Source: Rhodobacter capsulatus SB 1003 | GTDB lineage: Bacteria > Pseudomonadota > Alphaproteobacteria > Rhodobacterales > Rhodobacteraceae | Assembly (NCBI RefSeq): GCF_000021865.1 | Contig: NC_014034.1 | Coordinates: 180,001 to 212,000, forward strand | Length of the DNA stretch: 32,000 bases | Reading direction: 5' to 3' | Shown here: positions 1 through 32,000 of the stretch, piece by piece | How the letters are laid out: the number at the start of each line of letters is the position of its first letter | Position numbering within the stretch: position 1 is the first letter of the stretch | Translations under genes and position numbers: made by a program | The notes under the pieces: model-generated | Database searches by the model: none | What the model was told of the DNA's origin: nothing | Seen by the model: the letters and a program-made list of their open reading frames with translations, nothing else

Positions 1-280
1 GCGCGGTCAGATGCTGCGGATAGACCGAGATCTTGTCGGGCACGACAAGGTGGCGATACTGCGCCCCGATCTGCGCGCACCGGGCTGCGCGGGCGCGCAG
101 CAGCGTCACCCAGCCCGCAAGTTCCGGGGCCCCGAAATATCCCGGGTCGGTGTAGTAGCGGCTCACGTCGTTGGAGCCGTCCCACAGGAACAGCCAGCCA
201 TCGCGGCCGCGCAGGATGCCATTTTCGACGGACAGGCTGTCGGTGTCGCTTTTGCCGGGCGGAAAGGGGTCGATACTCAT
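1..280 (-). CDS. 5' part of a hypothetical protein whose gene runs off the left window edge; weak AlgJ/AlgX-like N-terminal pattern (GRDGWLF ... PDK)
   Basis: Minus-strand ATG at 280-278 preceded by AGAGGA with a 9-nt spacer. Translation MSIDPFPPGKSDTDSLSVENGILRGRDGWLFLWDGSNDVSRYYTDPGYFGAPELAGWVTLLRARAARCAQIGAQYRHLVVPDKISVYPQHLTA stays open to position 1. Absent from the ORF track because no stop lies inside the window. Confidence 0.5.
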   Translation of the reverse strand, partial: MSIDPFPPGKSDTDSLSVENGILRGRDGWLFLWDGSNDVSRYYTDPGYFGAPELAGWVTLLRARAARCAQIGAQYRHLVVPDKISVYPQHLTA

Positions 281-541
281 ATGCAGGAGTCCTCTTGCGA
301 CTTTGGTTGCGGTCCGGCCGACCGGGGCGCGAAACCCCCGGGAGCTGGCGCGCAGCGCGGCCAGCCAGCGGATCGTGACGGGGGGGCGCTTCCTGAACAG
401 CGCCGCAAACCCCCGCGCCGGGGGCACGGTCGCATCGATGCTGCGACTGGGTTCACGATCTGGCCACATGACTTGCTCTTTCGGGGGTCTCCGCCCACTG
501 TCTTCACAATGTCATTTCCACCGCAGGCAGACAAGGCCGAC

Positions 542-572
542 AAAAAACGGCAGACGGGAAGCCCGTCTGCCG
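542..572 (-). terminator. Rho-independent terminator of the serralysin-like gene
   Basis: On the minus strand, 26 nt after the stop at 598: CGGCAGACGGG-CTT-CCCGTCTGCCG (11-bp perfect GC-rich stem) followed directly by TTTTTT. Confidence 0.8.
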
Positions 573-597
573 TCGCCGTGCATCCTGCCCCGAGGTC

Positions 598-2358
598 TCA
601 GGCGACCACGAAGAAATCGGCGTTGGTCATCGCAAGGCCGGTGCCAAGCGTCGCCACAAGCACCCGGGCCGTCGCGCCCGTGCCGTCGGCGTCATACCAG
701 AGCGCGCCGGAGTCGGTTTCGTAGATGATCCGGTCCAGTGCATCGGTCGCCAGACCCGTGATGTTCTTGGTGAAGGCATTGGCGGTCAGCGTGCCGGTGG
801 CGGCGATGCCGGTGAAGAACGACCGGTCGAGCCGGATCGTGTCATCGACGACGCTGAAATCGGTGATGATGTCGGCATTGGCCGCGGTCACCGCGACGTT
901 GAACAGGAACGTGTCCTTGCCCGCGCCGCCGATCAGCGTGTCCTGTCCGGTGCTGCCATCGATGAAGTCGTTGCCGGTGCCGCCGTCCAGCTTGTCGTTG
1001 CCGGCGCCGCCGCGCAACGTGTCATTGCCCCCGCGCGACATCAGCGTGTTGCTGGCGTTGTTGCCCATGATCAGGTCATTGCCGTTCCCGGTGACGCCGA
1101 TCTCGATCACCGTGCCGCGGGCAATGCCGAGATTGCCCACCAGACCGGCCAGGTTCGAGAAACTGCCGGGGGCGAGATTGAGGGTCTGGTTGACGTTCGA
1201 GAAGCTGAAATCGATCGTGTCGCGGCCGCCGGCATCATAGATCGTCATCGTCACCGGATCGCCGCCATAGGTCGCGGAGGTGCCCGCCACGAGGCTGTCG
1301 AACAGCGTTTCCAGATAGCCGCCGACATTCGAATTCCGGCCGTAGACGGTGCTGCCCAAGGTGGTGGTCGAGGCGCCATACATCGACTGCATCGCGATGA
1401 TGTCGGACATCATCGCCGACATGACCCAGGCAAAGGACGCGCCGCTGGTGGTGTTGTCGTCCTGGCTGAAATAGGACATCACCGACAGGTGCCAGCTGTC
1501 ATTGGGGAAGGTCGCATCGTCGGGATAGGTCGCCGAGCCGTTGTAGGCGCCCTGATGGCCCAGCCCGAGCGCGTGCCCGATCTCGTGGATGTAGGTCTGC
1601 AGGCTGTAGCCGTCCATCGTGGTGCCATAATTGGCGATCCAGGCGGTGTCGATGTTCACGAAGGAGCTGTTGATTCGCGTGCCGGTGGTGTTCGAGGTCG
1701 AATAGGCGCCATCATCCGAATCGTCGAATTCGATGTCGGCGGTGCCGGTCGTTTCGACGAAGACAAGATTGGCCACGGCGGACCAGGCCTGCAGCGCCCA
1801 GCGCGCCAGCTGTTGCCCGTCGGCGGTCAGGTTGTGCAGATCGACGGTGATGACATTGTCCGAGGTGGTGTCGAAGCTGCGCGCCTGCCCCCCGTTGCTT
1901 TCCCAATAGCCGTTCACCAGATAATCGGCCAGATCGTCGATCGTCGGCGGCGCGACCGTGATCGCCGTCAGCGCATAGCTGCCGGTATAGGAGCTATATC
2001 CCGCCGCTTCGAGGAAATACGTCCCCGAGGTGGTCGCGGTGAAGGTGATCTGCGAATTGGTGCTGTTGGAATAATCGTCGTTGTAGGCAATCTGGTTGCC
2101 CGCGGCATCATAAAGCCTCAGATAGGTGTCGCCCAGCGTGCCGCCGTTCAGGTTGAACTGATAGGTCTGCCCCGCCACGAGGTTGATCCGCACGCCGTCC
2201 CGGTCGCCCGAAGCCGCGATCGTCCCGTTGAACGTGTCCCCGACGCTCATCGTGTAGGTCGTGGTAGTGCCTGCACCGGCATCGGCGATCTCGCCGATCG
2301 CCGCGTAAAGAGGCTCTGCCGTCGCACCGCGCAAAAATTCACTGATCTGTCGTGTCAT
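598..2358 (-). CDS. Serralysin-family (M10B) zinc metalloprotease with an N-terminal PPC-like domain and C-terminal RTX calcium-binding repeats; predicted type I secretion substrate
   Basis: Zinc motif HEIGHALGLGH (aa 258-268) and Met-turn SVMSYF. RTX nonapeptides GGNDTLRGGAGNDKLDGGTGNDFIDGSTGQDTLIGGAGKDTF. C-terminal DFFVVA (acidic residue plus hydrophobic tail). N-terminal GDTYLRLYDAAGNQIAYNDD...GTYFLEA resembles a pre-peptidase C-terminal (PPC) fold. ATG at 2358. Confidence 0.9.
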   Translation of the reverse strand: MTRQISEFLRGATAEPLYAAIGEIADAGAGTTTTYTMSVGDTFNGTIAASGDRDGVRINLVAGQTYQFNLNGGTLGDTYLRLYDAAGNQIAYNDDYSNSTNSQITFTATTSGTYFLEAAGYSSYTGSYALTAITVAPPTIDDLADYLVNGYWESNGGQARSFDTTSDNVITVDLHNLTADGQQLARWALQAWSAVANLVFVETTGTADIEFDDSDDGAYSTSNTTGTRINSSFVNIDTAWIANYGTTMDGYSLQTYIHEIGHALGLGHQGAYNGSATYPDDATFPNDSWHLSVMSYFSQDDNTTSGASFAWVMSAMMSDIIAMQSMYGASTTTLGSTVYGRNSNVGGYLETLFDSLVAGTSATYGGDPVTMTIYDAGGRDTIDFSFSNVNQTLNLAPGSFSNLAGLVGNLGIARGTVIEIGVTGNGNDLIMGNNASNTLMSRGGNDTLRGGAGNDKLDGGTGNDFIDGSTGQDTLIGGAGKDTFLFNVAVTAANADIITDFSVVDDTIRLDRSFFTGIAATGTLTANAFTKNITGLATDALDRIIYETDSGALWYDADGTGATARVLVATLGTGLAMTNADFFVVA

Positions 2359-2392
2359 TCGTGTCGTCCCTTCCCCAATTCTTCAGGCACGC

Positions 2393-2806
2393 CTATCGCG
2401 CAATCGGGCTTGCGTCCCACAAGCTCTGAAAGAACCTGCTGACCATGCCTGCGTTCAAATCGCGATCCATGACGCTGAGCGCCTGCGTCTCGCCCGTTTG
2501 CCAGTCCTCGCCGGGGTGCCGCCATTCCAGATGCGCGACAATCCCGTCTTTCCTCAGCCGCTCGACATGCAGCCGAATGGCGGTCGTCGTTTCCGGGGCC
2601 GTTTCGGGCCCGACCAGCTGGACCCTGCGGTCCGGCAGGCCGGTCGCGATCACCTCCCGCATCAAGCCGCACAGATCCGCCACTTCGGCGGTCTGCGGCA
2701 GGCAGCTCAGGGAAAGGCCCGGGTCGGCACTGACCTGGACGGGGGCAAGACCTGCGCCCATCATCACCAGAACCCTCCCGAATGCGATCAAATGTGTCCC
2801 CACCAT
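2393..2806 (-). CDS. Hypothetical small secreted protein (137 aa) directly upstream of the protease gene
   Basis: Hydrophobic N-terminus LIAFGRVLVMMGAGLAPVQVSA resembles a signal peptide. Two Cys in the mature part. 34-nt gap to the protease start, same strand. No family recognised and no clear SD, so the start is uncertain. Confidence 0.5.
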   Translation of the reverse strand: MVGTHLIAFGRVLVMMGAGLAPVQVSADPGLSLSCLPQTAEVADLCGLMREVIATGLPDRRVQLVGPETAPETTTAIRLHVERLRKDGIVAHLEWRHPGEDWQTGETQALSVMDRDLNAGMVSRFFQSLWDASPIAR

Positions 2807-2854
2807 GGCATCAGACTACCGTCGGCGGTGGCACCTGTCTATCCTGTTGACGGG

Positions 2855-3604
2855 TCAGGGGCTGAAGCAATCGGCGCGGCCGTCGGCCTTGATCGTGGCG
2901 GCGCCATCGGCGATCTGATTGGCCCGTTTCGAGACATAGCGCGAGGGCCGGGCGGCGTTGCGATCTTTCGGATCGGGCAGCACCGCGGCCAGGAGCGACG
3001 CCTGCCGCGGTGTCAGCTTCGCCGGGGTGGTGCGGAAATAATGGAAGGCGGCGGCATTGACGCCGAACACCCCCTCGCCGAATTCCGCAACGTTCAGATA
3101 GACTTCCAATATCCGCCGCTTGGTCCAGACCGCCTCGACCGCGGGCGTCAGAAGCGCCTCGAGCGCCTTGCGCAGCCAGCTGCGGCCCTGCCAGAGGAAG
3201 ACGTTCTTCGTCACCTGTTGCGACAGCGTGGAGGCGCCGCGATTGGCGCCCTTGTCGATCGCCTGCCGGATCGCCCCCATGTCGAAGCCCCAGTGGGTGC
3301 AGAAATTCGCATCCTCGGCCGCCACGACCGAGCGCGCCATCACCGGGGCGATATCCTCGAAATCGGTCCATTCCTGATCGAGCTTGCCCAGCCGCTGCTT
3401 TTCGCTCCACATCGTGAAGGTCGTCGGCGGATCGAGCACGTCATAAAGCACGATCAGCGCCAGATAGGCCGCCAGAATGCCGAGGCTGATCCGCGCCGTC
3501 CAGGCCCCGGCAAAGCGCAGGGGCGCAAGCAGCAGGGCCCCGACCGAGCGGGCACGCCCCGGGGGAATCGTCGCTTTGATCGGGTTTTTCCTGCGTGCCG
3601 CCAT
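2855..3604 (-). CDS. mtgA: Monofunctional biosynthetic peptidoglycan transglycosylase (GT51)
   Basis: GT51 motifs EDANFCTHWGFD, RGASTLSQQVTKNVFL and RILEVYLNVAEFGEGVFG, plus an N-terminal TM helix. I chose the ATG at 3604 (MAARRKNPIK) because the longer track ORF (to 3730) would read through the gltB stop and the terminator hairpin at 3651-3682. The ATG at 3691 remains an alternative. Confidence 0.88.
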   Translation of the reverse strand: MAARRKNPIKATIPPGRARSVGALLLAPLRFAGAWTARISLGILAAYLALIVLYDVLDPPTTFTMWSEKQRLGKLDQEWTDFEDIAPVMARSVVAAEDANFCTHWGFDMGAIRQAIDKGANRGASTLSQQVTKNVFLWQGRSWLRKALEALLTPAVEAVWTKRRILEVYLNVAEFGEGVFGVNAAAFHYFRTTPAKLTPRQASLLAAVLPDPKDRNAARPSRYVSKRANQIADGAATIKADGRADCFSP

Positions 3605-3650
3605 TGCGCCATCTGTCACGCCACGGGGGAGCCGGTCAAGCCGCGCCCGA

Positions 3651-3682
3651 ACGGGAAAGGGCGGGGTCACCCGACCCCGCCC
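3651..3682 (-). terminator. Putative intrinsic terminator or attenuator after gltB
   Basis: Minus strand: GGGCGGGGTC-GGGT-GACCCCGCCC (10-bp perfect stem) followed by TTTCCCGTT, a short interrupted T-tract. Starts 20 nt after the gltB stop. Confidence 0.5.
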
Positions 3683-3701
3683 CCTTGTCATGTGCGCCCG
3701 C

Positions 3702-6700
3702 TTACTCGGCCGGAACCGCCTTCGGTTCATCGGAAAGCGGATGCGGCAGATGCACCAGCATTTCCTTCGGGCAGACCTGCAGGAAGTTCTTCCGCTCGGC
3801 CTCCCAGTTCGAGAGGATCGCCTTCGCCTTGACCGAGCCGGTCTCGGCGGCGTGCCGCTCGATCAGGCCCTTGAGCTGCGCTTCCCAATGCGGATGGCCC
3901 AGCCCGCAGGTGACAAGGCTTTCAAGGTTCATGTAATCCTCGGCCAGGTTGTCCGGGTCGTAAAGATAGGCCATGCCGCCGGTCATGCCCGCGCCGAAGT
4001 TGGCGCCGATCCGGCCAAGGATCACCGCAACGCCGCCCGTCATGTATTCGCAGCCGTTCGAGCCGCAGCCCTCGACCACCACCTTGGCGCCCGAGTTGCG
4101 CACGGCAAAGCGTTCGCCCGCCCGGCCCGCCGCGAACAGATAGCCATCGGTCGCGCCGTAAAGCACGGTGTTGCCGATGATCGTGTTCTCGGCCGCGACC
4201 AGCGGCGAGGACATCGGCGGCCGCACGACGATGATGCCGCCCGAAAGCCCCTTGCCGACATAGTCGTTGGCGTCGCCCGAAACTTCCAGCTTCAGCCCCT
4301 GCGCCGCGAAGGCGCCCAGCGACTGCCCGCAAGACCCGGTCAGCTTCACCGTCAGATGATCGGGCTGCAGCGCGTTGCGCATCCCGAAGTTCTTGACGAT
4401 ATGGCTCGAGGCCCGCGTCCCGATCGTGCGCAAAGTGTTGCGCACGGCGTAGCTCAGCTGCATCTTCTCGCCGTCCTCGAAGAAGCGGTGACCATCCTTG
4501 ATGATCTCGGCATCCAGCGTGTCGGGCACGAAGTTGCGCGGTTTCGAGCGGTCGTAGACGATCTTGTCCCAGCCATCGACGGTGATCAGAAGCGGGTTCA
4601 GGTCGAGGTCGTCCAGGTGCGCAGAGCCGCGGTTCATCTGCGTCAAGAGATCCGCCCGGCCGATGATTTCATCCATCGAACGCGCGCCGATCGAGGCCAG
4701 CAGTTCCCGCACTTCCTGCGCGTAGAAGGTGATCAGGTTCACCACCTTGTCCGCCGTGCCGGTGAATTTGGCGCGCAGTTTCGGGTCCTGCGTGCACACG
4801 CCCACCGGGCAGGTGTTCGACTGGCACTGACGCACCATGATGCAACCCATCGCGATCAGCGCGGCGGTGCCGATGCCGTATTCCTCGGCCCCCATCATCG
4901 CCGCCATCACGATATCGCGCCCGGTGCGCAGACCGCCATCGGTGCGCAGGGTCACCCGCTCGCGCAGGTTGTTCATCGCCAGAACCTGATGCGCCTCGGT
5001 CAGACCCATCTCCCAGGGCAGGCCGGCGTATTTGATCGAGGTCGCGGGGCTGGCCCCGGTGCCGCCATTGTGGCCCGAGATCAGGATGATGTCGGCCTTC
5101 GCCTTGGCCACCCCGGCCGCAATCGTGCCGACGCCGGACGAAGCCACCAGCTTCACCGTCACCTTGGCGCGCGGGTTGATCTGCTTGAGGTCATAGATCA
5201 GCTGCGCGAGGTCTTCGATCGAATAGATGTCATGATGCGGCGGCGGCGAGATCAGCGTCACGCCCTTGGTCGAATGCCGTAGCCGCGCGATCAGTTCGGT
5301 CACCTTCATGCCCGGAAGCTGGCCGCCCTCGCCGGGTTTGGCGCCCTGGGCCACCTTGATCTCAAGCTCTTCGCAGGCGTTCAGATATTCGGCGGTGACG
5401 CCAAAGCGCCCCGAAGCCACCTGCTTGATCTTGGCGGACGGGTTGTCGCCGTTCGGTTCGGGCACGAAATGCGCCGGATCCTCGCCGCCTTCGCCACTGT
5501 CGGACTTGGCGCCGATGCGGTTCATCGCGACGTTGAGAAGCTTGTGCGCCTCGGGCGAAAGCGCGCCGAGCGACATGCCCGGGGTGACAAAGCGTTTGCG
5601 GATCGCGGTGATGCTTTCGACTTCCTCGATCGGCACCGGACGGCCCAAAGGCTTGATGTCGAGCAGATCGCGGATGTGGATCGGCGGATTGGCCCGCATC
5701 ATCGCGGAATATTGCTTCCACAGATCGAAGCTCGACCGGTCACAGGCCGCTTGCAGCATGTGCATGGTCTGCGCTTCCCAGGCGTGTTTCTCGCCGGTTT
5801 TGCGCGCCTTGTAGAAACCGCCGATCGGCAGCACGTCCTGACCGCCCAGCCAGCCCTTGCCATGCACCTGTTCCAGCTTGTGCTGGATGCCGTGCAGACC
5901 GATCCCCGAGATCCGGCTTTGCATGCCGGGGAAATATTCGGCGACCATGGCGCGGCTCAGCCCCACGGCTTCGAAGTTCAGACCGCCGCGGTAAGACGAG
6001 ATGATCGAGATCCCCATCTTCGACATGATCTTCAAGAGGCCCGCGTCGATCGCATCGCGATAGCGGCGCAGCGCGTCTTCCAGCGTGCCATCGAGCAGCC
6101 CGCGTTCGATCCGGTCAGCAATCGAATCCTGCGCCAGATAGGGATTCACCGTCGTCGCCCCCGAGCCGATCAGCACGGCGAAGTAATGGCTGTCGATGCA
6201 TTCGGCCGCGCGCACGTTGATCGAGGTGAAGGTCCGCAGCCCCTTGCGGGTCAGCCAGGAATGCACCGCCGAAGTGGCAAGGATCATCGGCATCGCGACC
6301 TTGGACGGGCTTTGATGCTCGTCGGTCAGCACAAGGTGCGACGCGCCCGAGCGCACGGCATCCTCGGCCTCGGCGCGAATGCGTTCGAGCCCTTCGCGCA
6401 GGGCTTCCTGATCGGCGCCCGCCGGGAAGGTGCAGTCGATCTGCGCCACTTTCGCGCCGAAGGTCTTCATCATCACGTTGAATTCGGTGTTCGCGATGAA
6501 GGGGCTTTCCAGGATCCAGATATCGGTCTGCGAACCGTCCTCATCCAGCACGTTCTTCAGGTTGCCAAAGCGCGTCTTCAGCGACATCACCCGGCTTTCG
6601 CGCAAGGAGTCGATCGGCGGGTTGGTCACCTGGCTGAAGTTCTGGCGGAAGAAATGGCTCAGCGGGCGGTATTGCTTCGAGAGCACCGCGGGCGGGGTGT

Positions 6701-8240
6701 CGTCGCCCATCGAGGCCACGGCTTCCTTGCCGTCCTCGGCCATCGGCGCCAGGATGTTTTCCAGCTCTTCGACCGAATAGCCCGCCGCGATCTGGCGCTT
6801 GCGCAGCTCGGCGCCGGTGTAGACGGCTTTTTCCGGCACATCGCGCAGGATCGCGTTCAGATCGACGACTTTCTCGACCCATTCGCCAAAGGGCTGGCTG
6901 TTTGCCAGTCGGTTCTTGATGTCCTTGTCGTGGTAGAGCTTGCCCTCGCGCATGTCGACGGCGATCATCTGCCCCGGCCCGAGCGCGCCTTTTTCGCGCA
7001 CGTTCATCTCGTCCACCGGCACCATCCCGGCTTCCGACCCGGCAATCAGCATGCCGTCGCCCGTCACCACATAGCGCATCGGACGCAGGCCGTTGCGGTC
7101 AAGCCCGCCGCAGACCCAGCGGCCATCGGTCATGGCAAGTGCCGCCGGACCGTCCCAGGGCTCCATCACCGAGTTGCAATAGGCATACATGTGCTGCCAG
7201 GCCTTCGGCATGTCGGTCGTGGCTTTCGACCAGGCTTCCGGCACCAGCATGGTTTTCGTCATCGGCGCCGAGCGGCCCGAGCGCACCATCACCTCGAAGA
7301 CCGCATCCAGCGCCCCCGAATCCGACACGCCCGCCGGGATGATCGGCTTGATATCCTCGGCCGCATCCCCGAACGCCGTCGAGGCCATGCGGATCTCGTG
7401 GCTTTTCATCCAGTTGATGTTGCCCTTGATCGTGTTGATCTCGCCGTTATGGGCGAGCATCCGGAAGGGCTGCGCCAGCCACCATTGCGGGAAGGTGTTG
7501 GTCGAATAGCGCTGGTGATAGATCGCGAAGGCCGATTCAAAGCGGTCGTCCTTCAGATCCGGATAGAATTCCGCCACCTGTTCGGCCAGCATCATCCCCT
7601 TGTAGATGATCGAGCGGCAGGACAGCGAACAGATGTAAAGCCCGGCGATCTGCGCGGCGATGGCGGCTTTTTCGATCCGGCGGCGGATCACGTAAAGCTC
7701 GCGTTCAAAGGTCTCGTCGTCGATGTCCTTTTCGCAGCGGATCAGGATCTGTTCGATCTCGGGCCGGGTCGCATTGGCCTTCTCGCCCAGAACGCCGGTG
7801 TTCACCGGCACATGGCGCCAGCCGTAGATGTAATGGCCCATCCGCAGCACTTCGCTTTCGACGATCGTGCGGCAGCGTTCCTGCGCGCCGAAATCGGTCC
7901 GCGGCAGGAAGATCTGCCCGACGGCGATGCGTTTTTCCATGTCGGGCTCGTGCCCGGTGCGGCGGATCTGGTCATAGAAGAAGGGGACCGGGATCTGCAC
8001 ATGGATGCCCGCGCCGTCGCCGGTCTTGCCATCGGCATCGACCGCGCCGCGGTGCCAGATCGCCTTCAGCGCGTCGATGCCAGAGGCCACGACCTTGCGG
8101 CTGGCCTTGCCATCCAGCGCCACCACAAGCCCCACGCCGCAGGACGAATGTTCATCCTCGGTCTTGTAGAGCGCGTTTTCGTCCATCCACTTGCGCTTGG
8201 CTTCCTCGGCGGCAACCCAGGCTTCGTCATATTTGGTCAT
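3702..8240 (-). CDS. gltB: Glutamate synthase (NADPH) large subunit
   Basis: 1,512 aa. Ntn-amidotransferase start ...HSSCGVGLVVALDG, FMN/Fe-S central domain and a C-terminal GXGXG beta-helix domain (GDANDYVGKGLSGG). ATG at 8240 with AAGGAGG 7 nt upstream. Confidence 0.98.
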   Translation of the reverse strand: MTKYDEAWVAAEEAKRKWMDENALYKTEDEHSSCGVGLVVALDGKASRKVVASGIDALKAIWHRGAVDADGKTGDGAGIHVQIPVPFFYDQIRRTGHEPDMEKRIAVGQIFLPRTDFGAQERCRTIVESEVLRMGHYIYGWRHVPVNTGVLGEKANATRPEIEQILIRCEKDIDDETFERELYVIRRRIEKAAIAAQIAGLYICSLSCRSIIYKGMMLAEQVAEFYPDLKDDRFESAFAIYHQRYSTNTFPQWWLAQPFRMLAHNGEINTIKGNINWMKSHEIRMASTAFGDAAEDIKPIIPAGVSDSGALDAVFEVMVRSGRSAPMTKTMLVPEAWSKATTDMPKAWQHMYAYCNSVMEPWDGPAALAMTDGRWVCGGLDRNGLRPMRYVVTGDGMLIAGSEAGMVPVDEMNVREKGALGPGQMIAVDMREGKLYHDKDIKNRLANSQPFGEWVEKVVDLNAILRDVPEKAVYTGAELRKRQIAAGYSVEELENILAPMAEDGKEAVASMGDDTPPAVLSKQYRPLSHFFRQNFSQVTNPPIDSLRESRVMSLKTRFGNLKNVLDEDGSQTDIWILESPFIANTEFNVMMKTFGAKVAQIDCTFPAGADQEALREGLERIRAEAEDAVRSGASHLVLTDEHQSPSKVAMPMILATSAVHSWLTRKGLRTFTSINVRAAECIDSHYFAVLIGSGATTVNPYLAQDSIADRIERGLLDGTLEDALRRYRDAIDAGLLKIMSKMGISIISSYRGGLNFEAVGLSRAMVAEYFPGMQSRISGIGLHGIQHKLEQVHGKGWLGGQDVLPIGGFYKARKTGEKHAWEAQTMHMLQAACDRSSFDLWKQYSAMMRANPPIHIRDLLDIKPLGRPVPIEEVESITAIRKRFVTPGMSLGALSPEAHKLLNVAMNRIGAKSDSGEGGEDPAHFVPEPNGDNPSAKIKQVASGRFGVTAEYLNACEELEIKVAQGAKPGEGGQLPGMKVTELIARLRHSTKGVTLISPPPHHDIYSIEDLAQLIYDLKQINPRAKVTVKLVASSGVGTIAAGVAKAKADIILISGHNGGTGASPATSIKYAGLPWEMGLTEAHQVLAMNNLRERVTLRTDGGLRTGRDIVMAAMMGAEEYGIGTAALIAMGCIMVRQCQSNTCPVGVCTQDPKLRAKFTGTADKVVNLITFYAQEVRELLASIGARSMDEIIGRADLLTQMNRGSAHLDDLDLNPLLITVDGWDKIVYDRSKPRNFVPDTLDAEIIKDGHRFFEDGEKMQLSYAVRNTLRTIGTRASSHIVKNFGMRNALQPDHLTVKLTGSCGQSLGAFAAQGLKLEVSGDANDYVGKGLSGGIIVVRPPMSSPLVAAENTIIGNTVLYGATDGYLFAAGRAGERFAVRNSGAKVVVEGCGSNGCEYMTGGVAVILGRIGANFGAGMTGGMAYLYDPDNLAEDYMNLESLVTCGLGHPHWEAQLKGLIERHAAETGSVKAKAILSNWEAERKNFLQVCPKEMLVHLPHPLSDEPKAVPAE

Positions 8241-8974
8241 CTCAAGGCCTCCTTCGAGGGATGGTCAAGCGACAGATCGGTCATCATCATGTCGCAGTCA
8301 TATTGCGGTGTGGCGGCGGCGAAATCGGCGTCGCCGGGAAAGGCGAAGGTCACCGGCCCTTCGGTGGTGGTGACCCGGTCGCCGAAGCCGTTTTCGTAAG
8401 TCTCGGTCTGGGCAAAGAAGACGCGCATCTGCCGGCTGATCACCTGCATCCCCTTGCGGGTGGCGACCACGTTGCCGGCCGCGTCCTCGATCTCCATCTC
8501 GAAGGCGCAGCGTTCGAGGGGCACGCCGTCGATGCTGGTGCTTTCGCCGGTCAGTTGGTCGAAGCCCTTGAAGCGCTGCACCAGCCCGGTGTTCGTGCGG
8601 GTGATGAAGTCGTAATCATCGCGGCCCGTGGCCAGAAGCGTGCTGAACGAGGCATTGTCCCGTGAGCCCGCCGCATCCAGCTTTTCCACCGTGCCGTCCT
8701 TCAGGCTGACCGATTCCATCCAGCGGGTTTCCGCATCGGTGCGGCTGACGAAAAAGGCGCCCTCGCCATCGGCGATGGAGACCCATTGATCGCCCGGGGC
8801 ATCGCCCGCGCAGGTGTAGTAATTGGCCACCTGACAGGCATGCAGCTGCACCGTGGTTTGCAGCGTGCAGCCCGGCGGCGGGGTGAATTTGGGCTCTGCC
8901 GCCGCGGGCAGGGCGGCGAAAAGCCCCCCGATCGCGGCCAGAATGCCCCCAAGACCTGCCCGATGCCGAAGCAT
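8237..8974 (-). CDS. Hypothetical secreted protein (245 aa) between gltD and gltB
   Basis: ATG at 8974 gives MLRHRAGLGGILAAIGGLFAALPAAAEP..., a clear signal peptide. Its TGA overlaps the gltB ATG (ATGA), and the gltB SD lies inside its last codons. The track's longer N-terminal extension (to 9208) overlaps gltD and is Arg-rich junk. Confidence 0.65.
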   Translation of the reverse strand: MLRHRAGLGGILAAIGGLFAALPAAAEPKFTPPPGCTLQTTVQLHACQVANYYTCAGDAPGDQWVSIADGEGAFFVSRTDAETRWMESVSLKDGTVEKLDAAGSRDNASFSTLLATGRDDYDFITRTNTGLVQRFKGFDQLTGESTSIDGVPLERCAFEMEIEDAAGNVVATRKGMQVISRQMRVFFAQTETYENGFGDRVTTTEGPVTFAFPGDADFAAATPQYDCDMMMTDLSLDHPSKEALR

Positions 8975-9000
8975 GGCTTTGTCCTTTCGCGGATTGCGGA

Positions 9001-10434
9001 TCACTCGGCGGCGACGCGACCGGCGCCGTCGAGGTATTTCACCATCTCTGCCCCGGCCTCGCGGCCATCGCGGATCGCCCAGACGACAAGCGAGGCCCCG
9101 CGCACGATGTCGCCCACGGCATAGACGCCGGGCAGGCTGGTCGCATGGGTGCCGAAGCTCGCCTTGACCGTGCCCCAGCGCGTGGTTTCCAGCGCCGAGA
9201 CATTCCACAAGGCGGGCAGGTCCTCGGGTTCGAAGCCGAGCGCGGTGATCACCAGATCGGCCGGTTCTTCATAGAGGCCGCCCTCGATCGGTTCGGGGCT
9301 TTGACGGCCCGAGGCATCCGGGGCACCCAGCCGCATGCGCTGCACAGTGACGCTGTCGACCGGATTGCCCGCAAATGCCTTCGGCGCCGCAAGCCAGACG
9401 AATTCCGCGCCTTCTTCCTCGGCATTCGTCACTTCGCGCTGGCTGCCCGGCATGTTCGCCCGGTCACGCCGGTAAAGGCATTTGACCGAGGTCGCGCCCT
9501 GGCGAATCGCCGTGCGCACGCAGTCCATCGCGGTGTCGCCGCCGCCGATCACCAGCACGCGCTTGCCGGTGGCGTTCAGCGTGCCATCGTCGAATTCGGC
9601 CACGTCATCGCCGAAGCTCTTCTTGTTCGAGGCGGTCAGATAGTCGATGGCGCGCACGATCCCCTTGGCCTCCGCGCCCGGATCGGTCAGCGCGCGGGTC
9701 TTGTAGACGCCGGTGGCGATCAACACCGCATCATGCTTGCCGCGGATCGCGTCAAAGGAAATGTCGGTGCCGACATTGCAGTTCAGCACGAAGGCGACGC
9801 CGCCCTGTTCCAGCTGCCGCACGCGGTTCATCACCACGTCCTTTTCCAGCTTGAAGCCGGGGATGCCATAGGTCAGCAGCCCGCCCGCGCGGTCGTTGCG
9901 GTCATAGACCGTCACCTGCACCCCCGCCCGGCGCAGCACGTCGGCCGCGGCCAGACCGCCGGGGCCCGCGCCGATGATGCCGACCGATTCCGGGCGTTCG
10001 ACCGCGGGGGCGATCGGTTTCACCCAGCCGCGGTCCCAGGCCGTGTCGGTGATGTATTTCTCGATCGCGCCGATGGTCACGGTGCCATGGCCCGAGTTTT
10101 CGATGACGCAATTGCCTTCGCACAGACGGTCCTGCGGGCAGATGCGGCCGCAGATTTCCGGGAAGCTGTTGGTGGTCTGGCTGACCTGATAGGCCTCTTC
10201 CAGACGGCCCTCGGCGGTCAGCCGCAGCCAGTCGGGGATGTTGTTGTGCAGCGGGCAATGCGCGTGGCAATAGGGCACGCCGCATTGGCTGCACCGGCCC
10301 GCCTGTTCCGCCGCCTTCGCATCGGCGAATTCGGCGTAGATCTCGTCGAAGTCATGGGTGCGCGCGGTGGCATCGCGTTTTTCCGGCGTCTCTTTCGCCG
10401 TCGTGACGAATTTGAGCATGCGTTGCTGAGCCAT
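9001..10434 (-). CDS. gltD: Glutamate synthase (NADPH) small subunit
   Basis: Fe-S motif CSQCGVPYCHAHCPLHNNIPDWL, dinucleotide fold VGIIGAGPGGLAAA and a second fold RVLVIGGGDTAMDC. Start chosen at the ATG at 10434 (MAQQRMLKF) with GGGAGG 7 nt upstream, rather than the track start at 10491. Confidence 0.96.
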   Translation of the reverse strand: MAQQRMLKFVTTAKETPEKRDATARTHDFDEIYAEFADAKAAEQAGRCSQCGVPYCHAHCPLHNNIPDWLRLTAEGRLEEAYQVSQTTNSFPEICGRICPQDRLCEGNCVIENSGHGTVTIGAIEKYITDTAWDRGWVKPIAPAVERPESVGIIGAGPGGLAAADVLRRAGVQVTVYDRNDRAGGLLTYGIPGFKLEKDVVMNRVRQLEQGGVAFVLNCNVGTDISFDAIRGKHDAVLIATGVYKTRALTDPGAEAKGIVRAIDYLTASNKKSFGDDVAEFDDGTLNATGKRVLVIGGGDTAMDCVRTAIRQGATSVKCLYRRDRANMPGSQREVTNAEEEGAEFVWLAAPKAFAGNPVDSVTVQRMRLGAPDASGRQSPEPIEGGLYEEPADLVITALGFEPEDLPALWNVSALETTRWGTVKASFGTHATSLPGVYAVGDIVRGASLVVWAIRDGREAGAEMVKYLDGAGRVAAE

Positions 10435-10440
10435 GGCTGC

Positions 10441-10468
10441 GCCTCCCACTGGGGTCAATTCGGGAGGC
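10441..10468 (-). promoter_or_regulatory. Hairpin in the gltD leader that pairs the Shine-Dalgarno sequence
   Basis: Minus-strand RNA GCCUCCC-(14 nt)-GGGAGGC. The 3' arm is the GGGAGG SD of gltD. 7-bp all-GC/CG stem. Confidence 0.35.
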
Positions 10469-10651
10469 CTTGTTACACCCGGGCCGATCAAAATAAAAGT
10501 CAGCAGTTATGACCTTAAATGGGGATTTATCGTCGCAACTGCCCCTTGGCGGGGGCTGAGGGGGAAATAATGCGGCAGCAAGACTTACCTAGTGCGAAAA
10601 TCCGATAACGATCTTGTGCGAAATCGGGGTGATTCGGTTCTTTTGGAAAGC

Positions 10652-11446
10652 TCAGACCAGAACGCCCGCGGCGCCCAGCGCCAGCAACACGCCGCCAAAG
10701 ACGATGCGGTAGATCGCGAAGAAGGTGAAGCGATGCGACTGGATGTAGGTCAGCAGCCATTTCACCGCGACAAAGGCGGTCACGGTGGAGACGGCAAAGC
10801 CGATGCCGAGCGCGGTCCAGTCCTCGGCCGGGCCGCCGCCCCTGAGGGTCTTCAGAAGTTCGTAGCCGGTGGCGGCATACATCGTCGGGATGCCGACAAG
10901 AAAGGCGAATTCGGTGGCGGCGGCGCGGTTCGTCGTGCCCATCAGCATGGCGACGAAGATCGTCGCACCGGATCGCGAGGTGCCCGGAAACACCCCGGCG
11001 ATGATCTGCGCCACCCCCACGGCGATGGCGACGCGCAGGGTGATCGTGGCGCAATCGGGTTTCTTGCCCGCCAGCCATTCGGCCACGATCATCCAGATCC
11101 CGCCCAGAACCAGCGCCCAGGCGATCGGCATCACCGTCTCGGGCAGCGCGAAGCCGAGCTTCTTCACCACCAGCCCCAGAACCGCGGTGATCCCGAAGGC
11201 CACGGCAAGCTTGATCAGGTAATCGCGGTTTTCCGACTGGCCAAGGCCGAGGAAAAGCCCGGTGATGCGGCGCCAGTAGATCAGCGTCACCGCGAGGATG
11301 GCGCCCGCCTGAATCGCGATGTTGTAGGTGTCCGACCGTGCCCCCAGCCAGGCCTCGGCCAGAAGCAGATGCCCCGTGGAGGAGATCGGCAGGAATTCCG
11401 TGATCCCTTCGATCACCCCCAGGACGACATCGGCCAGATAAGACAA
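10652..11446 (-). CDS. uppP: Undecaprenyl-diphosphate phosphatase (BacA/UppP)
   Basis: N-terminal signature VLGVIEGITEFLPISSTGHL and a multi-TM protein of 264 aa. The start codon is TTG (plus-strand CAA at 11444-11446) with AGGTG 5 nt upstream, 8 nt after the upstream gene's stop. Confidence 0.93.
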   Translation of the reverse strand: MSYLADVVLGVIEGITEFLPISSTGHLLLAEAWLGARSDTYNIAIQAGAILAVTLIYWRRITGLFLGLGQSENRDYLIKLAVAFGITAVLGLVVKKLGFALPETVMPIAWALVLGGIWMIVAEWLAGKKPDCATITLRVAIAVGVAQIIAGVFPGTSRSGATIFVAMLMGTTNRAAATEFAFLVGIPTMYAATGYELLKTLRGGGPAEDWTALGIGFAVSTVTAFVAVKWLLTYIQSHRFTFFAIYRIVFGGVLLALGAAGVLV

Positions 11447-11454
11447 GCTTGCAC

Positions 11455-12432
11455 CTATTTCAGATTCTTGGCCGAAGCCTGGATCGCCTCATATTGCCCA
11501 TGCGGGCGGAAACGCCAGAGGTAATCGGGCAGCACCGCCGCCATCGGCGTCGGCGTGATGCCCAGATCGGCAAAGGTCTTCGCGGATTTGCCCACGACAT
11601 TGTGACGGCCGAGGTTCTTCAGCTGGTCGGTGGTCAGGATGCGGTTGGTGATCAGCCCGCCGGTCAGCCATTGCACGGTGTCGCCGATCGCCGCGGTGGT
11701 GCGGGCGACGACCTGCGGCAGGCCGATGACGATGTTCTTGCGCCCGATCACTTTCAGCATCAGCTTCATGATGTCTTCGAAGGTCTCGACATCGGGGCCG
11801 CCCAGCTCATAGGTGCCCTCGGCCTCGCCCAGGATGCCCTGCACCGCGGCGGCGGCGACGTCATCGACATAGACCGGCTGGAATTTCGTAAGCGGTGCGG
11901 TGATCGGCAGGAACGGGCCGAATTTCGCCATCGCGGCGAAGCGGTTGAAAAAGCCGTCCTCGGTCCCGAAGATCACCGAGGGACGCAGGATCACCGCCTT
12001 GGGGAAGGATTTCAGCACCGCAAGCTCGCCCCAGCCCTTGGTGCGGGAATAGGCGCTGTCCGATTCGTTGTCGGCGCCGATCGCGGAAATGTGAACCAGC
12101 TTCGAAACGCCCAGCTCGGCGGCGATGCGGGCGATCCGCCCGGCGCCATCGGCCTGCACGTCCATGAAGGTGTTGCGGCCTTCGTTGACCAGGATGCCGA
12201 CGCAGTTCACCACCGCATCCGCGCCCTGCATGGCGGTCCGCACCGAGGCATCGTCGCGGATGTTGCAAAAGAACGGTTCGACCTGACCCACGGCGCCATA
12301 GGGTTTGACGAACAGGGCCTCGTTCGGGCGGCGCACGGCGACGCGGACGCGCCAGCCTTCCTTCGCCATGCGTCGGGCAATGTAACGCCCCACGAAACCC
12401 GAACCGCCATAGATGGTGACAAGCTTCGACAT
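11455..12432 (-). CDS. NAD(P)-binding SDR, complex I NDUFA9-subunit-like family protein
   Basis: MSKLVTIYGGSGFVGRYIARR Rossmann motif at the chosen ATG (12432), with AGGACGGA upstream. The track's extension to 12594 runs nearly to the tRNA and has no coding character. Confidence 0.88.
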   Translation of the reverse strand: MSKLVTIYGGSGFVGRYIARRMAKEGWRVRVAVRRPNEALFVKPYGAVGQVEPFFCNIRDDASVRTAMQGADAVVNCVGILVNEGRNTFMDVQADGAGRIARIAAELGVSKLVHISAIGADNESDSAYSRTKGWGELAVLKSFPKAVILRPSVIFGTEDGFFNRFAAMAKFGPFLPITAPLTKFQPVYVDDVAAAAVQGILGEAEGTYELGGPDVETFEDIMKLMLKVIGRKNIVIGLPQVVARTTAAIGDTVQWLTGGLITNRILTTDQLKNLGRHNVVGKSAKTFADLGITPTPMAAVLPDYLWRFRPHGQYEAIQASAKNLK

Positions 12433-12556
12433 CGTTCCGTCCTCATTGCATACCGTCGTGCACTGATTTAGCCGCAGGACCCCGGTCAAACAAGTCCCGC
12501 GTGGCAGGAGGGTAGGGCATCTGACAGGTCGGTCAAATTTTTCTTGCGGACCCCTG

Positions 12557-12585
12557 TTGACACTCCCTGCTGGCCCGGCTAAACC
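12557..12585 (+). promoter_or_regulatory. Putative sigma-70-type promoter of tRNA-Leu
   Basis: Perfect -35 TTGACA (12557-12562), 17-bp spacer, weak -10 TAAACC (12580-12585). The mature tRNA 5' end lies 16 nt downstream. Confidence 0.4.
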
Positions 12586-12600
12586 CCGGCTCACGAAGAC

Positions 12601-12685
12601 GCCCAGATGGCGGAATTGGTAGACGCGCTGGTTTCAGGTACCAGTGCCGCAAGGCGTGGAGGTTCGAGTCCTCTTCTGGGCACCA
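12601..12685 (+). tRNA. tRNA-Leu (anticodon CAG), class II with a long variable arm, CCA encoded
   Basis: Acceptor GCCCAGA/TCTGGGC. Anticodon arm CTGGT-TTCAGGT-ACCAG. Long variable arm TGCCGCAAGGCGT. T-arm GGAGG-TTCGAGT-CCTCT. Discriminator A plus CCA. Confidence 0.95.
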
Positions 12686-12695
12686 TTCCAACGGC

Positions 12696-12737
12696 AAGCC
12701 GTGCAATCTCAATGAGATGCACGGCTTTCTGTTTTTA
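12696..12737 (+). terminator. Rho-independent terminator after tRNA-Leu
   Basis: AAGCCGTGCA...TGCACGGCTT perfect 10-bp stem, extended by ATCTCA/TGAGAT with one bulge, followed by TCTGTTTTT. Confidence 0.75.
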
Positions 12738-12948
12738 GGCCCCCCTCATCGTGAAAGGCAGGCCCGGTGCGATGGGTCATCGCGTGCGGGCTTGCTGGAA
12801 AGCCTGTCGGCCTGCCTGTTCCGGGGTGGATTTCAATGGGTTTGCGGCCTGCGGGACCGCGCCGCAGCCGCCCGGATCACGTCGGAGGGCCAAGCCGATC
12901 CGACATGATCCAAGGTTCCGCCCGGGTGCGTCACGCGGTGCGAGGGGC

Positions 12949-13719
12949 TTACTTGCCAAGCTCCGGCCAGACGCAATCGATGCCGAAGGCGGTGCAGAAG
13001 CGTTCGTAATCCGGCTGCATGATCTGAAACAGCCGGTCATAGGTCGCCTGAGAGATGTCCTTCAGGGTCGACTTGTTGCTGTGCTTGATTTCGACGAAGC
13101 TGTCGTCCCAGATCGGATCGACGCCGACATGTTCGAACATCCGCCGCACCGTGGCTTTCGGATCGTTGCGCAGCTGCGTGTTGTCGATCACCAGCAGCCG
13201 TTCGCCGAAAATGCCCGCGAATCTTTGCGCCTTCGCCATGTAGAGGCTGAAGCCGATGATATGCATGTAGTTGCTCTGGATCACGCCGATGCCCGGCAGC
13301 ATCCTGGCCAGGTCGCGGTTGAAGAACATGTCCGGTGACATGTCCATCAGCGCGGGGATCTTGTTGACCACCTGCAGATGCCGGAAATGCGAGATCGCCC
13401 GCTCGATCGGGTTGCGGGTGATCAGGATCAGCTTGCCCTGCGGGTTGTAGCGGTCGATCAGCCGCGGCATCAGCGGCGTGTTGCAGGCGTCGAAATAGGT
13501 CGGGCTGGCGTCGACATAATGCTGCCCGGCGGGCAGGCCCGCGAAATGGCGGTGATACCAGTCGTCGCCTTCCGCATAGTTCAGCGAGAAATAGTGGATT
13601 TCCTTTTGCGTGCCCGAATGGATCTGCGGATGTTCGGTCAGGATGCGATGCAACGCGGTGGTCCCGCCCTTCATCGTGCCGATGATGAAGATGTCGGGCC
13701 GGTTGATGGTCTGGGTCAT
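12949..13719 (-). CDS. PAPS-dependent sulfotransferase (Sulfotransfer_1-like, NodH/heparan-type fold)
   Basis: 5'-PSB loop IFIIGTMKGGTTAL and 3'-PB motif LILITRNPIERAISHF. 256 aa, ATG at 13719. Confidence 0.88.
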   Translation of the reverse strand: MTQTINRPDIFIIGTMKGGTTALHRILTEHPQIHSGTQKEIHYFSLNYAEGDDWYHRHFAGLPAGQHYVDASPTYFDACNTPLMPRLIDRYNPQGKLILITRNPIERAISHFRHLQVVNKIPALMDMSPDMFFNRDLARMLPGIGVIQSNYMHIIGFSLYMAKAQRFAGIFGERLLVIDNTQLRNDPKATVRRMFEHVGVDPIWDDSFVEIKHSNKSTLKDISQATYDRLFQIMQPDYERFCTAFGIDCVWPELGK

Positions 13720-13857
13720 TCTTGTCTGCCTTGAACTGTCACAGCGATTTTGACGGACAGGGGGAGATTGCGCCCCCCGCGGCCGGAAGGCTGTGTTCCG
13801 GGAGAGGGGACGCAGGGGAAGATGCGCCGGGCGATGGCGGGAAAGCCGCGCAGGAGG

Positions 13858-16800
13858 TCATGCTTTCCCGGTTCCTGTCAGGCCGAACTGCACCGCAAGC
13901 TCGGCAATGTAGTCGGCGGCCTTTTGCTGTTGCACGGCGCCCAGCCCGTGCCGGGTCAGGATGTCGCGCTGCACCGCTTCGATCTCGGCCAGTTGCTTGG
14001 CGTCGAAATTCGAGATCGTGACGCTGTTCTGATGCCGCCGGTGAATGTTCTTCGAGGCGGTGTTGAAAGCGATCCCGCCGCGTTCCAGCAGCCACAGATA
14101 GACCAGCCAGTCGCCGACGAAGCGCACCGATTCCAACTCGGTGCGGTGCTCGGCCAGAACCGCGCGCAGCGCCCCGGCCGCCATCACCACCCCCGAGGCA
14201 TTCGGGATCGTGTTCTTCAGATAAAGCACCTCGGAGATTTCCTCGGCGCCGTCGCGGCAGTAGTTCTGCGCCCAATGCGTCGGGCTGATCTTGTCGGTGT
14301 AATAGCGGTAGTTCGCCGCCAGCGGCGTGCCGTTCTCGTCGATCTGCGCCGAGTCGGTATAGGACAGCACCGTCCCCGGTTTCTCGAAGCCGCGCATCGC
14401 GGTCGACAGGAAATCGGGCTCGGCCAGATCGTCGGCCTCGGCGATCCAGACGTAATCGCCATGCGCCAGATCCAGCCCCTTGATCCATTGCCGGAACACA
14501 TTGCCCGAGTTCACCTCGTTCGGGACGATGCGGATCGGCCGTTCGCAGCGCGCGGCAAAGGCGCGGATGCGCTCCAGGCTGTCGTCGGTCGAGCGGTCGT
14601 CAAGCACGATGATTTCGTAGATCGGGAAATCCTGCGCCAGAACCGAATTCAGCCGGTCCTCGATGTAGCGGCCATAGTTGTAGTTCGGCACGACCACCGA
14701 CACCCGCGGCACATGCCGCCCCGACAGCCGCAGCAGATCCAGCGTGTATTTGGTGAAATCGGCCTCGGCCTCGATGTAGTCGCGCGCGGCGGCCACCATC
14801 TGCCCGCGCCGCTCGGGGTGGTCGATCAGGCTTTCCACCGCCTGCGCCATCCCGGCCGGGTCCTGACCGCCGACGGCCAGCGCCAGACCGCGTTCGGCCA
14901 GCACTTCGCAGCCGGTGGTGCCCGCGAACATCACGCAGGGCAGCCGGGCCGCCATCGCCTCCAGCACGACCGAGGGGAACGGATCCTCGCGCGAGGACAG
15001 CAGGAACACGTCCGAGGCGGCATAGAAGGGGACCGGATCCTGTTGCCGGCCGAGGAAGCGCATGTGCCCGGCCACGCCCAGATCGCGGGCCAGGGCCTCG
15101 ATCTGCGGCAGGAAATGGATGTCGGCATGACCGATCCAGATCGCCTCGACCTTGCGGCCGAGCTCGCGCAGACGGGCCAGCGTGCGCACGAACAGATCGC
15201 CGCCCTTGCGGTGATCGACATAGCCCACGCCCAGAAGCAGCGTCGTGTCGGCATCCAGGCCCAGCTCGGCGCGCAGACGGGCGCGATGCTGCGCCAGCGC
15301 GTCCGAAGAGGCCAGCTCGTGCAGGTAAAGCCCCTGCGGCCGGATCTGCGCCCGCGGCAGCGACCGGCCCAGATAGGTCTCGAACTGCGCCTGCACCAGC
15401 GGCGCCGGGAAGACGACCTGATCGGCGTGATCGGCGACCAGCGTCATCTGCGGCCGCAGGTTCATCTGATCATAGACCGAGGCCATCTCGTGGATCAGCG
15501 ACACGGTGCGATAGCCCGCCTCGCGCAGCATCGGCAGGATCTCGGCGCTGACGGTGGTGTTGACGATCGCCACCTGCGCATCTTCGGTGCGCAGCCGCCG
15601 CAGCAGGCGGGTGCAGTTCTCGCCCGCCAGCGCCGGATCGTCGAGCACGACCACCTGCGCATATTGCGCATATTGCGTCACCATCTGACCGCCCTGCAGC
15701 AGGATGATCGTCACCTTGAACCCGTTTTGCACATAGTTCCGCGCCAGGTTCAAAAGCAGGATCTGCGCCCCGTGCGGATGCGCGTCATGGCCGACCAGCG
15801 TCACCATCCGCGGCACTTCGACCGGGTTCAGCGCCGCCCGCGAGGCTTCCAGATAGGCGTAACCGTATTTCGTGTCGGGCTCGAGATGCGCGCCCTCGGC
15901 CCATTCGTTCCAGGCATTGACGAAGATCACCCGCTCGTCGGGGGTGCGGGCATCGGCCAGCGTCCGGGTGACGGCGTTTTCCAGCCAGACGCGGTATTCG
16001 GCCGGGTTCGAATTGGCAAAGATCGCGCCCTTGTTCTTGCGCCGCGCGGTGTTGTCCCAGGACGGGCAGACCGAACGGTAAAGCTTGTAGTCGGGCATCG
16101 GATAATTGCGCGAGCGTTCGACATAGGACCGCCAGTCATAGATGATGCCGTCAAACTCGGGCGAGAGCCCCGGCACGCGGTCGGTCAGATTGTCGGGCGA
16201 ATAGTTGTTGGGCGGGAATTCCACCGCCGCATCAAAGCCGTATTCCGCCGGATCGACGGTTTCGAAGCTTTGCGGATAGGCCAGATAGATCTCGCCGACG
16301 CCGTTCTTGCGGCACCAGTCGCGCCAGCGCGCCGAGGTTTCGGCCACGTTCGGCATCAGGCTCGGGCGATAAAGCAGGATCAGCGGCTTGCCGTCGATGC
16401 GGATGTAACGCGGATCGCGCAGATAGGGCGCCAGTTCGGTGATGAAGTCGAGATCGTCTTCGGGGCTGTGGTTTTGCGAGATCAGCAGTTCCTGATCCAG
16501 CCCGTCCCAGCGCCGCGACCAGTTCTCGTTCGCCCAGCAGATGCAGAAGGGGAAATCGAGATCGGGCGTGTCCAGCCAGTTCCGCACCGGCTTTTCCAGA
16601 AGACGCTTGCCGCCGAACCAGTACCAGTAGAAGCAGAAGCCGCCGATGCCGTAAAGCTGCGCCAGCTCGATCTGCTTGCGCTGCACATTGGTATCCAGAA
16701 GGTTGTACTGGCCCAGTTCCGGAACCGGCTCGTGCGGCTGGTGATGGCCGGGGAACTGCGGTTGCGCCGGGCCGACATTCGTCCATTCGGTGAAACCCTT

Positions 16801-19800
16801 GCCCCACCAGGCGTCGTTTTCCGGGATGGCGTGGAACTGCGGCAGGTAAAAGGCGATCAGCCGCGCCTTCGGATTGCTCAGATCGGTGGTCTGGCGACGC
16901 GGCACGAAGGTGTTCGTCTCGGAGATCAGCACCGGCGGCATCGGTTCGGGCGCGGGCGCGACGGGGGCGGGTGCGACGGGCGCCGCCGGTTCCGGGGCAG
17001 GCGCGGCGACAGGCTGCGGTTGTTCGGCGACGGGGGCGGGTTCCGGGGCGGCGACGGGCATCGCAACGGGCGCCGCGACCGGGGCGGGGGCGGCGGCAAC
17101 CGGCTGAAACTGCGCCTGTTGCCGCTGGATCGCCTGCAGCTGCGCCGCGACAGCCTCGCGTTCGCGTTTTGCTTCCTGCCAGGCCTGATAGAACTGCGTG
17201 CTGCCCAGAAGGAAGCCGGTCTTGCTCAGCACCTTGTCCTTGAAGCGCAGCTTGCGCGTCATCGGCACCGGCAGGTAATGCCAGATGAACCGCGCCGTCG
17301 CCGAGGCCGACCGTCGGCCGTTCCGCGTGATCCAGCGCGTGCCGGTCACCACCACCCGCATCGGCGCGGTGATCCGCCACGAGGTGCTGGACCGCAGCAT
17401 CGCGATCGTTGTCTCGTGCTGGGCGATCACCCGGTCCAGATGCGCGATGTGGTGATAAAGCGCCTGCATCTGCACATGGTTCTGATCGCGTTCGCCGATC
17501 AGCTGCGTGTCGCGTTCATGCAACAGCGCCTGCACATGCGCCAGCTCTCCGGCACGGGCCTGCAGCTGCTGCAGGATGTCGGTGCGATCGGCCAGGGTCT
17601 GCTCCAGCCGCAGGCTGCGATCGGTCAGCTGGCCGCGGGTCTCGGTCAGCTGTCCCCGCGCCTCGGCCAGATGCTGACGGGTCTGCGACAGCTCGGTCAG
17701 CTGGCTGTTGGCCTCCGTCAGCTGGACCCGGGTCTGCGTCAGCTCTCCGCGGGTCTCGGTCAGCTGGTCGTGGGTTTCGGCCAGCTGGTCGAAGGCCTCG
17801 GACAGCTTCGCGCGGGTGCCGGTCAGCTCCTCGCGGGTGCCGGTCAGCTGCGCGACGGTCTCGCCAAGTTTCGCCCGGGTGCCGGTCAGCTCCTCGCGGG
17901 TTTCGGTCAGCAGGCCGCGGGTCTCGGTCAGCAGGCCGCGGGTGTCCAGCAGCTGCTCGCGGGTGTCGGTCAGCTGGTCGAAGGTCTCGGTGAACTTCCC
18001 GCGGGTTTCGATCAGCTCCTCGCGGGTGCCGGTCAGCGCGGCCCGGGTCTCGGTCAGCAGCTCATGCGCCCCGGCCAGCTGCTCGCGGGTTTCCGCCAGC
18101 TGCGCCGAGGTGTCGGACAGCTTGACCCGGGTTTCGGCCAGCCCGTCACGGGCTTCGATCAGCCGGTTCTGGGTCTCGGTCAGCTGTTCGCGGGTTTCGG
18201 TCAGCCGCCCGCGGGTTTCGGTCAGCTCCTCGCGGGTGCCGGTCAGCTGCTGATGCAGCTCGCCAAGGCGGGTTTCGACGGCGCGACGTTCGCCCCGTTC
18301 GGCTTCCAGCCCCTCGGACACCGCCGCCAGCTGCGCGGTCGTCTCGGCCTTTTCGATGCGTTCCTGCTCCAGCTCGGCGGCGGCGTCGGTCAGCGCCCGT
18401 TCGGCCGTGGCCAGCCGGGCGACCAGCTCGTCGCGCTCGGCCTGCAGATGCTCGATCTGGGTCTGGCTGGCCGTCAGCTTCGCCTCGAGATCGGCCAGAC
18501 GCAGCATCAGATCCTGTTCCAGCTGCCACCGTTCGGTCTCGATCCGGCTGCGTTCCGCCAGACCGGCCTCCAGCTTCGCCCGGGCCTCCGAGAGCTGCTC
18601 TTCCATCTGGGCGATGCGGGCCTGTGTCGCCTCGTCGCGCTGGCCCTGTTCGGCCGCGCTGTCCTCAAGCCGCTTCGCGGCATCGTCAAGGCGCTGCTGC
18701 AGCATCTGGCCGGTGCTGCCAACTTCCGCCAGCCGCGCATTCAGCGCGTTGATCTCCTTGACCTTTTCGCTCAGCAGGCTTTGCGCCTGCATCAGCTCGT
18801 CGGTGCGCATCCGCACCGCATTCTCGCGTTCCGCCAGCCGCGCGCTCAGATCCGAGATGAAGGATTCGTTCTTGCGGTTCAGCTCGGCAACCGTGCTGTG
18901 AAGCTCCCAGATGCCGCCGACATTGCGGGTCATGTCCTCGTAGCGGGCCTGCAGGTCGAGATGCTCGTTTTCAAGCGTGCGCAGCGTCGTCTGCACCTGC
19001 GCCAGCATCCGGTCGGCGTCGCGCTGGGTCGGCAGCGTCAGCCGTTCCATCTCGTCAAGCTGCGCGCGCAGCCCGTCAAAGGCGGCCATCACCTCGGCCT
19101 TGTTCGGATCGGCGCACAGATCGGCCAGCGCGCGATAGATCTTCAGCGCCATCCCGGCGGTGTAATCGATCGCTTCCAGCGTGCCGGTATCGCCCGCGTG
19201 GTGGCGGTACTCCTCCGAGATGAAGGAATCCGCCTCTTCGGCGATCTCGTCGATCCGGCCCAGACGATCCAGCCCGAGATCGCGGCTGAGCCGTTCCGTC
19301 TCGGTCGCCCAATCCGCCATCAGGCCCGCGTAATCGACGAAGCTGCGCCGCAGGCCGCGGCTGAACATCTCGGCATCCAGCACATGGCGCATCCAGAGCA
19401 GCACGCCGCGCCGCAGCGGGATCCGGTCGCGGCTTTCCAGCGACCGGGCCACGTCCAGCGGGTTGCGATAGGGCAGGATCACCCGGGTCTCGAAGCCTTC
19501 CTCGGCCAGCGCCTCGATGACCGGCGGCGCCAGTCGGCAGACCCGCGGTTCCTTGAGCACCAGGCTGTAGCGGTTGCCCTTTTCCGTCCGCAGCCAGCTG
19601 CGCAGATTGCTGCGATAGGCGGCCGAGACCTCTTCGGGCAGGGCGTCGAAATCGATGTGCGACCAGTCGGACCAGGCGCTGCCGATCGTCTTCAGGAACT
19701 CCTCGTTGAGGGTGTTCAGGACGAGGGGCTCCCAATGGCCGGTCGGGTTGCTCTCGTTGGCGCCGATCAGCTCGGTCGGCAGGGCATAGCCCGCGATGTT

Positions 19801-20094
19801 CAGCAGGCGGCTGAGCATGCTGGTGCCGGAGCGGTGCATGCCCAGAACAAGAAGGCAGATCGGGGTCGTGTTCTGGGGCTTGCGGCGGCGCCCGGCGGGG
19901 GCGGGGGCGGCCTGCGCGGGCCGCCGCGACGACGTGGATTTGAGCGGAATTGCAGCGTTTCCGACGTTCTTTGGCCCAAGGTTTTTCATGCTTTGCCTTT
20001 GCTGTAATTCCGATTTTCGGGCGTGCGGCCACTGTGTCCGGCTGGAAATCGGGTGTAACGGGACCGGGCACGCCGTCAAGTCTGTTTGCGTCAT
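13858..20094 (-). CDS. Giant multidomain polysaccharide biosynthesis protein: sulfotransferase / long coiled coil / Pro-Ala linker / WbsX (GH99-like) / GT4 / GT2
   Basis: Approximate nt map: sulfotransferase 19860-19200 ([36 protein letters not shown]). Coiled coil 19110-17400. Linker 17103-16933. WbsX-like 16868-15835 ([36 protein letters not shown]). GT4 15810-14725 ([22 protein letters not shown]). GT2 14715-13861 ([34 protein letters not shown], EADD). An alternative ATG at 19989 would remove 35 aa. Confidence 0.9.
   Translation of the reverse strand: [2078 protein letters not shown]
16933..17103 (-). repeat. Low-complexity Pro/Ala/Val linker (57 aa) inside the giant CDS
   Basis: [57 protein letters not shown], with degenerate PAPVAA-type reiteration. 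Confidence 0.85.
17608..18246 (-). repeat. In-frame tandem array of 30 heptad units (21-bp period), consensus L-T-E-T-R-x-x
   Basis: [35 protein letters not shown] ... [14 protein letters not shown]: 29 units of 7 aa plus one of 10 aa (LTE+LSQTRQH), 213 aa in total. An exact 26-nt copy CGGGTGCCGGTCAGCTCCTCGCGGGT occurs at 17813-17838 and 17876-17901 (63-bp higher-order period). Confidence 0.95.
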
Positions 20095-20127
20095 CCCAGC
20101 GCCGTTCCGCGCTGCTTGCCCTGAGTT

Positions 20128-20931
20128 TCAGCGTTCCGAGAGGATTTTGCGGTGGTGGCGATGCAGCAGCAGCATTCCCAGCGCGCCGATCAGCAGCGAC
20201 ACCCCGTAAACATAGGCTTCGGACACGTAAACCGCGTCATAGGTGTCATAAATGCCCTTGCGCATCATCATCACGACATGGGTCGGCGGCACCAGCAGGC
20301 TGATGATCCGCACCGGCTCGGGCATCTGGTCGATCAGGAACAGCACCCCCGCCACAAGGAACATCGGCCGGTTCAGCACCGCCCAGACCATCTGCCAGGC
20401 CGGAAAGGTGCTCATCAGATAGCAGTTCAGCAGCCCGACCGCGGTGCCCAGTGCGATCAGCATCCCCCAGGCGCGGCCAAGCGCCGGGAAATTCAGGTTG
20501 ATCTGGCTGTGCTGCGTCGCGATGGCGACGGCGATGACGATGGCGAAGACCTGCAGCTGCGTCAGCGTCGTCAGGATCAGCCGCGCCGCGATCGCGTCGA
20601 TGTAGGTCACGCTCGGATAGGCCAGCAGCGCCTTGGAAAAGCGGATCGACATCGCGACGTTGATCGAAATCGCGTTATAGGCGGTCAGGGTCAGATATCC
20701 GCTGGCGTAGAACAGGATGAAGCTTTGCCCCAGCGGCGGCTTGTGCACGATCATCGAGAACACCACCGAAAGCAGCGCGATCGCCGCCACAGGTTCCGCG
20801 ACGGTCCAGAAATAGCCGCCGATGGACTTGCCGTAGGTCGTCGTCATCTCGCGCAGGATCAGCGCGAAGACGGCGCGGGCGCCGATCAGCCTGCTCCGGT
20901 TGGTCCGGACGGAAACGGCGGCTTTTGCCAT
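20128..20931 (-). CDS. kpsM: Capsular polysaccharide ABC-2 transporter permease
   Basis: 267 aa, six hydrophobic segments, N-terminus ...LILREMTTTYGKSIGGYFWTVAEP typical of the ABC-2/KpsM family. ATG at 20931 with GGAGG 9 nt upstream. Paired with kpsT and kpsE. Confidence 0.88.
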   Translation of the reverse strand: MAKAAVSVRTNRSRLIGARAVFALILREMTTTYGKSIGGYFWTVAEPVAAIALLSVVFSMIVHKPPLGQSFILFYASGYLTLTAYNAISINVAMSIRFSKALLAYPSVTYIDAIAARLILTTLTQLQVFAIVIAVAIATQHSQINLNFPALGRAWGMLIALGTAVGLLNCYLMSTFPAWQMVWAVLNRPMFLVAGVLFLIDQMPEPVRIISLLVPPTHVVMMMRKGIYDTYDAVYVSEAYVYGVSLLIGALGMLLLHRHHRKILSER

Positions 20932-20989
20932 GGAAACGGGCCTCCGAGAGGGGGTTCAGCACGTGTTCCCTAGTGCTTTTTCGCTTGCA
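20932..20989. promoter_or_regulatory. Divergent kpsM / kpsE intergenic control region
   Basis: Only 58 bp separate the two divergent start codons. It contains the CACGTG palindrome (in AGCACGTGTT) and the locally AT-richest stretch, TAGTGCTTTTTCGCTTGCA. No promoter hexamers could be assigned confidently. Confidence 0.35.
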
Positions 20990-22243
20990 ATGCGAGGGAC
21001 AAATAACCATGAGTTGCCTCACCTCGATGGCGCGACGGGAGTAAGGGCGATTAACAAGCAGCTGTCGGAAGCGGCCGATGCCGCGGTCAAACGGGCACCG
21101 AAGCCGATCCCCAATCCTGCCGCGGCCCGGCCGCGGTTCCGGCACAAGGTGCTTTTTTCCAGCTTCGTGCTCGGGGTTGTCGCCCCGACCGTTCTGGCCG
21201 TCGTCTATCTGTATCTGATCGCCGCCGACCAATATGCCTCGAAGGTGGGCTTCACCGTCCATTCCGAAGACATGAGTTCCGCCGGCGCGCTGCTGGGCGG
21301 GCTGTCGATGCTGACGCAAAGCAGCTCCTCGGATGCCGAGGTGATCTACGAATTCATCCAGAGCCGCACCCTGGTCGAGCGGATCAACCGCAAGATCGAT
21401 CTGGCGCAGGTGTTTTCGCGTCCCGCCTTCGATCCGGTCTTCACCTATGACACCGACGGCACGATCGAGGATCTGGTCGATTACTGGCAGCGGATGGTGC
21501 GGATTTCCTATGCCTCGAACAGCGGCCTGATCGAGGTCGAGACCCGCGCCTTCAGCCGCGAGGATGCGCTGGCGATCGCCCGCGAGATCGTCGCGGAATC
21601 GACCGCGGTGATCAACGAGATGTCGGCGATCGCCCGCGAGGATGCCACCCGCTACGCGCGCGAGGAACTGGCCGTGGCGATCGAGCGGCTGAAACAGGCC
21701 CGCGAGGAACGCACCCGGTTCCGCTCCAAGACCCGGCTGATCGATCCGGCGGCGGATGTGCAGGGGCAGATGGGGCTGATGACCTCGCTCGAGCAGCAGC
21801 TGGCACAGGCCTATATCGACCTGAACCTGACGCTGGAAACCTCGTCGGGCGACGATCCGCGGGTGTCGCAGTCGCGCCGCCGCATCGATGTGATCCAGAC
21901 CCTGATCGAACAGGAAAAAAGCAAGTTCGGCATGGGGGATACGGAAAACCCCGATGTGGAATCGAGCGAGGATTACCCGACGCTGATGGCCGAATACGAA
22001 CGGCTGAGCGTCGATGTCGAATATGCCAATTCGGCCTATCTGGCGGCGATGGCCTCGCTTGATTCGGCCAAGGCCGAGGCGCAGCGGCAAAGCCGCTATC
22101 TGGCCAGCTACACCACGCCCTCGATGGCCGAGGCCTCGACCTATCCGCAACGCGGTCTGATTGCCGGGCTGACGGCGGTGTTCCTGACGCTGGCCTGGTC
22201 GATCTGCGTGCTGATCTTCTACAGTCTGCGCGACAGGCGCTGA
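20990..22243 (+). CDS. kpsE: Capsule polysaccharide export inner-membrane protein (PCP-3, KpsE/CtrB family)
   Basis: N-terminal TM VLGVVAPTVLAVVYLYLIAADQYASKVGFTVHSE, a long periplasmic coiled region and a C-terminal TM GLIAGLTAVFLTLAWSICVLIFY. First ATG after kpsM is at 20990. The track start (TTG at 20900) would overlap kpsM. No SD is visible, so the start is uncertain. Confidence 0.82.
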   Translation: MRGTNNHELPHLDGATGVRAINKQLSEAADAAVKRAPKPIPNPAAARPRFRHKVLFSSFVLGVVAPTVLAVVYLYLIAADQYASKVGFTVHSEDMSSAGALLGGLSMLTQSSSSDAEVIYEFIQSRTLVERINRKIDLAQVFSRPAFDPVFTYDTDGTIEDLVDYWQRMVRISYASNSGLIEVETRAFSREDALAIAREIVAESTAVINEMSAIAREDATRYAREELAVAIERLKQAREERTRFRSKTRLIDPAADVQGQMGLMTSLEQQLAQAYIDLNLTLETSSGDDPRVSQSRRRIDVIQTLIEQEKSKFGMGDTENPDVESSEDYPTLMAEYERLSVDVEYANSAYLAAMASLDSAKAEAQRQSRYLASYTTPSMAEASTYPQRGLIAGLTAVFLTLAWSICVLIFYSLRDRR

Positions 22244-22247
22244 GCCG

Positions 22248-22931
22248 ATGATCGAGCTGCGGAACCTGAACAAGACCTTCCGGCTGAACGGGGTGTCGAA
22301 GACAGTGGCGCGCGACATCAACTTCGTCTTTCCGACGGGCGAGGCGGTGGCGCTTTTGGGCGGCAACGGCGCGGGCAAATCCACCATGCTCAGCATGATC
22401 GCGGGCACGGTCGAGCCGGACAGCGGCGAAGTGCTTTCGGACGGGTCGGTGTCCTGGCCGATCGGCTTTGCGGGCAGCTTTCACGGCGATCTGACCGGGG
22501 CGCAGAACGTGCGCTTCATCGCCCGCGTCTATGGCATCGACACCGACGAGGCGATCCGGTTCTGCCGCGACTTCGCCGATCTGGGGCAGCATTTCCACCT
22601 GCCGACGCGGACCTATTCCTCGGGGATGCGGTCCCGGCTGGCCTTTGCCATGTCGATGGCCGTGCCCTTCGACACCTATCTGATCGACGAGGTGATGTCG
22701 GTCGGCGACAGCTCGTTCAAGGCGAAGTGCCAATCCTTCATGCAGGAACGGCTGAAGACCTCAAGCGCGATCATCGTCTCGCACCAGTTCGGGGAACTCA
22801 AGCGGCTTTGCGCCTCGGGGGTCTATCTGGAGGGCGGGCAGCTTTATTACTACCCCGAGGTCGGCCAGGCGATCGAGCATTACCAGAAGGCGATGCAGCG
22901 CAATGCCGCCCGCACGCCCGGCGGCGTCTGA
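22248..22931 (+). CDS. kpsT: Capsule polysaccharide ABC transporter ATP-binding protein
   Basis: Walker A GGNGAGKST, signature YSSGMRSRLAFA, Walker B YLIDEV. 227 aa, i.e. ABC core only. Starts 4 nt after the kpsE stop. Confidence 0.93.
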   Translation: MIELRNLNKTFRLNGVSKTVARDINFVFPTGEAVALLGGNGAGKSTMLSMIAGTVEPDSGEVLSDGSVSWPIGFAGSFHGDLTGAQNVRFIARVYGIDTDEAIRFCRDFADLGQHFHLPTRTYSSGMRSRLAFAMSMAVPFDTYLIDEVMSVGDSSFKAKCQSFMQERLKTSSAIIVSHQFGELKRLCASGVYLEGGQLYYYPEVGQAIEHYQKAMQRNAARTPGGV

Positions 22932-23032
22932 GGGCCGTTGCGGATCCGCCCCCCCGGGCGTGCGCCGGTCTGCGGGCATCTTAACCCTCTCGCGGGAAAT
23001 CTGGGGCGGTTCATCACCCGCGGAGATCACCC

Positions 23033-24148
23033 ATGGCCGACCAAACCCCGCTGCTGGGGCTGCCCCTCATCCTGCCGTCGCAGGCGCAAAAGCACGTCAC
23101 CCACAACGAGGCGCTGAGCCTGCTCGATGCGATCGTGCAGCTGGCCGTGCTGGACCGGGTGCGGACGGCGCCGCCCGCCTCGCCGCAGACCGGCGACCGC
23201 CACATCGTCGCCCCCGGCGGGGCGGCGGCCTGGACCGGGCAGGACGGGGCGGTGGCGCTTTGGACCGGCAGCGGCTGGCTGTTTGCGCAGCCGCAGCCGG
23301 GCTGGACGGCGCGGGATCTGTCGGACGGGGCGCTTTTGATTTTCGACGGCAGCCTCTGGGGGCCCGCTCCGGTCGCGACCGACAACCTGCCCGGGCTGGG
23401 CATCAACACCACGCATGACACCACGAACCGGCTTGCCGTCCAGGCCGCGGCGACGCTGCTCAGCCATGCGGGCGCGGGCCATCAGCTGAAGATCAACAAG
23501 GCCCTGCCCACCGATACCGCAAGCCTGCTGTTCCAGACCTCCTGGTCGGGCCGGGCCGAGATGGGCACGACGGGCAGCGACAGTTTCGCGATCAAGGTCA
23601 GCGCCGATGGCACGGCCTGGAAGACGGCGTTCAGCTTTGCCGGGGCGACGGGGCTTGCCTCGGGTCTCGCTGTGCAGCAATCGCGGACCGATGTCACGGC
23701 GGGGCGGTTGATGCGGGCGGATTGGGGCTACGGGCCGGGCAATCTGCTCGGCACGGTGGCACAAAGCGCGGGCGTGCCGACGGGGGCGGTGCTGGAACGC
23801 GGCACGACGGCGAACGGCGAATACATCCGCTTTGCCGACGGCACGCAGATCTGTTTCGCGCAGCGCCCGCTCGGGTCGATCATCGCGCAGGGCGCGGGGT
23901 CCTTTGCCGCGCCCTACCGGACCGCCGATGTCAGCTGGACCTATCCCAAGGTGTTTTCGGCCGCGCCGGTGGTGACCTGCCGCGGCGTGGCGCCGGTCGG
24001 GCTGACCCAGGACCGGCGTCTTTGCGCGGGCGGCGTCGGCGATCTGGACGCCACGGCGGCGACGGGCATTCATGTCGTGCGGCTGGGCGGCGCGGCCAAT
24101 GCCGATGTGTTCAAGGCCGATCTGATCGCCATCGGCCCCTGGGTCTAA
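23033..24148 (+). CDS. DUF2793-type phage/GTA tail-fibre-like protein with a C-terminal knob
   Basis: N-terminus MADQTPLLGLPLILPSQAQKHVTHNEALSLLDAIVQL...GDRHIV...AAWTGQDGAVALW..GWLF matches my memory of the DUF2793 signature. Middle part LGINTTHDTTNRLAV...HQLKINKA..DTASLLFQTSWSGRAEMG..GSDSFAIKVSADG..W. C-terminal GEYIRFADGTQICF... resembles tail-fibre tip domains. ATG at 23033 with GGAG 8 nt upstream. Confidence 0.7.
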   Translation: MADQTPLLGLPLILPSQAQKHVTHNEALSLLDAIVQLAVLDRVRTAPPASPQTGDRHIVAPGGAAAWTGQDGAVALWTGSGWLFAQPQPGWTARDLSDGALLIFDGSLWGPAPVATDNLPGLGINTTHDTTNRLAVQAAATLLSHAGAGHQLKINKALPTDTASLLFQTSWSGRAEMGTTGSDSFAIKVSADGTAWKTAFSFAGATGLASGLAVQQSRTDVTAGRLMRADWGYGPGNLLGTVAQSAGVPTGAVLERGTTANGEYIRFADGTQICFAQRPLGSIIAQGAGSFAAPYRTADVSWTYPKVFSAAPVVTCRGVAPVGLTQDRRLCAGGVGDLDATAATGIHVVRLGGAANADVFKADLIAIGPWV

Positions 24149-25065
24149 AGCCGCCGCAGCAGCGCCCCGGCATAAAGCGACAGCTGCCCGCGCAGGCCTT
24201 GCCGGTAAAATCCCGCGCGGCGGATCGCGGCCAGGCTTTGCAGCGGCGGCAGGCTGCGGGCGCGTTCAAAGGCCGCCAGAAGGGCGCGGTTTTCCGGCGT
24301 CAGCAGATCCTCGATCGCCCGCAGCGCGGCGATGTTGCGTTTGCACCAGTCGGAAAACCGCCCCGTCACCAGCATATGCGCCCGGACCAGCGTTGCCAGC
24401 GCGCCGCGGTTCGCGCCGATCACGTTGCTCTCGTGCTGACGATACAGCAGATGCGGCGTGTCGTCGAAGATCACCCGGCCGCCGATGCCGGTGATCACCT
24501 GATAGATCCACCAGTCATGGATCACCGTATCGGTGGTGCGCAGCGCGGCGGCGCGGATCGCCTCGGCCCCGGCGCGGTTGAGCACCATCGTATTGCCGCC
24601 CGCGATGTTCTGCACCAGCGCATGCGCAAAGGCGGCGGGTCGGGGCGCGCCGCGCGACAGCCGATGCCCGGTCAGATCCTCGTTCACCTCGAAGGACCGG
24701 CCGCAATACATCGCGGGCTGATCCGTCGGCCCCTGCGCCAGCGCCGCCGCCGCCACCTGCAGCTTTTCGGGCAGCCAGACATCGTCCTGATCGGAAATCG
24801 CCCGCAGATCGGTTTCGACCGGCAGCCGCAGCAGCGACAGGAAATTCTGCGCCGCCCCGGCCCGCGGCCCGGCCAGCAATGTCACGGCGATCCCGGGATG
24901 GGCGGCGGCCCAGCCCGACAGCACCTCCACCGTCGCATCGGTCGAGCCGTCGTCGCTGACGATCAGCCTTGCGGGCACAAGGCTTTGCGCGGCGAAACTG
25001 TCCAGCTGCGGCACCAGCCGCGCCGCGCCGTTCCAGGTCGCCATCAGGATCGTGACCGAGGCCAC
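24145..25065 (-). CDS. Family 2 glycosyltransferase, rhamnosyltransferase-like
   Basis: VTILMATWNGAARLVPQLDSFAAQS...LIVSDDGSTD and ISDQDDVWLPEKL motifs. Start set at the GTG at 25065 (8 nt after the rmlA stop). The ATG at 25044 is the alternative. The track ORF to 25413 overlaps rmlA. Confidence 0.85.
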   Translation of the reverse strand: MASVTILMATWNGAARLVPQLDSFAAQSLVPARLIVSDDGSTDATVEVLSGWAAAHPGIAVTLLAGPRAGAAQNFLSLLRLPVETDLRAISDQDDVWLPEKLQVAAAALAQGPTDQPAMYCGRSFEVNEDLTGHRLSRGAPRPAAFAHALVQNIAGGNTMVLNRAGAEAIRAAALRTTDTVIHDWWIYQVITGIGGRVIFDDTPHLLYRQHESNVIGANRGALATLVRAHMLVTGRFSDWCKRNIAALRAIEDLLTPENRALLAAFERARSLPPLQSLAAIRRAGFYRQGLRGQLSLYAGALLRRL

Positions 25066-25072
25066 CGCCGCC

Positions 25073-25948
25073 TTACCCTTCCAGCAGCTTGCGCAGGTAA
25101 TCGCCGTAATCGTTCTTGCCAAAGAGCTTCGCCCGGGCGCGCAGGCCCTCGGCATCGATCCAGCCACGTTCAAAGGCGATCTCGTCCGGGCTGCCGGTCT
25201 GCAGGCCCTGCCGTTTTTCCAGCGTGCGGACGAAATTGCCCGCATCCAGCAGGCTGCCATGCGTGCCGGTGTCCAGCCAGGCATAGCCGCGGCCCATCGG
25301 ACAGACGCGCAGGCTGCCCTCGGCCAGATACATTTCCAGCAGCGTGACGATTTCCAGCTCGCCCCGTGCCGAGGGGGTGACCTTGCGGGCGCGTTCGGGG
25401 GCGCTGCCATCAAGGAAATAAAGCCCTGTCACCGCGAAATTCGACGGCGGCACCGGCGGTTTCTCGATGATCGCGCGGACCTTGCCCTCGGTGTCGAAAT
25501 CCACCACGCCATAGCGCTCCGGATCGGCGACGCGATAGCCGAAGACGGTTCCGCCGGTCGCATGGGCATCGGCCTCGGCCAGCAGCGCCGAAAGCCCGTG
25601 GCCGAAAAAGATGTTGTCGCCCAGCACCATCGCCGAGGGGGCGCCGTCCAGAAACTCCTCGGCCAGAAGATAGGCCTGCGCCAGCCCGTCGGGCGAGGGC
25701 TGCGCGATATAGGTCAGGCTGAGACCCCATTGCGAGCCGTCGCCCAAGGTGCGCTTGAACTGCTCCTGATCGATCGGCGTGGTGATGATCGCGATCTCGC
25801 GGATGCCCGCGAGCATCAGCACCGAGAGCGGATAATAGACCATCGGCTTGTCATAGATCGGCAGAAGCTGCTTCGAGACGCCGATGGTGATCGGGTAAAG
25901 CCGCGTGCCCGAGCCCCCGGCCAGAATGATGCCCTTGCGTGTCGTCAT
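25073..25948 (-). CDS. rmlA: Glucose-1-phosphate thymidylyltransferase
   Basis: KGIILAGGSGTRLYPIT, SKQLLPIYDKPMVYYPLS, and YGVVDFD...EKP over 291 aa. Confidence 0.96.
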   Translation of the reverse strand: MTTRKGIILAGGSGTRLYPITIGVSKQLLPIYDKPMVYYPLSVLMLAGIREIAIITTPIDQEQFKRTLGDGSQWGLSLTYIAQPSPDGLAQAYLLAEEFLDGAPSAMVLGDNIFFGHGLSALLAEADAHATGGTVFGYRVADPERYGVVDFDTEGKVRAIIEKPPVPPSNFAVTGLYFLDGSAPERARKVTPSARGELEIVTLLEMYLAEGSLRVCPMGRGYAWLDTGTHGSLLDAGNFVRTLEKRQGLQTGSPDEIAFERGWIDAEGLRARAKLFGKNDYGDYLRKLLEG

Positions 25949-25949
25949 G

Positions 25950-26798
25950 TCAAATCTCCAGTTCTTTCAAAACCTTGGAAAGACCCGCCTGCCAGTCGGG
26001 CGCGGCGATGCCGAAATCGCGGGCCAGCGCCGCGCAGTCCATCCGGCTGTTGAGCGGGCGCAGCGCGGGGGTCGGATAGGCCGCGGTCGGAATGCCCGTC
26101 ACCGCCACCTTGCGCCCCGCAAGCGCAAAGATCTCGCGGGCGAAATCGGCCCAGCTGACCCAGGGGCTTGCCGCCGAAATGATAGGTGCCGCCGGGCTTG
26201 TCCGGCGGCCATCTTCCGCGCCATCAACGATCAGCGCCGCCGCGATATCGGCCGCGGGCGTCGGACCGCCGATCTGGTCCTCGACCACGTTCAGCGCGTC
26301 GCGGCTCTCGCTCAGCCGCAGCATGGTTTTCACGAAATTCGCCCCATGCGCGGAAAACACCCAGGAGGTGCGCAGGATCGCCGCAGCGCCCCCCGCCGCC
26401 CGGACGCCCTGTTCCCCGGCCAGCTTGCTGCGGCCATAGGCATTTTGCGGCGCCACCGGATCGGTCTCGACCCAGGGCGCGCTGCCCGCGCCGGAAAAGA
26501 CGTAATCGGTCGAGACATGCAGGAAGGGGATGCCCCGGGCGGCACAGGCCCGCGCCATCGCCGCGGGGGCCGCGCCGTTCACCACCGTCGCCGCGGCTTC
26601 CTCGGTCTCGGCCTTGTCCACCGCGGTCCAGGCGGCGGCATTGATCACCGCCTCGGCGTCGCTGTCCCGGATCGCGGCCGCGCAGGCTTCGGGATCGGCA
26701 AGATCGGCCTGCTCGCGTCCCAGAAACCGGGCCTGTGGCAGCTGGCGTTGCAATTCTGTCGCGACCTGACCCGTCCGACCAAACACGAGAACCTTCAT
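25950..26798 (-). CDS. rmlD: dTDP-4-dehydrorhamnose reductase
   Basis: MKVLVFGRTGQVATEL at the ATG at 26798, catalytic YGRSKLAGE, 282 aa. Its stop is 1 nt from the rmlA start. The track extension to 27035 overlaps the upstream ORF. Confidence 0.93.
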   Translation of the reverse strand: MKVLVFGRTGQVATELQRQLPQARFLGREQADLADPEACAAAIRDSDAEAVINAAAWTAVDKAETEEAAATVVNGAAPAAMARACAARGIPFLHVSTDYVFSGAGSAPWVETDPVAPQNAYGRSKLAGEQGVRAAGGAAAILRTSWVFSAHGANFVKTMLRLSESRDALNVVEDQIGGPTPAADIAAALIVDGAEDGRRTSPAAPIISAASPWVSWADFAREIFALAGRKVAVTGIPTAAYPTPALRPLNSRMDCAALARDFGIAAPDWQAGLSKVLKELEI

Positions 26799-26800
26799 TT

Positions 26801-27478
26801 TCAGCCCCTGACCCGAGTGTTGATACGCAAGTCGAGCCCGTCGAACAGGCCCGGTTGACCGATCGCCCGCGCGAAGGCGGGCAGGATGTCGCCCTCTTCG
26901 GCGCAGATCCGGTCGTAATCCAGCACCACCGGCGTGCCGATCCCCTGCCAGAAGGCCAGGATCGCCGCGGAGTCGTAATACCAGGCACCATCGGTGCTTT
27001 GATCGTCGGGCAGCGCCTTCTGGGCTTCCCAGCACCCGGTCTTGCGCAGCTGATCGGCGCGCGCGGCCCGCCAGTCGTCCGGATTGCGCAGCGTGATCAG
27101 CGGCACGATCCGCGCGAAGGTCGGGGCCAGCGCGGATTTCAGCGCAAAGGCTTCAAGCGGCGTGCGCAGCAGGCAGAATTCCTCGCTGCTGATGACCATC
27201 TCCGGGGCGGTTCCGCGCGCGGCCGCGATCTTTGCGGGAACCGCGGCAAGCCGGGCCAGATCGGGCAGCGGATCGCCATAGGACATCCGCGGCGTCGAGC
27301 GGATCTCGGGGCGCAGGAAGGTGTTGGCCAGGGTCCAGGCATTCGCTTCGGGAAAAACCGCAACCCCCGCCGCCCGCAGACGGGCGGCCGAAAGTTTCAG
27401 CGCCCGCTGGATCGATGTCGTCCCGGTCTTGTGGGTGCCGACATGCAGCCAGAGCGTGCCCGTTCCCGCCTGGTTCAC
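26801..27478 (-). CDS. Sulfotransferase-fold hypothetical protein inserted in the rml operon
   Basis: [16 protein letters not shown] (P-loop-like 5'-PSB) and [17 protein letters not shown] (3'-PB-like). A GTG at 27478 overlaps the rmlB TGA (GTGA). The stop is 2 nt before the rmlD ATG. The alternative GTG at 27532 would overlap rmlB by 58 nt. Confidence 0.65.
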
Positions 27479-28536
27479 CCCTTGACCCCCAGTCGCTGGC
27501 CGACGCCCTCGCGGTTCTGCAGCGCCCGCCACCAGCTTTCGTTGGCCAGATACCAGTCGACGGTGCGTTCCAGCCCCTCTTCGACGGTGACCGAGGGCCG
27601 CCAGCCCAGTTCGGTGCGGATCCGCGTCGGATCGATCGCATAACGGGCGTCATGGCCGGGGCGGTCGGTGACGAAGGTGATCTGATCGGCATAGCTGCCC
27701 GAGGCCTTCGGCCGCTTGCGGTCGAGGATCTCGCAGAGCGTACGGACCAGCTCAAGGTTGGTGCGCTCGTTCTCGCCGCCGATGTTGTAGCTGCGCCCGA
27801 CCGCGCCCTTTTCGACCACGGTCAGAAGCGCATCGGCGTGATCCTCGACATAAAGCCAGTCGCGGATGTTCGAGCCGTCGCCATAGATCGGCAGCGCCTT
27901 GCCCGCCAGCGCGTTCAGGATGATCACCGGGATCAGCTTTTCCGGGAAATGGAACGGCCCGTAATTGTTCGAGCAATTGGTCAGCAGCACCGGCAGGCCA
28001 TAGGTCTCGTGCCAGGCGCGGACCAGATGATCCGAGCCCGCCTTCGAGGCCGAATAGGGGCTGCGCGGATCATAGGGCGTGTCCTCGGTGAACTTGACCT
28101 GCGGATCATGCGGCAGGGACCCGAAGACCTCGTCGGTGGAGATGTGATGGAAGCGGAAGGTCCCGGGACGGCCGCGGCCTTCCCAATGCTGCCGGGCGGC
28201 CTGCAGCATCTGATAGGTGCCCATCACATTCGTCTCGATGAAGACGCCCGGCCCGTCGATCGAGCGGTCGACATGGCTTTCGGCGGCCAGATGCATCACC
28301 GCATCGGGCTGATGGCGGTCCAGAATGGCCAGGATGGCGGCGCCGTCGCGGATGTCGGCCTGCTCGAAGGCATAAAGCGGCGAGCCGGCGACCGAGGCCA
28401 CGTTGTCCAGACAGGCGGCATAGGTCAGGGCATCGACATTGACCACCGCATGACCGCGCGCGATCGCCAGACGCACCACCGCGGAGCCGATGAACCCTGC
28501 CCCCCCGGTCACGAGAATCTTCATGGCAAATTCCAT
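27475..28536 (-). CDS. rmlB: dTDP-glucose 4,6-dehydratase
   Basis: [13 protein letters not shown] and [15 protein letters not shown] (YxxxK). About 350 aa. The start is ATG 28536 or, more typical for the family, ATG 28524 (MKILVTGG). Confidence 0.96.
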
Positions 28537-28568
28537 TTCTTCTGGTTTGAAACAGGCTTACTTGCGCA

Positions 28569-28598
28569 GATTGCAAAGGACAACCGGCCTTTGCAATC
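28569..28598. repeat. Perfect 11-bp inverted repeat in the rmlC-rmlB spacer
   Basis: GATTGCAAAGG-ACAACCGG-CCTTTGCAATC. Relatively AT-rich for this DNA. No T-tract follows on the transcribed (minus) strand. Confidence 0.8.
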
Positions 28599-28612
28599 CT
28601 GTCGGTCTCGGC

Positions 28613-29176
28613 TCAGCCCTGCCAGCTGAAAGCGCTGTCGAAATCGGCGATCCGGCCCGCGACCGCATCCTTGGCCGACAGAACCGGCTCCAGATCGCCC
28701 ATGCCCCAGTCGATGCCGATGTCGGGGTCGTTCCAGATCAGCGCGCCCTCGGTTTCCGGGTGATAATAGTCCGAGCATTTGTAGATGATCTCGGTTTCCG
28801 GCGCGCGGGTGACGAAGCCATGCGCGAAGCCCTTGGGCACCAGAAGCTGGCGGCCGTTTTCAAAGCTCAGCTCGGCGCCGAACCACTGCCCGTAGGTGGG
28901 CGAGCCCTTGCGGATGTCGACCGCGACATCAAAGAGGCAGCCCTTGCCGCAGCGCACCAGCTTGTCCTGGGCATGCGGCGGGTTCTGGAAATGCAGGCCG
29001 CGGATCGTGCCCACGGTCATCGACAGCGAATGGTTGTCCTGCACGAAAACGGTGTCGATCCCGTGCTCGGCCAAAGCCTTGGCCGAATAGCTTTCGGAAA
29101 AGAAGCCCCGGTGATCGCCGAAGCGGCGGGGGGTGATCAGCTTGACACCGGCAAGCGGCGTGTCTTCGACGAACAT
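28613..29176 (-). CDS. rmlC: dTDP-4-dehydrorhamnose 3,5-epimerase
   Basis: FGDHRGFFSESY, RGLHFQ, and KLVRCGKGCLFDVAVD. Start set at the ATG at 29176 (MFVEDTPLAGVKLITP) with GAGGA 7 nt upstream. Confidence 0.94.
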   Translation of the reverse strand: MFVEDTPLAGVKLITPRRFGDHRGFFSESYSAKALAEHGIDTVFVQDNHSLSMTVGTIRGLHFQNPPHAQDKLVRCGKGCLFDVAVDIRKGSPTYGQWFGAELSFENGRQLLVPKGFAHGFVTRAPETEIIYKCSDYYHPETEGALIWNDPDIGIDWGMGDLEPVLSAKDAVAGRIADFDSAFSWQG

Positions 29177-29220
29177 CGCGGTCCTCGTTGCAACAGGGGT
29201 TCCGCGTCTCCTTAACAATT

Positions 29221-29253
29221 GCTTGCGACAAAGTCACCCGGCCTGTCGCAAGC
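29221..29253 (-). terminator. Hairpin after the RTX gene: weak terminator or mRNA-processing element
   Basis: GCTTGCGACA-(13 nt)-TGTCGCAAGC, a perfect 10-bp stem 8 nt after the stop at 29261. On the minus strand it is followed by AATTGTTAA, which is only modestly U-rich. Confidence 0.4.
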
Positions 29254-29260
29254 GCTGCCC

Positions 29261-31900
29261 TCAGACCAGCAGGTAATGCGTTTCGGCGCCGATCTGGATC
29301 GCCAGCCGCTGCAGGCTTTCGGCATCGACCACCGTCCAGACCGCGGCGCCGGTGGGGCGATAGATGATCTGCACGTCGCGCGCCTCGGCACTGCCGCCCA
29401 GATCGACCCAGCGCAGCCCGAAATCGCTGATCCGCGCCGAGCCATTGTTGAAGACCAGCCGGTCTTCGGCGGAATAATCCGAGATCCAGTCGGTGCCCGC
29501 GCCCAGGCTGCCGTCATGCAGGAAGGCATCCTTGCCCGCCCCGCCGGTCATCAGGTCGTTGCCGCCTTCGCCGAACAGCCAGTCGTCGCCGTCGCCGCCA
29601 TCGAGCAGATCGGCCCCGCTGCCGCCGCGCAGCGTGTCGTTGTGGCTGCCGCCGCGCAGGGTGTCGGCCCCGGCCCCGCCCGAGAGCGCGTCATTGCCGC
29701 CGCCGCCTGACAGGCTGTCGGCCAGATCCTCGGGCGTGCCGGTTTCCGATCCGCCGTAAAGCGTGTCGTTGCCCGCGCCGCCCAGAAGCGTGTCGGCGCC
29801 TGCGCCGCCGCTCAGCACATTGAGACCGGCCCCGCCCTCGATCCGGTCGTTGCCCGCATCGCCGCGCAGCGTGTCGTTGCCCGCATCGCCCAAAAGCGTG
29901 TCATTGCCCGCGCCGCCGCCAAGGACATCCTCGCCCTCGCCGCCCGAAAGCAGATCGTCGTCGCCGCCGCTGTTCAGAACATCATTGCCCGCCCCGCCCA
30001 GCAGCGTGTCCCGGCCGATATCGCCCAAAAGCGTGTCGTTGCCGCCATTGCCGACCAGGGAATCGGCGCCCGCCGCGCCGTTGAGCACGTCGAAATCCTC
30101 GCCGCCGGTCAGCGTGTCATTGCCCGTGCCGCCGTTCATCCGGTTCGCGCCCTCGCCGCCGATCAGGGAATCGTCGCCGTCATTGCCGGCGATCGTGTCA
30201 TTGCCGCGGTCGCCGAAGATCACGTCATTGCCGCCACCGCCCTGGATCATGTCGCTCGACTCGAGGCCGCGGATCGTGTCGGCCCGGTTGCTGCCGATCA
30301 GGGTATCGCGGCCGATCGTGCCCGAGAGCCCGCCGCCAAGACTGTCGGCCACGATCCGTTCGCCCCGCACCTCGCCCAGCACCAGCAGCCGGTCGGGCAG
30401 GCCGAAGCTCAGCCCGGACCAGAGGTCGCTCAGCGCCAGCGGCCGTCCGGTCGCCGAGACGATCTCGATCTCGGTGCCGCCAAAGGACAGCAGCAGGCCG
30501 CGGTCGGTGGGGGTCGCGATCAGCTGCGCGGTCGATCGCAGCATCGGCAGCCCGCCCAGATCGATGCGGTCGCCGGGGCTGTAATCCATCACGTAATGCC
30601 GGGTTTCGGAACTGCGGATCACGAAAGTGTCGTTGCCCGCGCCGCCGAACATCACCGTGCTGCCCGGGCCCGAGACCAGCACATCCTCGCCCGCGAGGCC
30701 CATCAGCGTGTCCCGGCCGGTGGTGTTCGCCACCAGCAGATCATCCAGCGCCGAACCGTCGCGGCGCAGGCTGCCGCTGGCGGCGCCGGTCACCGTCACG
30801 CCCAGCGCGGCCAGATCGATGCGCAACAGGCTCAGCCCGGGTTCGGCCCCCGAGGCGACGAAGATCCGCAACTCGGTGCCGACGACGGCCATCGCCACCG
30901 AAGTGACGTCCTGCAGGCCAAGCCCCGGGCCCTGTTCTAGCGTCTGCAGATGCACCAGCCGCCCGTCGGGCAACAGCGTGAACAGGGTCAGCCCGTCATC
31001 GCCGCCCCCGGCCAGCACGAAGACCCGGCCCTGCACGACGACCGCTTCCAGCGCGGTGATCGTGCCGAAGCGGCTGTCGAGCGTGTCGAGCAGGTGATCG
31101 GTCGGGCGCAGGCTGCCGGTCGCGGTCAGTTCCATCACCGAGATCGTGCCGCTGCCCGCGGCGCCCAGCAGCACGAAGGTCTTGCCGAAAGCGGTGACCG
31201 TGGTCATCACGGTGGGGTCGTTCACGCCGAGCCCGTTCGAGGCCCCCAGCACGCCGACCTGCACCAGCGCCCCGTTGGCGCCGACGCGATAGCTGGCCAC
31301 GCCGTCAAAGCCGCAATCGGCGCGCAGCAGGAAGTCCTGTCCGGCCACCGAGACCATCTCGAGCAGCACCTGCCCGAGGATGAGGCCGCCCGCCGGGCTG
31401 GCGGTGGCCGAGACCCAGCGCGGGATGCCGTCGGCGTCGATCGCATAGCCGTTCAACGCGCCGCTGATCGCATCGGCGACATAGATCATGTCGGCCCCGC
31501 CGGCAAGTTCCGCGGTCAGCAGCCCGTTCTGCAGCCAGGGGCTGCGGGCATCGTCCAGCCGGATCGTCGTCTGCCGCCCCAGATCCCCGGCGGTCGCGCT
31601 GTTCGAGCTGAGCAGATCGCCGCCCTGGGTGACGCCGAAGATGACCCGCGTGTAGCCGTTGAAGGTCGCCCAGGACAGATCCAGTGTCGCCATCCCGGTC
31701 AGGCTGCCGGGGAAGTAGAAACTGTCGGCGACCGTCGGCACGGCCTGTGCCCCGATCTGCCAGGCCAGAATGCCGCCATTGCTGCCGGTCATGCTGTAAA
31801 GGAAGGTGCCCGAAGCCGTCGCGACGATTTCGAGCCGTTCGATATTCGTGTCGAGCAGGGCGAAGCCGGACTCGACTCGTCTGGTGAAAGCAATCCGCAT
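29261..31900 (-). CDS. Large secreted RTX protein: N-terminal beta-propeller-like repeats plus two RTX blocks; predicted T1SS substrate
   Basis: 879 aa. Aa 1-365 show about 6-7 blade-like reiterations (e.g. [78 protein letters not shown]). A short RTX block spans aa 390-428 and a long one aa 527-794. C-terminal ...ETHYLLV. ATG at 31900. Confidence 0.88.
29519..30322 (-). repeat. About 29 consecutive RTX nonapeptide units (27-bp period, GGxGxDxLx)
   Basis: [18 protein letters not shown] ... [27 protein letters not shown] ... [27 protein letters not shown]. One unit is interrupted by the insert [16 protein letters not shown]. Confidence 0.9.
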
Positions 31901-32000
31901 CGCACACCCCCAAGATGAGCAGGGGCAGGCTCTGCCGTTCCGTCGTCCCGGCAGTGTCGCGGTTGCGGCGAAAATGTGACTCTTGGACGCAATTTTGCGC

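Follow-up and report, generated by a model that had tools for sequence, protein, structure and literature searches.

How does a bacterium come to encode, beside a capsule-type exporter, one protein that joins a sulfotransferase fold to three glycosyltransferase modules through a very long helical rod? The window analysed here (the whole 32,000-nucleotide stretch, positions 180,001 to 212,000 of contig NC_014034.1) contains such a gene, rcc00167 of Rhodobacter capsulatus (SB1003 lineage). It is an uninterrupted ORF of 2,078 aa from the ATG of M1, and its product comprises, from the N-terminus, a sulfotransferase fold, helical rod, basic segment, Pro/Ala linker and WbsX, GT4 and GT2 modules (Table 1). 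We consider it a polymerase-terminator of the WbbB/O7 ORF6 type with a sulfate cap, and assign this reading, in which both the capping and the ruler functions are inferred, a probability of about one half. No sulfotransferase-terminated ruler was found in the literature searched, in keeping with the first-pass annotation, which knew of no characterised example, and a literature search returned no paper on rcc00166-170.

Table 1. Features of rcc00167 and the surrounding locus (positions in the window).
Feature	Residues	Position	Strand	Basis or remark
NAD-dependent sugar epimerase/dehydratase-family gene		11455..12594	-	PF01370 and related families
Stand-alone sulfotransferase, 256 aa		12949..13719	-	PF13469 59 bits, PF00685 50.6 bits; identical to ADE83931.1
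rcc00167, whole ORF	1-2078	13858..20094	-	ADE83932.1; locus tag rcc00167 inferred
N-terminal tail	1-75	19870..20094	-	Low-complexity, basic, poorly conserved
Sulfotransferase-fold domain	76-345	19060..19869	-	Sulfotransfer_3, AF2/Foldseek, conserved residues
Helical spacer	346-902	17389..19059	-	Candidate coiled-coil ruler, up to ~81 nm
Heptad array	610-830	17605..18267	-	~31 near-perfect L-T-E-T-R-x-x heptads; 21-nt DNA tandem repeat
Conserved basic/aromatic segment	903-996	17107..17388	-	Opens with an 11-residue motif
Disordered Pro/Ala-rich linker	997-1075 (core 997-1055)	16870..17106	-	Composition and AF2 coil
WbsX/GH99-like module	1079-1417	15844..16860	-	PF14307 E=8e-134, full length
GT4 (GT-B) module	1429-1780	14755..15810	-	PF00534 E=8e-22, PF13692 E=2e-21, PF13439 weak
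GT2 (GT-A) module	1796-2078	13861..14709	-	PF00535 E=3e-23, PF13641 E=2.5e-16
kpsM, ABC-2 permease		20128..20931	-	PF01061; NF050053 KpsM E=3e-18; identical to ADE83933.1
kpsE-family inner-membrane/periplasmic export protein		20900..22243	+	TIGR01010 BexC/CtrB/KpsE E=2e-59, full model length
kpsT, ABC ATPase, 227 aa		22248..22931	+	PF00005; named KpsT-1 in ADE83935.1
Separate GT2 glycosyltransferase		24145..25413	-	PF00535 E=2e-12
rmlA, rmlD, rmlB, rmlC (dTDP-L-rhamnose synthesis)		25073..29233	-	PF00483, PF04321, PF16363, PF00908, all strong

The WbsX, GT4 and GT2 modules named in the first-pass annotation were all recovered by profile search with matches (WbsX, Glycos_transf_1 and Glycos_transf_2) that exceed the Pfam cutoffs. 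The WbsX module is presumed to be a glycosyltransferase of uncharacterised biochemistry and no sequence relative with a solved structure was found for it; in relatives, fusion of this module to RgpF and linkage to rml genes are both frequent. Within the GT4 module, Glycos_transf_1 covers residues 1605-1771 and Glyco_transf_4 matches weakly over 1442-1581; near residue 1703 the EX7E motif appears in the form D-x7-E. The Glycos_transf_2 match spans residues 1799-1929, and this module carries two acidic motifs, one of 10 residues and AEADD. The proposed Pro/Ala linker is also present, although its core measures 59 aa and not 57; it is 69% Pro+Ala and modelled by AF2 as coil (pLDDT ~40). Between rod and linker lies a segment with 18 K/R against 4 D/E, 11 aromatics and two helices whose hydrophobic moments (0.63 and 0.48) compare with a background of 0.24±0.13. 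Its motif occurs in 61 of 120 homologues, and within A2 its S, W, T, P and R do not vary. In fusions, SxSWRxTxP and the basic tail mark the junction of rod and GTs, and in stand-alone relatives they lie ~20 aa before the C-terminus, as expected for a membrane or polymerase-docking element. The segment is a candidate membrane-proximal anchor or docking site.

The surroundings are those of an ABC-transporter-dependent pathway. As first described, kpsM lies 33 nt upstream of rcc00167 on the same strand, and kpsE and kpsT are divergent from it; the true start of kpsE is probably near 21014 (the orthologue in the assembly L001 has 409 aa). Directly downstream of rcc00167, and absent from the first-pass annotation, is a stand-alone sulfotransferase with a canonical GTMKGGTT loop, whose PDB matches are heparan-sulfate 3-OST and NDST (E ~1e-13) and which aligns with the fused domain at the P-loop only. 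It is a candidate in-chain sulfation enzyme by these matches, so internal residues are probably sulfated too. The epimerase/dehydratase gene, downstream on the same strand and syntenic in L001 and L008, likely serves precursor synthesis, and the separate GT2 (306 aa in L001) is a candidate primer/adaptor or extra linkage enzyme.

The order of catalytic domain, coiled coil and glycosyltransferases is that of WbbB from K. pneumoniae O12. The WbbB-like order originally claimed therefore stands as a structural analogy, in both domain order and ABC-transporter context, but K. pneumoniae O7 ORF6, which has a methyltransferase-kinase, a coiled coil and two GT2 modules, is the closer match (PMC11231755). 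Methyltransferase/kinase terminators likewise occur in stand-alone and GT-fused formats (PMC11231755); among relatives of rcc00167, the stand-alone sulfotransferase with coil is WbdD-like and the GT-fused form WbbB-like. In eukaryotes, the capping of chains by sulfate is established: HNK-1ST acts in this way on LARGE1 matriglycan (PMC10955480).

Does the N-terminal domain cap the chain, or only decorate it? A possible but less probable alternative is that the tethered sulfotransferase modifies internal or near-reducing-end residues as the chain passes, with the coil serving only to oligomerise or scaffold the polymerase and chain length set by polymerisation versus KpsMT export. We know of no requirement for a cap in capsule-type KpsMTE export. 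A cap-binding module in the transporter is a hallmark of prototypical capped systems, and domain searches found no C-terminal carbohydrate-binding module (Wzt_C) in KpsT, whose length of 227 aa excludes one, so this hallmark, on which the first-pass annotation did not comment, is missing here. In the systematic set, 16 of 18 transporter ATPases linked to the family also lack such a module, the other two having a C-terminal extension of ~225 aa; Wzt_C is present in two sampled relatives. The sulfotransferase domain also diverges faster between strains (dN 0.16 vs ~0.015 in the GT modules), which would fit decoration under antigenic variation. Against this, it is not obvious what a decorating enzyme would gain by lying as much as 80 nm away from the polymerase, and a separate in-chain-type sulfotransferase already adjoins rcc00167 and is found again in L002 and L005, although either of the two sulfotransferases at the locus could be the in-chain enzyme. 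Furthermore, every coiled-coil protein characterised in such pathways is a terminator (PMC11231755), and the stand-alone sulfotransferase-coil format mirrors WbdD.

A second question is whether the rod measures anything. It had been described as ~570 aa of heptad-rich helix; AF2 reduces this to ~546 helical residues (357-581, 602-727 and 764-902), whereas the heptad character is borne out by a 3.5-residue hydrophobic periodicity (z=5.6) reached in 0 of 500 shuffles and not significant in the GT-module controls. The spacer of ~80 nm also holds, at 81 nm for 546 aa, provided that these form one continuous coiled coil. This continuity is not proven, given two low-confidence breaks in the AF2 model (582-601 and 728-763); the pTM of the monomer model is low (0.23), and on modelling grounds the rod could fold back to ~33 nm. 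Much of the rod is a tandem repeat (TRF: period 21, 26.7 copies, 17692-18251) in which one heptad core position is Leu in 27 of 32 cases and the second is Thr in 22 of 32, making the oligomeric state uncertain. Strains differ here by indels of 7, 56 and 84 aa that keep the heptad register; a 21-nt repeat can only yield length changes in steps of 7 aa, which are therefore no proof of selection on rod length. It is improbable, and less probable than decoration, that the domain sulfates and terminates while rod length is untuned, the Rhodobacter expansion being neutral slippage and the helix folded back or flexible. Such slippage would account for the indels without selection, and the array has the highest dN/dS in the gene (0.6); the AF2 breaks and the wide range of spacer lengths across the family (163-1000 aa) point the same way. 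However, the coils of WbdD and WbbB are demonstrated rulers (PMC11231755 and refs 28 and 29 therein), significant periodicity extends beyond the array (residues 357-609, z=2.7), and residues 356-910, 555 in all, are free of proline. The sequence of the second AF2 break is indistinguishable from that of its helical neighbours.

The original assignment of the N-terminal domain as a sulfotransferase is well founded: relatives match PF13469, the AF2 fold (pLDDT 91.4, pTM 0.90, with pLDDT <50 at the first modelled residues, 70-72) best matches sulfotransferases, and the PAPS-binding residues are intact. The 5'-PSB loop is G85-M-H-R88-S-G-T-S92, with the RxG signature of PF13469 (PMC11625862), and the 3'-PB runs from R210 to S218 within a second motif of 11 residues that begins at 209. 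R88, G90, T91, S92, E122, K181, R210 and S218 are the same in all 87 relatives compared, and E122 is a candidate base. The dN/dS of the domain, 0.45, is below 1. Profile support comes from the relatives (18 of 20 match PF13469, best E=1e-9, and 6 of 20 PF00685) and not from rcc00167 itself, where Sulfotransfer_3 over residues 82-276 scores only 20-24 bits, below the Pfam gathering cutoff of 27. It is very doubtful that the domain is instead a P-loop kinase adding a phosphate cap, as with the kinase of WbdD, or a PAP(S)-binding fold without activity. Beyond the low score, a profile search against PDB sequences was marginal (E=0.2) and Foldseek gives comparable TM-scores (0.33-0.39) for PFKFB and nucleotide kinases; yet its best match is the sulfotransferase 4gox, followed by TPST1/2, CurM-ST, Stf0 and 3-OST, and most matches with TM >0.42 are sulfotransferases. 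There is no Walker-A lysine, GxxRSGTS is the sulfotransferase 5'-PSB pattern, R210-x7-S218 fits 3'-PB spacing, and none of the 20 relatives matches a kinase family.

The single minus-strand ORF of the first-pass annotation is confirmed, with coding-type position pattern (GC3 0.86) and intact alleles in the independent assemblies L008 (CP198954; 2,078 aa, 1 nucleotide difference across the 5' 2.7 kb) and L001 (CP061202; 1,929 aa). Translation may start at M36 (19989) instead of M1, giving 2,043 aa, a form identical to ETD03315/ETD79738 and, from M86 on, to ADE83932.1. On the other strand, an ORF of 2,085 aa (13750..20007) was rejected as a high-GC artefact with an R/G/Q-rich translation. That rcc00167 is really two or more genes is effectively refuted: several public annotations give only 1,024-1,222-aa products at its position, and CP198954 and CP198940 carry an annotated antisense ORF of 778 aa, but the same DNA in L008 holds the intact ORF, the short products are, where checked, identical C-terminal pieces, the antisense frame yields an R/G-rich translation, and the full architecture is conserved in other genera at 37-71% identity.

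Nor is the architecture singular, a point that the first-pass annotation did not raise. It is common, with at least 11,391 protein clusters (E<=1e-30) and at least 576 species, and the sulfotransferase-spacer unit is a portable module that stands in front of a wide variety of GT combinations (117 of 120 homologues). Genomic family ORFs consist of sulfotransferase and helical tail only in 34 of 73 cases (350-700 aa) and are GT fusions in 15 of 73 (at least 1,000 aa), and an ABC-2 permease and ATPase are adjacent in 15 of 49 systematic loci, only about one third, at a 10 kb reach and with low-sensitivity HMMs. Among the 120 homologues compared, none has a longer rod than rcc00167, and this extreme length is a trait of the Rhodobacter alleles, produced by expansion of the 21-nt repeat, and not of the family as a whole.

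As a sulfate-capping polymerase-terminator, rcc00167 would be the central assembly enzyme of a KpsMTE-dependent surface polysaccharide, probably rhamnose-containing and sulfated. Its C-terminal modules would lie near the membrane, held at the rod's base by the basic/aromatic segment, and would use dTDP-rhamnose and further donors to polymerise a chain attached to a lipid carrier. Oligomerisation through the helical residues would hold the PAPS-dependent sulfotransferase up to ~80 nm away, where only chains that reach it would be sulfated on the non-reducing terminal sugar. This sulfate would block the hydroxyl required to add a further sugar, and growth would stop there, with rod length setting a minimum chain length, while the neighbouring heparan-sulfate-type enzyme would sulfate residues within the chain. 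Slippage of the 21-nt repeat would shift the rod in whole heptads, and chain lengths may consequently differ among strains.

The giant protein begins with a domain that the first-pass annotation had read as a sulfotransferase fold with a P-loop. Profile searches with it give a divided answer, as the window sequence itself scores 20.3-24.4 bits against Sulfotransfer_3 (PF13469), below the Pfam gathering threshold of 27, but 18 of the 20 sequences in an alignment of the domain with 19 relatives (A1; 33-54% identity) match PF13469 (best E=1e-9). Six of the 20 also match PF00685, and many homologues carry a precomputed PF13469 match. A PDB search with the single domain sequence returned nothing meaningful and a profile search of PDB sequences only marginal sulfotransferase matches (E=0.2), so a comparison of folds was needed. 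The AF2 model built on A1 (pLDDT 91.4, pTM 0.90) has the olefin-synthase sulfotransferase 4gox as its best Foldseek match, followed by TPST1/2, CurM-ST, SULTs, Stf0 and 3-OST. P-loop kinases have the same general fold and, as one would expect, are also listed with similar TM-scores, but a kinase reading fails because the Walker-A lysine is absent from G-M-H-R-S-G-T-S and a 3'-PB motif is present. The two motifs quoted in the first-pass annotation were located at residues 85 and 209. The first (R88-S-G-T-S92) reads as a sulfotransferase 5'-PSB, “RXG in the PSB” being the PF13469 signature according to a 2024 review (PMC11625862), and R210-N-P-L-D-V-A-R-S218 has the R210-x7-S218 spacing of a 3'-PB motif. 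Residues R88, G90, T91, S92, E122, K181, R210 and S218 are invariant in 87/87 relatives. By position, E122 and K181 are candidate catalytic residues, and E122 would be the catalytic base by analogy with TPST2. From the fold and these invariant motifs, we conclude that the domain is a predicted, competent PAPS-dependent sulfotransferase, in agreement with the first reading.

Several public gene models lose this P-loop. Product lengths for the giant gene disagree (2,047, 2,045, 2,043, 2,039, 1,993, 1,990, 1,986, 1,982, 1,837 and ~1,024-1,222 aa), and the 1,993-aa and 1,986-aa forms (also the 1,837-aa form) begin at M86 and M93, which cuts it off. The protein is identical from M86 on to ADE83932.1 of SB1003, and from M36 on to ETD03315/ETD79738 of strains R121 and DE442. 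In CP061202, which carries a 1,929-aa allele, no stop codon interrupts the frame upstream of the annotated start, which reads ...[14 protein letters not shown]; since this upstream frame is open and conserved, the M86 and M93 starts are mis-annotated, and the true start would be M1 or M36. The annotations of CP198954 and CP198940 have a 778-aa antisense ORF across the repeats, leaving a 1,203-aa C-terminal fragment of the giant gene. The 2,078-aa ORF is nevertheless intact, with one nucleotide difference within the 5' 2.7 kb, and where the DNA was checked the 1,203-aa form is a gene-caller artefact. The remaining short entries are C-terminal pieces of the giant protein or of close variants and probably reflect the same artefact. 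Giant-gene annotations are wrong in several R. capsulatus genomes, having either truncated starts that lose the P-loop or split calls, and need correcting. The uninterrupted minus-strand ORF of the first-pass annotation holds, as does its unity as one gene, given the intact copies in CP198954 and CP061202: its codon-position GC (0.69/0.45/0.86) is of coding type and the same as in other window genes. A 2,085-aa ORF on the opposite strand was rejected as a real gene, as its translation is rich in R, G and Q and GC3 points to the minus strand as the coding one; it is the usual antisense artefact in 65% GC DNA. Promoter and terminator scans around the giant gene gave nothing above chance.

The sulfotransferase domain is followed by a rod rich in L, E, A, T, R and Q, with no proline at residues 356-910 (a 555-aa stretch). 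It shows a 3.5-residue hydrophobic periodicity (z=2.7 for residues 357-609, z=5.5 for 610-830, z=5.6 overall) that is not significant in globular controls. Residues 610-830 are made up of ~31 heptads L-T-E-T-R-x-x encoded by a 21-nt tandem repeat. Of the two core positions, one is taken by Leu and the second by Thr (22/32), and such a polar Leu/Thr core is unusual. The AF2 monomer (pTM 0.23) places helices at 357-581, 602-727 and 764-902 with two low-confidence breaks, of which the second is probably a fold-back artefact of single-chain modelling, because it lies within uniform repeats. The coiled coil of ~570 aa and ~80 nm first proposed is matched by the heptad periodicity and, if the helix is continuous, by a span of ~81 nm, but its helical residues number 546; folded into three segments, the rod would span ~33 nm. 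By periodicity and model, an extended candidate coiled coil appears to separate the sulfotransferase domain from the GT modules.

The rod varies between strains. R. capsulatus alleles differ in length by blocks of 7, 56 and 84 residues, which fall inside the heptad region, and both a 1,929-aa and a 2,078-aa allele occur naturally. The Pro-free stretch of the window allele is the longest of the 120 homologues compared (555 aa, against a median of 153), and in orthologues outside Rhodobacter it measures ~100-200 aa. Indels in multiples of a heptad follow automatically from the 21-nt repeat unit and do not prove selection on rod length. Compared with the CP061202 allele every domain has dN/dS <1. 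The sulfotransferase-coding part (dS 0.35, dN 0.16) stands apart from WbsX (~0.10 and 0.012), its dS being ~threefold and its dN ~tenfold higher than in WbsX or GT4 between these two R. capsulatus alleles, which suggests a mosaic 5' end exchanged by recombination.

Between the rod and the GT modules lies a conserved segment, residues 903-996, which opens with [11 protein letters not shown], has a net charge of +14 and 11 aromatic residues, and contains two strongly amphipathic helices; a Pfam scan of this segment found no family. In fusions, the motif SxSW[RK]x[TS]xP with its basic/aromatic tail occupies the rod/GT junction; stand-alone proteins made of a sulfotransferase and a coil have it ~20 residues before their C-terminus. 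The Pro/Ala linker reported in the first pass comes next (residues 997-1055) and is disordered, and the three GT modules claimed behind it are matched in the same order, all above Pfam cutoffs: WbsX at 1079-1417 (E=8e-134), GT4 at 1429-1780 (Glycos_transf_1, E=8e-22) and GT2 at 1796-2006 (E=3e-23). No solved sequence relative of WbsX was found, and a literature search on it returned almost only filarial “WbSXP” matches.

A database search for this domain order, suggested at the outset, found a domain, spacer and GT arrangement to be widespread. The sulfotransferase domain is present in 117 of the 120 best full-length homologues, N-terminal in 116, and is followed by a spacer and varied GT sets (WbsX+GT4+GT2, WbsX+RgpF, GT2 alone and others). 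An exhaustive profile search yielded at least 11,391 cluster representatives at E<=1e-30 (50% identity clusters), with the domain N-terminal in 149 of the top 150, and at least 576 species genomes encode the family, mostly Alphaproteobacteria including rhizobia and marine Rhodobacterales. By size, 73 complete genomic ORFs fall into classes of <350 aa (18), 350-700 aa (34), 700-1,000 aa (6) and >=1,000 aa (15), the count of stand-alone members being taken from complete genome ORFs and leaving out short metagenomic members, which are possibly truncated. In the 350-700 aa class the helical-type tail has a median length of 263 aa and SxSWRxTxP lies near the C-terminal end (~20 residues) in 10/38, and by analogy the layout of this class appears WbdD-like.

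Known pathways with terminators on coiled coils place the terminating enzyme always at the coil's distal end, in all-in-one (WbbB), partly fused (O7 ORF6) or separate (WbdD/WbdA) formats (PMC11231755). Like the giant protein, Klebsiella pneumoniae O7 ORF6 (a methyltransferase-kinase, a coiled coil and two GT2 modules) is one polypeptide in which a coiled coil in the middle joins an N-terminal terminator to polymerising GTs at the C-terminus, within an ABC-transporter pathway that uses dTDP-rhamnose and a further GT from a separate gene (PMC11231755). The distal domain of the giant protein is instead a sulfotransferase, its GT modules number three and include a WbsX-like one, its rod is several-fold longer, and its locus has KpsMTE without a Wzt carbohydrate-binding module, nor is such a module apparent within the terminator portion. 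WbbB of Raoultella terrigena / K. pneumoniae O12 has the same order of N-terminal terminator, coiled-coil ruler and C-terminal GTs in a single protein (Williams et al., 2017, cited in PMC11231755). It differs in that a beta-Kdo glycosyltransferase serves as the terminator and the Kdo cap is recognised by Wzt; for the giant protein, sulfate is the putative cap and there is no carbohydrate-binding module on the ATPase. In E. coli O9a / K. pneumoniae O3, WbdD consists of a kinase-methyltransferase followed by a coiled coil and a membrane helix at the C-terminus; it shares the distal catalytic domain, the coil and a membrane-proximal basic/amphipathic region, and its stand-alone format recurs in 34/73 genomic members of the sulfotransferase family. 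It differs in its chemistry and in recruiting a separate polymerase, WbdA, where the giant protein's polymerase is fused. The WbdD coil, at ~20 nm, is also much shorter than the giant-protein rod.

For the chemistry, a precedent comes from eukaryotes: HNK-1 sulfotransferase acting on LARGE1 matriglycan sulfates the terminal sugar, which removes the polymerase acceptor and ends growth (PMC10955480), so a sulfate cap is feasible. Unlike the system proposed here, this is a separate Golgi enzyme with no ruler, chain length follows from expression ratios, and only the fold class is common to both. Nearer in taxonomy are NodH and LpsS (Sinorhizobium meliloti) and KpsS (Mesorhizobium loti), alphaproteobacterial PAPS-dependent carbohydrate sulfotransferases, of which NodH is a PF13469 member with an RxG PSB loop and KpsS sulfates a capsule-type polysaccharide (PMC11625862); by their descriptions these are set apart as enzymes that decorate chains and have neither a coiled coil nor fused GTs. 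Group 3 capsule loci of E. coli encode coiled-coil putative methyltransferases, that is, coiled-coil modifying enzymes in KpsMT-type loci with natural variation in coil length, although these differ in chemistry, are not GT-fused as far as PMC13171606 states, and are likewise uncharacterised.

An ABC-2 permease and ATPase are present at the locus, with the 33-nt gap between the giant gene and the kpsM stop codon as first noted and kpsE/kpsT divergent, and likewise at the loci of CP061202 (L001) and of four relatives (L002, L004, L006, L007). KpsM matches NF050053 and KpsE matches TIGR01010 (E=2e-59). KpsT is of the short type (227 aa, NBD only), and a Wzt_C-like C-terminal carbohydrate-binding module was sought on it and is absent. 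A cap-recognising module of this kind on the transporter ATPase is a hallmark of prototypical O-antigen systems. Wzt_C was found in L004 and L007, and only 2/18 family-linked ATPases have a C-terminal extension of its size. Across 49 family loci, low-sensitivity HMMs made from five sequences placed an ABC-2 permease and ATPase within 10 kb in 15, and 10 of the 49 have two or more rml genes. Neither a KpsD outer-membrane exporter nor KpsS/KpsC beta-Kdo transferases were found among the genes scanned in the 32-kb window; these could be encoded elsewhere in the genome.

If no module on the transporter recognises a cap, is the sulfotransferase a terminator at all? The missing module speaks for the main rival, in which the N-terminal domain is a tethered decorating enzyme without a role in termination, and which we consider rather unlikely. 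Domain order, genomic context and diversity of formats fit the coiled-coil template (PMC11231755) and the HNK-1ST cap provides a precedent (PMC10955480), and for these reasons a polymerase-terminator with a sulfate cap is the favoured role of the giant protein by analogy, at a probability of about 0.5. As a polymerase-terminator it would extend the established model, not overturn it. The kind of system is known; what would be new is the capping chemistry proposed here, together with an extreme rod driven by repeats and a transporter of capsule type, although sulfotransferase candidates may already appear in a 2019 census of termination chemistries.

A second sulfotransferase is encoded beside the first. 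Among proteins of solved structure it is closest to heparan-sulfate 3-OST and NDST (E ~1e-13), which act within chains. The two sulfotransferases of the locus are not paralogues, as hhalign pairs only 27 residues at the P-loop, and they belong to different subfamilies. A second sulfotransferase also accompanies the fusion protein in the relatives' loci L002 and L005 and in 5/49 systematic loci. L002 comes from a distant relative in a metagenome, and the genes immediately upstream of its ABC transporter and fusion gene are a cystathionine beta-synthase-like gene and PLP genes of Cys/Met metabolism, which could be linked to sulfur supply.

The flanking genes are ADE83931 (sulfotransferase), ADE83933 (KpsM), ADE83935 (KpsT-1) and ADE83936 (DUF2793). 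The RcGTA tail-fibre gene rcc00171 codes for a DUF2793 protein and directly follows three genes of polysaccharide export (Hynes et al., 2016, PMC5026251), and by consecutive numbering from rcc00171 we infer that the giant gene is rcc00167. A literature search found no paper on rcc00166-170, the tag matches looking like prefix matches to other locus tags, and R. capsulatus literature on sulfated polysaccharide, the TspA preprint and the cysE1 paper contained nothing on this locus. It is not the RcGTA capsule-receptor cluster rcc01081-86, which is Wza/Wzb/Wzc-linked and ~1 Mb away (PMC10218006). Downstream on the same strand come the stand-alone sulfotransferase, an NAD-dependent epimerase/dehydratase and BacA/UppP, followed by housekeeping gltD and gltB; BacA/UppP may recycle lipid carrier for the polysaccharide pathway or be a mere housekeeping neighbour. 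Upstream lies kpsM, then the divergent KpsE-family gene, KpsT and rcc00171, and past these on the minus strand a GT2 gene and rmlA, rmlD, rmlB and rmlC. The region is flanked by two RTX proteins with calcium-binding repeats, of which one is a serralysin-like metalloprotease and the second is large and runs off the window end. The RcGTA tail fibre is reported to bind capsule (PMC10218006) and, with rcc00171 inside the locus, the polysaccharide made here might be a receptor.

Coordinates of features at the giant-gene locus and at related loci (window positions unless a locus is named)
Feature	Position	Strand	Remark
Giant gene	13858-20094	-	2,078 aa
Antisense ORF	13750-20007	+	rejected as a gene
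Annotated starts M86 (ADE83932.1) and M93 (WP_055256496)	19817-20094; L001 (CP061202) 9725-10000	- (window)	PAPS-binding P-loop removed
Sulfotransferase-coding part	19060-19869	-	compared with CP061202 allele
L-T-E-T-R-x-x heptads	17605-18267	-	residues 610-830
Basic segment	17107-17388	-	residues 903-996
Stand-alone sulfotransferase (ADE83931.1)	12949-13719	-	256 aa; directly downstream of giant gene
BacA/UppP, undecaprenyl-pyrophosphate phosphatase	10652-11446	-	end of same-strand gene string; position kept in L001 and L008 (CP198954)
DUF2793 gene (identical to ADE83936.1), RcGTA tail-fibre gene rcc00171	23033-24148	+	between kpsT and GT2/rml genes
RTX repeat protein	598-2358	-	flanks region
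RTX repeat protein	29261-31999	-	flanks region
778-aa antisense ORF	L008 2463-4799		called across repeats
Cys/Met-metabolism genes	L002 124-2671		upstream of ABC transporter and fusion gene

A broader reading can be offered as a long shot. Terminal sulfation would be a new and very widespread bacterial chain-termination chemistry, in a family of >10,000 protein clusters with WbdD-like and WbbB-like formats. The R. capsulatus ruler would be a hypervariable rod of ~60-80 nm, its length changing by slippage of the 21-nt repeat and tuning the thickness of a sulfated, rhamnose-containing capsule. In the attachment of gene-transfer agents and phages, this polymer would act as a receptor or as a barrier, a role put forward on the grounds that the locus also harbours the RcGTA tail-fibre gene.

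To our knowledge, every characterised cap in systems of terminator, coiled-coil ruler and polymerase is methyl, phosphomethyl or Kdo. A sulfate cap, if true, would add a new chemistry to the coiled-coil ruler mechanism and explain what a very large, so far uncharacterised family does (at least 11,391 clusters and at least 576 species). Both the ruler and the capping hypotheses are directly testable, as R. capsulatus SB1003 is genetically tractable, natural alleles lie 20 heptads apart and the sulfotransferases are separable, and the RcGTA tail-fibre gene ties the locus to a well-studied gene-transfer system.

What the first reader, a model, noticed from the sequence alone, without database searches (positions are those of the whole stretch)
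23033..24148. Phage/GTA tail-fibre-like (DUF2793) gene embedded in the capsule locus, with no other phage genes nearby
Seen in sequence: a 371-aa ORF follows kpsT after a 101-bp gap on the same strand. Its N-terminus is LGLPLILPSQAQKHVTHNEAL...GDRHIV...WTGQDGAVALW. Its central segment is NRLAV...KINKA...SLLFQTSWSGRAEMG...IKVSADG. Its C-terminal roughly 110 aa (from GEYIRFADGTQICF, about 23816-24145) look like a tail-fibre tip or knob. There is no capsid, terminase, integrase or other tail gene in 32 kb.
Established knowledge, from memory and to be verified: the DUF2793 signature occurs in alphaproteobacterial prophage and gene-transfer-agent fibre proteins. In Rhodobacter capsulatus, RcGTA attachment proteins are encoded away from the main GTA cluster, and the capsule is the RcGTA receptor.
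Inference: this may be an orphan receptor-binding protein co-localised, and perhaps co-regulated, with synthesis of its own polysaccharide receptor. Alternatively it is a domesticated fibre acting as a capsule-binding or depolymerising protein.
Basis: partly seen in the sequence, partly recalled or inferred. Interest (0 to 1): 0.65.

Follow-up and report, generated by a model that had tools for sequence, protein, structure and literature searches.

The report
Known RcGTA tail-fibre gene (rcc00171)

Summary
The 371-aa ORF at 23033-24148(+) is real. It has a strong DUF2793 match (107 bits; cut-off 27), and phage tail-fibre families cover its whole length. The exact protein occurs in Rhodobacter capsulatus genomes, about 203 kb into a chromosome. 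Species, length (371 aa), DUF2793 content and position directly downstream of three EPS-export genes (kpsM/E/T-like) all match the published description of rcc00171, the RcGTA tail fibre.

Published work already shows:
- knockout abolishes gene transfer;
- purified protein blocks transfer and binds capsule;
- no lyase activity was found;
- three trimeric fibres sit on the megatron baseplate protein;
- expression follows the CtrA/GafA late-gene programme.

The depolymerase alternative is refuted. That the neighbouring genes make its receptor remains untested.

I found one thing that I did not see in the searchable literature. In 57 of 80 species the closest homologues lie within 10 kb of NDP-sugar, kps or glycosyltransferase genes. 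These loci are often on roseobacter rhamnose 'biofilm' plasmids and never sit next to baseplate genes. A CtrA-type TTAAC half-site is enriched upstream of the fibre genes.

The parts
23033..24148 (+). rcc00171 orthologue: RcGTA tail-fibre protein, 371 aa
   Evidence: ORF. Exact protein found in R. capsulatus genomes. Bardy 2020 gives Rcc00171 as 371 residues. Hynes 2016 places it downstream of three EPS genes and notes its DUF2793 domain.
23033..23167 (+). [quoted passage not shown]
   Evidence: Domain limits come from Bardy 2020. The AF2 model has a helix at aa 15-35. aa 5-134 align to the phage R4C baseplate fibre 8gtc_S, E=6.5e-15.
23102..23359 (+). DUF2793 (PF10983) match, aa 24-109
   Evidence: E=5.3e-31, 106.8 bits (cut-off 27).
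23168..23809 (+). Knob region (aa 46-259); strongly conserved among Rhodobacterales homologues
   Evidence: Limits from Bardy 2020. Alignment A1 has many invariant columns up to about aa 274.
23810..24145 (+). C-terminal foot (aa 260-371): lectin-like receptor-binding domain, hypervariable between species
   Evidence: Sequence match to F2-pyocin side fibre 25ve, aa 225-322, E=2e-8. Foldseek matches R1-pyocin fibre 6cl5/6cxb and H-type lectins, TM about 0.6-0.67 on the target. AF2 pLDDT is above 90 here. The region is variable, with indels, in A1.
22932..23032 (+). Promoter/leader region of the fibre gene, with TTAAC (CtrA-type half-site) at 22981-22985 and RBS GGAGA at 23021-23025
   Evidence: Sequence. 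Only 3 TTAAC sites occur in the whole 32 kb. Sherlock & Fogg 2022 report CtrA half-sites in the rcc00171 promoter. No terminator-like site and no unusually stable fold lie between kpsT and the fibre gene.
20128..22931 (.). Context: the 'three EPS genes' upstream. These are kpsM-like ABC-2 permease (20128-20931, -), kpsE-like (about 20990-22243, +) and kpsT-like ATPase (22248-22931, +).
   Evidence: Pfam ABC2_membrane and ABC_tran. Gene calls in identical R. capsulatus contigs. The kpsE label rests on position and on conserved kpsM-E-T triads in other loci; it has no Pfam hit.
12949..20094 (-). Context: sulfotransferase (12949-13719) and a 2078-aa multi-domain glycosyltransferase (13858-20094: sulfotransferase-like, coiled coil, WbsX, GT4, GT2)
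24145..29218 (-). Context: GT2 glycosyltransferase convergent with the fibre gene (24145-25065, overlapping it by 4 nt), then rmlA, rmlD, an unknown ORF, rmlB and rmlC

Best explanation
The ORF is the Rhodobacter capsulatus orthologue of rcc00171, the tail-fibre (receptor-binding) protein of the gene transfer agent RcGTA.

Shown in the literature:
- The protein is found in purified RcGTA particles.
- Nine copies form three trimeric fibres on the threefold baseplate.
- The C-terminal lectin-like foot binds a sugar on the recipient cell.
- Without the protein, particles are made, contain DNA and still adsorb through the head spikes, but transfer no genes.
- Free protein blocks transfer and binds cells better when the capsule is present.
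- Transcription follows the late RcGTA programme (quorum sensing, CtrA~P, GafA) rather than that of the neighbouring genes.

Inferred here:
- The gene has its own promoter in the 101-bp gap after kpsT, with a TTAAC half-site 52 bp before the ATG.
- Its residence inside a kps/rml polysaccharide locus is an old, conserved linkage in Rhodobacterales, not a recent accident.
For: Identity:
- The exact 371-aa protein occurs on 33 contigs, and its >=90%-identity cluster is named as Rhodobacter capsulatus DUF2793 protein. One copy lies at about 203 kb of a 3.85-Mb chromosome, consistent with locus tag ~171.
- Hynes 2016 states that rcc00171 is 'directly downstream of three predicted EPS synthesis genes' and contains DUF2793. 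This matches kpsM/E/T followed by the ORF.

Family and fold:
- DUF2793 at 107 bits and tail-fibre PHROGs.
- The N-terminus aligns to the phage R4C baseplate fibre 8gtc_S and the C-terminus to the F2-pyocin side fibre.
- Foldseek matches the R1-pyocin fibre, the R4C fibre and H-type lectins.

Function (published):
- Knockout abolishes transfer, purified protein inhibits transfer, and no lyase activity was found.
- The tagged fibre binds capsule.
- CtrA~P and GafA control expression, and the promoter has CtrA half-sites.
- The gene is co-regulated with RcGTA in four transcriptome contrasts, and the protein is present in particles.
- It co-evolves with GTA genes.

Promoter: TTAAC lies at 22981-22985.
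Against: - Identity therefore rests on species, length, domain content and gene context.
- SB1003 has one paralogue (rcc00919). It is reported to lie in a prophage region, which does not fit this window.
- The RcGTA fibre itself has no deposited PDB chain, so the structural comparison is with homologues only.
Confidence: 0.95

Rival explanations
1. It is a remnant tail-fibre gene of a decayed prophage (like the paralogue rcc00919), with no current function or a phage-only function.
For: The N-terminal ~220 aa resemble fibre genes of R. capsulatus phages, where the gene follows the g12-g15 baseplate genes. Hynes 2016 notes extra homologues in prophage regions.
Against: - No phage gene lies within 32 kb.
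- The reading frame is intact, its GC3 matches the host, and it is conserved at >=89% among full-length alleles across R. capsulatus strains.
- The context matches the published rcc00171 context.
- Knockout data show an essential GTA role.
Confidence: 0.02
2. It is a capsule or EPS depolymerase (tailspike-type enzyme) serving the adjacent polysaccharide locus or clearing a path for the GTA.
For: Hynes 2016 initially called it a probable tailspike. DUF2793 sometimes co-occurs with a peptidase G2 domain, and one plasmid homologue is annotated that way (H45).
Against: - No catalytic domain is found by Pfam or NCBIfam.
- The foot has a lectin fold, not a beta-helix hydrolase or lyase fold.
- Purified protein did not reduce cell-associated sugar, alter the capsule or cleave purified EPS.
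Confidence: 0.02
3. Besides, or instead of, its GTA role, the protein is a cellular surface lectin or adhesin belonging functionally to the conserved polysaccharide/RTX 'biofilm' module. For example, it might organise or anchor the polysaccharide.
For: - Homologues are embedded in polysaccharide/RTX/T1SS modules in many genera and on 166 plasmids. These include the Phaeobacter 65-70-kb plasmids that carry the rhamnose operon.
- None of the 80 loci has baseplate genes nearby.
Against: - The protein has no signal peptide-like N-terminus. Instead it has the conserved fibre N-terminus that docks on the megatron protein.
- It is found in RcGTA particles and is regulated with RcGTA.
- The family co-evolves with GTA structural genes.
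- CtrA-type half-sites are enriched upstream.
Confidence: 0.05

Closest known systems
Rcc00171 (ADE83936.1), RcGTA tail fibre of Rhodobacter capsulatus SB1003
   Same: Species, length (371 aa), DUF2793 content, rod/knob/foot layout, position after three EPS-export genes, and a CtrA half-site in the promoter.
   Different: No difference was detected. A residue-by-residue comparison with the SB1003 entry could not be run. R. capsulatus strains differ by up to about 11%.
Fibre protein of roseophage vB_DshS-R4C (PDB 8GTC chains S/T, deposited as 'Ribonuclease III')
   Same: The N-terminal ~130 aa are homologous (E=6.5e-15). In both, nine copies make three fibres on an RcGTA-like hub/megatron baseplate.
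   Different: The R4C protein is 230 aa and lacks the long knob and the pyocin-like foot. It is encoded directly after the megatron gene in a replicating phage.
R1/R2-type and F2-type pyocin fibres of Pseudomonas aeruginosa (PDB 6CL5, 6CXB, 25VE)
   Same: The C-terminal knob and foot are homologous, and the foot has a lectin-like fold that binds surface sugars.
   Different: The N-terminal attachment region is different (no DUF2793). Pyocins kill cells rather than deliver DNA. Pyocin fibres are encoded inside the pyocin cluster.
ghsA/ghsB (rcc01079/rcc01080), RcGTA head spikes
   Same: They are also RcGTA attachment proteins encoded outside the head-tail cluster and next to polysaccharide genes, in their case the proven capsule receptor genes rcc01081-1086.
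   Different: The sequences are unrelated. They sit on the head, not the tail. They are helpful but not essential for transfer. Hynes 2016 describes them as coregulated with the adjacent capsule genes.

Membership tests
Pfam PF10983 (DUF2793) | Score above the curated gathering threshold over the full model | tested here: met
   106.8 bits against 27; model positions 1-86 of 87
RcGTA tail fibre Rcc00171 (orthologue) | Encoded in Rhodobacter capsulatus, 371 residues | tested here: met
   The cluster of >=90% identical proteins is named R. capsulatus DUF2793 protein. The exact sequence is on 33 contigs. The 371-residue length is from Bardy 2020.
RcGTA tail fibre Rcc00171 (orthologue) | Lies directly downstream of three EPS-export genes, outside the head-tail cluster and outside any prophage | tested here: met
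   kpsM/kpsE/kpsT come immediately before the ORF. No phage genes in 32 kb.
RcGTA tail fibre Rcc00171 (orthologue) | Rod, knob and lectin-like foot architecture homologous to pyocin fibres | tested here: met
   The middle of the monomer model has low confidence; a trimer is needed.
RcGTA tail fibre Rcc00171 (orthologue) | Residue-level identity with ADE83936.1 | not testable with these tools
   The reference sequence is not retrievable here, and accessions of the window's own protein are masked.
RcGTA tail fibre Rcc00171 (orthologue) | Required for GTA gene transfer; present in particles; binds recipient surface sugar | not testable with these tools
   Published experiments only.
CtrA/GafA late RcGTA regulon | CtrA half-site (TTAAC) in the promoter | tested here: met
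   TTAAC at 22981-22985, 52 bp before the ATG, is one of only 3 in the window. The site is published for rcc00171. GafA site not tested, because I had no consensus for it.
Phage tailspike depolymerases | Recognisable catalytic domain (pectate-lyase-like beta-helix, peptidase G2, glycosidase) and polysaccharide cleavage | tested here: not met
   No such Pfam or NCBIfam domain. The best structural matches are fibres and lectins. Published lyase assays were negative.
Prophage or GTA head-tail cluster member | Adjacent to baseplate genes g12-g15 | tested here: not met
   tblastn with RcRudolph and R26L g12-g15 proteins gave no hit in the window or in any of the 85 loci. The positive control between the two phages worked.

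The most novel reading that the evidence does not exclude
The fibre gene and the surrounding polysaccharide locus may form a co-inherited receptor-binding-protein/receptor pair. The locus is ABC-transporter-dependent, rhamnose-containing and probably sulfated, and it is accompanied by RTX proteins. Under this reading, the locus makes the outer-surface sugar that the fibre's lectin foot recognises. The linkage is conserved from Rhodobacter and Cereibacter to Phaeobacter, Ruegeria, Sulfitobacter and others, and often lies on non-mobilisable 'biofilm' plasmids. Such linkage would keep the fibre's specificity and the cell's surface type together, so that GTA particles deliver DNA preferentially to kin. 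A single locus or plasmid would then set GTA host range.
Probability: 0.3. Interest if true: 0.65.

Novelty: already known. Interest (0 to 1): 0.2.

Why it matters
For the finding itself, little is new. The gene, its structure, its phenotype and its regulation are published, and its odd location was already remarked on.

What could matter is the breadth of the linkage. If the GTA tail-fibre gene sits in surface-polysaccharide loci in most Rhodobacterales, that location is probably selected. It would then point to the still unidentified second receptor of RcGTA. Residual fibre binding in capsule-less strains shows that such a receptor exists.

The linkage would also give a concrete genetic basis for the kin-restriction of GTA exchange. 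Theory requires this restriction, but it has not been mapped.

Tried and rejected
- NCBIfam gave no family for the ORF.
- The sigma-70 consensus scan found no promoter, and no terminator-like site lies between kpsT and the fibre gene. The intergenic RNA fold is no more stable than shuffled sequence, z=0.57. These tools therefore neither support nor exclude read-through from kpsT.
- I hoped to locate the published rcc00171 primers in the window, but the supplements of Hynes 2016 are not held.
- Searching for papers on rcc00167-rcc00172 returned only word-start artefacts (rcc001682 and similar). I found no published test of the neighbours.
- I tried clustering foot domains to look for co-variation with neighbouring sugar genes. 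Single-linkage clustering lumped 39 of 41 feet together and was uninformative. The maps also show Ruegeria loci with different feet but the same immediate NDP-sugar neighbours. I therefore make no co-variation claim.
- The AF2 monomer model is only partly confident (pLDDT 70; aa 114-157 and 231-251 are poor). Only the DUF2793 and foot parts were used.

Full report
**1. Observation.** The ORF at 23033-24148(+) exists exactly as described. It has an ATG start, encodes 371 aa and contains all the quoted peptide strings. Its third-position GC is 0.88, like the other real genes of this 65.5% GC window. It follows a kpsT-like ABC ATPase (22248-22931) after a 101-bp gap on the same strand. DUF2793 is matched at 106.8 bits against a cut-off of 27, over aa 24-109. 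Eleven PHROG families match. Those matching the N-terminal part are of unknown function or annotated tail fibre, and those matching the C-terminal part are annotated tail fibre.

The rest of the window holds these genes:
- a serralysin-like RTX protease, a transglycosylase, gltB and gltD;
- uppP, an epimerase, tRNA-Leu and a sulfotransferase;
- a 2078-aa multi-domain glycosyltransferase;
- kpsM, kpsE and kpsT, then the fibre gene;
- a convergent GT2 gene, rmlA, rmlD, an unknown ORF, rmlB and rmlC;
- an 879-aa RTX protein.

No phage family matched seven further ORFs: five without any Pfam match, plus the serralysin-like and 879-aa RTX proteins. Phage baseplate proteins g12-g15 find nothing in the window.

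**2. What it is.** A search of the large protein collection returned the identical 371-aa protein on 33 contigs. Its cluster of >=90% identical sequences is named 'DUF2793 domain-containing protein [Rhodobacter capsulatus]', and the next relative is Rhodobacter viridis at 84%. The gene lies about 203 kb into a 3.85-Mb R. capsulatus chromosome, with the same neighbours as in the window.

The literature then settles the identity:
- Hynes et al. [quoted passage not shown]
- Bardy et al. [quoted passage not shown]
- Kogay et al. 2024 list DUF2793/ADE83936.1 as the tail-fibre family (PMC10883770).

Species, length, domain content and context all agree. The only paralogue (rcc00919) is reported in a prophage region, which this window is not. 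I could not align the ORF to ADE83936.1 directly. That is the one untested link.

**3. How it works.** The following is published, not shown here.
- The protein is found in purified particles, and its transcript follows RcGTA production in four transcriptome contrasts: gtaI, ctrA, growth phase and an overproducer strain.
- Disruption abolishes gene transfer, although particles are made, contain DNA and still adsorb.
- Purified protein inhibits transfer in a dose-dependent way and shows no lyase activity on cells or purified EPS.
- A fluorescent fusion binds wild-type cells fully. It binds capsule-less strains less, though not at zero. The capsule is therefore one ligand, and another receptor remains.
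- CtrA~P together with GafA triggers the gene, and CtrA half-sites are reported in its promoter.

My own checks agree with this picture.
- aa 5-134 align to the baseplate fibre of roseophage R4C (8gtc_S, E=6.5e-15), and aa 225-322 align to the F2-pyocin side fibre.
- The AF2 model is confident for aa 40-110 and 250-370.
- Foldseek returns the R1-pyocin fibre, the R4C fibre and H-type lectins for the foot.
- A TTAAC half-site lies 52 bp before the ATG, and it is one of only three in the 32 kb.
- An RBS (GGAGA) precedes the start codon.

The core idea is correct and already established: an orphan GTA receptor-binding protein encoded away from the GTA cluster. The depolymerase alternative is contradicted by the negative lyase assays and by the lack of any catalytic domain. 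'Co-regulated with the neighbours' is not supported, because rcc00168-170 are absent from the RcGTA co-regulated set. Calling this 'the capsule locus' goes beyond the evidence. The proven capsule receptor genes are rcc01081-1086, next to the head-spike genes. The product of this kps/rml locus is unknown. Hynes et al. explicitly left open whether it takes part in attachment, and I found no later test.

**5. Beyond the finding: the linkage is broad.** A scan of one genome per species returned 80 loci encoding the closest homologues.

*Polysaccharide neighbours.* Comparison with the window's proteins, clustering of the neighbours and Pfam annotation gave these results.
- Genes for NDP-sugar synthesis, kps export or glycosyltransfer lie within the fetched +-10 kb in 57 of 80 loci. 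They lie within 5 kb in 49 loci and are the next called gene in 28.
- RmlC orthologues (>=58% identity) are present in 18 loci. A single rml operon in a roughly 4-Mb genome would be expected in well under 1% of random 20-kb windows; this baseline is my estimate, not a measurement.
- The commonest neighbour families are RmlB-like dehydratases/epimerases (31 loci), ManC (17), Ugd (17), KpsT (12), RmlA (12), RmlC (11), RmlD (10), KpsM and KpsE (9 each) and RTX proteins (9).
- RepA/ParA plasmid genes also recur.

*No baseplate neighbours.* No locus contains g12-g15-type baseplate genes, and the positive control between two phages worked.

*Plasmids.* In the plasmid collection the fibre matches 166 records: Phaeobacter 58, Sulfitobacter 16, Leisingera 13 and Cereibacter 13. 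Of these, 157 are non-mobilisable. Annotated examples show the gene between glycosyltransferases, Wza/YjbH/YjbF, kpsM/E/T-like genes, sulfotransferases and calcium-binding proteins. On the 65-kb Phaeobacter inhibens plasmid it lies between rfbACBD plus an M10-type protein plus an RTX protein on one side, and ManC, GDP-fucose genes, a type I secretion system and a sulfotransferase on the other. That is largely the same set of gene families as in the R. capsulatus window. This plasmid type is the 'biofilm plasmid with a rhamnose operon' of Michael et al. 2016. A term search of the main text of that paper (tail, phage, ribonuclease, gene transfer agent, hypothetical) found nothing.

*Phages.* In phages, by contrast, only the N-terminal ~220 aa are shared, and the gene follows the megatron gene.

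*CtrA-type sites.* TTAAC/GTTAA occurs within 200 bp upstream of 33 of 73 fibre genes. It occurs upstream of 55 of 404 other genes that have an upstream gap in the same loci (Fisher odds ratio 5.2, p=5e-9). The sites cluster mostly between -50 and -95.

*Caveats.*
- My gene calls are crude.
- The species are phylogenetically related, so these counts are not independent events.
- The 80 loci are those most similar to the R. capsulatus protein.
- More distant homologues are reported to sit at the 3' end of GTA clusters (Shakya 2017; D. shibae Dshi_2162).

*Foot variability.* Alignment A1 shows a strongly conserved N-terminal ~270 aa and a hypervariable foot with indels. This is the pattern expected of a specificity domain.

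**6. Novelty and scores.** The finding is already known, so its interest is low (0.2). I did not find the cross-genus linkage of the GTA fibre gene to polysaccharide, rhamnose and RTX modules in the searchable literature. The library is incomplete, so this is not proof of novelty. The linkage supports a testable hypothesis, though it does not prove it: the linked locus makes the fibre's receptor, and the pair is co-inherited, which would restrict GTA delivery to kin. I give this a probability of about 0.3 and an interest of 0.65 if true.

Noticed in passing
L006-L085 (80 species loci); plasmid loci L086, L087, L088, L091, L092: The closest homologues of the fibre gene sit in polysaccharide loci across many Rhodobacterales genera, often on non-mobilisable RepA-type plasmids. 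Nearby genes include rmlABCD, ManC/Ugd/Gmd, kpsM/E/T, Wza, glycosyltransferases and sulfotransferases, together with RTX proteins. The plasmids include the Phaeobacter 65-70-kb rhamnose 'biofilm' plasmids. None of the loci sits next to baseplate genes.
   Followed up: partly
200 bp upstream of the fibre genes in L006-L085; window 22981-22985: The CtrA-type half-site TTAAC/GTTAA is enriched upstream of fibre genes (33/73 against 55/404 control genes) and lies mostly between -50 and -95. R. capsulatus strain SP108 (L006) has TTTAC at the position where the window has TTAAC.
   Followed up: partly
R. capsulatus proteins P0130 (128 aa) + P0126 (267 aa); also P0131 (99 aa) + P0128 (267 aa): In at least one complete R. 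capsulatus genome (XZQ29570/XZQ29571) the fibre gene is split by a frameshift near residue 110. This is either a natural pseudogene, which would predict a strain unable to make transfer-competent GTA, or an assembly error. A second pair is cut by a contig end.
   Followed up: no
window 12601-12685 (+): A tRNA-Leu(CAG) gene lies exactly between the housekeeping block (gltBD, uppP, epimerase) and the start of the polysaccharide/fibre/RTX block. This may be the boundary of a genomic island. No integrase is present in the window.
   Followed up: no
window 13858-20094 (-): This 2078-aa single polypeptide combines a sulfotransferase-like region, a coiled coil, WbsX (GH99-like), GT4 and GT2 domains. 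It resembles the polymerase/chain-length 'ruler' enzymes of ABC-transporter-dependent glycans. Public annotations of identical DNA split it inconsistently (1203 to 2043 aa).
   Followed up: no
window 598-2358 (-) and 29261-31900 (-): A serralysin-like RTX protease with a PPC domain and an 879-aa RTX-repeat protein flank the locus. The same pairing (an M10 C-terminal protein plus calcium-binding proteins, with a type I secretion system) accompanies the fibre gene on the Phaeobacter inhibens 65-kb plasmid and in Tateyamaria (L068).
   Followed up: no
L037 (Thioclava litoralis), L078 (Shimia sp.): In these genomes gltB and the transglycosylase gene lie within 10 kb of the fibre gene, as they do at a 15-20 kb distance in R. 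capsulatus. This suggests an old chromosomal site into which the polysaccharide genes expanded.
   Followed up: no
plasmid hit H73, NZ_CP061939.1: A 16-kb 'Bacillus velezensis' plasmid record from sea water carries a 52%-identical DUF2793 fibre N-terminus. It is most likely a mislabelled or contaminating roseobacter replicon.
   Followed up: no
PDB 8GTC chains S/T; many phage and genome records: The fibre family is still widely annotated as 'ribonuclease III', including in the PDB entry. Hynes 2016 found no basis for this name.
   Followed up: no
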